Notes under the pieces: model-generated
Database searches by the model: none
What the model was told of the DNA's origin: nothing
What the model saw: the letters and a program-made list of their open reading frames with translations, nothing else
Translations under genes and position numbers: made by a program
Assembly: GCA_039801725.1 (NCBI GenBank)
Contig: JBDRVE010000005.1
Location: forward strand, 3,370 to 67,369
DNA length: 64,000 bases
Direction of reading: 5' to 3'
Source of the DNA: a candidate division WOR-3 bacterium
GTDB lineage: Bacteria > Hydrothermota > Tepidihabitantia > Tepidihabitantales > DTDR01
Shown here: one piece after another, positions 1-64,000 of the stretch
Layout of the letters: the number at the start of each line of letters is the position of its first letter
Numbering within the stretch: the first letter of the stretch is position 1

Positions 1-20
1 CTCCCCAGAAAGTTAAAGTA

Positions 21-548
21 GTGATTGGTTATATTACTTCTGATGTCAAGCTTATTGAGGAGGTTAATAGAATCTTATTTCCCCTGCTGGGCGAAGAGGA
101 TTTTAAAAGTGAGATTATTGATTTTAATTTTACTGATTATTACCAAGAAGAAATGGGCAAGGATTTAAAAAGGCAATGGGTTTCTTACAAAAATTTAGTT
201 ATGCCCGATTTTTTACCCGATTTGAAAATCAAGACAAATGAAATTGAAGATAAATTTAAAGAGAACGAAAAAAGAAGGATAAATATTGACCCAGGTATCT
301 TGACATTAAATAATTTTATTTTAGCCACCACCAAAAATTATGCCCATCGCATTTATTTAAGAGATGGGATTTATGCCGAAGTTACTTTGATCTACCAACA
401 CAAAAAGTTTCATAATTTAAATTGGACCTATCCCGATTACCAACAAGATTTTTTTCACAATTTTCTTTTAAAAGTAAGAAAGATTTATATTGAAGATTTG
501 AAAAAAATTTGTTATAGTAAAGAAGGAAATGAAAACGAGATTTATTAA
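21..548 (+). CDS. hypothetical protein (possibly DUF4416-like); may be 5' partial because there is no in-frame stop between the window edge and the GTG start
   Basis: ORF of 175 aa in the track, coding-like composition, in a co-directional run with the next two genes; no motif I can name with certainty. Confidence 0.45.
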   Translation: MIGYITSDVKLIEEVNRILFPLLGEEDFKSEIIDFNFTDYYQEEMGKDLKRQWVSYKNLVMPDFLPDLKIKTNEIEDKFKENEKRRINIDPGILTLNNFILATTKNYAHRIYLRDGIYAEVTLIYQHKKFHNLNWTYPDYQQDFFHNFLLKVRKIYIEDLKKICYSKEGNENEIY

Positions 549-1083
549 AGAAGAATTAACTTTTACCGGCGAACAACTCCGTTCTCTTTTTGCTTATGAT
601 ACTTATAATATCTTAGGTGATTCTATTGTTGCCTTTATTGGTGCTTGTGATATCTCTCTTAAAGAAGCAGTGGATTTAGAGAGTCAAAAAGTGCGACGAT
701 ATTCTTATGTTCCAAAAATGCTCCATTTTCTTGCTGAGCACTTTGAAGTAGATGTAGAAAAGGCAATATTAAGAAGTTATCTTCTTTTAGATATTGTCAA
801 AGATACTCTAAACGAAAAATTAAATGCCAACCAAATAAAAAGAGTGGGCAACGAACTTTACGATGGTGAGAATCGGGTAGCGATATCAATGGCTACCTCT
901 TCGCCGGTCTCTTCTTTGGTTTATGTGGGTATTCACATTACTCCTCCGACAGAAATTCCTGCCAAAGGTTTAGAAGATTATCAGATTGATGTTACGGAAT
1001 TTGGCAACCTTGTTTTAGAAAGGTATGCTAAAGATTCCGAACGGATAAACCAGATGCGCTGTCGGACACGCTGGGTAGAATAA
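529..1083 (+). CDS. hypothetical protein (tentatively DUF366-like)
   Basis: 184 aa ORF overlapping the upstream gene by 20 nt (operon-like); weak recollection of the DUF366 family only. Confidence 0.45.
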   Translation: MKTRFIKEELTFTGEQLRSLFAYDTYNILGDSIVAFIGACDISLKEAVDLESQKVRRYSYVPKMLHFLAEHFEVDVEKAILRSYLLLDIVKDTLNEKLNANQIKRVGNELYDGENRVAISMATSSPVSSLVYVGIHITPPTEIPAKGLEDYQIDVTEFGNLVLERYAKDSERINQMRCRTRWVE

Positions 1084-1086
1084 AAA

Positions 1087-1704
1087 GTGAAAATCCTTCG
1101 CCGGTATTTTATTGCGGGATTAGTTCTTGTTATTCCTTTAGGTTTAACAATTTTTATTTTTTGGTTTTTAGTTACCAAATTAGGTAGTTTTTTGGCTCCT
1201 CTTTTTAAAATCTTACCCTTCTTAAAAGAATTACCACAAGAAATATTAACAATTTTAGGTTTTTTTGTTTTTCTCTTTTTGATTTTGCTGGTTGGTGCTT
1301 TAACCAGTGGTTTTTTAGGTAAGTGGCTTTTTGGTTTATTAGAAGATTTGATTTTAAAAGTTCCTTTAGTAAGAGAAATTTATAATTCTGCTCGGCAACT
1401 AACTAACGCGGTGTTTATTGATCGGAAATCCCTTAAAAAAGTAGTTGCCGTCGAGTATCCGCGCAAAGGGATTTTTGCTCTTGGTTTTATTATGAATGAA
1501 GAAAAAATATTTTCCGAAGATAAAAAGAAAGAGTTTTGTTTGATATATTTACCTACCACTCCTAATCCAACTTCTGGTTGGCTAATTTTGGTGCCTCAAG
1601 AGGAGGTTTATGAGTTAAATTTATCAATAGATGAAGGATTAAAATTGATCGTTTCTGGCGGAATTGTCCTGAATAAAGAAACCTTAGAAAAATTAAAAAT
1701 TTAG
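1087..1704 (+). CDS. DUF502 family membrane protein
   Basis: N-terminal TM helices and the hallmark LPTTPNPTSGWLILVP motif of DUF502. Confidence 0.65.
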   Translation: MKILRRYFIAGLVLVIPLGLTIFIFWFLVTKLGSFLAPLFKILPFLKELPQEILTILGFFVFLFLILLVGALTSGFLGKWLFGLLEDLILKVPLVREIYNSARQLTNAVFIDRKSLKKVVAVEYPRKGIFALGFIMNEEKIFSEDKKKEFCLIYLPTTPNPTSGWLILVPQEEVYELNLSIDEGLKLIVSGGIVLNKETLEKLKI

Positions 1705-2868
1705 AAGTTCGTGTTTTTCTTTAATCTTTTTTGCCCAATCTTTTAATAAAAGAAAATCTTCTTTTTTAGGATATCCCTTTATAAGTACCGGTGGCAATAA
1801 TTCCGCATTCAAATTAGTTGTTAGGTTTTTGATAATCTCCAAGGTTCTGCCACCCCAGCCATAAGAACCAAAAATTCCAAGATACTTTGCTTTTGGCTTT
1901 AGAATATTTAAAAGATAGATAGCAAAAAGGGCAGTTGGATGGGGACCAGTTAACACTGTTGGTGTACCAATTAGTATAGTAGTGGCATCAACCGAAGCAA
2001 TGGCTAATTCACCGATGTCGGTCTTTGTTAAATTAAAAGGAATTACTTTAATTCCTAAATTTATTAATTCACTAATTAAAAATTCAGCCATTATCCTTGT
2101 ACTATTATGCATTGAGACATAGGCTAAAATAACCTCATTTTTCCCTTTGTCGTTAACCCAATCTTCATAAGCATTAATAATAAAGGTGGGTTCCAAATAG
2201 ATTGGTCCGTGACTGGGAGCAATTATTCTAATTTCTAAATCTCTTATTTTGTTTAAATGGTTCTTTATTTGATTTCGAAAAGGCATCATAATTTCGGCAT
2301 AATATCTTTTAGCAGCAAAGTAAACCTTTTCTTTATCCTGAACAAATAAATCACTGGTCGCTAAATGAGAGCCAAATAAATCACAAGTAAAAAGAATTTT
2401 TTCCTCTATAAGATAGGCAACCATTGTTTCTGGCCAATGAACCCAAGGAGTGAAAATAAATTGTAAAGTTTTATTGCCTAAAGAGATTTTTTCATTATCT
2501 TCCACCGTAATAAATTTTCCTTCAGGTATTAACAATAAATCCATTAAAAACTCTTTACCCTTTTTATTAGTAATAAGTTTTGCTTCCGGATAGAGTTCTA
2601 ATATTCGTGGGATTGCTCCCGAATGGTCTTGTTCAGCATGTAAAGAAATTAAATAATCAATTTTTAGATTAAGTGATTTTAAATTTTCCACTAGTTCTTT
2701 TTCTTTTGTCGGATCAACAGTGTCAATTAAAACAGTTTTTTCGCTTCCTTTGATTAAATAAGCATTATAACTTGTGCCATCGGGTAAGGGAATTAATTCG
2801 TCAAATAATCTTCTATCCCAATCGATAGCACCTACTGCCCAAATATCTTTTGTTATTTCTCTTACCAC
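1693..2868 (-). CDS. fprA: flavodiiron protein (FprA / type A flavoprotein, O2/NO reductase)
   Basis: Metallo-beta-lactamase-like diiron motif LHAEQDH followed by a C-terminal flavodoxin-like domain; about 390 aa is typical; GGAGGTG RBS directly upstream. Confidence 0.85.
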   Translation of the reverse strand: MVREITKDIWAVGAIDWDRRLFDELIPLPDGTSYNAYLIKGSEKTVLIDTVDPTKEKELVENLKSLNLKIDYLISLHAEQDHSGAIPRILELYPEAKLITNKKGKEFLMDLLLIPEGKFITVEDNEKISLGNKTLQFIFTPWVHWPETMVAYLIEEKILFTCDLFGSHLATSDLFVQDKEKVYFAAKRYYAEIMMPFRNQIKNHLNKIRDLEIRIIAPSHGPIYLEPTFIINAYEDWVNDKGKNEVILAYVSMHNSTRIMAEFLISELINLGIKVIPFNLTKTDIGELAIASVDATTILIGTPTVLTGPHPTALFAIYLLNILKPKAKYLGIFGSYGWGGRTLEIIKNLTTNLNAELLPPVLIKGYPKKEDFLLLKDWAKKIKEKHELLNF

Positions 2869-2876
2869 TTCACCTC

Positions 2877-3041
2877 CTACTCTTCAATTGGTTCAAAGTA
2901 ACTTTTATCAGCACCACAAATTGGACAAATCCAATCATCGGGCAACTCTTCGAAAGGCGTATCAGGAGGAATATTTCTTTCTTTATCACCTAATTTTGGG
3001 TCATAAATGTAACCACAAAGAGTACAGCGATATCTTTTCAT
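2877..3041 (-). CDS. rubredoxin (54 aa), not present in the ORF track
   Basis: Manual translation of the minus strand gives [54 protein letters not shown] with two CxxCG knuckles; GGAGG RBS 6 nt upstream; the stop lies 9 nt before the fprA start. Confidence 0.85.
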
Positions 3042-3084
3042 TTTTTCCTCCTTGATTTTTTTAAAAATATTATTATAATTTATT

Positions 3085-3112
3085 ATTATAATTTATTTTA
3101 AGTAAATTTCAA
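3085..3112 (-). promoter_or_regulatory. sigma70-type promoter for the rubredoxin-fprA operon (TTGAAA-N16-TATAAT on the minus strand)
   Basis: Reverse complement reads ggTTGAAAtttacttaaaataaatTATAAT, followed by an approximately 45 nt leader with a GGAGG RBS. Confidence 0.5.
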
Positions 3113-3202
3113 CCACGGGGCTCAAGCCTCTCATATAATGCCTCCTTTCAATCTATCCAAAATAGAGCCCTCCTAAAATATAAGAGCCCCGTGGTTTTTT
3201 AT
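3111..3202. promoter_or_regulatory. long inverted repeat (13-bp perfect arms AACCACGGGGCTC / GAGCCCCGTGGTT, 60-nt spacer) followed by a T-run, between divergent promoters
   Basis: Read directly from the sequence; the arms abut the -35 of the minus-strand rubredoxin promoter and lie 17 bp before the -35 of the htrA promoter. Confidence 0.6.
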
Positions 3203-3219
3203 TTATATTAAATATAAAA

Positions 3220-3247
3220 TTGACTTATCTCATTTTTTAGATATAAT
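3220..3247 (+). promoter_or_regulatory. promoter TTGACT-N16-TATAAT ending 6 nt before the htrA ATG (leaderless architecture)
   Basis: TTGACT at 3220-3225, TATAAT at 3242-3247, ATG at 3254, no RBS possible. Confidence 0.6.
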
Positions 3248-3253
3248 TTTCCT

Positions 3254-4705
3254 ATGAGAAGAGAAATTATTTTAATAATTGGTTTTTGTGTTTTGTCTTT
3301 TGCGTTAGGTTTTATCGTTTCTCCCCTGAAAGGAAAAGAAAAAACCTCTCTGTATGTCCAAAATGTTTCTCAACCAGTTTTAGAAGGAAAACCAAACTTA
3401 CCAACAAATAACATTTCTTTTGTTGAAGTTGCGGAAAAGATTATTCCGACAGTAGTAAATATTTCTGCTGAAAAATCAATAAAAATTAGAACACCGGGTT
3501 TTGAATTTTTCTCACCCTTTGAAGATTTTTTTAGAGAATTTTTTAAAGATTTCCCTTTACCAAAAGAATTTAGTGAGAAAATAAGAACCTTAGGAAGTGG
3601 TGTGATAATTTCGGAAGACGGTTATGTAATTACTAATAATCATGTAATTGAAGGATATGATAAAGTAATTATTACTCTTTCTGACGGAACAAAATTTAAA
3701 GAAAAAGAAGTAAAAATTATTGGTCGCGATTCAAAAACTGATATTGCTCTGTTGAAGATTGAAACAAAAAAGAAACTTCCCTATGCCCCCTTAGGTAATT
3801 CTGATGAAGTGAGAATTGGTGAATGGGTGATGGCAGTGGGTAATCCTTTTGGTTTATCGGGTACGGTTACCGTTGGAGTTATATCGGCTAAACATCGAAC
3901 CGGTATTGATCTTTATGGCGGACCAACTTACCAAGATTTCATCCAAACCGATGCCGCAATAAATCCAGGAAATTCCGGTGGTCCCTTAGTAAATTTGAAA
4001 GGTGAAGTTATTGGTATCAATACGGCAATTAAAACCACTTCTGGTGGGAATATTGGAATCGGTTTTGCTATTCCAATTAACTTAGTGAAAAAAGTGAAAG
4101 ATGATTTGTTAAAAAGAGGGAAAGTTGTCCGTGGTTATTTGGGGATTTATCTTCAAGAATTAACGGACGAGTTAAAAGAATCGATGGATTTACCCAAAGA
4201 TTTGGAAGGAGTGGTTATAAGAGATATTATCCCTAATTCGCCTGCAAGTAGAGCCGATTTAAAATCGGGAGATGTGATTTTAAAATTTCAAGGCAATAAA
4301 GTAAAAAGTGTTGATGAATTGAGATTTATGGTTGCTGAAACTCCCCCTAATACTAAGGTAGAGCTAGAAATTTATCGCGATGGTCGAGTTCGGAAAGTGA
4401 CTGTGGTTTTAGGAGAAATGCCTGAGGAAGTTTCCCAAGTTAAAAAGGAAGAAGTTTTAAGCATCGGGTTGCGAGTAAAAGAAACAAAAGAAGGTGTTGA
4501 AGTAGAAGAAGTGGAAGCAAATTCGCCAGCGGAAGAAGCTGGTATCCAGGTTGGTGATATTATTTTAGAAATTCAGAAAGAAAAAGTTAAAAATTTGGAT
4601 GATTACTATCGTCTTTTGGAAAGATTTAAAGAACGGAAGTCAATTCTTTTTAAAATAAAAAGAGGAAATGAAATTTATCTCATTCCTCTTCGTCTCAAAG
4701 AATAA
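3254..4705 (+). CDS. htrA: HtrA/DegP-family periplasmic serine protease with two PDZ domains
   Basis: Catalytic triad contexts NNHVIEG, DIALLKI and GNSGGPLVN; two PDZ-like C-terminal segments; N-terminal signal/anchor. Confidence 0.9.
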   Translation: MRREIILIIGFCVLSFALGFIVSPLKGKEKTSLYVQNVSQPVLEGKPNLPTNNISFVEVAEKIIPTVVNISAEKSIKIRTPGFEFFSPFEDFFREFFKDFPLPKEFSEKIRTLGSGVIISEDGYVITNNHVIEGYDKVIITLSDGTKFKEKEVKIIGRDSKTDIALLKIETKKKLPYAPLGNSDEVRIGEWVMAVGNPFGLSGTVTVGVISAKHRTGIDLYGGPTYQDFIQTDAAINPGNSGGPLVNLKGEVIGINTAIKTTSGGNIGIGFAIPINLVKKVKDDLLKRGKVVRGYLGIYLQELTDELKESMDLPKDLEGVVIRDIIPNSPASRADLKSGDVILKFQGNKVKSVDELRFMVAETPPNTKVELEIYRDGRVRKVTVVLGEMPEEVSQVKKEEVLSIGLRVKETKEGVEVEEVEANSPAEEAGIQVGDIILEIQKEKVKNLDDYYRLLERFKERKSILFKIKRGNEIYLIPLRLKE

Positions 4706-5499
4706 TGGTCAAGGATCTTCCTTCTTATTATTTTTTCTTATCCCAACAGTATCCCGATCTTTCTCGCGAAGAAGAACGAGAACTGATTGAAAAGGCAAAA
4801 AAGAATAATTATCAAGCTTTTTCTAAACTTATTTTATCCCATCTTAAATTAGTAGTAAAAATTGCTCAAAAATATCGTTCAAAAAATTTATCTTTGGATG
4901 ATCTAATTGGAGAAGGGATAACCGGTTTGATGGAAGCGATTCATAAGTTTGACGAAAAGAAGAATGCGCGTTTAGCCACTTATGCTGCCAAAAGAATTAA
5001 ATACCGAATAAGAGAAGCGATATTTAACGAGGCTATTTTCCATTTTTCTCCTAAGATTCAGAAATTAGCGAAAAAGATAAAAAAAGAACCTCCCGAAATG
5101 CTTTTTCAACCTGAACAATTGGCAAAAAAGTTTAAGGTACCATTAAGTGAGGTTAAGCAAGCAATAAATTTTTTAAATTTAGCCCGCTTTAATTTAGAAG
5201 GAGAAGAAACTTCTGAAGAGAATCCTATTCTAGTTAACGAAACTCGAGAAACTCAATTTGAAAAGGTAAATATAAAAAAAATTGTTAATGAGTGTTTATC
5301 ACAACTCACCGAGAGAGAACGTTTGGTTATTAAAAAGGTTTTTGGTTTGCCCCCTTATAAAGAACCCGAGAGTTTAACAAAGATTGGTAAGGATTTAGGA
5401 CTTTCAAGGGAAAGGGTCCGACAGATTCGTAATGAGGCGCTTAAGAAATTGCGTCGATTTTTAAATAAAAGGCTTAATCTTATTTCTTTCTTTTTGTGA
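4705..5499 (+). CDS. RNA polymerase sigma factor, sigma-70 family (regions 2 and 4; probably an alternative sigma)
   Basis: Region 2 DLIGEGITGLMEAIHKFDEKKNARLATYAAKRIKYRI and region 4.2 HTH LTKIGKDLGLSRERVRQIRNEALKKL; the start overlaps the htrA stop (TAATG). Confidence 0.8.
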   Translation: MVKDLPSYYFFLSQQYPDLSREEERELIEKAKKNNYQAFSKLILSHLKLVVKIAQKYRSKNLSLDDLIGEGITGLMEAIHKFDEKKNARLATYAAKRIKYRIREAIFNEAIFHFSPKIQKLAKKIKKEPPEMLFQPEQLAKKFKVPLSEVKQAINFLNLARFNLEGEETSEENPILVNETRETQFEKVNIKKIVNECLSQLTERERLVIKKVFGLPPYKEPESLTKIGKDLGLSRERVRQIRNEALKKLRRFLNKRLNLISFFL

Positions 5500-6479
5500 T
5501 TTTTTTTCTACTATTTTTCTTCAATTCTCAATTAATACCCCTTTCTCCCCAGTTAAATATTTTAGGAGTTGATTTTGTAAATTTGGTATCCGATTCAGAG
5601 ACAGATATTTATTTAAACCCTGCCAATCTTTTTTTCTGGAATAAAAAATTTTTCTTTTCTTTTTTTTCTTACCACGACTATCTTTCTTTGGATACCGGAT
5701 TACCTGTTTCTTTCCAGAGTCTTTTAAGTATCAAAGGGAATAAAAAAGATTTTATTTTTAATATTTCTTATCACTATCTTTTGAGTTATAGGAAAACCAA
5801 AGAGAAAACGGTCTTTTTAGATTATCTTAATCTGCCCATTAGTTTTAATTATAATTTGGAGGAAATAAAAATTGGTTTAGGAGTTAGTTACCAAGAATTT
5901 TATTTAGAAAAGAGTACTATCCATCAAAATTTTATCGAAAAAAAAAGATATTTGCCCATTAAATTAGGTTTTTCAAAAGGAGAAGAAGAAAGGTTTGAAT
6001 GGGTTACTCAATTTATTTCCTTTGAAAACAGTTTTTGTAATTACCAAATAAATTTGATTGCCAAAAAAGTAATTGGTGAGATTGACAAGCATATTTTTCT
6101 TTTGGACGTAGATTATCGAAAAGAAAATAACTTAAAAAGTTGGGAATTTTTAGGCGGTTATTGTTTATCTTCTTATTACAATTTTTATGGTTTTATTCTT
6201 AATAATTTTTTTGCTATGAAACCTTTATTATTTTTAAAAAAAGAAGTAACTATAAAAATAATTTTTCCTTATGGATTAATAGGTTCTTTTGGTAAAATAA
6301 AATTTCTCTTTGGTTTAAAAAATGGTTTAATTTGGGAGAAAGAAAATATTTGTTTTACTAATTATGAATATAATTTTGGTTTAAATTATCGATTTTCAAA
6401 TAATTTCGAATTTTATTTTTTAAATCTTTTGGTAAATTCCTCGCGAAGGTGGTTTTTCGGATTTAAATTTTCTTTTTAA
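5496..6479 (+). CDS. hypothetical protein, possible outer-membrane beta-barrel
   Basis: Rich in F/Y/N/G alternating segments and a C-terminal ...GFKFSF ending in Phe; overlaps the sigma-factor stop. Confidence 0.4.
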   Translation: MIFFLLFFFNSQLIPLSPQLNILGVDFVNLVSDSETDIYLNPANLFFWNKKFFFSFFSYHDYLSLDTGLPVSFQSLLSIKGNKKDFIFNISYHYLLSYRKTKEKTVFLDYLNLPISFNYNLEEIKIGLGVSYQEFYLEKSTIHQNFIEKKRYLPIKLGFSKGEEERFEWVTQFISFENSFCNYQINLIAKKVIGEIDKHIFLLDVDYRKENNLKSWEFLGGYCLSSYYNFYGFILNNFFAMKPLLFLKKEVTIKIIFPYGLIGSFGKIKFLFGLKNGLIWEKENICFTNYEYNFGLNYRFSNNFEFYFLNLLVNSSRRWFFGFKFSF

Positions 6480-6500
6480 TTTTTAAGAAACTTTTTCTTT

Positions 6501-6737
6501 TTGTTGGTATCTAAAAATATGGTTATGAGAGAAGAGATATTATTACTAATAAAAAAACTACATAAAAAAGAAGAAAAAGTTCCCTTTAAGAAACCTATTC
6601 TGCTAAATTTTTTAGAAATTGAAGAGATTGTTAAAGCTTTTCACTCTGAAAATCGTAATCTTCTTTGGGACGAAATTGTTTCGATTTTTGAAAAGATAAA
6701 AAATTTAAAAGAAAAAAATCAGAAAAATTCTTCTTGA
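6501..6737 (+). CDS. hypothetical small protein (78 aa)
   Basis: ORF only; charged and helical; low confidence that it is real. Confidence 0.3.
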   Translation: MLVSKNMVMREEILLLIKKLHKKEEKVPFKKPILLNFLEIEEIVKAFHSENRNLLWDEIVSIFEKIKNLKEKNQKNSS

Positions 6738-6761
6738 CTTTTCAAAAATTTTAACTATATT
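6734..6761 (+). promoter_or_regulatory. rRNA promoter TTGACT-N16-TATATT
   Basis: Consensus -35 and near-consensus -10 about 50 nt upstream of the 23S processing stem. Confidence 0.55.
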
Positions 6762-6810
6762 TATATATAAGATAAATTTTGCTCTTTGAAAATTTGGTAA
6801 AAGAAGCGGC

Positions 6811-9829
<3,019 letters not shown>

Positions 9830-9858
9830 TCCGCTTCTTTTATCATTAAAATTTAAAC

Positions 9859-9977
<119 letters not shown>

Positions 9978-9992
9978 TTTTTTGTTTTTTAA
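9978..9992 (+). terminator. T-rich tract after the 5S terminal helix (rrn terminator)
   Basis: TTTTTTGTTTTTT immediately after the 5S 3' helix. Confidence 0.5.
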
Positions 9993-10083
9993 CCTTAAGG
10001 TTAAATTAAATAAAAAATTTTTTTAAGAATTATAAGTTTTTGAAAAATAATAAATTAAATAAAAAATTTTTTTAAAAAATCTC

Positions 10084-10112
10084 TTGACTTTTTTTTAATT
10101 TTTTGTTATAAT
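10084..10112 (+). promoter_or_regulatory. promoter TTGACT-N17-TATAAT for the pilin gene
   Basis: Consensus boxes; about 55 nt leader containing a small hairpin ACCACAATATGTGGT and a GGAGGTG RBS. Confidence 0.6.
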
Positions 10113-10167
10113 TATATTTGGAGAGACCACAATATGTGGTTAAATAAACCAAAAATGGAGGTGAATT

Positions 10168-10809
10168 ATGTTAAACAAAAAGGGCTTTACATTAATTGAA
10201 TTATTAGTGGTAATTTTAATTATCGGTATCCTATTAGCACTTATTATCCCCAACTTCGCACTTTTCCAAGAAAGAGCAAGAAGAACAAGCGTCAAAAACA
10301 ATATGCACGTAATTCAAACTGCCTTAGAGGCATGGGCATCTGACCATATGGGCCAATATCCAACCGAAGATGTAGTGGGTGATGTTCTTGACCCAGAGGG
10401 TCCTTTAGCTTATTATTTTCCTGGCGGTGACCCATTGATCGAAGATAAATTTGGTAATTTCCCATCCAACCCCTATACCGGTACTGTTTATAATGGAGGA
10501 GATTATGAAGATCTTTTTTATGGTGGAGATTTTCTATTTGAGGAACCTGGTTTGAACGCTGTGACTTGGGGAGGTTCTGAAGTAGCAGAGTGTCCTTATC
10601 TTGAATGGGCAGATGCAGTAGAGGTTTCAGGAGCAATCGCTGTAGGTGTTTATTATGATCCCGCAACTGAGATTGCTCAAGAGTATGGAATTGCTGGTTG
10701 GGGTAGACTTAATGAAGTAGGTGAAAATTATCCGATGTACGATGTAGCACCGGGTGCGGAAGATCCCTTTGAACCAGAATATTGGAACTTCTTTGTGCTT
10801 CACAACTAA
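10168..10809 (+). CDS. type IV pilin / pseudopilin with a prepilin-type N-terminal methylation domain
   Basis: N-terminus MLNKKGFTLIELLVVILIIGILLALIIP is the class III signal with G-F and E+5; the acidic Gly/Tyr-rich C-terminal domain uses noticeably more GC-rich codons than the neighbouring genes. Confidence 0.85.
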   Translation: MLNKKGFTLIELLVVILIIGILLALIIPNFALFQERARRTSVKNNMHVIQTALEAWASDHMGQYPTEDVVGDVLDPEGPLAYYFPGGDPLIEDKFGNFPSNPYTGTVYNGGDYEDLFYGGDFLFEEPGLNAVTWGGSEVAECPYLEWADAVEVSGAIAVGVYYDPATEIAQEYGIAGWGRLNEVGENYPMYDVAPGAEDPFEPEYWNFFVLHN

Positions 10810-10838
10810 TTACTAAATCTTATAATAAGGATGGCTTT

Positions 10839-10871
10839 GGGGGTGAGCCTTATCACCCCCATTTTTATTTT
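10839..10871 (+). terminator. rho-independent terminator (GGGGGTGA-gcctta-TCACCCCC plus T-run)
   Basis: 8-bp GC-rich stem, 6-nt loop, followed by ATTTTTATTTT. Confidence 0.8.
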
Positions 10872-10872
10872 A

Positions 10873-10900
10873 TTGACATTTATTAAATTTTTTTTATTAT
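10873..10900 (+). promoter_or_regulatory. promoter TTGACA-N16-TATTAT ending 7 nt before the ATG (leaderless architecture)
   Basis: Read from the sequence; no RBS between the -10 and the ATG at 10908. Confidence 0.5.
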
Positions 10901-10907
10901 AGATAAT

Positions 10908-13103
10908 ATGTTTTTGTTTTTTTATCTTTTTAACTATTTAGCCAATATTGAAAGAAGTAAGGCAATTTTTTATAATCCCAGTGGTTTAGGAATAAATTCG
11001 GGTTACGAAATCTATTTTTCAAAAAAGTTAGATAAGGATACTATTTTAGATATAGGGTTTTCTTTAAATAATTTTGGTTTTGGTTTTGAAAAGAAGGGTG
11101 ATTTAAATAATTATTATTTTGGGTTTGGTCTATCTATAGGTAAAAATATATTTTGGGGCTATCGGTATCAATATATCGAAAAATTAAAGGAATCGAATCA
11201 TTTAGCAGGGTTTATTTTCCGTCCAACAAATTTTTTATCTTTTTCTTTTAGTTATAATTCAGAAAAAGATTTTAATTTTGGCATCGGTTTAAGACCGATT
11301 AATGAAAGGATAAATTTTTATTTTGACTATTATAAAAATCCCTATTATCTCTTGGGAACCGAGATAGAAATACTTGATGGGTTTTTGATAAAAGGAGAAC
11401 TGGATAAAGATAAAAATATCAACTTGGGAATAAGTTTCTCTTTTCCTAAATTTAAAATCTCTTCAAAATACGGTAGAAAATCAAAAGAGATCGAATTGTT
11501 TTTGTCAAAAGAAAGATATCTGACGATTTTTAAAAGACCTAAAAAATTTATAGAGATAACTTTTTCTGGTAATTATGATGAGGATTATTATGAGCAATCT
11601 TTATTTTTTAAAAAACGAATACCAAGATTTTATCTTTTAATAAAAAACTTAGAAGAGATTTTGAAGAAAGAAGATGTTTATGGAATTTTTATTCGTCTGA
11701 AAGATTATTATTTATCTCCTGCTCAATATGAAGAATTAAGGGAAATCCTTTTAGAAATTAAAAATAAGGGTAAGAAGGTTATTTTTTATGCCGATTATTA
11801 TAAAAGTTTGTTAGAGTACCAAATTGTTTCCCTTGGTGATTGTTTGATTTTAAATAAAGGCGGTGAAGTGGTTATTCCTGGTATTCTATTAAAGAAATAT
11901 TATATAAAGAAATTGTTAGAAAAAATAGGTGGAGAGATGGAAGTTTTAGCGATTGGTAAATATAAATCAGCAAAAGAATTATTCACAAGAGAAAACATGT
12001 CAGAAGAAGATAAAGAACAACTTAATGAAATTCTTGATATGATTTATTCAAAAGTAAAAGAAAATATTAAGGAAACAAGAATAAGAGAAAGAGATTTGGA
12101 TAGTTTGATAAATTATTATGGTTATTTTAATGAGAAGTTGGCAAAGGAGTTTGGATTAATCGATACGGTTTTATATCCGAAAGATGTTGATGAATTTTTA
12201 AAGAAATATACCAAAGTTAAAAAGATAAAAATAGAAAAATATTTGGGTGAGAAAGAAATAGGAAGAAGTTGGTTAAAGAGAAAAAAGAAAATTGCTTTGG
12301 TAATTGCGGAAGGAACGATTGTTGATGGAAAAAGTGGTTATGACCCAAGACCATTAATTGGTGGAAAATATATTGGCTCAGAAACAATGGAGGAGATATT
12401 TAAGAAATTAGAAAAGGATAAGTCAATTAAAGCGGTTATTTTCCGAATAAATTCTGGTGGTGGTTCAGCAAGTGCTTCAGAAATAATTGCTAATGCCGTT
12501 AAAAAATGTAATGAGAAAAAGCCGGTAATTGTTTCAATGGGAAATGTTGCTGCTTCCGGTGGCTATTATATCGCTTGTTTGGCAAGAAGAATCCTTGCTG
12601 ATAATTCAACTATTACTGGTTCAATTGGTATTTTCAGCATTAAATTTGTTGCTAAAAAATTATATGAAGATAAATTAGGGATTACTTTTGATTATTTAAA
12701 GAGAGGAGAAATGGCTGATGCCCAAACAGAATTGCGTGGTTATACTGAAAGGGAAAGAGAAATTTTTATGAAACAATTGGAATGGTGGTATGATAAATTT
12801 ATCACGCGCGTAAGTGAAGGAAGAAAATTAAATAAAGAATATATTGATTCTATCGGTCAAGGTAGGGTTTGGAGTGGATATAAAGCAAAAGAATTGGGAT
12901 TGGTTGATGAGATTGGTCCGTTGAGAAAAGCAATTGAGATAGCCAAAGAAGAAGCCAAAATTAAAAAAGGAGAAGAGATAGAAATATTTTTATATCCGAA
13001 GGAAGAGAGAAGATTTCTCTTTTCTTTTCCAAAGGTTAATATTTTTGCTTTATTAAAGGAAAGAATTCTTTATTTGCTGCCGGAAAATATTGTAATTGAA
13101 TAG
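10908..13103 (+). CDS. sppA: signal peptide peptidase SppA (protease IV, 67K-type, tandem S49 domains) with an N-terminal extension of about 200 aa
   Basis: S49 motifs SGGGSASASE, MGNVAASGGYYIA and GSIGIF; the first approximately 200 aa are F/G/Y/N-rich and not SppA-like. Confidence 0.75.
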   Translation: MFLFFYLFNYLANIERSKAIFYNPSGLGINSGYEIYFSKKLDKDTILDIGFSLNNFGFGFEKKGDLNNYYFGFGLSIGKNIFWGYRYQYIEKLKESNHLAGFIFRPTNFLSFSFSYNSEKDFNFGIGLRPINERINFYFDYYKNPYYLLGTEIEILDGFLIKGELDKDKNINLGISFSFPKFKISSKYGRKSKEIELFLSKERYLTIFKRPKKFIEITFSGNYDEDYYEQSLFFKKRIPRFYLLIKNLEEILKKEDVYGIFIRLKDYYLSPAQYEELREILLEIKNKGKKVIFYADYYKSLLEYQIVSLGDCLILNKGGEVVIPGILLKKYYIKKLLEKIGGEMEVLAIGKYKSAKELFTRENMSEEDKEQLNEILDMIYSKVKENIKETRIRERDLDSLINYYGYFNEKLAKEFGLIDTVLYPKDVDEFLKKYTKVKKIKIEKYLGEKEIGRSWLKRKKKIALVIAEGTIVDGKSGYDPRPLIGGKYIGSETMEEIFKKLEKDKSIKAVIFRINSGGGSASASEIIANAVKKCNEKKPVIVSMGNVAASGGYYIACLARRILADNSTITGSIGIFSIKFVAKKLYEDKLGITFDYLKRGEMADAQTELRGYTEREREIFMKQLEWWYDKFITRVSEGRKLNKEYIDSIGQGRVWSGYKAKELGLVDEIGPLRKAIEIAKEEAKIKKGEEIEIFLYPKEERRFLFSFPKVNIFALLKERILYLLPENIVIE

Positions 13104-15255
13104 CCGATTTCTTTTTCTTTTGTCTTTCATATTTTTAAGAGCTCTCTATTCCCAAGAAGATACAAGTGAGGTAGTTTTTTATGGTGGCAAAAGAATCTTT
13201 TACTATCCTGATAAAGAATTGGTTATTTTGCTTGATTCTTCTTTTGTGAGATATTCAATATACGAAGTGAAAGCCTGTTCTATCAGTTATGATTTGAATA
13301 ATCAGATATTACATGCCTATAAAAAAAATTATGAGGTGATTTTTTCTGCTGAAAAAGATACAATTATTGGTGAAGAATTACATTTTAATATTAATAATAA
13401 AAAGGGAATGATGAAAAAGGCAAGAACAAAGATTGGCGATGGTTTTTTTTATGCCGATGAGATTTGGTTGATAAAGGAAAAGGTATTACATGCGATTAAT
13501 TGTAGTTATACAACCTGTGAATATAACCCATCCCATTATCATTTTTTTGCCAAGAAAGTTAAAATTTTAGTTGAGGATATGGTGATTGTTGAGCCGATTA
13601 GTTTACACTTCTTTTCTTTAAAGCCACCTTTTGTTGCTGCTCCTTTTTGGTTTTTTCCCATTGGTGAGAAAAGGAAATCGGGTCTTTTACCTTTTCGGGC
13701 AGGAAGGTCAAAAGAAGAGGGTTTCTATTTTAAAAGAGTTGCTTATTATTTAGTTATTAATGAACACGCTGATTTAACTTTTTATTTAGACTTGATGCAG
13801 AAAAAGGGAATAATGCCAAAAATTGAAGGAATTTATGATTATTCTCCTCTTGCCAAAGGTCAATTTATCGGTTCTTTTATTAGCGAATCAAGAACTAAAA
13901 GGAGACGATATTCTCTTAATCTTCAGCACACATCAAAATTTCTTTTTAAAAGTGAGTTATCATCAAAAATTGATTATCAAAGTGATGCCAAATTTATCCA
14001 GGAGTATGCCGAAGATAAAATAGAATGGTTAAGAAGTGAAATATATTCGGTAGCAAATATCAAGAGAACTTATAGAAATTTTGGTCAAGCAAATCTTTAT
14101 TTAGAAAATAAAAAAGATTTTATAAATAATATAAATCAATTTCTTTTGCCCAGTTTTTCTTTCTCTTTAGTCTCCCGACCACTAATAAGAAACTTCACCA
14201 ATTTTTCTCCTTCTTTTAGATTGGAAAATTATTATGCTATTTTTAAAGATACCATAAAAAATTATGAAGAGAGACTTCAGGGAAATTTGGGGATATTTTT
14301 AACTCCCAATTTCTTAAGAAATCTTCGTTTTGGTAATTTCTCTTATAAAAAGGGGAAAAAAGTTATTAAAGGTGAAGTAAAAGAGGAATATTCTAAGTTA
14401 TCCACCGACGCCAATTTTGGACTTTCCCAATTATTCTTGAATACTTTATATATTTCTGAAAATTTTGGTTATTCTCAAGAATGGAATTTCTATAAGGATT
14501 CAATGAAAACTATTGTCCGCTATCCAATTTCTCTAAATTCTGGAATTACTCTTTATCGGATATATTTTTTAAATTTGTTCTCTTTAAAAGGGTTTTTACA
14601 TACTTTAAGTCCAAATATTAATTTAAATTATGAACCAGCAACAAAAAGAAATCTGCCCAATTTTAAAGAAAAGCCCAAATCATTATTTTTAGAGTTTAAT
14701 ATTCTTAACAATTTCAATATCAAATATCTAAGAAAAAATGAAGAAAAAAAAAGAAATTTTCTTATCCTCACTATTAAGTGTAATTATTCTTTTTTAGAAA
14801 GAGAATTTTCACCAATTAATATGAATGGAGAAATAAAGGTTTTTGAAGAGGAGAATATCAAATTTAATTCTAGTTTTTATTTAAGCTATAATTTCAAAGA
14901 AAAAATTTTTGAGCCAAGTTTGACAAATAATTTGGAATGGAAAGATGAGATTTTTAAGGTTTGTACCTTAAATATAAAATTGAGTCATATTATTTCCAAA
15001 ACTTCTCATATGATTCAAAATTCTGGGTATCTAAATTTTTCTAAAATTAAATTTAACTTCTCTTTTGGTTATAATGGAAAAGAGAAAAAAATTACGGATT
15101 ATTCAATCTCTATTTGGAGAGATCTTCATTGCTGGGAAGGAATTTTTAACTTTTCTAAATTCGGTACCCTTTGGCGTTACGATTTTAAACTGCGGATTAA
15201 GAAAATACCGGAAGTTTCTATTGGCAAAGATATTTTTGGGTTCCTTTTAAAATGA
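13096..15255 (+). CDS. lptD: LptD/OstA-like outer-membrane LPS-assembly protein (putative)
   Basis: N-terminal signal, OstA-like N-domain and a central KRKSGLLPF motif resembling the LptD RxSGFLxP motif; large F/Y/N-rich beta-barrel-like C-terminus ending in ...FLLK; overlaps the sppA stop by 8 nt. Confidence 0.5.
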   Translation: MNSRFLFLLSFIFLRALYSQEDTSEVVFYGGKRIFYYPDKELVILLDSSFVRYSIYEVKACSISYDLNNQILHAYKKNYEVIFSAEKDTIIGEELHFNINNKKGMMKKARTKIGDGFFYADEIWLIKEKVLHAINCSYTTCEYNPSHYHFFAKKVKILVEDMVIVEPISLHFFSLKPPFVAAPFWFFPIGEKRKSGLLPFRAGRSKEEGFYFKRVAYYLVINEHADLTFYLDLMQKKGIMPKIEGIYDYSPLAKGQFIGSFISESRTKRRRYSLNLQHTSKFLFKSELSSKIDYQSDAKFIQEYAEDKIEWLRSEIYSVANIKRTYRNFGQANLYLENKKDFINNINQFLLPSFSFSLVSRPLIRNFTNFSPSFRLENYYAIFKDTIKNYEERLQGNLGIFLTPNFLRNLRFGNFSYKKGKKVIKGEVKEEYSKLSTDANFGLSQLFLNTLYISENFGYSQEWNFYKDSMKTIVRYPISLNSGITLYRIYFLNLFSLKGFLHTLSPNINLNYEPATKRNLPNFKEKPKSLFLEFNILNNFNIKYLRKNEEKKRNFLILTIKCNYSFLEREFSPINMNGEIKVFEEENIKFNSSFYLSYNFKEKIFEPSLTNNLEWKDEIFKVCTLNIKLSHIISKTSHMIQNSGYLNFSKIKFNFSFGYNGKEKKITDYSISIWRDLHCWEGIFNFSKFGTLWRYDFKLRIKKIPEVSIGKDIFGFLLK

Positions 15256-15643
15256 CGTTTTTATCTAATTGGTAACTTGCTAATGGTTATTTAATTGATT
15301 AAGGTATCATTACCAAATATAAGATAGTAGCTCAAAGTAATTATTAGAAAATCATTAAAAATTTTATTCCATTAGTTTACATCCAATAGACTGGTACCTG
15401 ATTATTACTCAAAATAAGTTAATAAGAATAGGAAGAACTTTCAGATAGAATACATAAATAAAAAATGAAAATAGAGAATTTTTTTAGTTCTTAATGGTTA
15501 TCATAGTTTATAATCTTTTTCGAGATTAAAGTCTATACTATCTCCTATACAGTTCCCTTCCCAATAGAAGGTAAAATCCCCTTGTCTTATTAATTTAGGT
15601 TTTAGAAAAATATGGGAAAGGGCTAATTTATTTAGTCAATTAA

Positions 15644-15847
15644 TTAAAGGAAATATACTTCGCTAAGCACCTCCTTTCTAAGTCTTTTTCTTAATAATCT
15701 TCTATTAAACAAATATTCTAACCCTCTCAGTCTTTCTAAAAGGTAATATCTATAGGTTAAGTTAGAATAATTGCCAAAAAAAGATGGAAAGTATTTCCTA
15801 ACCTTTTTTCTAAGTTGTTTATAAGATTGATAGATATCTTTTACCAT
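15644..15847 (-). CDS. small basic protein of unknown function (67 aa, YRYY motif); copy A of a two-member family in this window
   Basis: RBS AAAAGGAAA 5 nt upstream; identical in length to copy B, with the YRYY motif at the same position encoded by different synonymous codons; a conserved promoter-like TTATATATA lies upstream. Confidence 0.6.
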   Translation of the reverse strand: MVKDIYQSYKQLRKKVRKYFPSFFGNYSNLTYRYYLLERLRGLEYLFNRRLLRKRLRKEVLSEVYFL

Positions 15848-15958
15848 AATTATTTCCTTTTATATATTCTCTATATATAAGACGAAAAAATAGCCCAAAA
15901 GGTTACCACTTTTTTTATTATGCCGGCAGACTATATTTTATACTGAAATTCTTTCTAT

Positions 15959-15986
15959 TTGACTTTTAGAAAAAATGAATTATAAT
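15959..15986 (+). promoter_or_regulatory. promoter TTGACT-N16-TATAAT for the downstream secreted-protein gene
   Basis: Consensus boxes; the track's 15975 ATG falls inside the spacer, so the real start is 16020, which has an AAAGGAGG RBS. Confidence 0.6.
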
Positions 15987-16019
15987 CTATTGGTTTTAAT
16001 TAATAAAAGGAGGAAAAAT

Positions 16020-17738
16020 ATGATAAATATATTGTTGGTAATTTTAATTAGTTTATCTTCTAATAATTTATCATTTACACCTTCCTTTGGGGGCGGTGGT
16101 CCGGATGCTTATGGTTATCGCTGGTTAGATAGTGATACAACTTGTCCTGGTGCTCCCACTTTTAATTGGATTTCAATAAATGGTATTGGAACAAGGATAA
16201 CTGGTTTGGCAGACGATAATGTAGTGGGTCCTTTTCCTATTGGTTTTGATTTTCCCTATTATTGGTATCGGGTGAATCGTTTTTATTTGGGTTCCAATGG
16301 TTATATTGCCTTTGATGATAATTTCCTTTCTGCCCATCCTTTCCAAAATGTTCCTAATCCAAATAGACCAAATAATATTGTTGCTCCTTTGATGTGCGAT
16401 TTAGACCCAGGAAGAGGTGGTTCAGTATGGTATTGGACAAATAATCGAGATACCTGTATAATTGAATTTGATTCAGTTCCTTTCTGGAATACAGGGGGTA
16501 TGAATTCTTTCCAGATTATTCTTTCTAAAAATGATAGTATTATAAGATTCCAGTATTTAATCCAAGTTGGTCAACCTTACGGTGGTTGGCAATCAACCGG
16601 TTCTAGTACAATTGGAATTGAGAATGTTGTGGGGCAGGTAGGTCTCTCTTATATGCATGCTGGTTTGCCCGACTATAATCTACCCCATGCTAATTTAGCA
16701 ATTATCTTTTTCCCACCAGAGTCAACAAATTATATTGTCAATGATATGGCTTGCTGGTATGTAATGAATGAGCAATCAGAAGGAATATTTATCTATCAAG
16801 GTGATACTGTTCTTTTAAAGGGAGCGGTTAAAAACACTGGTAATCGTCCAGCAAACAACTTTAAAGTATATTGTTGGGTGAGAAGTATGCCAGCCGGAAC
16901 AATTGTTTTAGCCGATACCTTGACAATTGAAACAATGAATCCTGGTGAAATTAGAGAGGTTGCTTTTAATCGGCGCTGGGTTCCTACATCTACTGGTCAA
17001 TTTGCTATTGATATTAAAACTGGTTTAACTGGCGATATGGTTCCCAATAATGACCAAATTAGATTAGAGGCAAGGGTCGTTTCTTATCCTGGTGAATTAA
17101 GATATGAAGATTTAGCATCTCCTCACGGAATGTGGGCTTGGAACGGACCAGGTGGCTACGGTGCCCATTTTGTTCCGCCGAGATATCCGTGTCGGATTAC
17201 CCAAGCAAGAATTTATGCTTCGGCCACTTCTGCCACACCAATCAGTGTATTGATTTTAAAAGATAATGGACCCAATAATTCACCTGGTGAAACATTATAT
17301 ATTACTCAAACAACAATTTCTACTCAACAATGGTATAATATAAATATTTCGCCAGCAGTAGTAATAAATGAAGGTGGTTTCTTTATTGGTGGAATTTCTA
17401 ATGTTGCCAATCAACCATCCTTTGGTATGGATACTGCAAATACTCCTTCCCGTCGAACCTGGGAGTACACAACTGGTTGGGCAAAATATCGGACAGCGGA
17501 TAAGCACGATGTGATGATTAGAGCAGTGGTGGAAATGGTACCAGGTGTGGAAGAAGAAATTACTATTATGCCGGTTAGAAAATCAGAAAGGAGCATAATG
17601 AAATTAAGCGAATTAAAAGAATTAAAGGGTTTCGAAATTTTTAATGCTCATGGTCAGAAGGTTTTAAAAGCGGAAAAAGTAGGAATTTACTTTGTCAAAG
17701 AAAGGACGGATTATAAAAAGATAGTTATTCTCCATTAA
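16020..17738 (+). CDS. secreted hypothetical protein with a C-terminal sorting-type domain (T9SS / FlgD-Ig-like CTD)
   Basis: Signal peptide MINILLVILISLSS; C-terminal roughly 70 aa (...KGFEIFNAHGQKVLKAEKVGIYFVKERTDYKKIVIL) resembles beta-sandwich sorting domains. Start revised from the track's 15975. Confidence 0.55.
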   Translation: MINILLVILISLSSNNLSFTPSFGGGGPDAYGYRWLDSDTTCPGAPTFNWISINGIGTRITGLADDNVVGPFPIGFDFPYYWYRVNRFYLGSNGYIAFDDNFLSAHPFQNVPNPNRPNNIVAPLMCDLDPGRGGSVWYWTNNRDTCIIEFDSVPFWNTGGMNSFQIILSKNDSIIRFQYLIQVGQPYGGWQSTGSSTIGIENVVGQVGLSYMHAGLPDYNLPHANLAIIFFPPESTNYIVNDMACWYVMNEQSEGIFIYQGDTVLLKGAVKNTGNRPANNFKVYCWVRSMPAGTIVLADTLTIETMNPGEIREVAFNRRWVPTSTGQFAIDIKTGLTGDMVPNNDQIRLEARVVSYPGELRYEDLASPHGMWAWNGPGGYGAHFVPPRYPCRITQARIYASATSATPISVLILKDNGPNNSPGETLYITQTTISTQQWYNINISPAVVINEGGFFIGGISNVANQPSFGMDTANTPSRRTWEYTTGWAKYRTADKHDVMIRAVVEMVPGVEEEITIMPVRKSERSIMKLSELKELKGFEIFNAHGQKVLKAEKVGIYFVKERTDYKKIVILH

Positions 17739-17748
17739 TAAAAAGGAA

Positions 17749-17790
17749 AAGGGGAGGTGGCAGATTCTTGTCATCTCCCCTTTATATTTT
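17749..17790 (+). terminator. rho-independent terminator (AAGGGGAG ... CTCCCCTT plus T-rich tail)
   Basis: 8-bp stem, 18-nt loop, followed by TATATTTT; abuts the holA ATG. Confidence 0.6.
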
Positions 17791-18741
17791 ATGAATTATT
17801 TAAGATTAGAACTGGTTTTGAAAGAAATTAAAATTGGTAAAGTCCTACCTTTTTATTTACTTTATGGTGAAGAAGATGCAAGGATTGAAGATATTCTTCG
17901 GGCATTAAAGAAATATTATTTTAATGATGAAGAATATATTGGTAGTTTATATAAAAAATACGATTTAAAAGAATTTTCTTTAAAAGATATTCTTTTAAAT
18001 TTTAATTCGCCATCTTTTTTTGAAGAGATAAAATTAGGGTTTATTAAAAATTTTGATTTGGCATTTAAGAAAAGAAAGAAAAATAAAGAAGAAACCCTTA
18101 CAAACTTTTTTAATAATTTAAGGAATAATAAAAATAAAACAATGGTAATCTATTTAGCAAAATCACCACAAAAAGAGAGGGAATACGAAAGTTTTTTTCA
18201 AACAAATAAATTAGAAAAACATGTGATTTATCTTTATCCTTTATCAAAAACTAATTTAAAAACTTATTTTATGGAAAAAGCAAAAGAGGAAGGCTATATT
18301 TTCACCAATGGTGCCTTAGAACTTTTGATTTTTCTTTGTGGCGAAGATTATTCTTTAATCTATTCCGAGTTTAACAAGATAAAACTTTATTCAAAAGAGA
18401 AGGTAATTAGTGAGGAGTTAATAGAAAAATTTGTTGGTTACAGTTTTGAGGGAAAATTGAAAAGCATTTTGGAGGCAATAAATTATAAGGATAAAGAAAA
18501 GTTTTTTAAAAGTCTTTACGGGTATTTGGGAAGTGCCAAAAGAGAGGAGATATCTTATCTTATTGGTTCTTTAGCTAATCATTTGTTAAATATTTATTTA
18601 AAAAAGACAGGTTTTTATTCTTCTTTTAAAGAAAAGGAATTAAAAGAAAAATTGGAAAATCTTTATAAAATAGATTTAATGATAAAAAGAGGAGAAAGTG
18701 AGCCGGAAGTTTTACTTTTAAACTGGGGAGAGAAATTATGA
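17791..18741 (+). CDS. holA: DNA polymerase III delta subunit (HolA-like)
   Basis: Size and N-terminal LYGEEDARIED-type delta motif; located immediately upstream of leuS (lptE-holA-leuS neighbourhood is common). Confidence 0.5.
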   Translation: MNYLRLELVLKEIKIGKVLPFYLLYGEEDARIEDILRALKKYYFNDEEYIGSLYKKYDLKEFSLKDILLNFNSPSFFEEIKLGFIKNFDLAFKKRKKNKEETLTNFFNNLRNNKNKTMVIYLAKSPQKEREYESFFQTNKLEKHVIYLYPLSKTNLKTYFMEKAKEEGYIFTNGALELLIFLCGEDYSLIYSEFNKIKLYSKEKVISEELIEKFVGYSFEGKLKSILEAINYKDKEKFFKSLYGYLGSAKREEISYLIGSLANHLLNIYLKKTGFYSSFKEKELKEKLENLYKIDLMIKRGESEPEVLLLNWGEKL

Positions 18742-21176
18742 ATTTTCGAGAGATTGAAGAAAAATGGCAAAAAATATGGGAAGAGAAAAAGGTATTTAAA
18801 ACTAAAAGAGAGGGAAAGAAATATTACTGTTTAGTAATGTTTCCCTATCCTTCGGGTGATTTACATATGGGTCATGTGAAAAATTATGTGATTGGCGATG
18901 TCATTGCTCGCTATAAAAGGCAAATGGGTTATAATGTCTTACACCCTTTTGGTTGGGATGCCTTTGGTCTGCCAGCAGAAAATGCGGCAATTCTTCATGG
19001 TATTCACCCTTGGGAATGGACAAAAGAAAATATCGATATTTCCCGAAAACATTTGAAGATGATGGGTATCGGCTATGATTGGGAAAGGGAGATAATGACC
19101 TGTGATGAGAGATATTATAAGTGGAATCAATATTTCTTTATTAAATTTTATGAAAATGGTCTAGCCTATCGAAAAAAGGCATATGTTAATTGGTGTCCCG
19201 GTTGTCAGACGGTACTGGCTAATGAACAAGTAGTTGATGGAAGATGTTATCGTAAGACCTGTCAGAGTATAATTGAGAAAAAAGAATTGGAACAGTGGTT
19301 TTTTAAGATTACTGCTTATGCTGAAAGGCTTTTACAAGATTTAGATAAATTAGATTGGCCGGAAAATGTAAAGATAATGCAGAGAAATTGGATTGGTAAA
19401 AGTGAAGGGGTAGAAGTAGATTTTCCAATTGAAGGCGGAGGATATTTAAGAATTTTTACAACTCGACCGGACACTCTCTTTGGAGTCACTTTTATGGCAA
19501 TCGCTCCTGAGGCAGAGATTTTAGAAGAAGTAATTAAAGGAACTGGTAAGGAGGAAGAGGTTTATCAGTTTAAAAAAGAGGTTTTAAGAATTTCCGAAAT
19601 TGAGAGAACGGCGATTGGTAGAGAAAAAAGAGGGGTCTTTATTAACAAATATGCGATAAATCCATTAACAAACGAGAAAATACCAATTTTTGTTGCTGAT
19701 TATGTGTTAGCAACTTATGGTACTGGTGCGATTATGGCAGTTCCGGCTCACGACCAGAGAGATTTTGAATTTGCTAAAAAATATGGTTTGCCCATCAAGG
19801 TGGTAATCAATCCTTATGGAGAAGAATTAAAACCGGAAAATATGGAAAAGGCTTTTGAAGAAGAAGGGGTGATGGTAAATTCCGGTATCTTTACTGGTTT
19901 ATCTTCAAAAGATGGGATAGAGAGAATAACTAAATTTTTAGAAGAAAAAGGAATTGGGAGAAGAAAAATAAATTATCGATTAAAAGATTGGTTAATCTCT
20001 CGCCAAAGATATTGGGGAACACCAATTCCAATGATTCATTGTGATAATTGTGGAATTATTCCGGAGAAAGAAGAAAACTTACCAGTTGTTTTACCAAAGG
20101 ATGTAAAAGATTATTTACCGAAAGGAAAATCGGTCCTTGCCGGAATCGAAGAGTTTATCAATACCACCTGTCCCAAATGTGGCCAAAAAGCAAAAAGAGA
20201 TCCAGATACGATGGATACCTTTGTTGATTCATCTTGGTATTTTTTAAGATACCTTGACCCTCATAATAATGAAAAACCTTTTACCTATGAAGACACAAAA
20301 TATTGGTTACCAATAGATAAATATATCGGTGGTATTGAACATGCTACCGGTCATTTAATTTATTTCCGATTTTTCACTAAGGTTTTATATGATTTAGGTT
20401 TTTGTGCTTATGATGAGCCCTGTGCTTCTCTTTTTACTCAAGGAATGGTTCTATATAAAGGAAAAGTGATGTCATCTTCCCAAAGGCATGGTGTTTGGGT
20501 TGGCGATTTTCTAAAAGAGTATAGCGCTGATATTGCTCGTTTGACAATTCTTTTTGCTGCGCCACCCGAAAAAGATATGGAATGGTCAGAAGAGATTGTT
20601 AGTGGTGTGAAAAGATTTTTGGAAAGAGTTTGGCGACTTTATGAGATAAATGGTTTCAAAGTCTTAGATAAAAAACCACAAATCAAAAATGAAAAAGATA
20701 AATATCTCTATATAAGGTTAAACCAAACAATTAAAAAAGTTATTGAAGATATGGAGAGTTTTCAATTCAATACCGCAATTGCTTCTCTAATGGAATTTCT
20801 TAATGATTTATATAAGTTTGAAGAGAAGAGCGAAGTATATTGTTATTCTCTTTATATCTTTTATCAATTACTTTCACCTTTTGCTTCTCATATTGCCGAA
20901 GAGATTAATGAGCGATGTGGTTTTAAAAATCTTTTAGTAGAAAGTAGATTTCCCAATTATGATAAAGAAGCGATCTATTTTGAAAAAATAGAAATTCCGA
21001 TTCAGATTAATGGTAAGATAAGAGCAAAAATAGAAGTTTTAAGAAATGAAAAAGAAGAGCGGATAAAAGAATTGGCATTAGAAAATGAAAGAATAAAAGA
21101 ATTGCTAAAGGGAAAAGAAATTGTAAGAATTATTTATGTTCCTAATAAATTGATAAATATCGTAGTTAAAGAATAA
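18738..21176 (+). CDS. leuS: leucyl-tRNA synthetase
   Basis: HIGH motif context PYPSGDLHMGHVKNYVIGDVIARYKRQMGYNVLHPFGWDAFGLPAENAAI, CP1 editing domain, anticodon-binding C-terminus; the KMSKS position reads VMSSS. Confidence 0.92.
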   Translation: MNFREIEEKWQKIWEEKKVFKTKREGKKYYCLVMFPYPSGDLHMGHVKNYVIGDVIARYKRQMGYNVLHPFGWDAFGLPAENAAILHGIHPWEWTKENIDISRKHLKMMGIGYDWEREIMTCDERYYKWNQYFFIKFYENGLAYRKKAYVNWCPGCQTVLANEQVVDGRCYRKTCQSIIEKKELEQWFFKITAYAERLLQDLDKLDWPENVKIMQRNWIGKSEGVEVDFPIEGGGYLRIFTTRPDTLFGVTFMAIAPEAEILEEVIKGTGKEEEVYQFKKEVLRISEIERTAIGREKRGVFINKYAINPLTNEKIPIFVADYVLATYGTGAIMAVPAHDQRDFEFAKKYGLPIKVVINPYGEELKPENMEKAFEEEGVMVNSGIFTGLSSKDGIERITKFLEEKGIGRRKINYRLKDWLISRQRYWGTPIPMIHCDNCGIIPEKEENLPVVLPKDVKDYLPKGKSVLAGIEEFINTTCPKCGQKAKRDPDTMDTFVDSSWYFLRYLDPHNNEKPFTYEDTKYWLPIDKYIGGIEHATGHLIYFRFFTKVLYDLGFCAYDEPCASLFTQGMVLYKGKVMSSSQRHGVWVGDFLKEYSADIARLTILFAAPPEKDMEWSEEIVSGVKRFLERVWRLYEINGFKVLDKKPQIKNEKDKYLYIRLNQTIKKVIEDMESFQFNTAIASLMEFLNDLYKFEEKSEVYCYSLYIFYQLLSPFASHIAEEINERCGFKNLLVESRFPNYDKEAIYFEKIEIPIQINGKIRAKIEVLRNEKEERIKELALENERIKELLKGKEIVRIIYVPNKLINIVVKE

Positions 21177-21177
21177 A

Positions 21178-21564
21178 ATGCGGGCTCTTATTTTTATTCT
21201 TTTAGGAATTCTTATTTTCCTTTTGGTTTACTTTTACATCAATTATCGGGAATTTTTTTCTCAAATAAATAAAGAAGAGATAAGCGCTGAGATGTTAAGC
21301 AAAAAGGTTATTGAACTTTATGAGGCAAAATTAAATCGTTTAAAATTAAAAGTTGATTCTTTGGAAAATTTGGCTAAATTAAAGAGAAGGCCGATGCCAG
21401 AAGAGATAAAATTATTAAAGGAAGAAATTAAAAAGGGAGAAGAACTTTTAGAAGAATTAAAAAGGGCAAAAGAAGAGAAAAGAAATGAATTATATCATCT
21501 TTGCACGGAAGTTTATCAAAATGCCAAAGGTAGATGCGAAATTTTAAGAGAGAAAGTAAAATAG
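21178..21564 (+). CDS. hypothetical membrane-anchored coiled-coil protein
   Basis: N-terminal TM helix then charged coiled-coil; ORF only. Confidence 0.4.
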   Translation: MRALIFILLGILIFLLVYFYINYREFFSQINKEEISAEMLSKKVIELYEAKLNRLKLKVDSLENLAKLKRRPMPEEIKLLKEEIKKGEELLEELKRAKEEKRNELYHLCTEVYQNAKGRCEILREKVK

Positions 21565-21567
21565 AAA

Positions 21568-22392
21568 ATGTTAAAAAGAAATTTAGAGGTTGTTTATTAT
21601 GAATTTGTTAAGTTAACAAAAATCTGGCTAAGTTATCCGATTATCTTTCTTTTCTTTACTATCTTTCCTTTGATTTGGGTTTTACCTTTTATCTTTCAAG
21701 GAAAGGCATTAGTTGGTAGTTTCTCTTCTGTCCCTTTTAAAGAATTAACCGGTAGCGGAAATTATTTGGCTTTTTTGCTTCTTGGTTCAATTGTTTCTAC
21801 TTATGTTTTTTCTGGTCTTTGGGGAGTTGGCAATTCTTTAAGAGAAGAGACTTATTGGGGAACTTTAGAATATCTAATTTTATCCCCAACTAATCCCTTG
21901 GTTATTCTTATTGGCAAGACTTTAACCGAATTTGTATATGCGACAATTACTGTTATTATTCAAGCCTTAATTATTGTTTTAATTTTAGGAGCGAAAGTTA
22001 CTTTTGTGAAACTATTACCAATAATTTTGATAATTCTTTTACTCCTTATTGGTTTTTATGGTTTTGCTATTGCCTTTGCTGGCTTTACTTTGTTATTAAA
22101 AGAGGTAGAAGGTTGGATTAGAACATTGGAGTGGATATTTTATCTTTTCTCACCAATTCGGTATCCGGTGGAGATAAATCCGATAACAAAATTTATTGCC
22201 AGTTTTATTCCTTTAACCTATGCTTTGTTAGCAATTCGGGCAATTATTTTGTTAAATAAAAATATTTATTCCCTTTCTAAAATTCTTCTAATTTTAGGAG
22301 TTATTGATGTTATTTTAATTGTTTTGGCTATTTTCTTGTTTAGATTTTTAGAAAAAAAGACAAGAGAATTGGGAACGATTGGTGGTTATTAA
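21568..22392 (+). CDS. ABC-2 type transporter permease (putative)
   Basis: Six predicted TM helices, about 274 aa, with the ABC-2 pattern; a paralog lies next door; no ATPase adjacent. Confidence 0.5.
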   Translation: MLKRNLEVVYYEFVKLTKIWLSYPIIFLFFTIFPLIWVLPFIFQGKALVGSFSSVPFKELTGSGNYLAFLLLGSIVSTYVFSGLWGVGNSLREETYWGTLEYLILSPTNPLVILIGKTLTEFVYATITVIIQALIIVLILGAKVTFVKLLPIILIILLLLIGFYGFAIAFAGFTLLLKEVEGWIRTLEWIFYLFSPIRYPVEINPITKFIASFIPLTYALLAIRAIILLNKNIYSLSKILLILGVIDVILIVLAIFLFRFLEKKTRELGTIGGY

Positions 22393-22395
22393 AAT

Positions 22396-23223
22396 ATGAT
22401 AAAAAAATATCTTAGAGCAATCTGGGCAGAAAATATAAAAGAATGGAAAATTGAATTATCTTATAAAGCAGATTTTTTAAGAACCTTTATTGACCCAATT
22501 GTATATCTTTTGCCTTATTTGCTTTATGGAATAGCAATTGTGGGTGGTCGGGAATCTCAAGAATTGAAAAGGTTAACGGGAATGGGCGATATTGTCAGTT
22601 TTATTCTGCTTGGTTATATTTTTATTGGTTTTATGAATATGGCACTATGGGCAATGGGATTTTCTTTGAGAAAAGAACAGTATTACGGAACCTTAGAACA
22701 AGTCTTTTCAACACCGGTTCCGAGATGGGTTTTTACTTTAGGAATGGCACTCCATTCAACCCTTCATCAAACATTAATTTTAGTATTTCAAATAATAATT
22801 ATCAATTTCATCTTTACTTTACGTTTTAATATTTCGGGGATTTTACCTTCTTTGATTGTTATTGCCTTGATGATTTTATCTTTATATGGTTTTGGGATGA
22901 TGATTGCTGGTTTAACATTAACTTTAAAACAGGGTTGGCTGGTATCCGAAGCCCTTTCGGGAATAATGATGGTGATTACACCAATCGCCTATCCCTTAGC
23001 AGTCTTACCCATTTTTCTAAGAAAGGCATCTTTTTTTATTCCTTCTACTTATGGTATCATTGCCACAAGACACTTTCTTTTAAATGAAAGATTAGAGATT
23101 CCTTTAACAGCAATCTATTTTAGGCTATTTTTATTAACAATTGTTTGGATTAGTTTTGGATTAATCGTTTTTTATCTCATTGATAAAAAAACAAGAAAAG
23201 CAGGGACATTACATACTTATTGA
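22396..23223 (+). CDS. ABC-2 type transporter permease (putative), paralog of the upstream gene
   Basis: Similar length and TM topology; shared YYGTLE motif with the upstream gene. Confidence 0.5.
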   Translation: MIKKYLRAIWAENIKEWKIELSYKADFLRTFIDPIVYLLPYLLYGIAIVGGRESQELKRLTGMGDIVSFILLGYIFIGFMNMALWAMGFSLRKEQYYGTLEQVFSTPVPRWVFTLGMALHSTLHQTLILVFQIIIINFIFTLRFNISGILPSLIVIALMILSLYGFGMMIAGLTLTLKQGWLVSEALSGIMMVITPIAYPLAVLPIFLRKASFFIPSTYGIIATRHFLLNERLEIPLTAIYFRLFLLTIVWISFGLIVFYLIDKKTRKAGTLHTY

Positions 23224-23281
23224 CATTTTTTAAATTTTTAATAAGATTTTCATTATTATGAATTATAATTAAGGAGGAAAA

Positions 23282-23965
23282 ATGAAGAAACTAACAGTGT
23301 TTATTTTTTTAATCTTTTTAAGCTGTACTTTGTTTAAAAAAGAAGAAGAACCAATGCCCTTAGCGGTTGATAACTGGTGGGCATATCAAATTACTACCCA
23401 AACTATGCTTTCGCCGAAAGGTTTAAAATCTCATCTTTTTCAAAGACTTTCTAAATCACCGGCAACTTATATTGATACTTTAAAGATTGTTGGCAAACAA
23501 ACGATAGAAGGGGTTGATGGTTATGTTGTTTTCTCCTCGTATGATAACGATACCGCTGGAATTTACTATTATAAAAATGATTATTTATGGTTCTATTATC
23601 CAGAAGATGCTATCAGCGAAAAAGTATTTCCTGAAAAGCCAAAAATTGGTGATAATTGGGTTGGTTATGAAGAAAAAACTGAAGAATGGGACTTCGATGG
23701 AGATGGAATAAATGATTCTATGTCAATAAAGACTGAGTACACAATTATTACCAAAGAGAATGTGAGTGTTTTAGCCGGCAGTTTTAAAGACTGTTATCGG
23801 ACTCAGATGACTGCTACCGGTAAATTATGGTATTCTTCTACCAATCAATGGCAGACTATTATGACTTTAAGTGGCAATGTTTGGGTAAAAACGGGAGTTG
23901 GGTTTGTAAAATTAGAAATTACTGGTTACGTAACTGAGGAATTAATGGCATATAAAGTAAAATAA
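23282..23965 (+). CDS. hypothetical lipoprotein
   Basis: Signal peptide with LSC lipobox; AAGGAGG RBS; has a decayed paralog at 54578-55199. Confidence 0.55.
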   Translation: MKKLTVFIFLIFLSCTLFKKEEEPMPLAVDNWWAYQITTQTMLSPKGLKSHLFQRLSKSPATYIDTLKIVGKQTIEGVDGYVVFSSYDNDTAGIYYYKNDYLWFYYPEDAISEKVFPEKPKIGDNWVGYEEKTEEWDFDGDGINDSMSIKTEYTIITKENVSVLAGSFKDCYRTQMTATGKLWYSSTNQWQTIMTLSGNVWVKTGVGFVKLEITGYVTEELMAYKVK

Positions 23966-24889
23966 TTGCTTTTAATAACCTTAGGAGAAATATCCGGAAT
24001 TGGACCGGAAATAGTTTTAAAGGCGATAAGACATTTTTCGCCAGATAAAATAAAAATAATTGGCTCACAAGGAGTTTTAGAGAAGACCAGAAAGAAATTA
24101 AAATTAGAAATTGATTACCAACCTTATCTTTTAGAGTTATTAAAAGATATTGATTTCCAATTTGGCAAACCAACAAAAGAGACTGCTTATTATGCTTTAA
24201 ATTCCTTAGAAACGGCTATTTCTTTAATTAAAGAAAAGAAATTCTTTGGGATTATAACTGCACCCATATCAAAAGAAAATTTAAAGAAGATTGATTTTAA
24301 ATATCCCGGTCATACCGAATTTTTTGCGGAAAATTTTAATATTAAAAATTATTGCCTTCTTGCCTATACCAAATATTTTAAGGTTGCCTTTGTTACCCTT
24401 CATTTACCATTAGCAAAAGTTAAAAAAGAATTAACTTCTGAAAAAATTTATCAAACCAGTTTATTATTATACCAATTTCTTTCTAAGATTGAAGGAATAA
24501 AAAAGCCAAAGATTCTTTTCTTCTCCTTTAATCCCCATCTTTTTGAATTCAGTTTAGGAGAAGAAAAGATAATAAAAAAAGCAATAAAAAGACTTAGCCT
24601 ATTTCCTGGTTATTATGATATAAAGCCAGCCGATACTTTACCTTATCTTTTAGGAAATTACGATGGCTATGTTGCTTTATACCATGACCAAGGAATGATA
24701 CCGGCAAAACTATTAAGCGAAGGAAAAGGAGTTAATATCACCTTGGGATTACCTTTTATCAGGACTTCGCCTTTACACGGAGTAGGTTTTGATATCGCCG
24801 GTAAAAATCAGGCAGACGAGAAAAGTATGATAATGGCAATAAGACTTGCCTTAAAATGGTATAAGAAATTTTATTTTTATAAAAATTAA
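23966..24889 (+). CDS. pdxA: 4-hydroxythreonine-4-phosphate dehydrogenase PdxA family
   Basis: PGHTEF and TSPLHGVGFDIAGKNQADEKSM match PdxA metal-binding motifs. Confidence 0.8.
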   Translation: MLLITLGEISGIGPEIVLKAIRHFSPDKIKIIGSQGVLEKTRKKLKLEIDYQPYLLELLKDIDFQFGKPTKETAYYALNSLETAISLIKEKKFFGIITAPISKENLKKIDFKYPGHTEFFAENFNIKNYCLLAYTKYFKVAFVTLHLPLAKVKKELTSEKIYQTSLLLYQFLSKIEGIKKPKILFFSFNPHLFEFSLGEEKIIKKAIKRLSLFPGYYDIKPADTLPYLLGNYDGYVALYHDQGMIPAKLLSEGKGVNITLGLPFIRTSPLHGVGFDIAGKNQADEKSMIMAIRLALKWYKKFYFYKN

Positions 24890-25017
24890 TACTTTAAAAT
24901 CAGTAAAAATTAATTTCCAAGAATCTTTAAAGACAATATAGCAGATAGTACTTATCTAAAAAGTTGAATTTAATTAAGTTTTAAATTTCAACAACTTATA
25001 GAAAGTTTAAAAGATTA

Positions 25018-25045
25018 TTGACTTAATGAGTTTTGGCATTATAAT
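25018..25045 (+). promoter_or_regulatory. promoter TTGACT-N16-TATAAT ending 6 nt before the ATG (leaderless architecture)
   Basis: TTGACT at 25018-25023, TATAAT at 25040-25045, ATG at 25052. Confidence 0.55.
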
Positions 25046-25051
25046 TAGGTA

Positions 25052-27445
25052 ATGTTGTTTTTCTTTCTCTTTCTTTTACAACTAAAAGATACAATAATTC
25101 CTGAAAGATATTATTATTTAGGACCTTTTTTAGTTGCGCCTCGAGAAGGGATTAGCGGAATAAAAGAAGAGAATTTCTATTTTGGCATTGATACAACTCA
25201 AAATTTCCCAACAAGTTTAGCCCAAGGAGGTTATACAAGTTGGCAATCAACAGTTTCTGATAGCCAAGGAAATGTAAAGTTTTCTTTTGATAATGTCCTT
25301 TGGGATACTTTAATCCAGTTTTATGGTTTTAGTGTTGTTTTAAATCTTACCTATGCCTATACCGAAATTGAAATGGAAGAAGATAAGATAATGCTTGTGA
25401 TGGCAGAAAGGGTTGGTAGTTTTTTTGTTAATGGTAAAGGTTATGTGGGTGATGCCTACGGCCATAACTTTTTTAGAATACCAGTAAAATTTAAAAAAGG
25501 TAAGAATTCAATCTTATTAAAAGTAAGTGGTTATGGTGAAAGGAGTTTTAGATTTATTATCTTCCAACCAAAAAATAAGGTTATCCTTATCAAAGAGGAT
25601 ATAACAAAACCAGATATTTTAAAAGAGAGAGAAGAGCAAAGGCTTATTTTAGGAATACCTTTTTTAAATACTACCGAAGAGAAGGTTAATTTCAAATTAA
25701 AATTTTATCTCCAAGATGAGTTATTAAAAGAAGAGAATAAATATTTAATGCCCTTTGCGATTACCAAATTCCCAATAGAATTAAAAATAAATAATAAAAA
25801 ATTAAACCTTAATGATTCAATTGTTTATATTTCTCTTTTGGTTGAAACAAAAGATGAGAAAGTAAGGGATTCTTTTAAAATCTATATCACTTCCGAAACC
25901 TTGCCCCATTCGGTAACTTTCATCTCCCAAATTGATTCTTCCTGCCAATATTTCGCTATCTTCTATCCAAATAATTTCGATAAAAATAAAAGATACGGTT
26001 TAATCTATTCATTACACGGAGCGGGTGTTGAAGCAATTGGTCTTTGTAAAGTTTATTCTAAAAAGGATTTTGCCTTTGTTGCCTGTCCGACAAATAGAAG
26101 ACCCTTTGGTTTTGATTGGGAAGACTGGGGATATTTAGATTGTAAAGAGGTTTTAGAATATATAATAAAAAATTATCCCATTGATACAAATCGGATATAT
26201 TTAACTGGTCATTCCATGGGTGGGCATGGTTGTTGGGTATTTGGGTTATTAAATCCTTCTCTCTTTGCCGCAATCGCTCCGGGTGCTGGTTGGATTTCCC
26301 ATCAATCTTATGTTCCTTGGCTTTTCCAAAAAAGTTTAATATATGCTGACCCAGAGATAATTGCTTTAAGGGATAAAATCTTAAAGACCTATCAGACAAT
26401 CCATTACTTAGAAAATGCTCATTCTTTACCAATATTTATCTTTCATGGTTCCTTAGATGATAATGTACCACCTCTTTTTGGTCGGATGTTTAATTTTGAG
26501 TTAGAAAGATTAGGTTTTAAAAAGATATACAAAGAAGTTCCTAATGTAAAACATTGGTATACTTTACCGGATACCAATATTGTCTGTGTTGACGACCCAG
26601 ATATCATCAATTTCTTTAAAGAAAACGAAAGGGAACCTTTTCCCAAAAAGATTGGTTTTAAAACCTATGATTTAGATATTAGTAATAAAAATTATTGGTT
26701 AGAAGTTTTAGAAGAGGAAGAATTTGGCAGGGAGATAAAAGTTTCTTGTGAAATAAAAAACGAAACCATATTTATAAATACAAGTAATGTTAAAGTTTTG
26801 AAAATCTATCTAATTCCGGAATTAAAAGGGAAAGGAAAAATATATATTAAGATTGACGAGAATATTTTAAAATCTTCCACTTTTTCACCTATTTATTTAG
26901 TCAAGAATAAAAAATGGCAAATAAAGAAAAGTTTAAGATTAGAAAGGAAACATTTAAGAACAATGAAAAAGGCATATTTTTCACCTTTTATCTTAGTTTA
27001 TTCAACAAAATCAGACACTGCTTATAAAATTACTTATTCTCAAGCCTTGAGGGAAAGTTATTTATGGTACCGTTACGGCAATGGTTATTGTTTAATTTTA
27101 CCCGATACTTTAATTAATAATGAATTAGCAAAAAGTTATAATTTAATAGTTTTTGGCGATGAAAATTATAACTATCTGGCCGAGAGGTTAAAATTAAAGA
27201 AGATAAAAGAAGAAATTTTTAAGGATTTAAAACAAGAGTTTGCTTATCGGTTTATCTATTTTAATCCTTTAAATAAAGATAAATTTATTTTGGTTTCTTC
27301 CGGAACAAATTTGGAAAATCTTTCTCTTTCTACTTATTTTTCTTTATTATCTTCGGCAGTAGGGATGCCCGATTATGTTATTTTTAATTCCGAAGTAAAA
27401 GAAAAGGGGCTGGGCGGTGTTCTCAAAATGGGTTTTTTCCAATAA
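25052..27445 (+). CDS. large hypothetical protein with a central alpha/beta-hydrolase (S9/esterase-like) domain
   Basis: GHSMGGHG nucleophile elbow, downstream FHGSLDDNVP and HW acid/His contexts; N- and C-terminal regions unknown. Confidence 0.6.
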   Translation: MLFFFLFLLQLKDTIIPERYYYLGPFLVAPREGISGIKEENFYFGIDTTQNFPTSLAQGGYTSWQSTVSDSQGNVKFSFDNVLWDTLIQFYGFSVVLNLTYAYTEIEMEEDKIMLVMAERVGSFFVNGKGYVGDAYGHNFFRIPVKFKKGKNSILLKVSGYGERSFRFIIFQPKNKVILIKEDITKPDILKEREEQRLILGIPFLNTTEEKVNFKLKFYLQDELLKEENKYLMPFAITKFPIELKINNKKLNLNDSIVYISLLVETKDEKVRDSFKIYITSETLPHSVTFISQIDSSCQYFAIFYPNNFDKNKRYGLIYSLHGAGVEAIGLCKVYSKKDFAFVACPTNRRPFGFDWEDWGYLDCKEVLEYIIKNYPIDTNRIYLTGHSMGGHGCWVFGLLNPSLFAAIAPGAGWISHQSYVPWLFQKSLIYADPEIIALRDKILKTYQTIHYLENAHSLPIFIFHGSLDDNVPPLFGRMFNFELERLGFKKIYKEVPNVKHWYTLPDTNIVCVDDPDIINFFKENEREPFPKKIGFKTYDLDISNKNYWLEVLEEEEFGREIKVSCEIKNETIFINTSNVKVLKIYLIPELKGKGKIYIKIDENILKSSTFSPIYLVKNKKWQIKKSLRLERKHLRTMKKAYFSPFILVYSTKSDTAYKITYSQALRESYLWYRYGNGYCLILPDTLINNELAKSYNLIVFGDENYNYLAERLKLKKIKEEIFKDLKQEFAYRFIYFNPLNKDKFILVSSGTNLENLSLSTYFSLLSSAVGMPDYVIFNSEVKEKGLGGVLKMGFFQ

Positions 27446-27447
27446 TA

Positions 27448-27768
27448 ATGCGGGGACCTTATCCCTTGACTTTAATTCAAATTGCTTTATTAATTCATCC
27501 TAAAAGAATCGGAGTTTTTCTTATCTATAATGAGAAAAAAGAAGTGATTTATGTTGGTCGAAGTGACGAAGAGTTGGCAAAAGAGTTAAAAAAATATATT
27601 GATATGGGAAAATTTTTTTCTTACGAATATGTCGTCAGTCCTAAAGAGGGGTATCTTTTGGAATGTAAATACTTCCATAAATATAAAGATAATTCCAATT
27701 TCTTAAGGGAAGACCATCCAATTCCACCAGCGGGTATAGAGGAAAAATGTCCGGTTTGCGGATTATAA
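27448..27768 (+). CDS. hypothetical protein (106 aa) with a C-terminal CPVCG
   Basis: ORF overlapping the ispE start by 22 nt; no family recognised. Confidence 0.4.
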   Translation: MRGPYPLTLIQIALLIHPKRIGVFLIYNEKKEVIYVGRSDEELAKELKKYIDMGKFFSYEYVVSPKEGYLLECKYFHKYKDNSNFLREDHPIPPAGIEEKCPVCGL

Positions 27769-28667
27769 CACCAGCGAAAATAAATTTTGGCTTATTTGTA
27801 TTAAACAAAAGAAAAGATGGTTATCATAATATTGAAACGATTTTAATCCCAATAAATCTTTTTGATGAACTCTATTTCTTCCCATTAAAAGAAAAAAAGA
27901 TTATTATTAAAGTTTTTGGCAAGAAAATAAAAAGAGAAGATAATCTTGTTTATAAGGCAGCAAAACTATTTTTTGATACTTTCCATATCAATAAAGGGAT
28001 AAAGATTATTTTAAAGAAAAATATACCGATTGGTTGTGGTTTAGGCGGCGGTTCATCAGATGCCGGTGCTACCCTTTATTTTCTAAATAAAATCTTTGAT
28101 AAAGTTGCTAAAGAAAAAGAACTTTATAAGTTGGCAGAAAAGATAGGAATGGACGTTCCTTTTTTTATTAATCCCAAGCCCTCTTTTGCTTCTGGTCGGG
28201 GCGAAATTTTAGAAAGAATCAAAATTCCGAAATTATATTTTCTACTTTATCTACCAAAAATTGTTATCTCTACAAAATGGGCATATAACCATATCAAATT
28301 GACAAAACATAATTTTTCCCTTAAAATTTTAATATCTTTATTAAGAAAAAAATTATATAGTAAAGTATTGGAATATTTAAAAAATGATTTTCAAGATTTA
28401 ATTTGTGAAGAATATAGAGAGATAAAAAGGATTATTAAAAAAATGGAAGAGTTAAATTTAAAGCCAATATTAACGGGAAGCGGTAGTGGATTATTTATTT
28501 GGGTAAAAGATAGAAAAGAGCAGAAAAGAATAAAAGACTTATTAAAAGAAAAGGGGATAGGGGTTTTAGCAGTAGAAACTTTTCTGGGGCGTCGTCTAAT
28601 GGGCAGGACCCAGGATTTTGGATCCTGTTGTGGAGGTTCGAATCCTCCCGCCCCAGCCATTTTTTAA
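27747..28667 (+). CDS. ispE: 4-diphosphocytidyl-2-C-methyl-D-erythritol kinase; the 3' end as called reads through the tRNA-Gln gene
   Basis: N-terminal PAKINFGLFVLNKRKDGYHNIETI and GHMP motif PIGCGLGGGSSDAGA; there is no in-frame stop before the tRNA at 28585, so the last 27 codons overlap it. Confidence 0.8.
   Translation: MSGLRIITPAKINFGLFVLNKRKDGYHNIETILIPINLFDELYFFPLKEKKIIIKVFGKKIKREDNLVYKAAKLFFDTFHINKGIKIILKKNIPIGCGLGGGSSDAGATLYFLNKIFDKVAKEKELYKLAEKIGMDVPFFINPKPSFASGRGEILERIKIPKLYFLLYLPKIVISTKWAYNHIKLTKHNFSLKILISLLRKKLYSKVLEYLKNDFQDLICEEYREIKRIIKKMEELNLKPILTGSGSGLFIWVKDRKEQKRIKDLLKEKGIGVLAVETFLGRRLMGRTQDFGSCCGGSNPPAPAIF
28585..28659 (+). tRNA. tRNA-Gln (anticodon UUG)
   Basis: Manual fold: acceptor UGGGGCG/CGCCCCA (U1-A72 as in bacterial tRNA-Gln), D-arm GTCT-AATGGGCA-GGAC, anticodon arm CAGGA-TTTTGGA-TCCTG with UUG at 34-36, T-arm GGAGG-TTCGAAT-CCTCC, discriminator G, encoded CCA. 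Confidence 0.85.
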
Positions 28668-28668
28668 A

Positions 28669-29619
28669 ATGAAAAAGAATAAATTAAAAATTTTTACTGG
28701 TCGGGCTAATCCTCCGTTAGCTCAAAAGATTTGTGAGATCTTAAATTTACCCTTGGGAAAAGTAACCATTTATAATTTTGCTGATGGTGAAATCTATTTA
28801 AAAATTGAAGAAAGTGTGCGGGGTTGTGATGTCTTTTTGATTCAGCCGACAAATCCACCAGCAGAAAATTTATTAGAATGTTTTCTATTTTTGGATGCTT
28901 TAAAAAGGGCTTCTGCCGGCAGGATAACAGCAGTAATCCCTTATTTTGGTTATGCCCGACAGGATAGGAAGGATGAGCCAAGGGTATCAATTTCGGCAAA
29001 ATTGGTTGCTGATTTATTACAGAAAAGCGGTGCTGATAGAATTTTAACAGTGGAATTACATGCTGAGCAGATTCAGGGTTTCTTTGATATTCCAGTTGAC
29101 CATATCTATTCCGCACCAATTTTTATTGAATATTTTAAGAAGGAAAAAGAAGAGTTATTAAAAAAAGCAGTAGTGGTTTCTCCGGATATTGGCGGTGCCC
29201 GCAGAGCCACAGGTTTTGCAAAAAGGCTGGGCGATTTACCCTTAGCAATTATTGATAAAAGAAGAGTGGGCCCAAATCAAGCCGAAGTTTATAATTTAAT
29301 TGGCGATGTGAAAGATAAGATTTGTATTATTTTTGACGATTTAATTGATACCGCAGGAACCATTGTGAAAGCTGGAGAACTTTTGAAAAAGCAGGGTGCT
29401 AAAGAGGTTTATGTTTGTGCCTGTCATCCTTTATTTTCCCAAAATTCTTGCGAAAAAATTCTTAATAGTGAAATTAAGCAAGTTTTTGTAAGTGATACGA
29501 TTTTTTTAGCGCCCGAAAAAATTAACAGTAAAATTGTCCAATTAACTATCGCCAAACTTTTGGCAGAGGCAATAAAAAGAATTCATTTAAATGAATCAGT
29601 TAGTTCATTATTTATCTAA
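28669..29619 (+). CDS. prs: ribose-phosphate pyrophosphokinase
   Basis: Motifs YFGYARQDRK and DDLIDTAGT; start moved to the ATG at 28669 (MKKNKLKIFTG), because the track start at 28618 lies inside the tRNA. Confidence 0.9.
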   Translation: MKKNKLKIFTGRANPPLAQKICEILNLPLGKVTIYNFADGEIYLKIEESVRGCDVFLIQPTNPPAENLLECFLFLDALKRASAGRITAVIPYFGYARQDRKDEPRVSISAKLVADLLQKSGADRILTVELHAEQIQGFFDIPVDHIYSAPIFIEYFKKEKEELLKKAVVVSPDIGGARRATGFAKRLGDLPLAIIDKRRVGPNQAEVYNLIGDVKDKICIIFDDLIDTAGTIVKAGELLKKQGAKEVYVCACHPLFSQNSCEKILNSEIKQVFVSDTIFLAPEKINSKIVQLTIAKLLAEAIKRIHLNESVSSLFI

Positions 29620-29630
29620 AGGAGGAAAAA

Positions 29631-30281
29631 ATGGAATTAAAAATAGTCGCCCATCTTCGAGAGAAAGCCGGAAAAGGAACTTGCCGAAAATTAAGAAGAG
29701 AAGGAAAAATTCCGGCGATTCTTTATGGTAAAAATGAAAAAAATATCAATCTCTGGGTGGAAGAGAGAGAGTTTACAAAAATTTTGCATCAGATTGCCAA
29801 AAGAAGTCCAATTCTGAATTTACGGATTGAGGAAAATAATGAAGAATTTCCAGTCGTTTTGAAGGCTTTACAGAAAAATCCAATTACTCAAAAATTTATT
29901 CACATTGATTTTCAGAAAATCCATCCGGAAGAAAAAGTCACGGTTAATTGTCCAGTGATTCTAAAAGGTACCGCCATTGGAGTAAAAATGGGAGGAATTT
30001 TGGATCAACACCTCTATTCCATTCCGGTAAAAGGGAAAATAGCGGATATTCCACCTTATATTGAGATTGATATTAGTCACCTAAGAATGGGTTATAGCAT
30101 CCATATTAATGAAATAAAGTGGGAAAAAGTAGAACCCACTCTGCCTCCAGAAACGCCGATTGTTTCAGTTTTGACACCGAAGAAGATTGAAGAAGTAGCA
30201 CCAACTGTTGAAGAAACAAAAGAACCAGAGGTAATAAAAGAGAAGAAAGAAGAAGAGAAAGAAGAAAAAGAAGAAAAATAA
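29631..30281 (+). CDS. rplY: 50S ribosomal protein L25 / general stress protein Ctc
   Basis: N-terminus MELKIVAHLREKAGKGTCRKLRREGKIPAILYG; long acidic/lysine-rich C-terminal tail typical of Ctc-type L25; GGAGG RBS. Confidence 0.85.
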   Translation: MELKIVAHLREKAGKGTCRKLRREGKIPAILYGKNEKNINLWVEEREFTKILHQIAKRSPILNLRIEENNEEFPVVLKALQKNPITQKFIHIDFQKIHPEEKVTVNCPVILKGTAIGVKMGGILDQHLYSIPVKGKIADIPPYIEIDISHLRMGYSIHINEIKWEKVEPTLPPETPIVSVLTPKKIEEVAPTVEETKEPEVIKEKKEEEKEEKEEK

Positions 30282-30290
30282 TTTTCTTTT

Positions 30291-30878
30291 GTGAATGAAA
30301 AAGAAAGTCCCTATATTATCTGTGGTTTAGGCAATCCTGGTAAAGAATACCAATTTACCCGCCACAATTTAGGTTTTTTAGTTTTAGATAGTTTAGTAAA
30401 AGATTTTAATGAGAAATTTAAAAATTACCAGTTTTATGAAAGTGCGATAATTTCTTTTGAAAATAAAAAGATTTACTTAGTAAAACCCTTAACCTATATG
30501 AATTATTCGGGTGTTGGTGTGAAGGAGTTCTTAAAAAATCTTTCTTACGATTTGAATAAGTTTCTTTGCATTTTAGATGATCTCAATCTGCCTTTTGGCA
30601 AAATTAGAATTAGAGAAAAGGGTAGTGATGGTGGTCATCGGGGGTTGGCAAGTATTATCTATTATTTGGAAACAAATGAATTTCCCCGATTAAGAATTGG
30701 CATTGGTAAGCCAATCGGAATGACCGCTACTGATTATGTTCTTTCGGAGTTTAATAATGAAGAGAAAGAAAAATTGCCCGAAATTATTGAAATTGCTAAA
30801 AAAGCAATTATTGTTTTTATTAGAGAAGGAATAAAATCGGCAATGAATAAATTTAATAAAAAGATTGACTTTTGCTAA
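30291..30878 (+). CDS. pth: peptidyl-tRNA hydrolase
   Basis: GLGNPGKEYQFTRHNLGF and DDLNLPFGKIRIREKGSDGGHRGL. Confidence 0.9.
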   Translation: MNEKESPYIICGLGNPGKEYQFTRHNLGFLVLDSLVKDFNEKFKNYQFYESAIISFENKKIYLVKPLTYMNYSGVGVKEFLKNLSYDLNKFLCILDDLNLPFGKIRIREKGSDGGHRGLASIIYYLETNEFPRLRIGIGKPIGMTATDYVLSEFNNEEKEKLPEIIEIAKKAIIVFIREGIKSAMNKFNKKIDFC

Positions 30879-30899
30879 TTTTCTCTTTATTATTAAGTT

Positions 30900-31943
30900 G
30901 TGAAAGTTGGTATTGTTGGCATTCCCAATGTTGGTAAAACTTCCCTTTTTAATTTATTAACAAAATGTCAGGCAAAGGTTGATTTATATCCCTTTACGAC
31001 GATTGAGAAAAATATTGGTATTGTTTGTGTTCCTGATGAAAGATTAGAAAAGATTTGTGAGATAACAAAGCCAAAGATAAAAACCTATGCAACAATTGAA
31101 TTTGTTGATATCGCTGGATTAGTCAAGGGAGCGTCAGAAGGAGAGGGTTTGGGAAATAAATTCCTTTCCCATATTCGTGAAGCCGATTTAATTTTACACT
31201 TACTAAGGGATTTCAATAATCAAATTCCTCATATTTATAGTTCTCCTAATCCAGAAAGGGATTTAGATATTTGTGAAATGGAATTGGCATTAGCCGATTT
31301 AAATATAATTGAGAATAATCTCCAAAAGATTGCCAAGATACCAACCCTCAAAGAAGAAAGAGATATAATGATAAAAATAAGAGAACATTTAATAAGAGGT
31401 GAAATTGATATAAATTTAAATGAAGAAGAAAAAAATTTGTTAAAGAAATATAATTTATTTATCTTAAAACCAAGAATATATGCGGTCAATGCTGATAAAA
31501 ATAATGGCTTTGATATTGAAAAATATCCGAAACTAAAAGAAAAGAAACCCTATATTTTTTCTACTGCCTTAGAAGAAGAGATAATTAATTTAAGTGAAGA
31601 AGAGAAAAAGGAATATCGGAAGATATTAAATCTAAATGAAGAAGGGATAATGGGATTAGTTAGCGAATGTTTTCGTACCCTTTCTTTAATAAGATTTTAC
31701 ACAATAAAGGGTGAAGAGACAAGGGCTTGGTCAATAAAAAAGGGTTCAAAGGTAATTGAGGCAGCAGAAAAAATCCATACTGATATCGCAAAAGGTTTTA
31801 TTAAAGCCGAAGTGATAAATTACAAAGATTTAATTGAAATTGGTGATTATCAAAAGGCAAAAGAAAAAGGGCTGGTAAGAATAGAAGGTAGAGATTATAT
31901 TGTAGAAGATGGCGATATAATTTTGATAAGGTTTAAGGTATAA
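30900..31943 (+). CDS. ychF: ribosome-binding ATPase YchF (Obg-family GTPase with a TGS domain)
   Basis: G1 GIVGIPNVGKTSLFN, G3 DIAGLVKGAS, C-terminal TGS domain; GTG start. Confidence 0.9.
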   Translation: MKVGIVGIPNVGKTSLFNLLTKCQAKVDLYPFTTIEKNIGIVCVPDERLEKICEITKPKIKTYATIEFVDIAGLVKGASEGEGLGNKFLSHIREADLILHLLRDFNNQIPHIYSSPNPERDLDICEMELALADLNIIENNLQKIAKIPTLKEERDIMIKIREHLIRGEIDINLNEEEKNLLKKYNLFILKPRIYAVNADKNNGFDIEKYPKLKEKKPYIFSTALEEEIINLSEEEKKEYRKILNLNEEGIMGLVSECFRTLSLIRFYTIKGEETRAWSIKKGSKVIEAAEKIHTDIAKGFIKAEVINYKDLIEIGDYQKAKEKGLVRIEGRDYIVEDGDIILIRFKV

Positions 31944-32205
31944 GTATAATTCAAATATTTTTCTAAAATCCGTCCCCCCAATAGTCTGGGATATAGTATT
32001 AGGGTGGTTTTGATAGTTATTTATTATAGGCTTTACTATATAGTCTATTTTTGAATCTTAAATATAGGGCTGTTTAAAAAAATGAATTTGGTTAAAAAGG
32101 AATTATTAAAAGGGGAAAATAGGTTATTTTGGAAAGTAATAACTTAAAAATTAAGGAAAGTTTTGTTTTAAGTTTTTATATAAGTAACCGGTGAATACTT
32201 TCATC

Positions 32206-32240
32206 ATTGACCAGTAGATAAAAAGGGTTTATACTTATTA
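32206..32240 (+). promoter_or_regulatory. promoter TTGACC-N17-TATACT ending about 6 nt before the uvrB ATG (leaderless architecture)
   Basis: Read from the sequence; no RBS. Confidence 0.45.
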
Positions 32241-32241
32241 T

Positions 32242-34251
32242 ATGGAATTTAAACTGAAATCGCCTTTTACACCAAAAGGAGACCAGCCCAAGGCAATAAA
32301 GGAGTTATCTGAAGGGATAAAGAATGGCGAAAAATTTCTATGTCTTTTAGGTGTTACTGGTAGCGGTAAAACCTTTACTATTGCTAATGTTATTCAGGAA
32401 GTTCAAAAACCGACAATTATTATCTCACATAATAAAACCTTGGCTGCCCAATTGTATGGTGAATTTAAACAGTTCTTTCCCGAAAATGCGGTTGAATATT
32501 TTATCTCCTATTATGACTATTATCAACCAGAGGCTTATGTACCGGAATTAGATTTATATATTGAAAAAGATGCCTCAATAAATGAAGAGATAGAAAGATT
32601 AAGACTATCTACTACCTCTTCGCTAATTGAAAGAAGAGATGTGATCGTTGTGGCTTCGGTCTCTTGTATTTATAATTTAGGTGAACCATGGGAATTTAAA
32701 GAATCAATATTTCCAATAAATTTAAATAAGAAAATAAGTAGAGATGAGTTAATTGAGAAATTAGTCGATTTGCAATATTCCCGAAATGATATCGAGTTAA
32801 AAAGATGCTGTTTTCGAGTACGAGGGGATATTGTGGAAGTTCATCCTTCCCATAAAGATTTTGGAATAAGATTTGAATTTTATTATAATACTTTGGATAA
32901 AATTACCATTTTCGATTTATTAACAAATGAGAAGATAGAAGAGAAGGAGATGGTTGTTATCTATCCGGCAAAATATTTTACCACAAATAAAAGCCGTATT
33001 GAAAGGGCAGTTGAGTCAATTGAGGAAGAACTGAAAGAAAGGGTTGCCGAATTAAAGGCGATGGGCAAATTGTTAGAGGCACAAAGATTGGAACAAAGAA
33101 CCCGTTTTGATATTGAGATGCTTTTGGAGTTTGGTTATTGTCCAGGAATTGAGAACTATTCAAGGCATCTTTTATTTAAAAAACCTGGTGAAAGACCCTA
33201 TTGCCTTTTAGATTATTTTCCGAAGGATTATTTAATGGTGATTGATGAGAGCCATATCACCATACCGCAGATTTATGGAATGTATCGGGGTGACCGCTCA
33301 AGAAAGGAGGTTTTGGTAGAATATGGCTTTCGGTTACCTTCTTGTTTAGATAACCGACCATTAAAATTTGATGAGTTTGAAAGTTTAATCAATCAAGTTA
33401 TTTTTACTTCCGCTACTCCTGGTGATTATGAATTAAAGAAAGTAAAAGCAAGGGTTGTTGAACAGATTGTTCGTCCTACCGGACTTGTTGACCCAAAGAT
33501 GATTATTAGACCAACCGAAAATCAGATAGATGATATGATAAATGAGATTAGAAAGAGGGTAAAGAGAAAAGAAAGGGTATTGGTGACAACCTTAACAAAA
33601 AGAATGGCAGAAGATTTGGCAGATTATTTGAAAGAACTTGGTTTTAAGGTTAATTATTTGCATTCAGAAATTGACCCAATAGAGAGAGTGGAGATTCTGC
33701 GGAATTTAAGATTGGGAAATTATGATGTTTTGGTTGGAATAAATCTTTTAAGGGAAGGATTAGATTTACCAGAAGTTTCTCTTGTCTGTATTTTAGATGC
33801 TGATAAGACAGGTTTTTTAAGGGATGCCCGTTCTTTGATTCAGATTGCCGGTCGGGCATCAAGAAATGTGCGGGGTGAAGTTATTTTATACGCCGATAAT
33901 ATTACCGAGGCAATAAAAGAGGCATTAAAAGAGGCAGAAAGAAGAAGAAGAATTCAATTGGAATATAATAAGAAACATGGTATAAAACCAGAAAGTATTA
34001 AAAAGACCGTTCAACAGGTTTTATTAACAACTGTTGTCGCCGATGCCAAGGAAGAAGAATATAAGATTGATGAGATAATGGATAGCGATGATAAATTAGA
34101 AATTATTGAGAAATTGACAATTGAGATGAAAAAGGCAGCCGAGAATTTAGAATTTGAAAGGGCTGCTTTTTTGAGAGATAAGATTAGGCAACTTAAAGAT
34201 GAATTAACAATTGAAACCTTAAAAAACCAAAGAAAAAGGAGAAGAAAATAA
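32242..34251 (+). CDS. uvrB: excinuclease ABC subunit B
   Basis: Walker A GVTGSGKT, helicase motifs, beta-hairpin region, C-terminal UVR domain EFERAAFLRDKIRQLK. Confidence 0.95.
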   Translation: MEFKLKSPFTPKGDQPKAIKELSEGIKNGEKFLCLLGVTGSGKTFTIANVIQEVQKPTIIISHNKTLAAQLYGEFKQFFPENAVEYFISYYDYYQPEAYVPELDLYIEKDASINEEIERLRLSTTSSLIERRDVIVVASVSCIYNLGEPWEFKESIFPINLNKKISRDELIEKLVDLQYSRNDIELKRCCFRVRGDIVEVHPSHKDFGIRFEFYYNTLDKITIFDLLTNEKIEEKEMVVIYPAKYFTTNKSRIERAVESIEEELKERVAELKAMGKLLEAQRLEQRTRFDIEMLLEFGYCPGIENYSRHLLFKKPGERPYCLLDYFPKDYLMVIDESHITIPQIYGMYRGDRSRKEVLVEYGFRLPSCLDNRPLKFDEFESLINQVIFTSATPGDYELKKVKARVVEQIVRPTGLVDPKMIIRPTENQIDDMINEIRKRVKRKERVLVTTLTKRMAEDLADYLKELGFKVNYLHSEIDPIERVEILRNLRLGNYDVLVGINLLREGLDLPEVSLVCILDADKTGFLRDARSLIQIAGRASRNVRGEVILYADNITEAIKEALKEAERRRRIQLEYNKKHGIKPESIKKTVQQVLLTTVVADAKEEEYKIDEIMDSDDKLEIIEKLTIEMKKAAENLEFERAAFLRDKIRQLKDELTIETLKNQRKRRRK

Positions 34252-34255
34252 TTAA

Positions 34256-37200
34256 ATGCTTTTAAAAGAAATTAATAAATTGAGAAGAAAAATTTTTCTT
34301 TCCCATTTTTTTATTCTATTATTCTCTTTCCTTTCCCTAATTATTTTTCTTTTCCTTACTTTAATAACCAATTTTTTAATCTTTGAAGGTATTTATTTAA
34401 TTATCTTTTTCTTTTTTTTTATTTTATTTATTTTTTCTTTCTATCTTTTTATCAAAAGAAAGAATTATTTCCCCTTTTTTAAGGATTATTCCCTAATCAA
34501 AATTGCCCAAATCCTTGATGAAAATTTTGATGCTTTAAATAAAGAATTGACACCGGCGGTTTCCTTTCTAAGGAATTATAAAAAATATCAAGAAAGCAAA
34601 GAAAGATATTCCCTTTCTTTAATTAATTGGGCAATAAAAGAGGGAGAAAAAAGGTTTCAGGAGAATTATTCTTTTATCAAGAAAAATTTATTTAAAAAAT
34701 TGGGGATTGATAAGAGATTAAAAGAGAATTTTATTATCTTTTCTATTTCTTTAATCATCTTTTTTTTATATTTCATAATTTTTCCCGTTCCTTTTAAGAT
34801 AGGTTTTTATTCTGTTTTTAACAAAAATAAATTGCCCATCCAATTTGAGATTGAGCCAAAAAATCTTTTTGTCAAAAAGGGTGAAGCAGTAGAGATAAAA
34901 TTGAAATTGATTTCGCCTTTTAAATTTAAAAAGGTTAATTTTGTCTATGGTGGGGACTTTAAGAGAAAAACAGCATTAAAATTAGTGAAGGATTCAGCGA
35001 AGGTGATAATTGTTCCCAAAGAAGAATTAACTTATTATTTCGAAATTCTAAATCTGAAATCACCAGTTTATCAAATCAGTTTTTCCCCAACGAGGGAATT
35101 AACATTATTATCCTTAAAAGTTATTCCTCCTTCTTATACGCAACTTTCACCAACTGAATATTCTTTTCCAAAAGAGATTTCGGCAATACTTGGTTCGAAT
35201 GTAATTTTAAAAGCGAAACCCTATTTTAATCAAGTATTAACGGAAAAGAGAATAATTAGTGAAAACCAAGATTCTTGTTTTTTCTCGCTGTTAGAGGAGG
35301 CGGAGAGGACTTTAATGGTTATTTTTAATAGCGAAACAACAAGTATTGGGATAAACTATTTAGCCGATGAATATCCTTATATTACCTTTCTTTTCCCTAA
35401 TAAAGATATTGACCTTCCCGAAAATATGAAGGTTCCTTTAAGAATTTATCTTTTAGACGATTTTCAAGTTAAAGAGGCAAGGATTTACGGAATAAAAGAT
35501 AGTGACACTTTTTTGGTTAAAAAATTTAGCATTGATAAAAAAAGTGATTCGGTTGATTTTTGGTGGGATTTAACGGATCTAAACCTCCTGCCGGGGAAAG
35601 AGGTTCTTTATTATGCTGTTTGTTATGATAACGATATTATTAAAGGTCCAAAATCTTCAAAAACCAATATTTATAAAATAAAATTTCCAACAATCGAAGA
35701 GATATTTACCAAGACAACCGAAAGGATAGAAGAAGTATATTCTGAAGTAGGTAAAGAAAAAAGTGATTTGACAGAGATGTTAAAAGAGGTGGAGAAATTG
35801 GAAAAATCCTTTAAGGAAAAAAGAGAAATCTCTTATGAAGAAAAGAGAACCTTGGGTAATATTTTAGATAAAAATAAAGAATTAATAAGTAAATTTTCGG
35901 AATTTAGAAAAGAGGTTGAAGAGTTATTAAAAGAATTGAAAGAATATCCGTTGTTTGATCAGGCCACTTTGAGTAAACTTATGGAACTGTTTCGGATACT
36001 TGATGAAATGATCCCTAAGGAATTGAAGGAGAGATTATTAAAACTGAGAGAGGAATTAGAAAAATCAAAGAATTGGCGTGAGTATCTTTCCCAATTAAAA
36101 ATAAGTAGTGAAGAGTTAAAAAAAATAATGGAGCGAGCAGAGAATCTTTTGAAGAATTTATTAAACTCGGCTAAATTAAAAGAATGGGAAAAGAAGTTCA
36201 ATGAATTGGCAAGATTACAAGAAGAGATTGAAAAGGATATAAATAAACTGCCTATTGAGGAACAAAAAGATTTAGAAAAGGCAATAGAAAATTTAGAAAA
36301 AGAGATAAAAGAATACCAATTTGAAGATAAGGATTATCAAGAATTTCAAAAAAAGTTAAAAGAACTTATAGAAAAATTGGATTTAAAAGAAAGGGCAAGG
36401 CAGATTGCTCAGGAAATGGAAAGAAAAAACCTGTTTTCAGCAAAAAGGATGTCCTCGGCTTTAAGGAAGGATTTAAAAAATTTGGCAGACCGTTTAAAGG
36501 ATTTTCAGAAGAGTATAAGTGAGAAAAATAAAGAAAAGATTTTTAATAACCTTTTGAAAATTGGCTTGGCACTGAATGATTTAAGTAAAGAAAGTAAAAA
36601 TCTGATAAATTTTTATATAAAAGATGAAGATAGTGAGAAGGATTTTGGTAAGAAAATAAGTCTCCTTTATAATAGTATAAAATTACTTTCTGATTCTTTG
36701 CTTTCTTTAAGCAATCAATCTTTAATTATTTCGCCTAAGTTGGCTCAGGGGTTAATCAAAAGCATTTCGGATTTAGAAAGGATCAGCAGATTTATTGCCG
36801 AAAAGAATTTCAATTATGCCAAAAATATTTTAGGGAATGTGAAATTAAATATTGATAAAACTATTTTGAATATTATCTATCTTTTAAACCAGCGAACAAA
36901 GGGGGGCGGTGGAATAGAAGAGTTTTTAAATGCTCTGCAGCAAGCAAGTGAAATGCTTGGCGAAATGTTGTCGGAGATGGGCGGTTTTCCAATACCGATG
37001 CCGATGGGTGGAATGGATTTACAAAAGTTACAAGAGATGGCGAACAAATTAAGTTCCCTAAGAAAAATATTAGAAAATGCTTTAAAAAGTCTTTCTTCGG
37101 AACCAGGGTTAACCAGTAGTATGGAAGGAATTTTAGAAGAAATGAAAAAAATTGAAGAAGATTTAAGTAAATTAAATATTAGAAGGGAATTGATTGAAAG

Positions 37201-37447
37201 AACTGCTGGAATCTATCGGCGATTGTTAGATGTAGAAAGGAGCATAAGAAAAAAGGAAAAGGAAGAGGAGTACGAAGCGGAAGTAGGTAAAGAGTATGAG
37301 ATAAAAGAAAAAATTTTATTACCCCAAGATTATGGCGAACGAAAAAAATATCTCCAAGAAGAACTTTTAAAGATTTTAAAAGAAGATTTTCCCCAGGAAT
37401 ATTACCCCTTGATTAAAGAATATTTTTATAAATTGTTAGAAGAATGA
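34256..37447 (+). CDS. large (1063 aa) membrane-anchored coiled-coil protein of unknown function
   Basis: Two N-terminal TM helices, a beta-rich middle region, a very long charged coiled-coil with a GGGG linker; architecture reminiscent of DUF4175-type proteins (unverified); stop overlaps the next gene's start (ATGA). Confidence 0.55.
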   Translation: MLLKEINKLRRKIFLSHFFILLFSFLSLIIFLFLTLITNFLIFEGIYLIIFFFFFILFIFSFYLFIKRKNYFPFFKDYSLIKIAQILDENFDALNKELTPAVSFLRNYKKYQESKERYSLSLINWAIKEGEKRFQENYSFIKKNLFKKLGIDKRLKENFIIFSISLIIFFLYFIIFPVPFKIGFYSVFNKNKLPIQFEIEPKNLFVKKGEAVEIKLKLISPFKFKKVNFVYGGDFKRKTALKLVKDSAKVIIVPKEELTYYFEILNLKSPVYQISFSPTRELTLLSLKVIPPSYTQLSPTEYSFPKEISAILGSNVILKAKPYFNQVLTEKRIISENQDSCFFSLLEEAERTLMVIFNSETTSIGINYLADEYPYITFLFPNKDIDLPENMKVPLRIYLLDDFQVKEARIYGIKDSDTFLVKKFSIDKKSDSVDFWWDLTDLNLLPGKEVLYYAVCYDNDIIKGPKSSKTNIYKIKFPTIEEIFTKTTERIEEVYSEVGKEKSDLTEMLKEVEKLEKSFKEKREISYEEKRTLGNILDKNKELISKFSEFRKEVEELLKELKEYPLFDQATLSKLMELFRILDEMIPKELKERLLKLREELEKSKNWREYLSQLKISSEELKKIMERAENLLKNLLNSAKLKEWEKKFNELARLQEEIEKDINKLPIEEQKDLEKAIENLEKEIKEYQFEDKDYQEFQKKLKELIEKLDLKERARQIAQEMERKNLFSAKRMSSALRKDLKNLADRLKDFQKSISEKNKEKIFNNLLKIGLALNDLSKESKNLINFYIKDEDSEKDFGKKISLLYNSIKLLSDSLLSLSNQSLIISPKLAQGLIKSISDLERISRFIAEKNFNYAKNILGNVKLNIDKTILNIIYLLNQRTKGGGGIEEFLNALQQASEMLGEMLSEMGGFPIPMPMGGMDLQKLQEMANKLSSLRKILENALKSLSSEPGLTSSMEGILEEMKKIEEDLSKLNIRRELIERTAGIYRRLLDVERSIRKKEKEEEYEAEVGKEYEIKEKILLPQDYGERKKYLQEELLKILKEDFPQEYYPLIKEYFYKLLEE

Positions 37448-38370
37448 AAGGATTAATTTTATTGGTTTTTATTTTAAGTGATAATTGGCAGACAAGATTA
37501 TTAAAGGAGGGTTTTAAAGATTCCCTTTATTTAGAATATAAAGAAATGAGCTTCAGAGAAAAAAGATATAAGGAACTTAAAAATCTTTCATTAGAACTTT
37601 TAAAAAAATATCCTCGAGAAATTCTTCTTTTACTTACCTTAGGAGAGATTGAAATTATTAATAAAAATTTTAAAGCTGGTTATTCCTATTGGGAACAGGC
37701 TTTAGGAATATCAAAAGAAAGTGCCTTTTTCGTTCGGCAATTATTAGATAAATATAAAATAGAGTTAATAGATAAAAATTACCCCTTTTTGAGCCTTCTT
37801 TCTCTAATGAAGAAAAACGATCTAAAAAAAGCAAAAGAATTTTCCAATTTTTTACCGCAAGGCGAATTAAAAACTTATTATCAAATATTGTTAATCGGTT
37901 ATTTGGGTTTTAACGACTCAGTTCTTTTTAATATATTTAATTTTCTCAGCCTTTTTGAGAAGAGCCCCTTAAAGGAGGAAGTTCAAGAATTGGGTTTACT
38001 TTTGAGTAGTGGTAAAGATATAAAAAATTATTTTTATTCTTTAATTCTTTTAACAATGGGTGAAAAAGAAAAAGCGGTTAATATTTTAAAGAAAATTAAT
38101 GAGGACTATTCTCTTATTAAGTTGGCTGAGGTTTATCAAAAAGAAAACAAAATCCAATTGGCAATTAGTGCCTTGGAGAATGCTTTAAAAACGGATAATG
38201 ACTTTTTTCGTGCCAAAGCACAATATTACCTTGCTTCTCTTCTTTTAGAAAAAGAAGAGAGTCGAGCAATTTTCCTATTAGAAGATATTGTTTTTAATCA
38301 TCCTTTAACACCCTATACTTTCTATTCACGGGAATTACTTAATAAATTAAAAATAAAGGGCGTTAGGTAA
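37444..38370 (+). CDS. TPR-repeat protein (putative)
   Basis: N-terminal signal/anchor, repeated A/L/Y-x helical hairpins consistent with TPR; translationally coupled to the upstream giant protein. Confidence 0.45.
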   Translation: MKGLILLVFILSDNWQTRLLKEGFKDSLYLEYKEMSFREKRYKELKNLSLELLKKYPREILLLLTLGEIEIINKNFKAGYSYWEQALGISKESAFFVRQLLDKYKIELIDKNYPFLSLLSLMKKNDLKKAKEFSNFLPQGELKTYYQILLIGYLGFNDSVLFNIFNFLSLFEKSPLKEEVQELGLLLSSGKDIKNYFYSLILLTMGEKEKAVNILKKINEDYSLIKLAEVYQKENKIQLAISALENALKTDNDFFRAKAQYYLASLLLEKEESRAIFLLEDIVFNHPLTPYTFYSRELLNKLKIKGVR

Positions 38371-38991
38371 TTAATAGAAGACAACTTTGCTGTTTTCTTT
38401 TAAGGAATGAAAAAGAACCTTCATATCTTCTAAAGAAAAAATTATTGCGTTAAAATCAATCAAATCTTTTGGCAATTCTTCGGCAAAAGGACCACAAATT
38501 ACTAAGTTTTCTCCTAAAGAAAGAAGATAAGGTGAAAAACTGTTTTTAATTATTCTCTCTTCCTCTTTGGGTGGTCTCTTTCCTAAAAGTCCGTAGTAAT
38601 GCTCCGGTATTGTAAAATAGGTGGTTTCTTGCTTTGCAACAATTTGTAAAATTCCCATTGGTAAGGCAAAATCTCCCTGAAGGAAAAGATCAAAATTCAT
38701 TCTTCTTAGTGTTTTATCTTCAATTTTTAAATAGGCCAGTTTATTTTTTCTATCGATTTCCAGAAAAAATTCTTTTAGTTCTCCTAAACTCCTCTTTAAA
38801 TTTTGTAAACTAATTTCTTGCTCAGTTTCCTTTAATTCCTTCTCCAAACTATCCTTTAGAAAAATTAGCTCTTTTAATTCATTTTCTCGATTGTTAATTT
38901 CTAAAAACACAGTCTTTTTTATTACACTTTCGCTTAATCGCACAAAGGAGATAATAAAAATAAATAGTGAGATATCAAACAACCTTTTCAT
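38371..38991 (-). CDS. hypothetical protein (206 aa), co-operonic with the L,D-transpeptidase
   Basis: N-terminal TM/signal and coiled-coil; overlaps the upstream gene by 4 nt. Confidence 0.4.
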   Translation of the reverse strand: MKRLFDISLFIFIISFVRLSESVIKKTVFLEINNRENELKELIFLKDSLEKELKETEQEISLQNLKRSLGELKEFFLEIDRKNKLAYLKIEDKTLRRMNFDLFLQGDFALPMGILQIVAKQETTYFTIPEHYYGLLGKRPPKEEERIIKNSFSPYLLSLGENLVICGPFAEELPKDLIDFNAIIFSLEDMKVLFHSLKENSKVVFY

Positions 38992-39668
38992 TTTCCGTAA
39001 ATATAAACTTTGGCACCAATTTTTAATGAATCATAAAGCATCTTAATTCCTTCTTTTTCCACGCGAATACAACCATGGGAAACAGGGATTCCTAAGAGAT
39101 GCTCATGAGGTGTTCCGTGGATTAAAATTCCACCCCCTAAATCTAAGGCGTAATCCCCAAGGATTCCTCTCACTCTTCTTAAAGGCGAATCACTTGGTGG
39201 AATAGGTTTCTTTTCTTCAATAAATGCCCAATCTGGTTTATACCAAACAGGATTCTTAATCTTTCTCAAAACCTTTAAAACCCCTTTAGGGGTAACAAAT
39301 TGCCATTTTTTGCCGAAAGGGGCTACTAAAATTTTTCCTGAGCCACTTGAAATTTTAAATTCTCCAACAATTTTTTCTCCTTTTTTTAGATAAAGAACTT
39401 GAGAAAAGAGGTCAACCACACAATAATATTCGTCATTATTACTTTCCTTTTTGAAGGAAGTCAGTTCTTCTTTTTTCTGCCTTAAGAGTTTACGTTTTTT
39501 TTCAATAATTTTCTGGTAATTTCTTATTTCTTTTCTCAAATAATTTATTTTTTTAACATTATTAAAAACATCAAATCTTATCGTTTCATTAAAGGGATAA
39601 ACAACTTCACTTAAAAAGAAGAAAAGAAAACTTAAAAAGACAAAAAGGAACACCCAAATTATTTTCAT
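38988..39668 (-). CDS. L,D-transpeptidase (YkuD domain)
   Basis: Catalytic motif HGTPHEHLLGIPVSHGCIRVEKEG (His...Ser-His-Gly-Cys-Ile-Arg). Confidence 0.8.
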   Translation of the reverse strand: MKIIWVFLFVFLSFLFFFLSEVVYPFNETIRFDVFNNVKKINYLRKEIRNYQKIIEKKRKLLRQKKEELTSFKKESNNDEYYCVVDLFSQVLYLKKGEKIVGEFKISSGSGKILVAPFGKKWQFVTPKGVLKVLRKIKNPVWYKPDWAFIEEKKPIPPSDSPLRRVRGILGDYALDLGGGILIHGTPHEHLLGIPVSHGCIRVEKEGIKMLYDSLKIGAKVYIYGK

Positions 39669-39701
39669 TTTATTATAAATTATAAAAAAACCAATAAGTT
39701 T

Positions 39702-39718
39702 GTCAATTACAAATTGAC
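39702..39718. promoter_or_regulatory. perfect palindrome GTCAATT-aca-AATTGAC overlapping the -35 (TTGACT) of the downstream promoter; possible operator
   Basis: 7-bp arms with a 3-nt spacer; promoter TTGACT-N16-TAAAAT-N7-ATG(39749) follows. Confidence 0.45.
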
Positions 39719-39748
39719 TTTATCAATAATTTTATTAAAATTTTAAAT

Positions 39749-40036
39749 ATGTCGGAGAATGAAAAACACCAAATAAATATTGAAATTGGTGAGAAAGAAG
39801 CAGAAGGGGTTTACAGCAATTTTTTCTTAATTGCCCATTCGCCTCATGAATTTATTATTGATTTTGCTCGAATGCTTCCGGGATTACCAAAGGCAAAAGT
39901 TTTTGCCCGAGTGATTTTGACGCCGGCTCACGCGAAATTATTACTCTCTGCTTTAGAGGAGAATATTAAAAAATACGAAAGCCAATTTGGTGAAATCAAA
40001 CAGCATAGGCAAGAGAAAAAACCTTTTGGATTTTAA
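39749..40036 (+). CDS. DUF3467-like small protein
   Basis: EGVYSNFFLIAHSPHEFIIDFARMLPGLPKAKVFARVILTPAHAKLL resembles DUF3467; leaderless-type promoter. Confidence 0.5.
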   Translation: MSENEKHQINIEIGEKEAEGVYSNFFLIAHSPHEFIIDFARMLPGLPKAKVFARVILTPAHAKLLLSALEENIKKYESQFGEIKQHRQEKKPFGF

Positions 40037-41213
40037 AAATCAGCCAGTTATTGTTAAAGCGGTTGAATTAGCCCGAGAAATTAATATTAAAATTTTTTTA
40101 GTAGGAGGACCTTTAAGAGATATTTTTTTGAAGAAGAAAGTGATTGATTTTGATTTTGCAATTAATGGTGATGTGAAGAAATTTGGCAAAATGTTAGCCG
40201 AAAGATTAAAAGGCGAGTTTGTTTTCCATCCTCAATTTTTAACGGGAAAAATAATTTATAATTCTAATTGTTTAGATATTGCTCATTTAAGAGATGAGAT
40301 TTATGAAAGACCAGGCGCTTTGCCAAAGGTGATTCCTGTAGACGATATTTTTGTTGATTTAAAAAGAAGAGATTTTACAATAAATGCTTTTGCTTATGAT
40401 TTATTGGAAGATAAAATCATTGATCCCTTTTTTGGTATCAATGATTTAAAAGCTAAAATAATAAGAGTTTTACATGAAAAAAGTTTTGTTGATGACCCAA
40501 CAAGAATTTTTCGAGCAATAAGGTTCGCTAAGCGATTTAATTTTCAAATTGAGAGAAAAACGTTAAATTTATTAAAAAAAGCGGTTAAAGAAAGTTATCT
40601 GAATGTTGTTTCTTATCAAAGAATTTTTCACGAATTAAATTTAATTCTCAAAGAAAAAAAATTTGATAAAATGATTCTTTCCCTTTCGCAGTTAGGCATT
40701 CTAAAAAAAATTTTTGGGAAATCTTTAAGTTACCAGGAGATTAAAGAATTGAAAAAATTAAAGAATTTTAAAATACCGATAGAATGGATTTTTATTTATT
40801 TTCTCCATCTTTTAAATTTTGAAGAACTGAAAATATTAAAAAAAGAAGAAATGAAAGTTATTAAAGAACTAAATTATTTTAAACAGATAAAGAGAAGGTT
40901 ATCAAAAACAAATAAGAACTCAAAAATTTATCAATTATTATCCTGGCTCTCTTCACCAACCTTAAAAATTATATATGCTTTGGAATCTTCCTTAAGAAAA
41001 AAAATCCAAATTTATAAAAAAATTAAAACCGTAGAACCTTTGATTGATGGAAAGGAATTAAAGAAATTGCTTGCGATCGGAACAATTAGGAATTTAAAAG
41101 AAAAGGATTTTTCTAAGGTTTTATTACATTTAAAATTAAAAAAGATCGATGGGAAATTGAAAAATAGAGAAGATGAAATTAGGGAGATTATAAAATGGAC
41201 GCAAAAACATTAA
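39987..41213 (+). CDS. cca: CCA-adding enzyme / poly(A) polymerase head-domain family tRNA nucleotidyltransferase
   Basis: FLVGGPLRD...DFDFAI and RRDFTINAFAY motifs of the PolA head domain. Confidence 0.8.
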   Translation: MVKSNSIGKRKNLLDFKNQPVIVKAVELAREINIKIFLVGGPLRDIFLKKKVIDFDFAINGDVKKFGKMLAERLKGEFVFHPQFLTGKIIYNSNCLDIAHLRDEIYERPGALPKVIPVDDIFVDLKRRDFTINAFAYDLLEDKIIDPFFGINDLKAKIIRVLHEKSFVDDPTRIFRAIRFAKRFNFQIERKTLNLLKKAVKESYLNVVSYQRIFHELNLILKEKKFDKMILSLSQLGILKKIFGKSLSYQEIKELKKLKNFKIPIEWIFIYFLHLLNFEELKILKKEEMKVIKELNYFKQIKRRLSKTNKNSKIYQLLSWLSSPTLKIIYALESSLRKKIQIYKKIKTVEPLIDGKELKKLLAIGTIRNLKEKDFSKVLLHLKLKKIDGKLKNREDEIREIIKWTQKH

Positions 41214-41809
41214 TTATTTCGGCACCAGCCATTCTTTTTGGTCTTTCTTTTCATGAGTTTATGCATGCTTATGTTGCTTATAGACTGGGCGATCCAACTG
41301 CCAAATTAGCTGGTCGTTTAACTTTGAACCCTTTAAAACATTTGGATCTTATCGGCACGATTGCTCTTTTCTTTTTTCGTATCGGTTGGGCAAAACCAGT
41401 TCCAATTAATCCTTATAATTTTGTTGATATCAAAAGAGGAGTAATTTTAACTTCCTTAGCCGGCCCGATGGCAAATTTTTTTTCCGCTATGGTTTTTGGT
41501 ATTTTTTATCGGTTAATTAACCCCACTTCGCTTTTTTTAGATTTACTCCTCAGAAGTTTTGTTATTTATAATTTAATTCTTGCATTTTTTAATCTTTTGC
41601 CAATTCCGCCACTTGACGGTTCAAAAATTTTTATGTATATTTTACCTTATAAATATCGGGAACACTATATGGAAATAGAAGGCTATGGATTTTATATTCT
41701 TATTAGTTTAATTTTTCTTGGTTCTTTGATCGGTGTCCCAATCCTTTGGAGAGTTATTTCGCCTTTTATTAACTTTTTTTATCAAATTTTTACAGGAATG
41801 GAAATATGA
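41195..41809 (+). CDS. membrane zinc metalloprotease, site-2 protease (M50)-like
   Basis: HEFMH (HExxH) in the first TM helix, a downstream LDG motif, multi-pass membrane protein of about 200 aa. Confidence 0.6.
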   Translation: MDAKTLIISAPAILFGLSFHEFMHAYVAYRLGDPTAKLAGRLTLNPLKHLDLIGTIALFFFRIGWAKPVPINPYNFVDIKRGVILTSLAGPMANFFSAMVFGIFYRLINPTSLFLDLLLRSFVIYNLILAFFNLLPIPPLDGSKIFMYILPYKYREHYMEIEGYGFYILISLIFLGSLIGVPILWRVISPFINFFYQIFTGMEI

Positions 41810-44142
41810 AAAATAGTAATCGGAAAATCAATAAAGAAAAGAGACCTTATTTTATAACTGTTCTATTGTTTCTTTTTAGTTTGTATTTATTTTTGAGCAT
41901 CCTCTCTTTCTATTTTTTTAATGGTAACATAAAAGAGAAAAATTTTTGTGGAGTTATTGGTTATTATTTTTCGGAATTTTTCTTAAAAATCTTTGGTCTT
42001 CTTTCTTTTCCAATAATTTTTATCCTTTTTCTTATAGGTTTTGCAATTTCTTTTAGAAGAAGGGAATATAGAAATAGATTGATAAAAATTATAATATTTA
42101 CCTTTATTTTTAGTTTAATTGTTCTTCAATATTTCACTTTAACTTTGGGAAGAATAGATTATTATCTTTCGGGAATAAATTGGGAACTTAGCAACATTTT
42201 GGTAAGTCTTTTTGGAGTAGTTGGAAGTTACATTTTAATTTTGGGAATTTTTTTAATTCTCATAATTATGTTAACCGGTGAAAAGTTTCTGTCTTATTCA
42301 AAATTCCTTATTTCTCAATTTATCAGATTGATCAGGTTAATCTTTAAAAAGATTAAAATTAAAAGAGTTTCTGTTGTAAAGAAAGAAAATTTAAAAATAA
42401 AGGAAACTGAAATTTCGAAGATAAAAGAAAGCGAAAAGGTTATGATAGAAGAAACATCAGTAAAGAAAGAAGATAAAATTTTAAAAGAGCGGAAAAGGGA
42501 AAAGATAATTATAAAAGACGAATTCCAAAGAGAGTTTTTATCACTGCTAGCATCGCCAAAGGAAGAACAGGGAAAGAATGAAAAAGAATTGAAGGAAGAA
42601 GCAGAAATTTTGTTAAACAAATTAAAGGAATTTGGAATTACGGGGAATATTGTTTCTTATGTTACCGGACCGGTGATTACCCGTTTTGAATTTCAACCGG
42701 CACCGGGAATAAAAATTCAAAAAATTGAAAGTCTGGCCGATGATTTGGCTCTTTCTTTGAAGGCAGAAAGAATAAGAATTCTCGCTCCTATTCCTGGAAA
42801 ATCGGCAGTAGGTATTGAAATTCCTAATAAGAAAAGAAGAACTGTATATTTAAAAGAAGTATTATCTTCCCAAGGTTTTCAAGAATCTGTGAGTGCTTTA
42901 ACTTTTGCTTTAGGGGAGACTATTACTGGTGAACCTTATTTTGCTGATTTAAGAGAGATGCCCCATATTCTGATTGCTGGGACAACTGGTTCAGGCAAAA
43001 GTGTGTGTATTAATTGTATAATTTCTTCTATTATCTTTAACTCTGATTATCATGATGTCCGATTTTTAACAATAGATCCTAAACAATTAGAATTACCAAT
43101 TTATGATCCGATTCCTCACCTTCTTTCACCAACTACTACTGATCCTAAAATGGCGCTTGAACAACTAGACCGAGTAATTTTAATTATGGAAGAAAGATAC
43201 GGTGAGTTTGCTCGTTTGGGAGTTAGAGATATTGAAGGTTTTAATCAAAAAGCCGAGGAACTTTCTTTACCTAAAAAACCTTATATTGTGGTGATAATTG
43301 ATGAGTTAGCTGATTTAATGTTACGGGCACCAGTAGAAATTGAACAGAAAATTACGCGATTAGCCCAAATGTCAAGGGCGGTAGGAATTCATTTAATTTT
43401 GGCAACCCAAAGGCCTTCAGTGGATGTGATTACCGGGTTAATAAAAGCTAATTTCCCTTGCCGGATCGCTTTCCAGGTAGCCTCAAAAACCGATTCACGA
43501 ACAATTTTAGATATGAACGGTGCCGAAAGTTTGTTGGGAAAAGGAGATATGCTTTTTTTGCCACCAGGAAAGGGAGATCCGATAAGATTGCACGGCGCTT
43601 TTCTTTCGGCCGAGGAGGCTAAAAAAATAGTTAACTTATGGACAAGAAGATATTTAGAAGAATTACTTTCACCTTTTTTTGATAATCCTGAAGAAAAAGC
43701 AGAGGAAATTATTAGGAAAGAAGCCTTGGATATTTTAATAAACAAAGAAAAGGCAAGTATTGAAGAAGAAAGAAAAAAATTAGAAAAAATTGTGGGAGAA
43801 GAAGTATTAGAAAAATTGTTAGAAATTCCTTATCACCAACCATTACCCGAAGAAGAGGCGATTGAAAAGAAAAAAGAAAAAAAATTGGCCGGAAGATTAC
43901 GCGAATTGGATGAGTTGTTCTTTGAGGCAGCAAAAATTGTGTTTATGGCTCGCGAAGCCTCTGTTTCTATGTTACAGAGAAAGTTGGATATTGGTTGGGC
44001 AAGAGCGGGGAGAATTATTGACCAGTTGGAACAGGCGGGCATTGTTGGACCTTTTGTTGGTTCAAAATCAAGAAGGGTGTTAGTAGAGACCGAAGAAGAA
44101 TTAAATAAAATTTTAAATTCTTTAAGGAATAGTCTAAAATGA
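41806..44142 (+). CDS. ftsK: DNA translocase FtsK
   Basis: N-terminal TM domain, Walker A GTTGSGKSV, Walker B VVIIDELADLM, C-terminal gamma (winged-helix) domain SMLQRKLDIGWARAGRIIDQLEQAGIVGP. Confidence 0.92.
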   Translation: MKNSNRKINKEKRPYFITVLLFLFSLYLFLSILSFYFFNGNIKEKNFCGVIGYYFSEFFLKIFGLLSFPIIFILFLIGFAISFRRREYRNRLIKIIIFTFIFSLIVLQYFTLTLGRIDYYLSGINWELSNILVSLFGVVGSYILILGIFLILIIMLTGEKFLSYSKFLISQFIRLIRLIFKKIKIKRVSVVKKENLKIKETEISKIKESEKVMIEETSVKKEDKILKERKREKIIIKDEFQREFLSLLASPKEEQGKNEKELKEEAEILLNKLKEFGITGNIVSYVTGPVITRFEFQPAPGIKIQKIESLADDLALSLKAERIRILAPIPGKSAVGIEIPNKKRRTVYLKEVLSSQGFQESVSALTFALGETITGEPYFADLREMPHILIAGTTGSGKSVCINCIISSIIFNSDYHDVRFLTIDPKQLELPIYDPIPHLLSPTTTDPKMALEQLDRVILIMEERYGEFARLGVRDIEGFNQKAEELSLPKKPYIVVIIDELADLMLRAPVEIEQKITRLAQMSRAVGIHLILATQRPSVDVITGLIKANFPCRIAFQVASKTDSRTILDMNGAESLLGKGDMLFLPPGKGDPIRLHGAFLSAEEAKKIVNLWTRRYLEELLSPFFDNPEEKAEEIIRKEALDILINKEKASIEEERKKLEKIVGEEVLEKLLEIPYHQPLPEEEAIEKKKEKKLAGRLRELDELFFEAAKIVFMAREASVSMLQRKLDIGWARAGRIIDQLEQAGIVGPFVGSKSRRVLVETEEELNKILNSLRNSLK

Positions 44143-44795
44143 GAAGAGAAATAATGAATGAAATTATTAGAAAAATTCTCTTAATTGTGCCGACGAAAAA
44201 TTTAGCAACCGTTAAAGACTTTATTGACGATTTGCCACAAGCAAAAATTACTATGGAAACCCCTAAGAAATTTCAGGTTAATGAGTTTATCATTGGTTTT
44301 TACCAATATGAAGACATTATTACTAAAGAAAAATTATTAGAAATTTGGATTAACTATCCCAATGAACCAATAGGTTATGTTCGTTTAGATCCTGATTGGA
44401 AAGAAGGTTTAAAAGAAAAAGAGGAACATCGCTGGGAGATCACCCGTGCCTATATCCGGCCGAAATTTCGTGGCCAAGGTTTTTCTCGGCTATTATGCGA
44501 AATAGGTATTGAGTTAGCGAAAGCTAATAATGCCTATTCGGTAGTTGGTTATCCGCGGCACGTAGCAATGTTGATTACCTTTTTGGACTATGGTTTTAAA
44601 ACCCAAGCCGGTACAATTGATGTTACTTTGCATCGAATATTACGACAAGGAAGAAAATGGTATCCCCACGATCCTTCGCAAAGAAGACTTTATTATGCTT
44701 CAGAATTTCGTCCCTTTATTCAAGAAGGCAGTTTTATAATGGAAAAAGTATTAAGAAAGAAGAAGTGGTGGCAATTTTTGTTTGAGAAAATTTAA
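44139..44795 (+). CDS. GNAT-family N-acetyltransferase (putative)
   Basis: RPKFRGQGFSRLLCEIGIELAK resembles the acetyl-CoA binding motif A (R/Q-x-x-G-x-G/A). Confidence 0.5.
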   Translation: MRREIMNEIIRKILLIVPTKNLATVKDFIDDLPQAKITMETPKKFQVNEFIIGFYQYEDIITKEKLLEIWINYPNEPIGYVRLDPDWKEGLKEKEEHRWEITRAYIRPKFRGQGFSRLLCEIGIELAKANNAYSVVGYPRHVAMLITFLDYGFKTQAGTIDVTLHRILRQGRKWYPHDPSQRRLYYASEFRPFIQEGSFIMEKVLRKKKWWQFLFEKI

Positions 44796-45292
44796 AGATT
44801 TTTTTGACATTCCGGACAATGGGGAGCGATAGGGATTGATAATATTAAAGTATCATAAATTAAAGGAAGAATGTTTATTTGAGATGTATAATATTCTTGG
44901 GATGCTTCTTCTTTATTTATTTCTTTTTCTAATGGGAGGCGCTCTTTTTTAAACTCCTTTAAATATACACAATAAACTTTCTCATTAAGGTTTAAAGTAA
45001 ATTCTTTACTGCATAAGGCGCAAATAAGATTAATAGCAAATAGCATATTTCCATCGGCAATCACTTTGTCGCCGCTTTTAAAAAGATTAAGATTCAATTT
45101 TATTGTTGGACCAAAACCTAAAAAACAGGCAAGATAGATTAACATTTTTTTATTTTTCGTTCTTTTTAAATTTGGTTTTTCACCCTCGTAATAAGAAAGA
45201 ACTTCATTCGGTGAAAATTCCATTTCAATTTTGTTATCTCCTTCTTTTAAATTACCAACAATAAAAATAAATCTCTTATCAACTTTTTTCAT
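44792..45292 (-). CDS. hypothetical protein with CxxC pairs (YceD/DUF177-like?)
   Basis: CALCSKEF and a C-terminal PHCPECQKNL; size of about 166 aa fits DUF177 but is unverified; overlaps the MoxR stop. Confidence 0.35.
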   Translation of the reverse strand: MKKVDKRFIFIVGNLKEGDNKIEMEFSPNEVLSYYEGEKPNLKRTKNKKMLIYLACFLGFGPTIKLNLNLFKSGDKVIADGNMLFAINLICALCSKEFTLNLNEKVYCVYLKEFKKERLPLEKEINKEEASQEYYTSQINILPLIYDTLILSIPIAPHCPECQKNL

Positions 45293-46299
45293 TTTATCTC
45301 TTTCAATAATTTTTCAATTATATAATCAGCCGTAATACCATCGGCTTCAGCCGCAAAGTTTAAGACAATTCGGTGTCTTAATACTAAGGGTGCCATTTCT
45401 TTAATATCGTCAATAGTCGGTGTTGGTCGGCCATCTAAAATTGCTTTTCCTTTTGCTCCCAACACAAGATATTGAGATGCCCGAACCGAAGCCCCCCAAC
45501 TTACATAATCTTTAATAATTTTATAACTATTTTCTTGGGGTCTTGTTGCCCTTACTAATCCAACCGCATAATCTAAAATTTCTTCCGCAACCGGAACTTT
45601 TCTTAAAAGAGATTGTAGTTCTAATATTTCTTTAGCCGAAAGTATCGGTTTAATCTGGGGATTATAAGCCGAAGTGGTTGTTTTTACAATCTCTTTTTCT
45701 TCTTCTTTTGATGGATAAGTGATATTTATAGAAAACATAAATCTATCTAATTGGGCTTCGGGTAAAGGATAAGTTCCTTCCATTTCGATTGGATTTTGAG
45801 TAGCTAAAACTAAAAAAGGTTGGGGCAAGGGATAAGTCTCGTTACCAACAGTTACTTTATATTCTTGCATTGCTTGTAATAAAGCAGCTTGGGTTTTTGG
45901 CGGTGTTCGGTTTATTTCGTCAGCAAGAATAATATTAGCAAATATTGGACCTTTGACAAAGCGAAATTCCCTTTTACCTGTTGCCTTATCTTCCTCAATT
46001 ATCTCTGTTCCCGTTATATCAGAAGGCATCAAATCGGGTGTAAATTGAATTCTCTTAAAAGAAAGATTTAACACCTGCGCTAATGTATTTACAATTAGAG
46101 TTTTGGCTAATCCCGGAACACCAATAATTAAAGCATGACCGTTAGCAATCAGAGTAATTAAAATTTTTTCTATTACCTCTTCTTGACCAACAATAACTTT
46201 TTTTAACTCATTCTCTATCGCCCTTTTTGCCTCTCTTAATTTTAAAATTATCTCTTCGCTTTCCATAATAAATTTTAAATAAATTGATAATAAAGTCAA
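45289..46299 (-). CDS. MoxR-family AAA+ ATPase
   Basis: Walker A GVPGLAKT, Walker B/sensor ILADEINRTPPKTQAALLQAMQE, about 330 aa. Confidence 0.9.
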   Translation of the reverse strand: MTLLSIYLKFIMESEEIILKLREAKRAIENELKKVIVGQEEVIEKILITLIANGHALIIGVPGLAKTLIVNTLAQVLNLSFKRIQFTPDLMPSDITGTEIIEEDKATGKREFRFVKGPIFANIILADEINRTPPKTQAALLQAMQEYKVTVGNETYPLPQPFLVLATQNPIEMEGTYPLPEAQLDRFMFSINITYPSKEEEKEIVKTTTSAYNPQIKPILSAKEILELQSLLRKVPVAEEILDYAVGLVRATRPQENSYKIIKDYVSWGASVRASQYLVLGAKGKAILDGRPTPTIDDIKEMAPLVLRHRIVLNFAAEADGITADYIIEKLLKEIK

Positions 46300-46317
46300 T
46301 TTTAATTAGAATAAAAT

Positions 46318-46917
46318 TTGGTTGAATTAATTTTAAAAGTAATAATTATTAGTATTTCTGGTGCTTTAGCACCCGGACCTTTAACTGTCGCTACTGCCTC
46401 CTGGGGAGTAAAAAGAGGTTGGAAAGCCGGTTTAGAAATAAGTCTGGGGCATACTTTTGTTGAATTTCCGATAGTTTTATTGATTGGTTTGGGTTTAATG
46501 AATTTTCTGAAATCAGAAAAGTTTTATTTCTATTTAGGAATTTTGGGAAGTCTCTTTCTTTTTCTCTTTGGAATTTTAACTATTAAAGATGCACTTATTT
46601 ATAAACCACCTTTAATTGTTAAAGAAAAATCCTCTCTCCCATTATTAACCGGTATCGCTTTATCCTTTTTCAATCCTTATTTTCTTATTTGGTGGTTAGG
46701 AATCGGAACACCGTTAATTTACGAGGCAATAAAAAAGAGCGGTTTTATTGGTCTTTCTGTTTTATATATCTTTCATGTTTCTTTAGATTATTTTTGGCTT
46801 ATCTTTATTGCTACTTTATCTTCTTTTGCCAAAAAGAAAATTTATCGTTATCTTCTTTTTATTTTAGGGATTATAATAATTTACTTTGGTATTAAAATGC
46901 TTTTTATTTTATTCTGA
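46318..46917 (+). CDS. LysE/RhtB-family exporter (putative)
   Basis: Six-TM protein of about 200 aa with the LysE-type N-terminal helix pattern. Confidence 0.5.
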   Translation: MVELILKVIIISISGALAPGPLTVATASWGVKRGWKAGLEISLGHTFVEFPIVLLIGLGLMNFLKSEKFYFYLGILGSLFLFLFGILTIKDALIYKPPLIVKEKSSLPLLTGIALSFFNPYFLIWWLGIGTPLIYEAIKKSGFIGLSVLYIFHVSLDYFWLIFIATLSSFAKKKIYRYLLFILGIIIIYFGIKMLFILF

Positions 46918-47081
46918 AATATCAAAACCAAAAACTTTATGATTTTTCAATATTGATCTTTAATTATTATACTTTTAAATATTGGATACTATACTATCTC
47001 TTATACAGTACCCTTCTCAAAAGAAAATAAAGCCCTCCTGTTTTATTAATGTAGGTTTTAGAAAGTATATAAAAGGAATAT

Positions 47082-47285
47082 TTATTTAGTTATTAAATAA
47101 AGAAAATCAAAAACTTTAAGCACCTCCAGTTTAGGTTTATTTTTCAACAACTCCTTCTTAACTAAAATTCCAAAATCTAATTCTCTTTTTATCCTATAAT
47201 ACCGGTATTTTAATTCCCAATAATCTAAGCCCATTATCTTTAAGTTATTCATACCATATTTGGATTTATTACCATAAATAATCAT
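47082..47285 (-). CDS. small basic protein of unknown function (67 aa, YRYY motif); copy B
   Basis: Taking the internal ATG (MIIYGNK...) gives exactly 67 aa as in copy A, with RBS AAAAAGGAAGAG; the track's longer 77-aa form (to 47315) is the alternative start. Confidence 0.55.
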   Translation of the reverse strand: MIIYGNKSKYGMNNLKIMGLDYWELKYRYYRIKRELDFGILVKKELLKNKPKLEVLKVFDFLYLITK

Positions 47286-47396
47286 AATCTCTTCCTTTTT
47301 ATCTATTCTCCCCATATATATAATACGGAAGAGTACCCTAAAAGGTTACCACTTTTTTTTATTTATCTAACATCTCTTAATGTCTATTCTTTCTTA

Positions 47397-47424
47397 TTGA
47401 CATTTAGAATAACTTTGTTATACT
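47397..47424 (+). promoter_or_regulatory. promoter TTGACA-N16-TATACT for the lipoprotein-serpin genes
   Basis: Near-identical to the copy A promoter context (TTCTTTCTTATTGACATTTAGAA); leader with AAGGAGG RBS. Confidence 0.55.
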
Positions 47425-47452
47425 CAAAAGTTATGACTAAAAAGGAGGAAGT

Positions 47453-47791
47453 ATGAAGAAGACATTACTTTTTTCTTTAATTGGTTTATTTTTAGTTTCT
47501 ACCTTTTTCGGTTGCGGTGCGATGATCACGATGGGCGGTGGTGGTGTGCTTTATCAAGATACCAAAATGCCACTCCCTTATGCTAGTTATTATGCCCAAG
47601 GAACCGATTCTTACTCAAAAGTAGGCGAGGCTTCTTGTACTTCCATTTTAGGAATAATTGTTACCGGTGATGCGAGCATTAAAGCAGCAATGGAGAACGG
47701 AGGAATAAGAAAGATCCACCATATTGACTATCAAGTTACCAACATCTTAGGGATTATTGCCACATATAAAACAATCGTTTACGGCGAATAG
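47453..47791 (+). CDS. small lipoprotein (TRL-like family, tentative)
   Basis: Signal peptide with FGC lipobox, glycine-rich stretch, about 112 aa. Confidence 0.5.
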   Translation: MKKTLLFSLIGLFLVSTFFGCGAMITMGGGGVLYQDTKMPLPYASYYAQGTDSYSKVGEASCTSILGIIVTGDASIKAAMENGGIRKIHHIDYQVTNILGIIATYKTIVYGE

Positions 47792-47829
47792 TTAAATAAA
47801 AAGGAAGGGGGCGGTTTATTCCGCCCCCA

Positions 47830-48972
47830 ATGTCTATAATGAGCATAATAATTTTGTCTTTTCTTTTTAATTTTTTTGATGCTAATAACCAATTTGGTTT
47901 AAAGGTTTTTCAATCGCTAATAAAAGAGAAACAAGTAAATACTTTTATTTCTCCTGTGAGTATTTTTGAAGCCTTATTGATGACCTATAATGGTGCTGAT
48001 GGTAAGACAGCCGAAGCCTTTAAGAAATCTCTATTCTTAGAAGATTTAAAATTAGATAGTATTAATAAAATTAATCAGAAATTATTAAGAAATCTAAAAA
48101 AAGAAAAAGGTATTGAATTAAAAATTGCTAATGGTTTATTTGGTAGAAAAGGGATTAGATTTAAAAAGGATTTTTTAAAGATAAATAAAGATTATTATTA
48201 TGCAGAAATAAGAAGTTTAGATTTTAATAATCCAAAAGCCATAAAAATAATTAATAATTGGGTTAAGGAAAATACTAAAGGAAAAGTAGAGAAAATAATT
48301 GATAAAATAGATGCAATGGCGGTTTTATATTTAATAAATGCGATTTATTTTAAAGGGTTATGGGAAGAGAAATTTGATAAGAAAAATAATTTTGAAGGTG
48401 ATTTTAATTTAGTTGATGGAAGAAAAAAGAAAGTTTTATTTATGAGAAGAGATGGCGATTTTCTATATTATGAAAATGGAAAATTACAAGCAATTTATCT
48501 TCCTTATATTTCAAAAAAATTTGGTTTTTATATCTTTTTACCGAAAGAAGGATATTCTATTACTCAATTTATTAATGATTTAAATTATAATGATGTAAAA
48601 AACTATTTAAATTCTCTTTCTAAAAAAGAAGGCGAGATAATTTTACCGAAATTTAAAATTGAGTATGAGAAAAGTTTAAACGAGGTTTTAAAGGAACTTA
48701 ATTTAAGTATTGCTTTCAATCCTTATGAGGCAGATTTCTCTAAAATGGCTAATGTAAAACCTTATAATCTATTTATTTCCGAAGTGAAACATAAAAGTTA
48801 TTTAGATGTATCAGAAGAGGGGACCGAGGCAGCAGCAGTAACTTCCGTAGAGGTTGCCTTAACGGCAGTAAGAGAAAGATTTAAGATGTTATGTGATAGA
48901 CCTTTCTTATTTTTAATTACTGAAAAAGAAAGTAATTTAATACTTTTTATTGGTGTTCTTTTTGAGCCCTAA
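47830..48972 (+). CDS. serpin (serine protease inhibitor)
   Basis: NAIYFKGLWEEKFDKKNNFEGDF breach/shutter region, reactive-centre loop hinge EEGTEAAAVTS, C-terminal FLFLITEKESNLILFIGVLFEP serpin signature. Confidence 0.9.
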   Translation: MSIMSIIILSFLFNFFDANNQFGLKVFQSLIKEKQVNTFISPVSIFEALLMTYNGADGKTAEAFKKSLFLEDLKLDSINKINQKLLRNLKKEKGIELKIANGLFGRKGIRFKKDFLKINKDYYYAEIRSLDFNNPKAIKIINNWVKENTKGKVEKIIDKIDAMAVLYLINAIYFKGLWEEKFDKKNNFEGDFNLVDGRKKKVLFMRRDGDFLYYENGKLQAIYLPYISKKFGFYIFLPKEGYSITQFINDLNYNDVKNYLNSLSKKEGEIILPKFKIEYEKSLNEVLKELNLSIAFNPYEADFSKMANVKPYNLFISEVKHKSYLDVSEEGTEAAAVTSVEVALTAVRERFKMLCDRPFLFLITEKESNLILFIGVLFEP

Positions 48973-48974
48973 TT

Positions 48975-50186
48975 TTAAAAATTTATTTGATAGATTAAAA
49001 TCCCTTCGTCCCTTGTGCCAACATAAATTTGATAATTTTTATCAACAAATACTGTCCGACAATCACTAAATTTTATCTCCGATAATATTTTTAAATAATC
49101 AGGTTCGCTAATAATTTTATAAACTTTTAAACCACCAGAACCACAGGCAGCAAATAATAATGAATCCTTTAAAAATAATTTTTTACAATAGCCACTTATT
49201 TCTCTCTCTTTTTTGAAAATTGGTCTTGAAGGGTCTTTTATATCAATAATACTTATTCCTCGACCATCAGCAACAAATAATAGCGAATCATTGCCAACTA
49301 AATCGCGGGCATTATTTGGTGTGTCAATTTTCGATAGAAAAGCAACGGTGTCTGCTAATTGATAAATATACACCCCTTCTTGTTCGCAAGCAAGAAAGAT
49401 CAGATTATTAAAAGTGGCACATCCCCTTAAAGAGGAAGGAAAATAAATTTGGTTAATTAAATATAAAAAAGAGGTATCTTTTACATTTACTACTAAAAAT
49501 TGTTTATCTGCGGCTACGACGACAATAGTATCATTTAAAATACTTAAATCATAAGCATAAGCAATAGGCCAAGATAAAGAATTTATTTCATAAATTGTAT
49601 CAGGTAAAAAGTTGAGATTTAGAACACTTAGTTCCTTTTCTCCATAGGCTAAATAGAGAAGATTTCTTAAAGTATCAATTCCTAAACCGTAGAGAATATT
49701 TCTTCTATCAGAAAAAGATTTGATTTTGTCGTTTTCATTAAAAATCTCTAAACCAACTTGACTACCAGCAACCAAAAGATAATTATTATAAAAAAGAATA
49801 TCATTAGGATAGCCTTCGGTCTTGAAAGATTTGAGGAAATTTAAAAATCTAATCCTAAATCTTCTTACCTCACTCCATTGGGAATAAATTGAATCTTTAT
49901 CTAAATATCTCACTTTAAAGTAATAATTTCCTTCTTTTAATTCTTTTAATGTCAAACTATTTTCGGAGATAATGGTATCAATTATTGGTGTTTTAAAAGT
50001 ATTGGTATCATCCAAGAGAAAATGGTAATTAATTGCATCGTTAATTTTTTCCCATTCCAAAATTATTGAAGAAAGGGGAGAAAAACTTTCATCAAAAGAA
50101 GGTTTAAAAATTTCTGGTGCTCTTTTTTCCCTTAAAGGATAGTGACAGAAAAGAAGGATAAGAAAAAGAAAATAAACTCTTTTCAT
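48975..50186 (-). CDS. secreted LVIVD-repeat (beta-propeller-like) protein
   Basis: Signal peptide; repeated hydrophobic-x-hydrophobic-x-D blocks (NNYLLVAGSQVGLEIFN, NDTIVVVAADKQFLVVNVKD, LLFVADGRGISIIDIKD, SLLFAACGSGGLKVYKI). Confidence 0.5.
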   Translation of the reverse strand: MKRVYFLFLILLFCHYPLREKRAPEIFKPSFDESFSPLSSIILEWEKINDAINYHFLLDDTNTFKTPIIDTIISENSLTLKELKEGNYYFKVRYLDKDSIYSQWSEVRRFRIRFLNFLKSFKTEGYPNDILFYNNYLLVAGSQVGLEIFNENDKIKSFSDRRNILYGLGIDTLRNLLYLAYGEKELSVLNLNFLPDTIYEINSLSWPIAYAYDLSILNDTIVVVAADKQFLVVNVKDTSFLYLINQIYFPSSLRGCATFNNLIFLACEQEGVYIYQLADTVAFLSKIDTPNNARDLVGNDSLLFVADGRGISIIDIKDPSRPIFKKEREISGYCKKLFLKDSLLFAACGSGGLKVYKIISEPDYLKILSEIKFSDCRTVFVDKNYQIYVGTRDEGILIYQINF

Positions 50187-51106
50187 AATTTACCCCCTTT
50201 GGTCAATTTTAAAGAAAAGATATTTTTTTGATAATTTTTAATATCCTCAAACTCTTCTTTATAAGGAATCTGACAAGTTCTTTTTTCAAAACTATACCCG
50301 AAAGTAATTGATAAATCTTTTTTAAGTTTTACTGGTATTTGAAAAGAGATAGAATATAGATAATCAACTCGGTTCTTATGGGTTAGATCAATTTTAGTTA
50401 AATAATTTCTTCTCTTTAATTCCAAAGTTAATATTAAATCAATAAATTCTCCTCTTCTTCTCAGTTTTAGTTCGTTACCGATTTGAAAATAAGAGATATC
50501 CGGTTCTTTTTCTTCTAATTTATTGATTGTCCAATTTCTTATTAAACTCAGATTATTAACTATTTGATAAATTACTTTTATATCTTTTTTATATCCGAAA
50601 GTGATAGAAAAAGAATTAGAATTGTAATATTTAAAATCTTCATTGTATAAGTCAATTTCGTTTTTTATTCCAATATTAAAATCTTCTAAATTAACTCTTA
50701 AAAAGAGAGAATGTTCGTTATAGAGACAAGGCTTTTGATAAAAATTGCGAAGATAATAATTGGGTAAAAAGGTATAACCAAAATTTAATTTAGAAAATTT
50801 TGTTGATATTTGATATTCTAAATAACTTTTCTTCCGATTTTGTAAAAAACCTTTGTATTCGGTTTGTAAAGCAAATAAAAGATTTTTTAGATAAAAATCT
50901 ATTTTTAAACTGAAAGAGGTTATTAAATCGTCGGCAGTTTTATAATCTTTATCTTTTTTGCCTTTACTAAATAACTCCAAGTCTTTTTGAGAAAATTTGA
51001 AAATATTATCGTCATAAATAAAACCTTGTTGGAATTCAAAAGTATGGGCAAAGATAAAATTGGTTAATAAAAAAATAATAAGAAATTTAAAGTTTTCTTT
51101 TTTCAT
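50183..51106 (-). CDS. hypothetical secreted / outer-membrane-type protein
   Basis: Signal peptide, alternating aromatic beta-strand-like segments; overlaps both neighbouring genes. Confidence 0.4.
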   Translation of the reverse strand: MKKENFKFLIIFLLTNFIFAHTFEFQQGFIYDDNIFKFSQKDLELFSKGKKDKDYKTADDLITSFSLKIDFYLKNLLFALQTEYKGFLQNRKKSYLEYQISTKFSKLNFGYTFLPNYYLRNFYQKPCLYNEHSLFLRVNLEDFNIGIKNEIDLYNEDFKYYNSNSFSITFGYKKDIKVIYQIVNNLSLIRNWTINKLEEKEPDISYFQIGNELKLRRRGEFIDLILTLELKRRNYLTKIDLTHKNRVDYLYSISFQIPVKLKKDLSITFGYSFEKRTCQIPYKEEFEDIKNYQKNIFSLKLTKGGKL

Positions 51107-51809
51107 AAATTCTAATTTTACTTATTTTTTCATAAGGTTTAATATCAATTAAAATTTCTGCTTCTTCTTCATCAATATTTAAAAGAATTTTTTTTGTTGT
51201 ATCCCTTAAAATAATTTCGCCATTTTTTATTATTTGATAACTTATATTAGTTTTTTCTTTTGTTAGAAATCGGATTTGAAATTGATTAGGACCGTTAAGT
51301 TTTATTTTTATTGGGGTTGTATCAATTTGAGAAATAACTTTTATTTCTTTAAATTCGCTCGGTTTTTTCAATTCTAATCTTATTGCTACTGTTTCTCTTT
51401 GGGCATCAAAAAGTAATAGTTGATATTCGTGGATTCCTGAAGGAACTTCCAAGTTGATTGAACGCCACTTTCCATAATGTCTTCCTTTTTTATCATAAGC
51501 CTGTTTTGAGATTTCAGTTGTAAAATGATAGATATATTCTTTATCATTGGTTTTTAAAAGGATTTTATAACTTCCGATATTGTGAAATTCTGGATGGTTT
51601 AAAGGTAAAAATAAAAGCCGGGTATAAATCTTTAAAATCTTTGGTCCTTTTACTTTGATTTTAATTGGTGTATCTTTTGTTAAAAGATAATATTCCTCTT
51701 CAATTGGTTTTAGAACCCGAATTTTAATAGTGGACGATTTTTTAACCTCTAAGGTTTCAGCAAAAATAAGAGCGAAAAATAAAAATATAAATATTAGAAA
51801 TTTTTTCAT
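51087..51809 (-). CDS. hypothetical secreted protein
   Basis: Signal peptide MKKFLIFIFLFFALIFA; ORF only. Confidence 0.4.
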   Translation of the reverse strand: MKKFLIFIFLFFALIFAETLEVKKSSTIKIRVLKPIEEEYYLLTKDTPIKIKVKGPKILKIYTRLLFLPLNHPEFHNIGSYKILLKTNDKEYIYHFTTEISKQAYDKKGRHYGKWRSINLEVPSGIHEYQLLLFDAQRETVAIRLELKKPSEFKEIKVISQIDTTPIKIKLNGPNQFQIRFLTKEKTNISYQIIKNGEIILRDTTKKILLNIDEEEAEILIDIKPYEKISKIRIYEKRKL

Positions 51810-52807
51810 ACTCCCTCCTCATAAACTTCTTCTTTTTTTCTTGTTAAATAATATTCTAAATCATATTTGATAATCACATATAATAAGACAAGCAAAATAA
51901 TCAAAAATAATGCTGTATAAAAAAGGGGATATCTTTTTTCGTAAAATAATCTACCTCTAAATAATTCTTCTTTAATTTCGTATTCTTCCTTTAAAATAAG
52001 AGGATTAGCAAAATGATAGAAAAAGGTTTTTTTATTTATTTCTTTAAAAGATAAATCATAAGAGATAGCAATAATTCCTTTGTAATGGCGGTTTTTTAAT
52101 AAATCTCTTTTTAAGGAAATTTGTAGAGATTCATTTTCAGCAATAATTGGTTTTATATTATAATAATTAATCTTTTCTTTAATAAATTCTCTTGCTTCTT
52201 GAGATAATCCTTCGCCTAAATCGTTTTTTCCACCAAGCGAGGCATATTCACAAGTAAAGTCAAGGATTTTATTATCTTTAAGTATTTTTAAAATCTCTAA
52301 AAAGGTGAAATTTGGGTCATTAGCACCATAAGAGATTGAAGCCACTTGCAAGAAGACTATTGGTTTAATTTTTAAAATTTCTAATGCAGATAATAGGGAG
52401 ATATTTAAAGCTGGGAAACTGCCATCTAAAAAAAGAATAACTGTATCATTTTCTTTCAATTTCTTATCTTTTAATACTTCAACAAATAGAGCAGCAAAAT
52501 TTGGCGAAAGGGATGCTTGGGATAATGCTAAATTTGTTCTTTCATAAGTTAAAAGCGAATAAGGATGGAAAATCAAACCACTCTCTTTTGGGTCATTGAT
52601 AATATCGATAGGAATCCCATAGTTTAACCTTGATTTTTTTACTATTTCCATTGCCTCTTTTGCTTTTTTTACCGCTTTAATCTTCTCTTCGTAATATTTG
52701 CTTTTTTCTTCTTTAACTGTGAAACTGAGGATAAGAAAGAGAATAACAGCCAACAGAGCGTAAATAATTATAATACTTTTTCCTACCTTACCAACTCTTT
52801 TTCTCAT
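51806..52807 (-). CDS. membrane-anchored protein, possibly a poly-gamma-glutamate system accessory protein
   Basis: N-terminal TM anchor; position immediately downstream of pgsB-pgsC with overlapping stops; no strong motif. Confidence 0.35.
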   Translation of the reverse strand: MRKRVGKVGKSIIIIYALLAVILFLILSFTVKEEKSKYYEEKIKAVKKAKEAMEIVKKSRLNYGIPIDIINDPKESGLIFHPYSLLTYERTNLALSQASLSPNFAALFVEVLKDKKLKENDTVILFLDGSFPALNISLLSALEILKIKPIVFLQVASISYGANDPNFTFLEILKILKDNKILDFTCEYASLGGKNDLGEGLSQEAREFIKEKINYYNIKPIIAENESLQISLKRDLLKNRHYKGIIAISYDLSFKEINKKTFFYHFANPLILKEEYEIKEELFRGRLFYEKRYPLFYTALFLIILLVLLYVIIKYDLEYYLTRKKEEVYEEGV

Positions 52808-53262
52808 TTAAAAATAAAAACTTTTCCACTGTTAATTAAAATCAAAATAAGACGGGTAATCACACTACCTACCAAAGCAGTAGAAAAGGTTTCGATAATT
52901 CCTTGTCTTTGCGACCAATAGGCTAAGAGGCCAGGAATAACATAGCCAATAACTTCCCAATTTAACATTTGTTTTTGATAAGTTATTGGTGGAAATAGTT
53001 TAAATAGATAGCCAAAAAGATAACCTAAAATTACTGAAATTAAAAGCAATCTTCTTCCATAAAGGATTACATATTTAGAAAGGATAAGATTAATTAAATA
53101 TACTAATAAGGCAATAAAAAAGGTTAAAATAATTTTAAAGGGATGATGAAGATTTAAAGCCAAATAGCCAGGTACGACAATTCCGCCAGCCGCTAAACCA
53201 ATTGTTTCGGTCATAAAAAAACTTAGAAGCATTCCTAAACCAATACCTTCAATTATTACCAT
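52804..53262 (-). CDS. pgsC: poly-gamma-glutamate biosynthesis protein PgsC/CapC
   Basis: 152-aa four-TM protein beginning MVIIEGIGLGMLLSFFMTETIGLAAGGIVVPGYLAL, as in CapC. Confidence 0.7.
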   Translation of the reverse strand: MVIIEGIGLGMLLSFFMTETIGLAAGGIVVPGYLALNLHHPFKIILTFFIALLVYLINLILSKYVILYGRRLLLISVILGYLFGYLFKLFPPITYQKQMLNWEVIGYVIPGLLAYWSQRQGIIETFSTALVGSVITRLILILINSGKVFIFK

Positions 53263-54434
53263 AAATTATAATCAATTTCTTTACCGTATTTTTGAAATTC
53301 TTTAACCAATCCTTCGCCGTAACCAACAATATTACCGGTAGCAAAAATTAACCATTTTTTGTTTTTACCTTTACTTTTTATAATCTCTGAGATTTGAGTA
53401 AAAACTTCTTTGGGTGCTTTTTTTTCTAAATCTAATATATTTTCTTTTTTTAGTTTTCTAATAAATGGTTTAGTTAAAAAACCAGTTGCCACATAATAAT
53501 CAGCAATAAATTTACTATTAATTAAATCACCCAATTGTTCTGACCTTTCAATCCGATCTGCTCGACAGTTCATTAAAACAATTTTGTAATCGTAATTTAT
53601 ACTATTAAATTTATTCCAAAGATAAAAAATTGAATCTGGATCATTTGCCGCCATAGTGTTAACAAAATAAGCATAATTATCATCAATCTTTATCTCAAAC
53701 ACCCTTAAAACCCCTGGGTCGGGATTAATCCTTTTCATTCCCAAAAGGGCTTTATTTTTCTCACAACCTAAATATTCACATACTGCTAATGCTAAGGCGA
53801 CATTTTCTTTATGTTCTAAATAAGAAAAACCTTTCATCATCTCATCATTTATACTATCTTTTTTTACATAAACTATTTTACAATTCCTTTCTTTCGCTTT
53901 CTCTTCAAATATCTTTAAATAATTTTCATCCTCAAAGATAAATAATACTCCATTTCTTGGGATTGTTCTTGCTAAATTTATTGCCACATCTTTTAAAGTA
54001 GGTCCCATAACATCCAAATGGTCATTTCTTACATTAGTAATAACCGTAATCTGGGGTTGAACAAGTTTCTCATTATAAATTGTTTGATATTCCGGAACTA
54101 ATGCCATACATTCGGTAATGCTAAATTCTGGTTGTTCCTGAGATAACCTTTTAAAAATCTTTTTCTCTTCAATAATATTTGCTCTTCCTAATCTAATAAT
54201 AGGAAATTCTTTATTATTAATTATCAATCTTGGTTTCGTACCAGTGGTTTTACAGGCAACTTTTTTATTATTTTCTAAAAGACCACCAGCAATTAATCGG
54301 CAAGTTGAAGATTTTCCTCTTGTACCATTAACTAAAATTCTTATTTTTATTTTTTCTAAGTTTCTTTGGTGAGTCTGATATTCCCAAAAAAGATAGAAAA
54401 GGAAAATAACCAGTAGAAAAAATAAAAAAATCAT
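53256..54434 (-). CDS. pgsB: poly-gamma-glutamate synthase PgsB/CapB (Mur-ligase family)
   Basis: N-terminal anchor then ILVNGTRGKSSTCRLIAGGL P-loop of the Mur-ligase fold; about 392 aa. Confidence 0.75.
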   Translation of the reverse strand: MIFLFFLLVIFLFYLFWEYQTHQRNLEKIKIRILVNGTRGKSSTCRLIAGGLLENNKKVACKTTGTKPRLIINNKEFPIIRLGRANIIEEKKIFKRLSQEQPEFSITECMALVPEYQTIYNEKLVQPQITVITNVRNDHLDVMGPTLKDVAINLARTIPRNGVLFIFEDENYLKIFEEKAKERNCKIVYVKKDSINDEMMKGFSYLEHKENVALALAVCEYLGCEKNKALLGMKRINPDPGVLRVFEIKIDDNYAYFVNTMAANDPDSIFYLWNKFNSINYDYKIVLMNCRADRIERSEQLGDLINSKFIADYYVATGFLTKPFIRKLKKENILDLEKKAPKEVFTQISEIIKSKGKNKKWLIFATGNIVGYGEGLVKEFQKYGKEIDYNLW

Positions 54435-54577
54435 TGTTTAAATTATATCAAAAATTATGCCGTTTTTCAATTTTTTAAACTATTGATTTTTCAACAATCT
54501 TTTCTATAATTTATCAAAGGTGATTAAAAAATGGGAAAAATTTTTCTCACACTTAATTAATAGATGAATGAATAATT

Positions 54578-55199
54578 TTGTTAATGTTAATTTTTAAAGA
54601 AATAAAAACAAATTTTCCTGTTCCTTTAGCGGTTGGTAATTATTGGGTTTACAAGCACATTTTTTATTCCTATGATCCCCAAAATGATAGTATGGTTGAA
54701 GATAGTTCTTACGAAAAGGCATCAGTTTTAAGAAAAATAAATAAAATTAAGAATAAACAAGTGAATGGTTATCAAATAGCAGGTGGACCTTTACCAGGTA
54801 TTTATTTTTATGAAGATGATTATCTGTGGTTGTATTCACAAGAGAAAAATTTTTATAAAACTTTTTCCAATAAAACCTAAATATCAGGATGAATGGGAGA
54901 TGTACAGAACGGTTGAAAAGGCAGAAGAAGACTTAGATGGAGATGGAATAATTGATTCAACAGGTATTCTTTCAGTTGCCAAAATAATTAAAAAAGAAGA
55001 AAATTTATATGAAGTATTAATCTGGGAATATCAAAATTGGGAGTGGCATTCTCAAACAAAGGAATGGTTTGATTATACTTTTCCTGCCTGGGGAGGATTT
55101 ACTGTTGAAATAGGAAAAGGAATAATTAAATATGAAGAACCAGTACGTAGGGGAATAGGAGATGAATGGATAATAAGAAAATATAAAATAAAAGATTGA
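54578..55199 (+). pseudogene. frameshifted, signal-peptide-less paralog of the lipoprotein at 23282-23965
   Basis: Two overlapping ORFs (54578-54880 and 54783-55199) together align along the paralog (PLAVGNYWVY / PLAVDNWWAY; FPIKPKYQDEW / FPEKPKIGDNW); the frame change occurs in GAGAAAAATTTTTATAAAA; a promoter is still present upstream. Confidence 0.55.
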
Positions 55200-55246
55200 T
55201 TTTTGAAAATTCCTGTTTATAATTTCTACTTAAAAAGGAGGAAAGA

Positions 55247-56386
55247 ATGAGAAGTTTATTAAAAGGTCTTTTAATTCTTACTTTAATTCTTATTATCTTT
55301 TGTCAAACAGGGGAAAAGAAATTGAAAATTGGGTTGATTGCTCCATTGACCGGTGATGTGAAGACGTTTGGTGAATCGGTAAAGAATGCCTTTTTATTGG
55401 CGATTGAAGAGGTTAATCAAAAAGGTGGCATTTTGGGCAAAAAGATTGAATATGTTATCTGCGATGATAAAAATGATCCAACGGAAGCAGCAAATGCGGC
55501 ATATAAATTAATTAATCAAGATAAAGTAAACGCGATAATCGGCTCAGTGGCTTCTAAGGCATCAATTCCAGTTTCGGAGATCTGTGAACAAAGTAAGATT
55601 GTGATGATAACACCAACTTCTACCAATCCAAAGGTAACTGTAAAAGAAGATGGAACAAGAAAAAGATATATCTTTCGTGCCTGTTTTATTGATCCTTTTC
55701 AAGGAAAAGTAGCAGCCAGTTTTGCTTTAAACAATCTAAAGGCTAAAACCGCTGCTGTGCTTTATGATGTTGGTAACGATTATGTAAAAGGGCTTGCAGA
55801 ATTCTTTAAAACTGCCTTTGAAGAAGGTGGTGGAAAAGTAGTACTTTTTGAATCTTATCAAAAAGATGATGTCGATTTTTCTGCCCTTTTAACAAAAGTA
55901 AAACAATCAAATCCTGATATACTCTTTTTACCTGATTATTATACGAAGGTTGGCTTGATTGCTAAGCAGGCAAGACAATTAGGTATAACTTCTACTTTGA
56001 TGGGTGGTGATGGTTGGGATTCGCCGGAACTTTCCAAAATTGCTGGTGAGGCGATTGAAGGTGGTTATTTTACTAATCACTATTCACCGGAAGACCCAAG
56101 AATAGAAGTGCAAGAATGGGTAAAAAAATATCAAGAAAGATACGGCAAGGTACCAGATGCCTTAGCGACCCTTGCCTATGATGCCACAATTTTACTATTG
56201 ACCGCAATTCAAAAGGCAAATTCTTTTGAACCGGAGAAGATAAGGGAAGCATTAAATGAGATAAAAGAGTTTAATACTGTTTCCGGTAAAATCGTCTTTG
56301 ATGAGAATGGTAATCCGATAAAGGATGCAGTAATTATGCAGTATAAAAATGGTAAGGCTTGTTATGTGGCTACTATTCATCCTTAA
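55247..56386 (+). CDS. ABC transporter substrate-binding protein, branched-chain amino acid (LivJ/LivK) family
   Basis: Signal peptide and periplasmic binding protein type I fold motifs (IGLIAPLTGD..., NAIIGSVASKAS); no permease or ATPase genes adjacent. Confidence 0.8.
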   Translation: MRSLLKGLLILTLILIIFCQTGEKKLKIGLIAPLTGDVKTFGESVKNAFLLAIEEVNQKGGILGKKIEYVICDDKNDPTEAANAAYKLINQDKVNAIIGSVASKASIPVSEICEQSKIVMITPTSTNPKVTVKEDGTRKRYIFRACFIDPFQGKVAASFALNNLKAKTAAVLYDVGNDYVKGLAEFFKTAFEEGGGKVVLFESYQKDDVDFSALLTKVKQSNPDILFLPDYYTKVGLIAKQARQLGITSTLMGGDGWDSPELSKIAGEAIEGGYFTNHYSPEDPRIEVQEWVKKYQERYGKVPDALATLAYDATILLLTAIQKANSFEPEKIREALNEIKEFNTVSGKIVFDENGNPIKDAVIMQYKNGKACYVATIHP

Positions 56387-56389
56387 AGA

Positions 56390-57052
56390 ATGGCTGATAT
56401 AACTTGGAGTGCCTTTGATAAAATTATTAACTCCTTTAATATTTCTTTAGACGAAGAGAAACTTGATAAATTAGTAAAGTATCATAAATTACTTATCAGT
56501 GAAAGGCAAAGGTTAAATTTATACTCTTTAAAGGATAACGAGAGATTAATTAAATACCATTTTGTTGATTCAGTAGTTGTTACTAAACTTCTACCCGAAA
56601 ATAAAATTATTGCTGATTTAGGAAGTGGTGCGGGATTTCCGGGAATAATAATCAAAATCTTTCGGCCTGATTTAAAAGTTTATCTGATTGAGTCAAAACA
56701 TAAAAAGGCAGTATTTTTAGAGAAAGTAATATTAGAGTTGGGTTTGGATGATTGTATTGTCCTTAATAAAAGGTTTGAAGAGATAACGAATATAAAATTT
56801 GATATTGTCGTTTCGAGATTAGTGGCTCCTTTGAAGAAGACTTTAAAATGGATTATGGGTTTAGATACTTTGAAACCCGATATGCTTATTTTGTATAAGA
56901 AGACCAAAGTAATCGAAAGAGAATTGAAAGAGAGTGAAAAACTTATTAAGAAAGCGGGTTATCAACCAAAGGATGTGGTAAAATTTCGCTATGAGCATAT
57001 CCGTTTAGTAAGAAGTCTTTTGATCTTGGAGAAAACTGAAGAGATTCTATAA
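56390..57052 (+). CDS. rsmG: 16S rRNA (guanine527-N7)-methyltransferase RsmG
   Basis: SAM motif DLGSGAGFPGI, about 220 aa. Confidence 0.85.
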   Translation: MADITWSAFDKIINSFNISLDEEKLDKLVKYHKLLISERQRLNLYSLKDNERLIKYHFVDSVVVTKLLPENKIIADLGSGAGFPGIIIKIFRPDLKVYLIESKHKKAVFLEKVILELGLDDCIVLNKRFEEITNIKFDIVVSRLVAPLKKTLKWIMGLDTLKPDMLILYKKTKVIERELKESEKLIKKAGYQPKDVVKFRYEHIRLVRSLLILEKTEEIL

Positions 57053-58099
57053 TTTTTTAAACAACTGAATAAACTTTTCGGCAATAATCTCTGCGGAATT
57101 TTCTTTTACATATTTTTCTTGGGCAGAAATTATTTCTTTCCGATAATTCTCATCCTCAATTAATCTTATAACTTTTTCTTCCAAATCTTTTTTATCTTTA
57201 TATTTTACCACCTCTTTATCCAAAAGTTCCACATAACGGGTATCAGGAAAGACAATCGGTGTTAAAGTTCCCAAAGTTTGGCAGACCGTGCTGGAAACAA
57301 CAATGTCTTGTTGATCTTTTCTTTTAGGAATGAGATGGATATCAACTGCTAATAGATATTTAAATATCGTTTCATTGGGTGGGGCTCCTCTTCTTATTTC
57401 TAATACTTTGCTTTCCGGAAACCTTTCATCTTTATCTTTTGAAGACCGTAAAATTAAATATTTGATATTATATCTATCTTTTAGTTTCTCAACTAACCAA
57501 AAATAGTCTTCATATTCATTTAAAGGTTGGCGACCAAAGGTAAAGAAAACTATTTTATCTTTTTCAATATTTAGTTCTTCTCTTAATTTATATTTATCAC
57601 CTTTGACAATTGGATAACAAGGATAAGGGATAATATAAATCTTTTCCTTGGGGTATTTGTCTAAAAGCATTTCTTGATAACGATAATCAAAGACAACAAT
57701 GGCATCAAAATTTAGTTTAAAGAAATCGTCAGAAAACCATCTTAATGCAGCATCGTGGCAAACATATACTTTTTTTGCTTTTAATTGAGGAAATATTTTT
57801 AATAAAGTCTTTATTGGCAATAAATGAGAACCACCTTCAAAAACAATTACATCGAAATCGCCAAAGATTATTTCATCAATTTTTCCTTCGCCCCATCGTT
57901 CTTTTGGTTGTTCATAACCACGAATCACATAATCTTCATCAGGGTTTTCAATAACAACGTGATACCAATCGATTGCTGTTTCTAAATAGGGTGCTAAAAC
58001 TTTTAATTCATATTTCTTTGCCCATTCTCTACCAATAAGTTCAGCATGCATACTAATACCACAAGTAGCATTCCAACGGGAGACTAATAAGATTTTCAT
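57047..58099 (-). CDS. glycosyltransferase, GT-B fold (GT4-like), putative
   Basis: Size and C-terminal region typical of GT4 enzymes; weak. Confidence 0.4.
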   Translation of the reverse strand: MKILLVSRWNATCGISMHAELIGREWAKKYELKVLAPYLETAIDWYHVVIENPDEDYVIRGYEQPKERWGEGKIDEIIFGDFDVIVFEGGSHLLPIKTLLKIFPQLKAKKVYVCHDAALRWFSDDFFKLNFDAIVVFDYRYQEMLLDKYPKEKIYIIPYPCYPIVKGDKYKLREELNIEKDKIVFFTFGRQPLNEYEDYFWLVEKLKDRYNIKYLILRSSKDKDERFPESKVLEIRRGAPPNETIFKYLLAVDIHLIPKRKDQQDIVVSSTVCQTLGTLTPIVFPDTRYVELLDKEVVKYKDKKDLEEKVIRLIEDENYRKEIISAQEKYVKENSAEIIAEKFIQLFKKL

Positions 58100-59085
58100 A
58101 ACTTTAAAAGTTCTTCCAAGATTAGAACCGCATTTGTTGCTGCACCCCTTCTTAAATTATCAGCAACAATGAAAAACCAGTATCTATTATTATCTATTCT
58201 TCTTATTCTTCCAATATAAACCAAGTCAGTTTCTCGAGCAATAATTGGCATCGGAATTTCTTCTTCTAATACTTTCAAATAATTCTCCTTCTTCAATTCT
58301 TCAATTATTTTCTCTTTTTCTATCTCCTTCTCAAATTCTACATATAAAGATATTGAATGGCAATGGGCAATCGGTACTCTGATAGTAGTAGCAGTAATAT
58401 CCAAATTGGGATAAGATAAAATCTTTCTTGATTCATTAATAATCTTTAACTCTTCTTTACAATAACCATCTTCATTTATTTCACCAATAAAAGGTATTAT
58501 ATTATCAACAATCACAAAAGGGAAAGGCGAATCAGTTGCTTTTTGGATTTGGTCACCAATTGCCAAAAACTCTGCTTCATAATAATATTCTTCTAAGGCA
58601 TCTTCACCAGCACCAGAAACCGATTGTAAACTTGATACAACTACTTTTTTAAATTCGCTTGCCCTTCTTAAAGGATGTAAAACCAAAACCAATTGGATTG
58701 TCGTACAATTGGGATTGGCAATCAAATTTTTGTGCTCCTTTAAGACCTCTTTATTAATCTCCGGAACACATAAGGGAACATCTTCACACAATCTAAAAAT
58801 ACTGGAATTATCAATCACAATTGCCTTCTCTCTTATTTGAGGAATAATCTCTTTCGTAATATTCTCTTCTAAGGAGGATAAGACATAGGTATTTTCACCA
58901 AGATAGTTAAAAACCTCTTTCAATTCCTTTACTTCTATCTCCTTATTATTTATTAGTATCTTTTCACCAGCACTTTCTTGTGAAGCAAAACCAAGGATTT
59001 CCGAAAATTCTAATTTTCTCTCTTGAATAATTTGGCAAATTTTTCTACCAACTAATCCAGTAATTCCTAAAATAATTAACCTCAT
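58096..59085 (-). CDS. asd: aspartate-semialdehyde dehydrogenase
   Basis: N-terminal NAD-binding RLIILGITGLVGRK, active-site Cys context NPNCTTIQLVLVLHPL, and the catalytic His context RVPIAHCHSIS. Confidence 0.85.
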   Translation of the reverse strand: MRLIILGITGLVGRKICQIIQERKLEFSEILGFASQESAGEKILINNKEIEVKELKEVFNYLGENTYVLSSLEENITKEIIPQIREKAIVIDNSSIFRLCEDVPLCVPEINKEVLKEHKNLIANPNCTTIQLVLVLHPLRRASEFKKVVVSSLQSVSGAGEDALEEYYYEAEFLAIGDQIQKATDSPFPFVIVDNIIPFIGEINEDGYCKEELKIINESRKILSYPNLDITATTIRVPIAHCHSISLYVEFEKEIEKEKIIEELKKENYLKVLEEEIPMPIIARETDLVYIGRIRRIDNNRYWFFIVADNLRRGAATNAVLILEELLKL

Positions 59086-59089
59086 ATTT

Positions 59090-60793
59090 TTAAGAGACTA
59101 CCTTCTTTTTTGATAAAGCAATTATTCCTTCAATAACTAACCAAACCATTAGACAAAAGACAATTAATCCGATAATAAAAAGCACCCAATTATGGGTTTT
59201 AAAATAGTTTTGGATATTATTTATCATTGCCCAACCAGTCATAAGGATTAAGAAGATTGTGGGAATTGCCGCAACCATTGGCTTTGTTTTTCTATATACT
59301 AAATATAAAGTTGCGACAACCAATGCCAGTCCAGCAAGTAATTGATTAATGGTACCAAAAAGCGGCCAGAGGATTAAAGCACCTTTTCCTCCTGGTTTTA
59401 TCATTGCCAAACCAAAGGCAGAACCAACTGCCACTAAAGTGGCAATATGTTTATTGGTTAAGAAATTTATGCGGGTACTTTGGCCAAATTCCTGGACAAT
59501 ATATCTTTGGATTCTTGTCGCCGTATCAATTGTTGTACCAGCAAAAGAGACAATAAAAACACCCATTATTGTCATCATCAATTCCATCATATATTTGCTT
59601 TTACCAAAAATGTAACCCATCATATTTGCCGCACCAACAACAAAGGCTTTAATATTTGCTGCTAAACCACTTGCCGAAGACCAATCTTTATAATGATTAG
59701 CCCATTCCTTTATTCCGATATTTAGTCCTTTTCCTATTGCACCAAAACCAGCCGCAACTGCTAAAATAACAAGGGAAGCAAGAATTCCTTCAGCAATCAT
59801 ACCACCATAGCCGACTAATTTCGCATCGCTCTCTTTATCAATCTGTTTAGATGCTGTGCCAGAAACAACAAGAGAATGGAAGCCAGAGATTGCTCCGCAA
59901 GCAATCGTAACAAAGAGAAAAGGCCAGATTGGTGGCGCATCTTTTACTGAGAAATTAAAAGCGGGCGCAACAAAACCAAGATGTCCTGGGTCAGAAATAA
60001 AAGCAGCAACCGCACCAGCAAAAATTAATAAACCAGCAACCAACAATTCGTGAGAGTTGATATAATCCCTTGGTTGAAGTAATGTCTCAACAGGTAAAGT
60101 AGAGGCGATATAGCAATAAATCATTAAAATTACAATCCAAATAACAATCGCATTTGGACTCGGAATTTTTATAGGTATTAAGACACCGATCGCTACCGTA
60201 ACATACATTGCCATAAGGGCAAACCAAGACCAGAGTTCTAAACTTTTACCTTTTTTAAAAACCATATAAGATAAAGTAAGAGCAATTGGTATTTCCATCC
60301 AGATAGGGAAAACCGAACTGGGATACATTTCAAATAGAATTCCCATTATCATTGCGAAGATGGCAATCACCACCCATAACTCAAAGAAGATTATTGACAT
60401 AAAAAGATATTTTGCTCTTTTGCCAATAATTTGGGTAGTTATTTCGCCGATAGAAAGACCTTTATTTCTTAAAGATAAAACCAAAGAGGCAAAATCATGG
60501 ACACCGCCTAAAAAGACTGCTCCCAAAACTATCCAAAGAAGCGCCGGTACCCAACCCCAAATTATTCCGATTGCCGGTCCAACAATCGGTCCTAAGCCAG
60601 CAATAGAAGTGAAATTATGTCCCCAGACTACCCAACGATTACTTGGCACATAATCAGTATCATCCCGTAAAATATGGGCAGGTGTTTTGTTATTATCGTC
60701 AAGTTTAAAAACCTTTTTCGCTAAAAATCTTCCGTAAAAATGATACATTAAAATAAACCAAACAACACTTATTAAAAATATTATAAATCCCAT
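59090..60793 (-). CDS. cstA: carbon starvation protein CstA family transporter
   Basis: Multi-TM protein, N-terminal MYHFYGRFLAKKVF... CstA N-domain signature. Confidence 0.8.
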   Translation of the reverse strand: MGFIIFLISVVWFILMYHFYGRFLAKKVFKLDDNNKTPAHILRDDTDYVPSNRWVVWGHNFTSIAGLGPIVGPAIGIIWGWVPALLWIVLGAVFLGGVHDFASLVLSLRNKGLSIGEITTQIIGKRAKYLFMSIIFFELWVVIAIFAMIMGILFEMYPSSVFPIWMEIPIALTLSYMVFKKGKSLELWSWFALMAMYVTVAIGVLIPIKIPSPNAIVIWIVILMIYCYIASTLPVETLLQPRDYINSHELLVAGLLIFAGAVAAFISDPGHLGFVAPAFNFSVKDAPPIWPFLFVTIACGAISGFHSLVVSGTASKQIDKESDAKLVGYGGMIAEGILASLVILAVAAGFGAIGKGLNIGIKEWANHYKDWSSASGLAANIKAFVVGAANMMGYIFGKSKYMMELMMTIMGVFIVSFAGTTIDTATRIQRYIVQEFGQSTRINFLTNKHIATLVAVGSAFGLAMIKPGGKGALILWPLFGTINQLLAGLALVVATLYLVYRKTKPMVAAIPTIFLILMTGWAMINNIQNYFKTHNWVLFIIGLIVFCLMVWLVIEGIIALSKKKVVS

Positions 60794-61254
60794 AGTTTAA
60801 TTTATAATAAAAATTTTTAAAAAATCAATAGAAAAGAATAAGAGAGATAGAAATCCTTTAAGAAACTAAGAAAGTTTGATTTAAATTATTTCCCATCTCT
60901 TTAGCATCATTTTTAGATTATTAAAATCCTTCTCCTTAATAATAACTCTTTTTTAATAAAATTTCCGAATACATTTTAATATCTCAAATTAAAAATGATT
61001 TAAATTATATTTAAAAATTTCTTAAAAATTAACTCCAAGGTGCTCTCCAAGGCAGTATACTATATAGCCCCCTATCTAAAAGGCTAATTTTATTTAAGTT
61101 ATTGATTTTATATCACTTATATAAAAGATTGACAAAATTAAAAGTTTCCATACAGGAAACTTTTTGTTCTAAGTAATTTAATATCAATAACTTACAAGAA
61201 GTGGCTAATTTCATAAAATTACTGAAGGCATAAGATATTGAAAGTAATAGATTA

Positions 61255-61878
61255 TTAGAACTTATTTTTGAGCCAGGATAATGCTTTATATAATTCAAAT
61301 TTATTACCAATTTCGTGTTCGCCTTCGGTTATCACTAATGTATCTTTGATATTATTTCTCTTAAAATATTCGTGGAGATTTATATTATGATAAAAGTTCC
61401 AGTCCCTTTTTCGGGTTATTAAATAAAATATATGTTTTTTTAGTTTATCAGGTTTAATAAGAGAGGACGGTAAAGAAGGAGCGCATACGGAAATAGCGCC
61501 CTTAAAGATTTCTGGATGTAAAAAATTAGAAAGTAATGCTTGGGCACCCATTCCAGAAAAGCCATAAATAAAAATCTTAGAAGTATCAACATAAGAATAT
61601 TTTTTTATTAATTTTTGATAAGTTTTTAAAATATCCTTATCGTTTAAAAGGAAATCTCGGTGGTTTCTACTTTTATGGCAAGAGAACAAAATAAAGCCAA
61701 GACTTTCGGCAATAAAAATTAAGGAATCCAAATCTTCCTTTTTTGCACCTGTGCAACTTAAAACAAGTAAGGCAGGCAATTTCTTTTTTGTTCTCTTTTT
61801 CGGTATATAAAAACAATCGGTATCACTATCGCAATAAAAGATTTGGGAAATAGATAAAAGGAAAATAAGGAAAGGCAT
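61255..61878 (-). CDS. alpha/beta-hydrolase-fold esterase (phospholipase/carboxylesterase-like)
   Basis: Nucleophile elbow GFSGMG (GxSxG) and conserved His near the C-terminus. Confidence 0.6.
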   Translation of the reverse strand: MPFLIFLLSISQIFYCDSDTDCFYIPKKRTKKKLPALLVLSCTGAKKEDLDSLIFIAESLGFILFSCHKSRNHRDFLLNDKDILKTYQKLIKKYSYVDTSKIFIYGFSGMGAQALLSNFLHPEIFKGAISVCAPSLPSSLIKPDKLKKHIFYLITRKRDWNFYHNINLHEYFKRNNIKDTLVITEGEHEIGNKFELYKALSWLKNKF

Positions 61879-61915
61879 AGGAAATTATATAAGGAAAGAA
61901 TTTAAAAGTCAAAAT

Positions 61916-62461
61916 TTATTTTTCTTCTTTTTCTTCCTTTTCTAATACTTCTTTAATTTCATTAGCAATCTCTTCTATAGGTCTGTTTTCAATTTCAATA
62001 TCATCTTTTATAATTTTAATTTTGTAATTTTTGTTATCTTTCTTATATTTCTTAATTATTATACATTTACTTTTATTTTTAAGGAATCGGAATGAAGCAA
62101 GAATGTAAATAAGGTCTATTTTATTTCTTTTAATAACTAATCCGCAACTATAAACAGTTTTTCGGTCTTCTTTTATGATAAAATAATCATCAATCTCGTC
62201 TAATAATCCTTCTTTTTTAAAAATATCACTATAACTAGGAGCATCGCTAAGGCCCTCAATTTGGTAATTTTGGGATAGGAGATTGTTTAATTTATCTTTT
62301 AAGGAGTTTCGAAAATTTTTAATATCTTCCAAAAATTTTCCCAGTGCTTCTTGAAGAATTTCGTAGTTTTGGATAACTAATCTACTTAATTCATTAAATT
62401 TAAAAATTTCTTTTTTCTCTTCTGCCATTTTAACCTCCTTTTTTATTTTGGTAAATTTCAA
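61916..62461 (-). CDS. hypothetical protein (181 aa)
   Basis: ORF overlapping the upstream gene by 32 nt; charged, lysine-rich; no family recognised. Confidence 0.35.
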   Translation of the reverse strand: MKFTKIKKEVKMAEEKKEIFKFNELSRLVIQNYEILQEALGKFLEDIKNFRNSLKDKLNNLLSQNYQIEGLSDAPSYSDIFKKEGLLDEIDDYFIIKEDRKTVYSCGLVIKRNKIDLIYILASFRFLKNKSKCIIIKKYKKDNKNYKIKIIKDDIEIENRPIEEIANEIKEVLEKEEKEEK

Positions 62462-63449
62462 ACCATCTCTTTTTCTTTAACATCTCTTCTCTTTTAGCAA
62501 AATTATTTCTTTCTTGAGCAAAATTAAACATCTGCTTTATAAATTGTCTAATTAAACTTTTTACATCATCATTTGCTTCTTTGTAGATTTCAACTAAAAG
62601 TTTACTAAGTTCCCACCAATCCATAAGTTTAAAACCAGCAGTTTCTATTTCCTTTTTCTTTTCTTCCATATTCTTATATTCCTTTGGGTCTAAACAAATT
62701 TTAAATTTATGTTCTTTCTTTTCATAGTTCAGGTCTTTTCCTAAGTCTTCTTTATATTTTCCTAACTGTTTGTCACCTGCCCCACCCCACAATTTCATTT
62801 CTACTGCACAATAAAAATTTTTCCCTTTAATTATAAAATCAATTCCCAACTTCTCTTTTTCTATTTCAATATCTTCAAATTCTAATTTAATATTTAAAAG
62901 ATTATATTTTTCTTTCGCAATATGATATATAAAAGACTTTAGGAATTTATCACCTAATTGATGAGAATTCTTTGGTTCAAGTAACCAGACTAAAAAATCT
63001 CGATAAGTTCCTTCATTATCAAAACCCTCAAAGATATTTGTTTCCTGCTTTTCATTGTAAATTTCAAATAATTTTTTATCACTATCAGACCAATTTTCCA
63101 CCTCTTTTATAATATATTCTTCTACTTTGTTTATAAAATTTCTAAAATGCTTTTCACTTTCCTTTTCTTTATCTTGAAGTATTTTATTAACTTTCTCTAT
63201 AAAAATTTTAAAATCCCTTTCCTTGTTGGCTTTATCTTTTTGAATTGTTTCTTTTGCCTCTTTTATAAAATTTTTAAATTTTTCATATCTTTTATTTTTT
63301 TTATTATCAATAGAGTTTTCTATTTTTTTAATAAACTCAACAAATTCTTTCTCTTTTTTCTCTTTTTCTCTGTTAATAATTTTCTTTACCTCAGTTATAA
63401 AATTATTGAACTTTTGGATAGTTTTAATAGTCGAGGTTTTTTGAATCAT
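62430..63449 (-). CDS. hypothetical protein with N-terminal 22-aa tandem repeats and a C-terminal PD-(D/E)XK-like nuclease motif
   Basis: Five repeats of KxFIxxVxxxIxxxKxxxEKxF; C-terminal GIDFIIKGKNFYCAVEMK gives D-x12-E-x-K. Confidence 0.45.
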   Translation of the reverse strand: MIQKTSTIKTIQKFNNFITEVKKIINREKEKKEKEFVEFIKKIENSIDNKKNKRYEKFKNFIKEAKETIQKDKANKERDFKIFIEKVNKILQDKEKESEKHFRNFINKVEEYIIKEVENWSDSDKKLFEIYNEKQETNIFEGFDNEGTYRDFLVWLLEPKNSHQLGDKFLKSFIYHIAKEKYNLLNIKLEFEDIEIEKEKLGIDFIIKGKNFYCAVEMKLWGGAGDKQLGKYKEDLGKDLNYEKKEHKFKICLDPKEYKNMEEKKKEIETAGFKLMDWWELSKLLVEIYKEANDDVKSLIRQFIKQMFNFAQERNNFAKREEMLKKKRWFEIYQNKKGG

Positions 63450-63476
63450 ATAAAATCGTTATTTATTATTATTATT

Positions 63477-63992
63477 TTATACTTCTTTTACCAAAACTTT
63501 ATCTTCTTCGTTTGATGGAAAACAAATAAGATAGCCCTTTTTTAAATTAAATAGTTTTAAGTAGTATTTAAATTCTTCTAAATTTTCTTCTACTTCTTCT
63601 TTATCTTCGTAAGAAGATACTTGAGCAACTTCGCCATTAGGAAAAACAAAGTTAAAAGACAGATCGGCTACTTTATGGTTTTTATAACAAATAGGAAAAG
63701 TTGCCTTTGAATACTCAATTCCATTTAATCTCAATTCAACACCAATAGCGTTAGAAAAGATTTCCGAACCTTTCCCTTCTTTGGTTTCTCGATAAAGGAA
63801 TTCCACACCAAAATATTCAAATACTTCGTTGGCTGCTCTTTTAAGTAACGAAGAGATTGGTTCGTTTGATTTCTTTGCTTGAGTAACCGAAGAGTTTATA
63901 TTTCTTTTAGGTCTCTCAACCTCTTCTAAAATAATCTCGTCGCCAAAACTTAAAATTGCTCCTTTGTTGATATTTAAAGAAATCATATACAC
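63477..63992 (-). CDS. GxxExxY family protein (PD-(D/E)XK-related small protein)
   Basis: LKRAANEVFEYFGVEFLYRE...FPICYKN...DLSFNFV...YLKLFNLKKGYLICF matches the GxxExxY family pattern; the N-terminal 40 aa may be an over-extension. Confidence 0.5.
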   Translation of the reverse strand: MYMISLNINKGAILSFGDEIILEEVERPKRNINSSVTQAKKSNEPISSLLKRAANEVFEYFGVEFLYRETKEGKGSEIFSNAIGVELRLNGIEYSKATFPICYKNHKVADLSFNFVFPNGEVAQVSSYEDKEEVEENLEEFKYYLKLFNLKKGYLICFPSNEEDKVLVKEV

Positions 63993-64000
63993 CTGTGCCT

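Follow-up and report, generated by a model that had tools for sequence, protein, structure and literature searches.

In about half of the transcription units of a 64-kb stretch of DNA from an uncultured bacterium of candidate division WOR-3, a promoter of canonical form sits directly on the start codon, and the resulting mRNAs probably carry neither a leader nor a ribosome-binding site (RBS). The distance between the end of the -10 box and the start codon, hereafter the gap, is typically 5-7 nt, so that the usual start site (~7 nt after the -10 box) would coincide with the A or G that opens the codon. Judged from the sequence, it is probable that these promoters make transcription begin at that base, or no more than ~3 nt away from it, and thereby generate leaderless mRNAs; where transcription starts and how ribosomes are recruited are both inferred, +1 being extrapolated from the geometry of E. 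coli-type promoters. The leaderless arrangement is well known; apparently, there is no report of it for WOR-3. The sample was a single window, meaning here the whole 64-kb stretch (32% GC), and not a whole genome; bacterial 23S and 5S rRNA genes are present in it.

Promoters adjoining start codons

The initial annotation of this DNA had proposed that at least five genes have a consensus promoter adjoining their ATG. All five sites exist on direct reading of the sequence, and the number was an undercount, as seven further cases were found. The first lies before htrA (3220..3256, plus strand), encoding a DegQ-type protease with Pfam Trypsin_2/PDZ domains, and consists of TTGACT at 3220-3225, a spacer of 16 nt, TATAAT at 3242-3247, a gap of 6 nt and ATG at 3254; it is kept in the related loci L090 and L091. 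The promoter of the peptidase S49 gene sppA (10873..10910, plus strand) combines TTGACA at 10873, 16 nt, TATTAT at 10895-10900, 7 nt and ATG at 10908, and its counterpart in L090 reads TTGACA-16-TAAAAT-5-ATG, the -10 box being altered in both sequence and position jointly with the ATG. A 797-aa S9-family hydrolase is preceded by TTGACT at 25018, 16 nt, TATAAT at 25040-25045, 6 nt and ATG at 25052 (25018..25054, plus strand). The uvrB promoter (32207..32244, plus strand) had been correctly recognized with slightly misplaced coordinates: TTGACC begins at 32207 rather than 32206 and is followed by 17 nt, TATACT at 32230-32235, 6 nt and ATG at 32242 rather than about 32241. It is kept with gaps of 6-8 nt in L097-L099 and L002, and in a weaker form in L100 (8/12 matches, gap 9). 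The fifth promoter (39714..39751, plus strand; TTGACT at 39714, 16 nt, TAAAAT at 39736-39741, 7 nt, ATG at 39749) serves DUF3467, the first cistron of a DUF3467-cca-M50 peptidase-ftsK-acetyltransferase unit, and is kept in L097-L100 with gaps of 5-7 nt.

The further cases include genes with other start codons. The promoter of ychF (30865..30902, plus strand; TTGACT-17-TATTAT-6-GTG, GTG at 30900) has its -35 box inside the coding sequence of pth, overlapping the pth 3' end, and leads to a GUG start; both the GTG and the gap of 6 nt are kept in five of five orthologues. Back-to-back with the DUF3467 promoter lies that of the L,D-transpeptidase gene ykuD (39666..39706, minus strand; TTGACA-16-TATAAT-10-ATG, ATG at 39668), the geometry of which predicts a leader of ~3 nt, and ykuD orthologues in L098-L100 have gaps of 7-8 nt. 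The AAA_3 ATPase gene moxR (46264..46299, minus strand; TTGACT-16-TAAAAT-5-ATG, ATG at 46266) has a promoter kept in L097-L100. That of lysE (46284..46320, plus strand; TTGATA-17-TAGAAT-5-TTG, TTG at 46318), kept in L098, makes lysE a possible, if uncertain, candidate for a leaderless gene with a UUG start. The remaining three are found on the minus strand, before a pgsB-like Mur-ligase gene heading a six-gene unit (54432..54470; TTGAAA-17-TATAAT-7-ATG, ATG at 54434), before cstA (60791..60828; TTGATT-16-TATAAA-7-ATG, ATG at 60793) and before a gene for a 207-aa S9-like hydrolase (61876..61912; TTGACT-17-TATAAT-5-ATG, ATG at 61878). The -10 box of cstA lacks the final T, making this a weaker candidate; an alternative -10 box (TATTAT) was rejected, as the spacer would be 13 nt. 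Three members of the set are thus imperfect, namely ykuD (gap of 10 nt), cstA (TATAAA) and lysE (UUG, with the canonical +1 inside the codon). The gap measures 5-7 nt in eleven of the 12 leaderless-type sites and 10 nt in one.

Other genes of the window are led by a Shine-Dalgarno (SD) sequence, as had been stated earlier for the pilin gene, the gene at 47453, the LivK-like gene and rplY; the motif is GGAGG for the pilin and AAGGAGG for the other three. The pilin promoter (10084..10170, plus strand; TTGACT-17-TATAAT) ends 55 nt before its ATG at 10168, that of the TRL-family protein (47397..47455, plus strand; TTGACA-16-TATACT), kept in L099 and L100, 28 nt before the ATG at 47453, and that of the periplasmic binding protein (55196..55249, plus strand; TTGATT-16-TATAAT) 23 nt before the ATG at 55247, while the L25 gene stands at 29631. 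The distance from promoter to start codon is bimodal, with a leaderless-type class at 5-10 nt and an SD-led class at 23-55 nt.

Position in transcription units and conservation

The 52 genes were divided into 22 first or isolated genes and 30 internal genes. A -10 box stands at a gap of 5-8 nt before 12 of the 22 first or isolated genes (the paired -10 box of ykuD being at a gap of 10 nt), and 11 of these 12 have an identifiable -35 box. No SD motif was found in the 12 leaderless-type first or isolated genes of the window; a strong SD is present in six of the 22, none of which has an adjacent -10 box. Among the internal genes, TAnnnT occurs at 5-8 nt in 6/30, approximately the chance level, and the composite of -35 and -10 boxes in 0/30.

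Conservation was assessed in 34 orthologous promoters of eight genes, taken from syntenic loci of relatives. Pairwise identity reaches 0.91 in the -35 box and 0.94 in the -10 box, against 0.60 in the spacer, 0.60 in the upstream 20 nt and 0.66 in the gap, although the relatives are close (73-92% protein identity) and part of the conservation could reflect a lack of divergence; for ychF, moreover, the -35 box is also pth coding sequence. The spacer is 16-17 nt in all 34 promoters and the gap 5-7 nt in 28 of them, and a T precedes the start codon in 27/34, producing a T-A/G-T triplet in agreement with the Y-R-Y 'start element' described around start sites (PMC12641261). Together with the absence of room for an SD, the spacing of 16-17 bp, the gap of 5-7 nt, the restriction to first genes and this footprint support the leaderless reading that the initial annotation had offered.

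The FCB group, close to which WOR-3 is usually placed, has 90% of its genomes in GeneMarkS-2 group B, in which a non-SD motif precedes all genes (Lomsadze et al., 2018, bioRxiv 10.1101/193490). By analogy with the non-SD motif of Bacteroidota (group B), the transcripts could be leadered and start from promoters further upstream, TAnnnT being an AT-rich, unstructured, SD-independent landing site for ribosomes. This explanation agrees with the placement of WOR-3 and with the absence of a strong SD from 26/30 internal genes, from which it is clear that the organism does use SD-independent initiation. We nevertheless regard it as improbable, because the box is always paired with a TTGAC-type -35 box at 16-17 bp that is as conserved as the -10 box itself, the DNA 5' of the -35 box is unconserved, and the composite is missing from internal genes, whereas a group-B motif would be shared by all genes. 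Moreover, in two divergent gene pairs the start codons are only 51 and 80 bp apart, leaving no space for more promoters.

Correctness of the start codons

The leaderless reading also depends on where the proteins begin. If the promoters were real and the annotated starts wrong, translation would proceed from a downstream codon behind an ordinary leader, and gene callers do disagree in places: in L099 the moxR call extends 5' across the promoter (340 aa vs 325 aa, 15 codons too long), the mechanical list of open reading frames (ORFs) takes the TTG in the moxR -35 box as the start of that gene, and an L090 gene was called from 2923 vs 2956 in the present analysis. This explanation is very unlikely, however, with family alignments beginning at residues 1-4. 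In Pfam alignments, profile position 1 corresponds to residue 2 in YchF (MMR_HSR1), position 2 to residue 2 in CstA and position 4 to residue 4 in DUF3467, and UvrB N-termini align from residue 1-3 in 80 loci. Signal-peptide-like hydrophobic N-termini follow the proposed ATG in htrA, the S9 hydrolases and ykuD; the N-terminus of SppA is hydrophobic and less clearly signal-peptide-like. A downstream in-frame SD-led start was looked for in the leaderless-type genes and none was found; the next in-frame starts, 66, 64 and 41 codons downstream in uvrB, moxR and DUF3467, would remove conserved N-terminal residues. Position 1 of the LysE profile aligns to residue 13, and no other in-frame ATG, GTG or TTG start was found for lysE. 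Independent gene calls in the relatives are concordant with the proposed starts. These results validate the annotated starts as the true N-termini, more weakly so for the pgsB-like gene and both S9 hydrolases, which fell outside the orthologue check.

Excess over chance

Two tests addressed the frequency of the architecture. The strict composite (TTGAC-16/17-TANNNT-5..7-ATG) was observed seven times in the window, compared with 0.21 +/- 0.49 expected from 300 dinucleotide-preserving shuffles, whose maximum was 3. A promoter with >=10/12 matches at a gap of 5-7 nt precedes 9/52 curated gene starts vs 2/2066 other ATG/GTG codons (Fisher p = 8e-14). The density of composites at ORF starts per 10 kb is 1.56 in the window and 0.88 in eight WOR-3 loci, and 0.03 (one hit in 393 kb) in 23 non-WOR-3 loci with GC <45%. 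Chance matches, as AT-rich hexamers might produce in DNA of 32% GC, are suggested by the abundance of loose promoter-like patterns (175 occurrences of TTGNNN-16/17-TANNNT vs 151 expected) and by TAnnnT before some internal genes, but are already refuted by these counts, by the near-absence of hits in other AT-rich loci and by the conservation of orthologous sites.

Distribution among relatives

The trait is unevenly distributed within WOR-3. In more distant WOR-3 genomes (L093-L096) htrA is SD-led, and more distant WOR-3 genomes have the same promoter design on other genes. At the closest uvrB loci, L001 (70%) and L003 (63%), the architecture was not seen at uvrB, so the trait is gene- and clade-specific and not fixed at uvrB across WOR-3. 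When metagenomes were scanned with the CCA-adding enzyme, the matches were either contigs identical or almost identical to this one (L081, L082, L088) or remote homologues at 28-42% identity, which added nothing to the comparison.

Proposed mechanism

Initiation at the 5' terminus of leaderless mRNAs has been shown in Actinobacteria, Deinococcus-Thermus and E. coli. In mycobacteria and in E. coli (lambda cI, Tn1721 tetR) a 5'-terminal AUG, and in mycobacteria also GUG, is the sole initiation signal. For the WOR-3 genes the comparison is made from sequence, and initiation on the conserved GUG of ychF and the possible UUG of lysE is putative. According to the mechanism we propose, promoters of the housekeeping sigma factor (sigma-70/sigma-A type) would drive the leaderless-type units, and the resulting mRNA would have no 5'UTR and no SD sequence. 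At the first cistron, the 5'-terminal AUG (or GUG) would be recognized by ribosomes together with initiator tRNA, and later cistrons would be reached by internal initiation, mostly where a stop codon overlaps the next start, SDs being weak or absent. Only the 5'-proximal cistron of each unit would therefore be leaderless: of the two housekeeping genes formerly cited as leaderless, uvrB remains in the set, whereas ftsK, as fourth gene of the DUF3467 unit, must initiate internally. The same promoter class, at a spacing of 23-55 nt and with AAGGAGG, would drive the pilin, the lipoprotein-like proteins, the binding protein and L25. Processing of the MazF type as a source of leaderless mRNA was rejected, as it has no support and the observations are accounted for by the -35/-10 promoters.

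Comparison with known systems

The mixture of leaderless-type and SD-led genes noted earlier is clearly present, and it is noteworthy only for WOR-3, since such a mixture defines a known class of genomes. This is group C of GeneMarkS-2, exemplified by Mycobacterium tuberculosis and Deinococcus deserti, in which a Pribnow box lies 6-8 nt before first-gene starts, an RBS is used elsewhere and ~25-50% of operons are leaderless; it is concentrated in Actinobacteria (90%) and Deinococcus-Thermus (97%), mostly of high GC (Lomsadze et al., 2018). The related category of TA-led genes was defined by Zheng et al. (2011) through a TANNNT ~12 bp before the start (measured from the first T) that represents a leaderless -10 box, and tends to TAtAAT in lower-GC genomes; orthologues change from SD-led to TA-led states, or back, with phylogenetic distance (PMC3160421). 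The features of both categories were found here, namely a -10 box near the first-gene start, no SD, confinement to first genes and a correct start codon; the window resembles group C in its mixed genes, with 12/22 units of leaderless type in 64 kb, and TA-led genes in its TAtAAT-like box and the switching of htrA across WOR-3. With 11-12 of 52 genes (~20%) TA-led, it matches the level of Actinobacteria, Aquificae and Deinococcus-Thermus in the survey of Zheng et al., which had no WOR-3 genome and in which Bacteroidetes/Chlorobi reached 2.4% of genes in 1/37 genomes (PMC3160421). Unlike group C, this DNA has 32% GC, a full consensus -35 box (TTGACt) and internal cistrons mostly without an SD. 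Group B does not apply, as internal genes lack the motif and the box is coupled to a -35 box, and neither does the archaeal-type group D (TATA/BRE ~26 nt upstream), the architecture being the bacterial -35/-10 one.

Experiments in Deinococcus-Thermus have recently established that a TANNNT a few bp before an ORF is the -10 box of a leaderless promoter with a spacing requirement, that this box works largely without a -35 box, the addition of which enhances expression, and that gene callers mis-extend leaderless genes upstream (PMC12340547). Such mis-extension recurs here in moxR, in the ORF list of the window as well as in L099, whereas the near-consensus, conserved -35 box distinguishes the WOR-3 promoters from those of Deinococcus.

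Implications

Leaderless-type promoters in WOR-3 alter no general concept; they add an uncultured AT-rich lineage to the leaderless-rich bacteria, with switching between SD-led and leaderless states at the level of orthologues. A broader joint reading, which we advance tentatively and with less than even confidence, is that WOR-3 could be the third major leaderless clade after Actinobacteria and Deinococcus-Thermus, with ~half of its units involved. Among such clades it would be the first with AT-rich DNA and the first that is usually grouped close to FCB; its promoters would have both -35 and -10 boxes at full consensus, and some of its leaderless genes would start at conserved codons other than AUG (GUG in ychF in 5/5 genomes and possibly UUG in lysE). 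If true, WOR-3 would offer a natural series for the switching of initiation mechanisms, as the state of an orthologue varies among its genomes: htrA, for example, is SD-led in some of them and leaderless elsewhere. The distribution of functions suggests a division of labour, in which secreted or abundant proteins (pilin, lipoprotein-like, binding protein, L25) have strong SDs and many maintenance and stress genes (htrA, sppA, uvrB, ychF, moxR, cstA) would be leaderless. As leaderless genes are given wrong starts by gene-calling programs built around an RBS, the annotation of WOR-3 metagenome-assembled genomes would gain from a dual promoter/RBS model of gene starts.

A nearby RNA-like element

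In searches against Rfam at the gathering and E-value thresholds, neither the surroundings of the promoters nor the 300-bp interval preceding uvrB gave a match to a known RNA. A conserved RNA-like element was observed at 3113-3194, in a comparison comprising only three distinct sequences. Its reading as a minus-strand mini-ORF of 13 aa was rejected, as this is unconserved, its ATG being lost in L090, and so was a small internal hairpin (TCTAT/ATAGA), which is not kept in L091. The element, in which a CCUCCUUUC motif is present, has two CCUCC (anti-SD-like) motifs, and as a further part of the joint reading above, it might selectively target the SD-led class.

Promoters adjoining start codons

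In the window, a conserved, near-consensus sigma-70-type promoter directly adjoins the start codon of a series of genes, a pattern that the initial annotation had described for at least five of them. Each of the five is present on reading the sequence, all on the + strand: htrA (TTGACT 3220, 16-nt spacer, TATAAT, 6-nt gap between the -10 hexamer and the start codon, ATG 3254), sppA (TTGACA 10873, 16 nt, TATTAT, 7 nt, ATG 10908), the 797-aa S9-family hydrolase (TTGACT 25018, 16 nt, TATAAT, 6 nt, ATG 25052), uvrB (TTGACC 32207, 17 nt, TATACT, 6 nt, ATG 32242), whose architecture stands but whose coordinates had been placed 1 nt too low, and DUF3467 (TTGACT 39714, 16 nt, TAAAAT, 7 nt, ATG 39749). 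The number of sites is raised to twelve by a regular-expression and mismatch-tolerant scan of the window, which added ychF (TTGACT 30865, 17 nt, TATTAT, 6 nt, GTG 30900) and lysE (TTGATA 46284, 17 nt, TAGAAT, 5 nt, TTG 46318) on the + strand, and ykuD (TTGACA 39706, 16 nt, TATAAT, 10 nt, ATG 39668), moxR (TTGACT 46299, 16 nt, TAAAAT, 5 nt, ATG 46266), a pgsB-like Mur-ligase gene (TTGAAA 54470, 17 nt, TATAAT, 7 nt, ATG 54434), cstA (TTGATT 60828, 16 nt, TATAAA, 7 nt, ATG 60793) and a gene for a 207-aa S9-like protein (TTGACT 61912, 17 nt, TATAAT, 5 nt, ATG 61878) on the - strand, gene identities being taken from Pfam. The least secure members are cstA, with its TATAAA, and lysE, with a TTG start and the canonical +1 within the codon. 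The start codons of two divergent pairs lie only 80 bp (ykuD/DUF3467, 39666-39751) and 51 bp (moxR/lysE, 46264-46320) apart, the intergenic DNA consisting of two back-to-back promoters alone with -35 boxes separated by 7 and 4 bp, and the same arrangement is seen at uvrB in a syntenic relative (L002).

This pattern exceeds chance. Counting both strands, the strict composite TTGAC-N-16/17-TANNNT-5..7-ATG has seven occurrences; 300 dinucleotide-preserving shuffles of the window gave 0.21 +/- 0.49, and none attained that count. Promoters that match at 10 or more of 12 positions, with a gap of 5-7 nt, precede 9 of 52 curated gene starts, compared with 2 among the 2066 remaining ATG/GTG trinucleotides (Fisher p = 8e-14). 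At ORF starts, the density of the composite per 10 kb is 1.56 in the window (GC 31.6%), 0.88 across eight WOR-3 loci and 0.03 across 23 loci from other lineages whose GC is below 45% (among them Ignavibacteria, Cytophagia, Zixibacteria and Lactobacillales), and AT-richness alone is therefore insufficient to produce it.

Two classes of gene start

Across all strong promoter-like sites of the window, the distance to the next gene start is bimodal (5-10 nt and 23-55 nt), and every member of the longer cluster, namely the pilin gene (10168), the genes at 16020 and 23282, the TRL-family gene (47453) and the binding protein gene (55247), has a GGAGG or AAGGAGG Shine-Dalgarno sequence (SD) 4-6 nt 5' of its ATG. 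The mixture of leaderless-type and SD-led genes reported initially is thus confirmed, including the SDs of the pilin, 47453 and 55247 genes. Among the 22 first or isolated genes of the curated set, 12 have an adjacent promoter and lack an SD, six show the converse, a strong SD without an adjacent -10, and four (holA 17791, serpin 47830, prs 28669 and the gene at 63449) belong to neither class; the rubredoxin gene, outside the curated list, is a seventh SD-led unit. The combined -35 and -10 composite precedes none of the 30 operon-internal genes, and TAnnnT alone stands before six of them, about the chance rate. The signal therefore behaves as a promoter and not as a ribosome-binding motif, and only the 5' cistron of a unit would be leaderless. 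Leaderless initiation had also been proposed for housekeeping genes, which is supported for uvrB but not for ftsK, an internal cistron of the DUF3467-cca-M50-ftsK-acetyltransferase unit with a 4-nt overlap with its upstream neighbor.

As in FCB-group bacteria, SDs are little used overall: 26 of the 30 internal genes lack a strong SD (only about four carry one), many internal cistrons have an overlap of 1-4 nt or more with the preceding stop codon, and strong SDs (AAGGAGG) cluster on a few first genes encoding secreted or abundant proteins. Both holA (17740-17793) and the serpin gene (ATG 47830 or 47839; 47792-47841) directly follow a GC-rich terminator-like hairpin, with no promoter or SD found. 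Between tRNA-Gln (28585-28659) and the prs ATG, 9 nt past its 3' end, there is neither an SD nor a promoter; if both are on one transcript, maturation of the tRNA would give prs a leader of at most about 9 nt, and hence a processing-generated, near-leaderless mRNA.

Conservation among relatives

The best relatives of UvrB, HtrA and YkuD all carry a candidate division WOR-3 annotation, and one NCBI WOR-3 MAG protein (P0121) matches the window YkuD at 100% identity across the 186 residues it covers. In the syntenic loci L090 and L091 (HtrA 84-89% identical), L097-L100 (YkuD 73-79%) and L002 (UvrB 68%), the design is kept in all eight comparable genes, giving 34 promoter instances with a spacer of 16 or 17 nt throughout and a gap of 5-7 nt in 28, 8 nt in three and 9-10 nt in three. 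The -35 hexamer has a pairwise identity of 0.91 and the -10 hexamer one of 0.94, compared with 0.60 in both the spacer and the upstream 20 nt and 0.66 in the gap. Geometry is kept even where the sppA -10 changes from TATTAT (gap 7) in the window to TAAAAT (gap 5) in L090, the GTG and 6-nt gap of ychF are conserved in 5/5 genomes, and the ykuD gap is 10 nt in the window versus 7-8 nt in orthologues. A T immediately precedes the start codon in 27 of the 34 instances, and the resulting T-R-T triplet fits the Y-R-Y start element that has been described in the vicinity of bacterial start sites (PMC12641261).

In the more distant WOR-3 loci L093-L096 (HtrA 50-58% identical), htrA is SD-led in the usual way, with GGAGG, and the leaderless composite stands at other independently called starts (ETF-alpha, DUF192, ApbE and ThiD2). 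Orthologues are known to change initiation mechanism with phylogenetic distance (Zheng et al., 2011), and the WOR-3 loci provide a natural series of such switches.

Start codons and their annotation

Several proteins argue for the promoter-adjacent starts. UvrB begins with MEFKLKSPFTPKGDQP and aligns from residue 1-3 in 80/80 homologous loci; in Pfam, the YchF GTPase profile begins at residue 2, profile positions 2 of CstA and 4 of DUF3467 fall on residues 2 and 4, and the LysE profile begins at residue 13, with no alternative in-frame ATG/GTG/TTG start. Use of the next in-frame starts, where no SD was found in the leaderless-type genes, would delete conserved sequence. Independent gene calls in relatives pick the same starts, except for moxR in L099 (at 3378-3423), where the public call runs upstream through the promoter and is 15 codons too long. 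Similarly, in a mechanical ORF list of the window, moxR (at 46264-46299) begins at the TTG that opens its own -35 box, and in L090 (at 2923-2956) a gene is called 11 codons shorter than its promoter-adjacent start. The architecture thus causes start-codon mis-calls, and its recognition is of practical use for annotating WOR-3 MAGs.

Leaderless initiation and known systems

Transcription typically begins some 7 nt (range 6-9) past the -10, preferably at a purine. By this established geometry, gaps of 5-7 nt would place +1 at the first base (A or G) of the start codon, leaving the mRNA without a leader, and its 5'-terminal start codon would have to serve translation, presumably by the 70S/IF2-dependent initiation route described for leaderless mRNAs. 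For the window ykuD, with its gap of 10, the predicted leader is some 3 nt long. Within the limits of sequence analysis, the leaderless reading of these genes is supported.

The promoter-on-start design is an already known phenomenon, here in another lineage. It fits the definition of GeneMarkS-2 group C, in which a Pribnow box lies 6-8 nt from first-in-operon starts, RBSs are used elsewhere and 25-50% of operons are leaderless; this group comprises 1028 of 4769 bacterial genomes, mainly Actinobacteria and Deinococcus-Thermus, and 90% of FCB genomes fall into group B. It also fits the TA-led genes (TANNNT before the start) that exceed 20% in Actinobacteria, Deinococcus-Thermus and Aquificae, and that reach 2.4% in one of 37 Bacteroidetes/Chlorobi genomes (Zheng et al., 2011). 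In Deinococcus, the role of the start-adjacent -10 motif and the ensuing mis-annotations have been demonstrated experimentally (PMC12340547). The window differs from these systems in its WOR-3 lineage, low GC, strong conserved -35 and few SDs on internal cistrons, and our literature search found no paper naming leaderless together with WOR-3.

Other features of the neighborhood

Between the divergent rubredoxin and htrA genes lies a conserved single-copy element (3086-3206, core 3113-3194), in which a 13-bp stem, AACCACGGGGCTC / GAGCCCCGTGGTT, encloses about 58 nt with two CCTCC motifs and is followed by a T-run on the + strand. In L090 and L091 the loop is kept with hardly any change, and a G-C to A-T replacement in one pair of the stem is compensatory; the fold z-score is -5.4, and a conserved + strand promoter is present (TTGATT 3052-16-TATAAT). 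One CCTCC motif, GCCTCCTTTC, resembles the anti-SD tail of 16S rRNA. The element, which had no match in Rfam, is a candidate sRNA of about 120 nt that could be transcribed from this promoter and pair with the AAGGAGG leaders of SD-led genes. A minus-strand mini-ORF at this element is not conserved.

A 264-aa sigma-70-family gene (4705-5499) shares 1 nt with the htrA stop codon (TAATG). It comes after htrA in every WOR-3 relative inspected apart from L096, and this suggests a conserved protease/alternative-sigma stress operon. The 23S-5S rRNA operon (6734-9976) has its own promoter of the same class as the gene promoters (TTGACT-16-TATATT); the absence of a 16S gene upstream of it means that the rRNA genes are unlinked. 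Finally, about 260 bp of non-coding DNA (31944-32206), without an Rfam match, separate ychF from the uvrB promoter, and a strong promoter-like site (TTGATA 31923-16-TATAAT) is directed into this gap; among relatives, the interval ranges from 83 bp to one with an additional 301-aa gene (L097).

Follow-up and report, generated by a model that had tools for sequence, protein, structure and literature searches.

The two similar modules found in the window, that is, in the whole stretch of 64,000 nucleotides of a hot-spring candidate division WOR-3 bacterium that was analyzed here, are each probably a relic, formed by internal deletion, of an operon carried on the chromosomes of WOR-3 and related bacteria. 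The operon consists of a promoter, two genes (gene1 and gene2) and a conserved 3' tail, and the paralogous products of the two genes resemble the SIRV2-fold capsid proteins of archaeal filamentous viruses. That modules A and B are internally deleted and diverged paralogues of this capsid-like operon is well supported; no full-length copy of the operon was found in the window.

Module A (15533-15987) and module B (46989-47425) have the same orientation and can be aligned with each other, as an earlier sequence-only reading of this DNA had observed. The blocks common to both are absent from the rest of the 64-kb window: CTATACTATCTCYTATACAG, TTATTAATKTAGGTTTTAGAAA, AAAAGGTTACCACTTTTTTT and TTCTTTCTWWTTGACWTTTAGAA occur twice each when up to three mismatches are allowed, against 0-0.2 matches expected from shuffled sequences. 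Two further blocks quoted as shared, GGAATATTTATTTAGT and CCTAAAAGG, are inexact in copy B, whereas these four main ones are indeed duplicated. Identity between the copies is 80% in the 56-nt tail core and also in the rest of the 3' region, 47% in the interior of the open reading frame (ORF), 86% in the minus-strand promoter block, 36% in the spacer between the two promoters, 77% in the plus-strand sigma70 block, and 42-54% in the DNA outside the module. The observation that the flanks are more conserved than the coding DNA is thus correct (80-86% in the end blocks versus 47% in the ORF interior), and the module, promoter region included, is a genuine repeated unit, but both copies are decayed and internally deleted.

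Each copy still has the promoter-like element, a leader that includes a ribosome-binding site, pieces of gene2, and the tail. In copy A, the minus-strand promoter-like element (15875-15916) is bipartite and comprises an A-tract (15910-15916), GGTAAC (15902-15907), a 17-nt spacer, CGT (15882-15884) and TATAT (15875-15879). It is followed on the same strand by the relic ORF of 67 aa (15644-15847), by the remaining conserved 3' non-coding region (15589-15643, containing TTTCTAAAACCTAAATTAATAA... and ACTAAATAAAT; 80% identical to copy B), and by the 56-nt tail core (15533-15588), a homologue of the tail that follows gene2 in the full-length operon. The copy A tail ends on the minus strand with ...GCAGTATAGGAGATAGTATAG and carries two GTATAG units 12 nt apart; conservation ends sharply at position 15533. 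The corresponding minus-strand parts of copy B are the promoter-like element at 47318-47360 (A-tract 47353-47360, GGTAAC 47345-47350, 17-nt spacer, CGT 47325-47327, TATAT 47318-47322), the relic ORF of 77 aa at 47082-47315, the remaining conserved 3' non-coding region at 47045-47081, and the 56-nt tail core at 46989-47044.

On the plus strand, the modules share a sigma70-type block, at 15949-15987 in front of the divergent 572/587-aa gene and at 47387-47425 in front of the genes for a TRL-like lipoprotein and a serpin. The blocks contain strong candidate sigma70-type promoters, TTGACT-16-TATAAT (15959-15986) and TTGACA-16-TATACT (47397-47424), which agree with the consensus in 11 of 12 positions. 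The common promoter context proposed previously was thus confirmed, and so was, by Pfam, the lipoprotein and serpin cargo of copy B, but the 572-aa protein of copy A has no Pfam match at E<=0.001, and therefore its suggested T9SS C-terminal domain is unconfirmed. The proposal that the module specifically precedes secreted or surface proteins did not survive comparison with the other copies. Among the 12 copies with listed neighbors, the genes on the opposite side are housekeeping genes of many kinds, encoding nucleotidyltransferase-like, phosphohexomutase-like and metallo-beta-lactamase-like proteins, a P-type ATPase, and membrane proteins, and the idea of a promoter cassette for secreted genes was rejected. 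The plus-strand promoter may be the other half of a duplicated divergent-promoter region, and would drive whichever gene adjoins it.

The most conserved block looks like a promoter of the small gene itself, and it is common to unrelated genes such as those encoding HTH_17 proteins. Read on the minus strand, AAAAGGTTACCACTTTTTTT is a two-part promoter-like element, GGTAAC-N17-CGTnnTATATA, in which an A-tract is followed by GTGGTAACC, 17 nt, and CGTnnTATATA. Both window copies match GGTAAC-N17-CGT, with a chance expectation of 0.02. The spacer is 17 nt long in all 18 distinct copies, and its sequence varies. Scanning one genome per species for AAAAGGTTACCACTTTTTT yielded 23 loci, 12 of them from three WOR-3 genomes (nine in assembly JBDRVN01); a thirteenth, L006, is labelled Aenigmatarchaeota yet bears the WOR-3 full-length operon. 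The promoter 19-mer was found on nine contigs of one WOR-3 assembly and in two other WOR-3 genomes, and further copies, for which the sequence-only reading had proposed a search, do exist in related genomes. The start codon lies approximately 9-40 nt behind the element, and the genes placed there differ: small basic ORFs in A, B, L007, L009, L010, L020, and L031; 79-aa HTH_17/excisionase-like genes in L012, L014, L023, L025, and L027 (Pfam E 6e-9); and a 120-aa gene in L021 and L006.

In architecture, the element resembles the promoters of ECF sigma factors. The known consensus sequences of sigma-W, sigma-X, and sigma-M are the basis of this comparison; in Bacillus subtilis, for instance, the sigma-W promoter is TGAAAC-N16-CGTA and the sigma-X promoter is TGTAAC-N17-CGAC. 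Like these, the element has an AAC motif, a fixed 17-nt spacer of variable sequence, a CGT, and several unrelated genes downstream: its 18 distinct copies combine AAC with CGT, in front of several genes, at a distance within the 16-17 nt that separate the -35 AAC and the -10 CGT of an ECF promoter. It differs from ECF promoters in the conserved upstream part, which is far longer than a -35 hexamer (AAAAAAGTGGTAACCTTTT), in the TATATA run after CGT, and in the absence of CGT from distant lineages, where it is replaced by CCT in L039 and ACT in L042. The sole sigma factor seen in the window is a 264-aa protein with regions 2 and 4 (4705-5499).

The full-length operon has the same promoter, followed by gene1 (120 aa), gene2 (105 aa), and the conserved 3' tail. 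L021, L033, L035, and L037 contain it, as does a 1.56-Mb contig. In L021, the start of gene2 overlaps the stop of gene1; the gene2 product contains STYKYYYQ near its N-terminus and ends with KLEKEVLKELYFLLLKGK, and the conserved tail ...ACAGGAGGGATTTACTTTCTATTATAAAAGGGGCAGTATAGGAGATATTATAG lies downstream of the gene. Several WOR-3 genomes share the conserved pair (identity 59-79% for gene2 and 73-99% for gene1), and the upstream neighborhood of the operon is retained between WOR-3 species. Differences between orthologues at the first, second, and third codon positions number 19/12/40 in gene2 and 26/15/47 in gene1, and this excess in third positions indicates that both are real genes under purifying selection. 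More distant members of the family (L039-L042) are also gene pairs and reside in bacterial housekeeping contexts.

When the short modules A, B, L007, L009, L010, L020, and L031 were mapped by blastn onto the full-length operon, the promoter, the C-terminus of gene2 (the last ~29 codons), and the tail were found in all of them; copy A has, in addition to what the other short modules contain, the first ~7 codons of gene1 and codons ~1-27 of gene2. Accordingly composed, ORF A begins with a gene1-like start (MVKDIYQ, similar to MVRNAYQ) and continues with the N-terminal arm of gene2, including TYRYY, and the C-terminal helix RKEVLSEVYFL, the central helices of gene2 being deleted. ORF B starts with an ATG 9 nt past the CGT in its 77-aa reading and retains KYRYY and the C-terminal part of gene2, ...LLKNKPKLEVLKVFDFLYLITK. 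Fragments of the 105-aa gene2 protein, the TY[KR]YY arm and the KEVLK..YFL helix, are still present in both copies. The only parts of gene2 to which A and B can be aligned are the N-terminal arm and the last helix; the segment bearing Y57 and F60 is deleted, and the bundle core, a helix with an invariant tyrosine and phenylalanine, is not contained in either window ORF. Since the core is lost, A and B themselves cannot belong to the SIRV2 fold family. Pfam gave no match for either ORF. Other deletion and fusion forms of the operon have been called as proteins (P0022, P0027, and P0028).

These alignments also correct several details of the first description of the ORFs, which gave each module a 204-nt minus-strand ORF of 67 aa. 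This is the length of ORF A, but ORF B reads 77 aa and is 67 aa long only from its second ATG at 47285. The different synonymous codons for YRYY in A and B are exactly as described; the motif itself is not at identical positions, since it occupies residues 32-35 in A and 27-30 (67-aa reading) or 37-40 (77-aa reading) in B. Neither protein ends with EVL, which is followed by six more codons in A and 12 more in B.

Selection at the protein level had been deduced from the synonymous YRYY codons. The ORFs do descend from a selected family, with TY[KR]YY and KEVL conserved in the 105-aa protein, but ORF A shows no sign of such constraint at present. Its protein has five close relatives with 75-100% identity, all from WOR-3 genomes or hot-spring metagenomes and on contigs syntenic with the window (LptD, the module, the 572-aa gene, and DNA polymerase III delta). 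Comparison of ORF A in the window with its orthologue in L001 revealed one synonymous and eight non-synonymous codon changes; the differences by codon position are 3/4/3, without third-position excess. In L002 and L003, a 1-nt deletion shifts the frame of the ORF A orthologue and alters the C-terminus, and the near-identical metagenome copy L032 is a nonsense allele, with TAC changed to TAA within YRYY. For ORF B, the few changes in all are divided into three synonymous and three non-synonymous ones. The conserved GGAGGTGCTTAA, which provides the codons for K-E-V-L-K in full-length gene2, falls in another reading frame in L009 and L031, as expected for pseudogenes. It was also considered as a ribosome-binding site of a downstream ORF or as a frameshift signal, and this was rejected, as no conserved start codon follows it and it encodes K-E-V-L-K in the full-length gene. 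The lengths of the relic ORFs span 23-83 aa. Nevertheless, the ORFs of A, B, and L010 are open for 67, 77, and 83 codons, longer than by chance in AT-rich DNA, so that some relic peptides may still be made.

The proteins encoded by gene1 and gene2 have no Pfam or PHROG assignment. Their structure models, of moderate confidence (pLDDT 76 and 66), have archaeal filamentous virus capsid proteins as top structural matches, namely 3fbz (AFV1 ORF140; 12.1 and 11.0), 3fbl (AFV1 ORF132; 11.5 and 10.4), 3f2e (SIRV coat protein; 11.0 and 11.0), and 6wq0 (SSRV1 structural protein; 10.9 and 10.6). As modeled, both parent proteins would have the N-terminal arm helix and the C-terminal four-helix bundle of the SIRV2 fold. 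A Foldseek search against BFVD yielded nothing at E<=0.001, and the best probabilities and TM-scores in it belonged to the SIRV coat protein and to a protein that, at 140 aa, is as long as AFV1 ORF140.

Sequence profiles point in the same direction. The WOR-3 proteins score below threshold with the Pfam families Sulf_coat_C and MCP_C (E 0.04 and 0.006). Only ten proteins were retrieved with the gene2 profile from 1.8 billion representative proteins. In a search of this size, P0029, a distant member that bridges the bacterial and the viral proteins, matched the profile with E 6e-4; it passes the Pfam Sulf_coat_C cutoff (E 6e-9, 36.6 bits versus 25.2) and adjoins an integrase and a Sulfolobus_pRN-like gene. 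In hhalign, the initial shallow alignments gave non-significant results, and gene2 became significant only once distant bacterial members had joined: the 11-member bacterial alignment matched SIRV2 ORF134 and AFV1 ORF132/ORF140 with Prob 86% and E 5e-6 over 80 columns, and with Prob 97% and E 4.5e-10 after addition of P0029. Gene1 aligned with gene2 (Prob 96%, E 5.6e-9), and hence the two are paralogues; the alignment of gene1 with the viral capsid proteins was not significant. The joint alignment of bacterial and viral proteins has two common motifs, (I/V)L..(Y)GI......Y..F and GL..(E)VL..I, with the Tyr and the Phe invariant. Searches of PDB sequences with both family profiles by HMMER and of phage records with gene2 by tblastn produced no capsid match and no match, respectively.

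The nearest known system to the parent proteins are the capsid protein pairs of Adnaviria (AFV1 ORF140/ORF132, SFV1 VP4/VP5, and SIRV2 ORF134; Pfam Sulf_coat_C PF12193 and MCP_C PF21660). The capsid genes of AFV1 form a tandem pair with overlapping stop and start codons, as do gene1 and gene2. Unlike the viral genes, the bacterial pair is chromosomal, has conserved housekeeping neighbors, and has no other viral genes nearby; its proteins are shorter (105-125 aa) and fall below the Pfam thresholds, whereas the window copies are mere fragments without the bundle core. Nor does the pair look like part of a virus genome, being located among housekeeping genes, including those on the 1.56-Mb contig, and absent from IMG/VR: no relatives were detected there with either protein, the promoter, or the tail as query, and the three promoter 19-mer matches all lack the rest of the element. 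Cellular or domesticated capsid homologues have been described, with the double jelly-roll fold (PMC8812541) or as recruited mobile-element genes (PMC8987985), and these are likewise vertically inherited cellular genes under purifying selection; in contrast to the double jelly-roll cases, the WOR-3 pair appears to have the SIRV2 fold. A 2024 review (PMC10848233) regards the alpha-helical major capsid protein of Adnaviria as unique and sees no connection of the realm with viruses of bacteria or eukaryotes; in the papers searched, the realm is confined to archaea and the fold is known only from archaeal viruses. In the literature searched on Adnaviria, SIRV2, or Tokiviricetes in combination with bacteria or WOR-3, we found no report of bacterial or cellular homologues.

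The other retained part of the modules is the tail. Its last 56 nt align without gaps in 12 distinct copies, with a mean pairwise identity of 83%, and the conservation stops sharply at GTATAGGAGATAGTATAG. In L038, L039, and L042, a homologous tail (...GGAG(C/T)G(A/C)TACA(A/G)...) runs straight into a gap-free array whose period is exactly 12 bp. The L039 array (10183-10410) has 19 units of GATATnnnnnnn, the best-matching stretch according to TRF being 15.8 copies at 10215-10403; the L042 array has ~19 units of YTAAnnnnnnRT and no ORF across it; and the L038 array has ~10 units of nnnSCTATTnnn. Autocorrelation at lag 12 exceeds the 95th percentile of shuffled sequences in all three loci, the L038 value being higher than that of every one of the 500 shuffles. 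In the lineage of the window and in L033, L035, and L037, no more than two or three GTAKAK units are present, at a spacing of 12 nt, and a search for periodicity past two units downstream of the window-lineage tails was negative. In archaeal filamentous viruses, one capsid dimer spans 12 bp of A-form DNA, a value given per asymmetric unit (PMC6105669). The footprint of the Adnaviria capsid dimer equals the period of the arrays next to the bacterial gene pair, and by this analogy the matching periods are suggestive of a phased DNA-binding site.

Three other explanations of the modules are possible, though less well supported than the one in which the tail acts in cis. It is unlikely, in our estimate, that the small ORFs are functional genes for small basic proteins, either two-helix capsid-like fragments that regulate or cap assemblies or proteins that bind nucleic acid. 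The ORFs of A, B, and L010 are open right behind a promoter and a ribosome-binding site, TY[KR]YY and K-EVL-K..YFL are in frame in A, B, L007, L010, and L020, and the conserved A protein has been called in five clusters; yet the nonsense and frameshift alleles among near-identical orthologues, the substitution pattern of ORF A, the scatter of relic lengths, the out-of-frame GGAGGTGCTTAA, and the loss of the invariant Y57/F60 core all argue against such proteins. The small nucleic-acid-binding protein suggested by the sequence-only reading fares similarly: nucleic-acid binding is plausible for the family, but the ORFs in the window are truncated remnants, without the family's core helices and its invariant Tyr and Phe.

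We give still less credence to the modules being non-autonomous mobile elements, internally deleted, with the ends kept in cis and moved by a factor encoded elsewhere. As in MITEs, there are several copies per genome at unrelated intergenic sites, both ends are kept and the middle is lost in all copies; the boundaries at the A-tract and GTATAG are sharp, and assemblies are frequently broken at promoter copies. Unlike in MITEs, however, the ends are not joined by inverted repeats and no direct repeats were found in the flanks, which were also compared by eye; the search for target-site duplications at the module ends, recommended along with the original idea of a mobile module, was negative. 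Moreover, no transposase or integrase adjoins the full-length operon, whose upstream neighborhood is stable between species, IMG/VR has no relatives, and A and B occupy the same, syntenic sites in the related genomes where these sites were seen. The lack of terminal inverted repeats and target duplications, together with this synteny, means that the claim of mobility is not borne out. A similarly low probability is assigned to a small-RNA gene, that is, a promoter driving a 200-350-nt RNA with a conserved 3' tail that acts in trans or in cis, the ORF being irrelevant. Such a gene would account for a gap-free tail that is as conserved as coding sequence in 12 distinct copies and for the free variation of the ORF interior, and the three purine-rich GGAG motifs and a pyrimidine segment could form alternative AGGAGG/CUUUCU/AGAAGG hairpins. 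But RNAalifold predicts no convincing consensus structure for either strand of the tail (-2.2 and 0 kcal/mol), single-sequence folds are mutually discordant, Rfam searches of both copies returned only noise at gathering and permissive thresholds, and no intrinsic terminator was found; the continuation of the tail as a strict 12-bp array in distant lineages is more in keeping with a DNA site than with an RNA fold. A plus-strand anti-Shine-Dalgarno small RNA was also rejected, as CTATAC is not preceded by a conserved promoter.

We prefer the reading in which the tail acts in cis, as an element used by the proteins that the full-length operon encodes. The relic modules would still be transcribed leftward, from the predicted alternative-sigma (ECF-like) promoter. 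Because the promoter and the tail are still 80-86% identical and the interior only 47%, selection appears to retain these two cis elements rather than the peptide, and the working of the module would then depend on the role of the tail. The tail is a candidate DNA element, or an RNA 3'-end element, that would serve the capsid-like proteins encoded by the full-length operon at another place in the genome. A more specific version, in which the tail is a 12-bp loading site for these proteins, is offered tentatively: the site would be extended to 10-19 phased 12-bp repeats in some lineages and reduced to two GTATAG units in the window. Equally speculative is the broader scheme in which the WOR-3 operon is a vertically inherited, heterodimer-type capsid-like pair, homologous to the proteins around which A-form DNA is wrapped up in archaeal filamentous viruses, the tail is its DNA loading site, and A and B are extra loading or regulatory sites dispersed over the chromosome.

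For the window, these observations mean that what looked like a conserved small protein is a gene relic, and that the selected parts are probably a lineage-specific promoter and a 3' element. If the relationship of the parent proteins is true, the Adnaviria capsid protein would for the first time have cellular, bacterial relatives, and the bacterial pair could be either the ancestor of the capsid protein or a domesticated DNA-coating protein in a thermophile. The origin of the capsid protein, from a cellular ancestor or with later domestication, would then be directly testable, and the operon would point to a possible new DNA-coating system in thermophilic bacteria.

In the relic copies resembling copy B, the promoter-like element GGTAAC-N17-CGTnnTATATA, predicted from its architecture, stands directly in front of the relic reading frame. 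The entire relic ORF begins with an ATG located exactly 9 nt downstream of the CGT of the -10 region (CGTATTATATATATGGGG; positions 47313-47327 of the window, and also in L010, L020, L022, and L031). If transcription begins at this ATG, the mRNA of these copies would be leaderless. Both copies in the window further contain an imperfect inverted repeat of 18-19 nt (15849-15891 in copy A and 47289-47333 in copy B, 83-84% complementary), in which the promoter spacer and the -10 region pair with the leader and the ribosome-binding site; such a repeat was not clearly seen in the other promoter copies. The module in L030 (690-859) is degenerate, with the -35 box altered to GCGATAATC and a 28-nt tandem duplication (TATATATTTTATAAAATCTATATTAAT) within the 3' region, and nevertheless retains an intact tail core. 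The relic in L020 is adjoined, about 60-170 nt past the promoter end (about 5120-5230), by a GC-rich stretch (containing CCAGGGCCGGAAGGCAGCAACGG on the other strand), which by eye looks like a candidate SRP RNA gene.

Among the proteins encoded by the first gene of the full-length operon (P0014-P0021), five of eight have sub-threshold matches to the Pfam family PF19011 (DUF5740), the best with an E-value of 7e-4. The WOR-3 promoter and a copy of this gene very similar to that of the full-length operon in L021 were also found in a contig labelled Aenigmatarchaeota (L006, JAWAJM010000123.1); this contig probably belongs to WOR-3 and ended up in an archaeal assembly through mis-binning. The 12-bp array that continues the tail in the distant lineage L039 is annotated as a 96-aa gene with GDIxGDIx repeats (10168-10458), probably an artefact of the repeat; no ORF runs across the equivalent array of L042.

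Elsewhere in the window, the 23S and 5S rRNA genes (6814-9976) are preceded by protein-coding ORFs (5496-6737, ending at about 6737), and no 16S gene adjoins them within the window; thus this rRNA operon appears to be unlinked from the 16S gene. Positions 4705-5499 encode a sigma factor of 264 aa, in which Pfam recognises regions 2 and 4 (E-values from 1e-13 to 4e-17).

The same promoter-like element also precedes HTH_17/excisionase-like 79-aa genes (MKLYL(S/T)xEEKxKIK...) at five loci, L012 (83-101), L014 (7549-7859), L023 (6450-6651), L025 (3383-3401), and L027 (3352-3370). In L012, a degenerate second promoter block (AAAAGATTACTACTTTTTTTATTATTGACA) occurs at about 230-270, about 150 nt from the first one, and in L023 the gene is followed by one encoding a 233-aa protein without a family match. 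Several of the HTH_17/excisionase-like copies are truncated and several are situated at contig ends, which suggests that this promoter also controls a second element present in multiple copies.

Follow-up and report, generated by a model that had tools for sequence, protein, structure and literature searches.

The repeated element at 46989-47360 of the window (the whole 64,000-nucleotide stretch of DNA from a candidate division WOR-3 bacterium that was analysed here) is quite probably a decayed, internally deleted copy of a lineage-specific cassette, and the TRL-like lipoprotein and serpin genes beside it quite probably stand under an ancestral promoter of their own. In the mechanism that we propose, a cassette dispersed over the genomes of a single WOR-3 clade would have lost gene 1 in the window copies, with its promoter, leader, and start codon joined to gene 2 fragments and the 3' block, and this remnant unit, on the minus strand, faces away from TRL-serpin. 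An ancestral sigma-70 promoter (47397-47424), older than the arrival of LysE and the remnant, would drive the TRL(-serpin) genes, and the remnant could influence serpin expression only indirectly, if at all. Both genes of the intact cassette were shown to be homologs of the SIRV2-fold major capsid protein of Adnaviria, the realm that this fold defines and that comprises filamentous viruses of archaea with A-form DNA.

A dispersed repeat derived from a two-gene cassette

The initial annotation had described 46984-47430 as the second copy of a small-ORF and promoter module, and the repetition itself was borne out. Comparison of 46901-47460 with the window (blastn) found one other locus, matching at 15533-15721 (75% over 192 nt, E = 3e-27) and 15845-15916 (80.5%, E = 1e-13). 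Repeat families D1 and D9 and a pairwise alignment agreed on these two window copies, and three conserved motifs of the element occurred exactly twice each in the window, compared to 0.00-0.20 occurrences expected from shuffles. The extent had to be redrawn, with the repeated element at 46989-47360 and the rest of the annotated span (47361-47430) outside it. Beyond the two window copies, 11 loci of the element were found in one sister MAG (JBDRVN01), and an independent metagenome scan brought its conserved core to 29 distinct copies across related WOR-3 genomes and metagenomes, which makes the module a genuine dispersed repeat. Copy 1 of the remnant lies on the minus strand at 15533-15916 and comprises block A (15533-15687), a 67-aa ORF (15644-15847), a leader, CGT (15882-15884), AAC (15902-15904), and an A-run (15910-15916); the element at 46989-47360 is referred to as copy 2.

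Judged by its sequence, the window element is demonstrably an internal-deletion remnant of a two-gene cassette. Intact, this cassette measures about 850 nt and comprises an ECF-like promoter, a short leader, two overlapping genes (about 120 and about 105 aa), and a conserved 3' block, and the window copies match the L029 cassette at its positions 70-156 and 747-922 only. The ORF of copy 1 corresponds to a gene 2 that lacks 41 internal residues (hhalign E = 1.1e-8; hmmsearch 4.5e-6), and the C-terminal 31 aa of the copy 2 ORF match the gene 2 profile (hhalign E = 5e-4); the copies at L044 and L033 are even shorter. A profile of 110 gene 1 sequences found nothing in the window at E <= 0.01, and the window ORFs, by their matches to the gene 2 profile only, are fragments and not members of the capsid family.

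Intact cassettes stand alone; they are flanked by PolA and PurH or adjoin PriA and TamB, and no integrase accompanies them. The same cassette synteny was seen in a 1.56-Mb contig and across WOR-3, and the cassette is under purifying selection (dN/dS 0.06-0.16). Searches of the cassette proteins against Pfam, NCBIfam, PHROGs, and PADLOC returned nothing except HTH_17; PADLOC defence and toxin-antitoxin profiles gave no significant match to them, with only a generic HTH (mad1, 4e-4) for the HTH_17 protein.

A putative ECF-type promoter on the minus strand

The conserved core of the element reads on the minus strand and points away from the serpin. The core begins with an A-run, continues with GTGGTAAC-N17-CGT (an ECF-sigma-like promoter), a leader with (TA)n, a Shine-Dalgarno sequence, and ATG, and is followed by the 67-aa ORF and a 150-nt 3' block. 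In copy 2 the promoter core occupies 47325-47360 (A-run 47353-47360, GTGGT 47348-47352, AAC 47345-47347, 17-nt spacer 47328-47344, and CGT 47325-47327), and the leader occupies 47286-47324, where alignments of the 29 copies show the (TA)n run, a purine run (GGGGAGAA), and the Shine-Dalgarno sequence AAGGAAGAG, then ATG at 47285-47283. Leader length varies, being short in L015, L033, and L045 and extended by a 30-nt insertion in L013 and L046.

The promoter core was invariant in 29 of 29 copies, with conservation beginning abruptly at the A-run. All 29 also contained GTGGTAACCTTT, as expected of an ECF -35 element, the exception being the distant ortholog on the WOR-3 chromosome L072, where the AAC box reads AAG; this L072 cassette keeps the layout of CGT, TA-rich stretch, Shine-Dalgarno, and ATG. 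CGT stood 17 nt past AAC in every copy from the first search, which did not impose CGT, and likewise in L065, L066, and L072, a fixed spacing within the 14-17 bp of an ECF -10 element, although at the long end of ECF spacers. The second search pattern for copies did not impose the A-run or TTT. The core motif fits the ECF-class consensus of AAC, T-tract, and CGT (PMC5758882). From motif and architecture alone, we infer that GTAAC-N17-CGT is a working ECF-type promoter and that the remnant is probably still transcribed. Since the copies are paralogs, what they share is in part owed to descent, and possibly to gene conversion, instead of selection. With RpoE as the query, no ECF sigma factor was matched in the window, and the sole alternative sigma there is a sigma-70-family gene (4705-5499, 264 aa) that is large for an ECF factor. 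A sigma-54 reading of TGG-N9-TTGC was rejected, as it fits type-2 copies only and the type-1 spacing is off by one.

A small ORF on the plus strand (35 aa, 46982-47089) is not conserved because copy 1 carries an in-frame stop, and it was discarded as the module's gene. The conserved small ORF is on the minus strand at 47082-47285 (67 aa), a decayed fragment of cassette gene 2 with a conserved Shine-Dalgarno sequence and ATTATG start; public assemblies annotate the same ORF from the upstream ATG at 47315 (77 aa, 47082-47315). This 67-aa ORF matched no family in Pfam, NCBIfam, PHROGs, or PADLOC. Between sister species, remnant ORFs show a frameshift, start shifts, and indels, and the ortholog of the copy 1 ORF in L026 is frameshifted.

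Possible RNA functions of the remnant

Block A, as the cassette's conserved 3' block is called, lies at 46989-47140 on the minus strand (nhmmer profile E = 6e-39), and 12 distinct full-length copies were found. Its first approximately 50 nt are the gene 2 C-terminus (..LLKNKPKLEVLKVF..) and the remainder is noncoding, with a sharp end at GTATAAGAGATAGTATAG. Block A and the block at the promoter end (block B) are 75-90% alike among paralogs and 94-100% identical between sister species, whereas the ORF region is unalignable or deleted among paralogs (reduced to 3 codons in L044 and 28 in L033) and its middle is 82-88% identical between sister species. This pattern suggests that block A has been kept for a reason, and it would suit a co-opted remnant in which the alternative-sigma promoter now makes a short RNA, with block A as the functional part (e.g., a 3'-derived regulatory RNA or a protein or RNA sponge) and the ORF dispensable. 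Such a role would also accord with four GGAGG-like motifs in block A, proposed for a sponge, and with a small hairpin (CUUUCU..AGAAGG) that has compensatory changes on the ORF strand only. Against it, the consensus structure of block A, seen on the minus strand with 0 pairs on the plus strand, is weak (-4.96 kcal/mol, with double changes in 3/20 pairs), and a terminator is absent after the block. In addition, the first third of block A is merely the conserved gene 2 C-terminus, only the terminal motif of the noncoding part can be recognised at the distant L072 cassette, and gene conversion among copies could mimic the constraint. We therefore regard co-option as unlikely and continue to favour a decayed remnant.

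A structured 5' leader RNA was also considered for block B. It could be a thermometer, a protein-binding leader, or a hairpin that sequesters the Shine-Dalgarno sequence, and a sigma-70 promoter just before the A-run would transcribe it. The pyrimidine-rich "spacer" can pair with the purine-rich Shine-Dalgarno region (47289-47306 with 47316-47333), an inverted repeat of copy 1 pairs 15849-15867 with 15873-15891, CCUUUU pairs with AAAAGG in the MFE folds of many copies, and the -10-like hexamers AATAAT and CATAAT often occur upstream of the A-run. At 32% GC, however, it is trivial for pyrimidine, purine, and (TA)n runs to pair, and the AAAAGG partner is missing in the short-leader copies, while the two 30-nt insertions fall within the putative helix. 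No consistent -35 was found upstream, where positions are at background level, and Rfam 15 covariance models run against both copies gave chance-level matches only (E > 1, far below gathering scores). A leader RNA of this kind thus seems distinctly improbable, and the ECF-type promoter remains our preferred reading of the core. A plus-strand terminator (hairpin and T-run) in block B was rejected as well, as its hairpin is not conserved and only GGTTACCAC and ACG are kept.

Dispersal of the copies

Multiple copies with two sharp ends, formed as internal-deletion derivatives of a longer unit and in many cases located at contig ends, are reminiscent of non-autonomous, MITE-like elements moved in trans by a transposase or a provirus. 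Other copies have HTH_17 or excisionase-like genes behind the same promoter (Pfam 1.8e-8, phrog_66 1e-6), and a tRNA-Ser-like sequence adjoins one cassette; the contigs with this HTH-type operon, which were looked at for a larger provirus around it, are all <= 3.7 kb. Yet an inverted-repeat search of both copies found no terminal inverted repeats, with the block A and block B ends not pairing, and no target-site duplication was visible at either window copy when the flanks were inspected by reading. No full cassette has a transposase or integrase gene nearby; sister species share most copies as orthologs, and for one cassette the synteny extends over deep WOR-3 divergence. Viral contigs also lacked matches: a search for the block B 19-mer gave 0, and the four block A 18-mer matches there are attributed to chance because similarity never reaches past the 18-mer, so that a phage origin was dropped. 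A MITE-like element moved in trans is considered very unlikely. An invertible promoter was rejected too, as there are no inverted repeats at the flanks.

The TRL-serpin operon and its native promoter

The module does adjoin a TRL-serpin pair at its 5' side, as initially annotated. The TRL-like lipoprotein gene (47453-47791, plus strand) matches PF13146 (E = 3.6e-25, 88 bits against a cut-off of 25) and encodes a signal peptide and lipobox (..FFGC). The serpin gene (47830-48972, plus strand) encodes a full-length PF00079 domain (E = 1.7e-107, 360 bits against a cut-off of 27) with an inhibitory-type hinge (EEGTEAAAVT), and its likely true start at 47839 gives 377 aa, as in its orthologs, which are 90-70% identical among WOR-3. 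TRL orthologs are present in L061 and L063, and L059, L060, and L030 have instead an unrelated lipoprotein with the same signal peptide. Bacterial serpins are not unusual, given that 7,940 of 8,000 candidates scored match at E <= 1e-20.

The promoter scan confirmed TTGACA-16-TATACT with a TG extension at 47397-47424 (11 of 12 positions; TTGACA 47397-47402, TATACT 47419-47424), within a sigma-70-type promoter and 5' UTR region (47386-47452, plus strand) that lies outside the repeated element. The proposal that the module supplies this promoter fails on module-free relatives. In L061 and L063, whose serpins are 72% and 70% identical, the TRL-serpin genes have the same promoter (TTCTTATTGACAT...TATAAT) and a near-identical 5' UTR (AAAAGTTATGcCTAAAAAGGAGGAAGTATG); the divergent MoxR gene and TRL are 72-109 nt apart, with GTCAATTT followed directly by TTCTTCTTATTGACAT, and a search there for traces of blocks A and B gave nothing at E <= 1. 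The TRL promoter is conserved also in the rearranged L060. Relative to these loci, a segment at 46303-47385 between the MoxR and TRL promoters, which adjoin each other back to back in those relatives, is extra in the window (approximate boundaries, inferred from L061 and L063), and it contains a LysE gene (46318-46917) and the remnant. This comparison of sequences shows the site at 47397-47424 to be the native, ancestral TRL-serpin promoter, upstream of which LysE and the module were inserted later. The module-free state was seen in distant relatives only, and LysE is also missing there.

The view of the module as a mobile regulatory cassette, bringing an outward-facing sigma-70 promoter to drive downstream cargo, drew on the strong TTGACa-16-TATAaT site and secreted-protein gene that follow both window copies on the plus strand (at copy 1 the counterpart is TTGACT-16-TATAAT, 15959-15986), and on a TTGAC box that abuts the T-run in several other copies and makes a good promoter in L029 (TTGACT-16-TATAAT) and L023. 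The likeness of the two "module" promoters is not module-specific, because promoters of this genome generically take the form TTATTGACAT, which also precedes the genes at 10908, 23282, and 25052. Moreover, in copies 1 and 2 the TTGAC box stands about 40 nt of unrelated sequence away from the element, conservation in the 29-copy alignment stops at the A/T-run with background information content farther out, and the TTGAC box has no -10 partner in L019, L022, and L031. With the outward promoter present at loci that never had the module, the mobile-promoter view is already contradicted at this locus and can hardly be upheld.

Whether both genes are driven from one promoter, as had been claimed, is uncertain, as a GC-rich hairpin (47807-47828) separates TRL from the serpin. 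Its counterparts in L061 and L063 carry a T-run and are canonical intrinsic terminators; the T-run has been lost here. Serpin co-transcription with TRL is accordingly left uncertain. The copy 2 interval is 95-100% identical to L059 throughout, including the non-module spacer (the serpins were compared over a 1134-nt alignment), and this identity was set aside as evidence for selection on the module because the entire interval looks like a recent recombination tract.

Taken together, the sequence observation in the initial annotation stood, while its interpretation was supported in part and mostly wrong. It had named two findings that would jointly count against it: the serpin indeed occurs without the module in relatives, but a module found nowhere else does not apply, as it does occur elsewhere. 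The serpin operon is ordinary, conserved, and self-sufficient, and the failure of the claim for a serpin under a mobile cassette spares follow-up effort.

Cassette proteins related to Adnaviria capsids

When compared with PDB, the 110-sequence gene 1 profile matched 6wq0 (2e-7), 3j9x (3.5e-7), and 6d5f (2.3e-6), and it matched AFV1 ORF140 and ORF132 at 0.006 and 0.011; an earlier impression that gene 1 has no PDB relatives came from a shallow profile that returned nothing and was overturned by this deep one. PF12193 matches 20 of the 110 gene 1 family members (best 4.6e-12). The AF2 model of gene 1 (pLDDT 97.1) has the long N-terminal helix and C-terminal helical bundle that mark the SIRV2 fold. 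In Foldseek its top matches were all Adnaviria capsid proteins (SIRV2, TM 0.68; SSRV1, TM 0.70; rmsd 1.7 A over 76 columns for the SIRV C-domain), and all others had a probability of <= 0.23. Gene 2 is a divergent paralog of gene 1 (probability 94%, E = 1.4e-7 with the 110-sequence profile), which overturned the result of an 8-sequence profile in which the two had seemed unrelated (probability 1.5%).

The setting of these genes is bacterial, with a bacterial 23S rRNA and LptD in the window and PolA, PriA, TamB, and T9SS genes flanking cassettes, and their context as a stand-alone two-gene locus among housekeeping genes argues against a virus genome. Adnaviria have been described as confined to archaea, with a capsid protein regarded as unique and no ties to bacterial or eukaryotic viruses (PMC10848233), and a bacterial link to their capsid genes appears to be unreported so far. 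We give about even chances to the broader proposition that WOR-3 bacteria carry old, vertically inherited, and selectively maintained tandem SIRV2-fold capsid homologs, expressed from a shared alternative-sigma (stress-type) promoter and with broken copies scattered, which may be domesticated virus genes (possibly DNA-coating or DNA-protecting in a thermophile) or the cellular stock of the adnavirus capsid. If this is true, Adnaviria and Bacteria would be linked through them for the first time, whether the genes are domesticated or ancestral. Bacterial homologs make the origin of the adnavirus capsid directly testable, along with the use of such proteins by bacteria to coat or protect DNA. Furthermore, the approximately 30 near-identical putative promoters form a compact natural set from which an alternative-sigma regulon of an uncultured phylum could be defined.

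Comparison with known systems

Compared to other bacterial serpins (e.g., chloropin, PMC10090351; phylogeny in PMC8233489), the window serpin, with its full-length PF00079 domain, inhibitory-type hinge, and thousands of bacterial homologs, differs in nothing notable; in WOR-3 it is conserved as a pair with a small TRL lipoprotein, which is a local feature. Like Correia elements of Neisseria, IS elements with outward promoters, and MITEs, the module is short, multi-copy, intergenic, and near promoters, and it could in principle alter the expression of neighbouring genes; unlike them, it has no inverted termini or target duplication, its copies are stable between species, and the locus itself is the source of the outward promoter at the serpin.

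The putative promoter resembles the ECF promoters of the Bacillus subtilis sigW, sigX, sigM, and sigV class, whose consensus is tGAAACnTTTt ... CGTA/CGTC (PMC5758882), in having AAC, one base, a T-tract, and then CGT at a fixed distance, and in occurring in many copies per genome ahead of small genes. It differs in its 17-nt distance from AAC to CGT and in the AAG that replaces AAC in the one distant ortholog. In contrast to ECF regulons, conservation in the module extends to the surrounding 75 nt, leader and start codon included, because its copies are paralogous rather than members of a regulon that evolved independently.

With the capsid proteins MCP1 and MCP2 of Adnaviria (Rudiviridae SIRV2 and SSRV1; Lipothrixviridae AFV1 and SFV1; Tristromaviridae), gene 1 shares profile and fold (PF12193, PF25647, PF21660), a similar size of about 120-130 aa, and the same long N-terminal helix followed by a helical bundle. 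Unlike those of Adnaviria, the cassette genes lie in bacterial chromosomes without other virus genes. Viruses with heterodimeric capsids in these Adnaviria families encode two divergent paralogous capsid genes side by side, which is the arrangement found in the cassette.

Repeat copies and their relatives

The window (31.6% GC) is bacterial DNA, with full bacterial 23S (6814-9828) and 5S (9860-9976) rRNA genes and an LptD gene. Upstream of the 23S gene a protein ORF (5496-6479) stands in place of the 16S gene, and the rRNA genes appear to be unlinked. The region 46901-47460 matched one other site in the window, in two segments (15533-15721, 75% over 192 nt, E=3e-27; 15845-15916, 80.5%, E=1e-13), which confirms the claim of the initial annotation that a second module copy is present. 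Three conserved motifs occur twice each in the window, versus 0.00-0.20 occurrences predicted from shuffled sequence. Common to the two copies are block A (46989-47140), block B (about 47286-47360), and block C, which surrounds TTGAC and resembles a promoter; the middle of the copies could not be aligned as DNA. As for the proposed small ORF, a minus-strand ORF is common to both copies; the plus-strand 35-aa ORF is not conserved and was ruled out by an in-frame stop in copy 1.

A near-identical locus was found in WOR-3 MAGs and hot-spring metagenomes. A 19-mer query from block B, run against one genome for each species, recovered 11 loci within the same sister MAG (JBDRVN01, candidate division WOR-3; 86-90% nucleotide identity to the window, with synteny at both copies) and, beyond it, two true relatives, L013 and L033. 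A second scan, of metagenome contigs with a pattern in which neither the A/T-run nor the flanks were fixed, returned 17 loci from the same few hot-spring samples, comprising 16 true copies and a chance match (L043); pooled and de-duplicated, the two scans gave 29 distinct copies. The 2.8-kb contig of L013 (JAWAJM010000123.1) is binned as Candidatus Aenigmatarchaeota but is probably mis-binned; its cassette is almost identical to those of the WOR-3 loci L046 and L053. Tandem promoter copies, each with a 59-aa ORF (MKRYLIKKKALAYDD...), were also noted; the two promoter cores of L050 lie 309 nt apart.

Origin of the TRL-serpin promoter

The TTGACA-16-TATACT site lies at 47397-47424 (copy 1 counterpart, 15959-15986), upstream of the TRL-like lipoprotein (47453-47791; PF13146, E=3.6e-25) and the serpin (PF00079, E=1.7e-107), the start of which is probably 47839, not 47830. 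The initial annotation held that the module supplies this promoter. Orthologs of the serpin in WOR-3 form an identity series of 90, 83, 82, 75, 72, 70, and 70%, and at three of these loci (L061, L062, and L063; 72-70%) the TRL-serpin pair directly adjoins the divergent MoxR gene across a spacer of 72-109 nt from which LysE, the small ORF, block A, and block B are all absent. Within this module-free spacer lie TTCTTATTGACAT...TATAAT and a 5' UTR that barely differs from that of the window, and the promoter is also retained at a rearranged locus (L060, 83%). Since TTATTGACAT also stands upstream of window genes at 10908, 23282, and 25052, the likeness of the two block C sites is the organism's generic strong-promoter form. 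The module is thus not the source of the serpin promoter, and the idea of a mobile promoter cassette driving the serpin finds no support; the TRL-serpin operon is conserved and self-sufficient. The repeat itself is real and is found elsewhere in relatives.

Mechanistically, LysE and the remnant (about 46303-47385) would have been inserted between two back-to-back ancestral promoters. The MoxR promoter at 46270-46302, the back-to-back neighbour of the TRL promoter in relatives that lack the module, forms with 39711-39743 a 33-nt inverted repeat (85%) that joins two promoter regions (AAATTGACTTTATCAATAAT...).

In L061 and L063, the GC hairpin between TRL and serpin (window 47807-47828) is followed by a T-run and forms a canonical terminator; this T-run is lost in the window, which makes serpin co-transcription with TRL plausible. 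The hairpin stem shows compensatory changes among five loci. At three loci (L059, L060, and L030) an unrelated 112-116-aa lipoprotein replaces TRL behind the same signal peptide, with a breakpoint at about 47514 (window 47453-47515 compared). Identity to L059 reaches 95-100% across 46918-47515, versus 41-78% at four-fold degenerate sites of neighbouring genes; the tract probably stems from a recent recombination in which the mature lipoprotein was exchanged, and its identity is not read as evidence of selection on the module. A few genes 3' of the serpin, CapC-like and Mur-ligase (CapB-like) genes (52804-54434) suggest poly-gamma-glutamate synthesis and keep their synteny in relatives (equivalents in L060 and L063).

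Cassettes and their decay

Longer operons stand behind the same promoter in other copies. One is a two-gene cassette (L029, L013, L046, L053, and L065-L067), in which a gene of ~120-128 aa overlaps one of ~105-112 aa and is followed by block A; the other (L057 and L068-L071) comprises an HTH_17/excisionase-like gene (Pfam 1.8e-8; phrog_66 1e-6), a 108-aa gene, and genes of 125 and 126 aa. Both window copies are internal-deletion derivatives, as their blastn matches to the L029 cassette are confined to its two ends (70-156 and 747-922). In its alignment to gene 2, the copy 1 ORF has a gap of 41 residues (hhalign E=1.1e-8), the copy 2 ORF retains only the gene 2 C-terminus (E=5e-4), and still shorter remnants have ORFs of 28 (L033) and 3 (L044) codons. 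Sister-species ORFs differ by a frameshift (L026), start-codon shifts (L017 and L018), and indels, and identity is 82-88% in the ORF middle versus 94-100% in blocks A and B; by these differences, the remnant ORF is in decay, with better preservation at the noncoding ends.

The first third of block A encodes the gene 2 C-terminus (..KNKLEKEVLKELYFLLLK); the remaining ~100 nt are noncoding, with four GGAGG-like motifs and a sharp end at GTATAGGAGATAGTATAG, a terminal motif that is the sole recognisable part of block A in the distant cassette L072. RNAalifold gave weak structure on the ORF strand and no pairs on the opposite strand; part of this structure is a small hairpin for which L058 and copy 1 show compensatory changes. 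Block A may act as a 3'-end/processing signal, or as an RNA recruited to a new role once the gene was lost. Among other features of these loci, cas1 and cas2 lie divergent from the full cassette of L046 (Ga0209394_1012873), ~220-1500 nt upstream of its promoter, and a small RHH-like gene occupies the orthologous site in L029. In L068 (2715-2960), the stretch from the capsid-like genes to the following ORF has three occurrences of the motif GTATGACYTTGAGCACYTTA, and a hairpin (GAAGGGCC...GGCCCTTC) resembles the 30-nt insertion of the L013 and L046 leaders.

Capsid-like genes in bacterial chromosomes

A word-indexed search with gene 1 found 8 clusters, all WOR-3, as for an orphan. The seven best PDB matches of an AF2 model built from 8 sequences (pLDDT 75) were all Adnaviria major capsid proteins (SIRV2, SSRV1, AFV1, and SFV1), and a viral structure library agreed. 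As the E-values of these structure matches were weak, independent checks were made by profile and with a deeper model. Exhaustive profile search expanded the family to 345 cluster representatives, and a 110-sequence profile matched PDB sequences of SSRV1 (2e-7), SIRV2 (3.5e-7), SFV1 (2.3e-6), and AFV1 ORF140/ORF132 (0.006/0.011). PF12193 ("Sulfolobus virus coat protein C terminal") was matched by 20 of the 110 members (best 4.6e-12), and other members match PF25647 and PF21660. With the deep alignment, the gene 1 model (pLDDT 97.1) matched SIRV2 (TM 0.68) and SSRV1 (TM 0.70), every unrelated structure having a probability of at most 0.23. Two L057 proteins belong to the family (E=1.4e-15 and 1.6e-11), and gene 2 is a divergent paralog of gene 1 (probability 94%, E=1.4e-7, 95 columns; 27-29 bits locally). 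Profiles and models together identify the cassette genes as homologs of the Adnaviria major capsid protein; a local search found no intact family member in the window. Among P0153, P0156, P0138, P0151, and P0152 are a tandem-duplicated member (258 aa) and fusions to large C-terminal domains (230-455 aa), a hint that the family may have broader structural functions in viruses or uncultured organisms.

Full cassettes are solitary among housekeeping genes, one having PolA, NTP-transferase, and PurH as neighbours and the other PriA, TamB, and aspartokinase, and their neighbourhood holds no integrase and no other virus genes. An ortholog pair at 62% identity occupies the same PolA...PurH position on a 1.56-Mb WOR-3 contig, and gene 1 has dN/dS values of 0.06-0.16 and gene 2 of 0.06-0.10, with dS reaching about 2. 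Such low dN/dS together with chromosomal synteny is the signature of chromosomal genes kept functional over a long time. With all its contigs ≤3.7 kb, the HTH-type operon might still lie within a larger repeated element. Immediately 5' of the full cassette in L066 (~5800-5890) is a tRNA-Ser-like sequence; tRNA-adjacent sites are frequent targets of integrating elements. The unexpected result, outside the window proper, is a family of bacterial, chromosomal, selectively maintained Adnaviria-type capsid homologs; in the literature searched, no paper named both Adnaviria and WOR-3.

Block B as a putative promoter

On the minus strand, every copy of block B has the same order: an A-run of 6-8, GTGGTAACCTTT, 13 semi-variable bases, CGT, (TA)n, a purine run/Shine-Dalgarno, and ATG, with an AAC-to-CGT gap of exactly 17 nt (copy 2: A-run 47353-47360, AAC 47345-47347, CGT 47325-47327, ATG 47285-47283). 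Conservation sets in abruptly at the A-run, and positions further upstream carry no information; GATTAGATGAGATTAGAT repeats lie immediately 5' of the A-run in four loci (L050, L048, L055, and L057). The first search did not impose the CGT box or the spacing, and the second did not impose the A-run or T-tract. A structured leader RNA concealing the Shine-Dalgarno was suggested by inverted repeats in block B, with which MFE folds agree, but some copies have short leaders, a 30-nt insertion falls within the putative helix, and no consistent promoter was found further upstream. Two fixed boxes at a fixed distance, followed by leader, Shine-Dalgarno, and start codon, are instead the layout of a promoter, and block B is most likely an ECF-like promoter of the minus-strand ORF. 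The CGT/TA-rich/Shine-Dalgarno/ATG layout also stands 5' of the orthologous cassette on a much more distant WOR-3 chromosome (L072), where AAG in place of AAC makes the -35 assignment less secure.

A single alternative sigma factor of the sigma-70 family is encoded in the window (4705-5499; 264 aa, with regions 2 and 4) and is at most a candidate reader of this promoter family; the start of its gene overlaps with the stop of one for an HtrA-like protease. The protease has Trypsin_2 and two PDZ domains, and the pair spans 3254-5499. Overall, the module is best described as what remains, on the minus strand, of a cassette of capsid-like genes with a predicted ECF-like promoter, beside a self-sufficient TRL-serpin operon. 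In promoters of the ECF class (PMC5758882), "AAC" stands next to a T-tract in the -35 region (tGAAACnTTTt), and a spacer of 14-17 bp separates it from "CGT" in the -10 region; the block B boxes match them in -35 AAC, T-tract, -10 CGT, and spacing.
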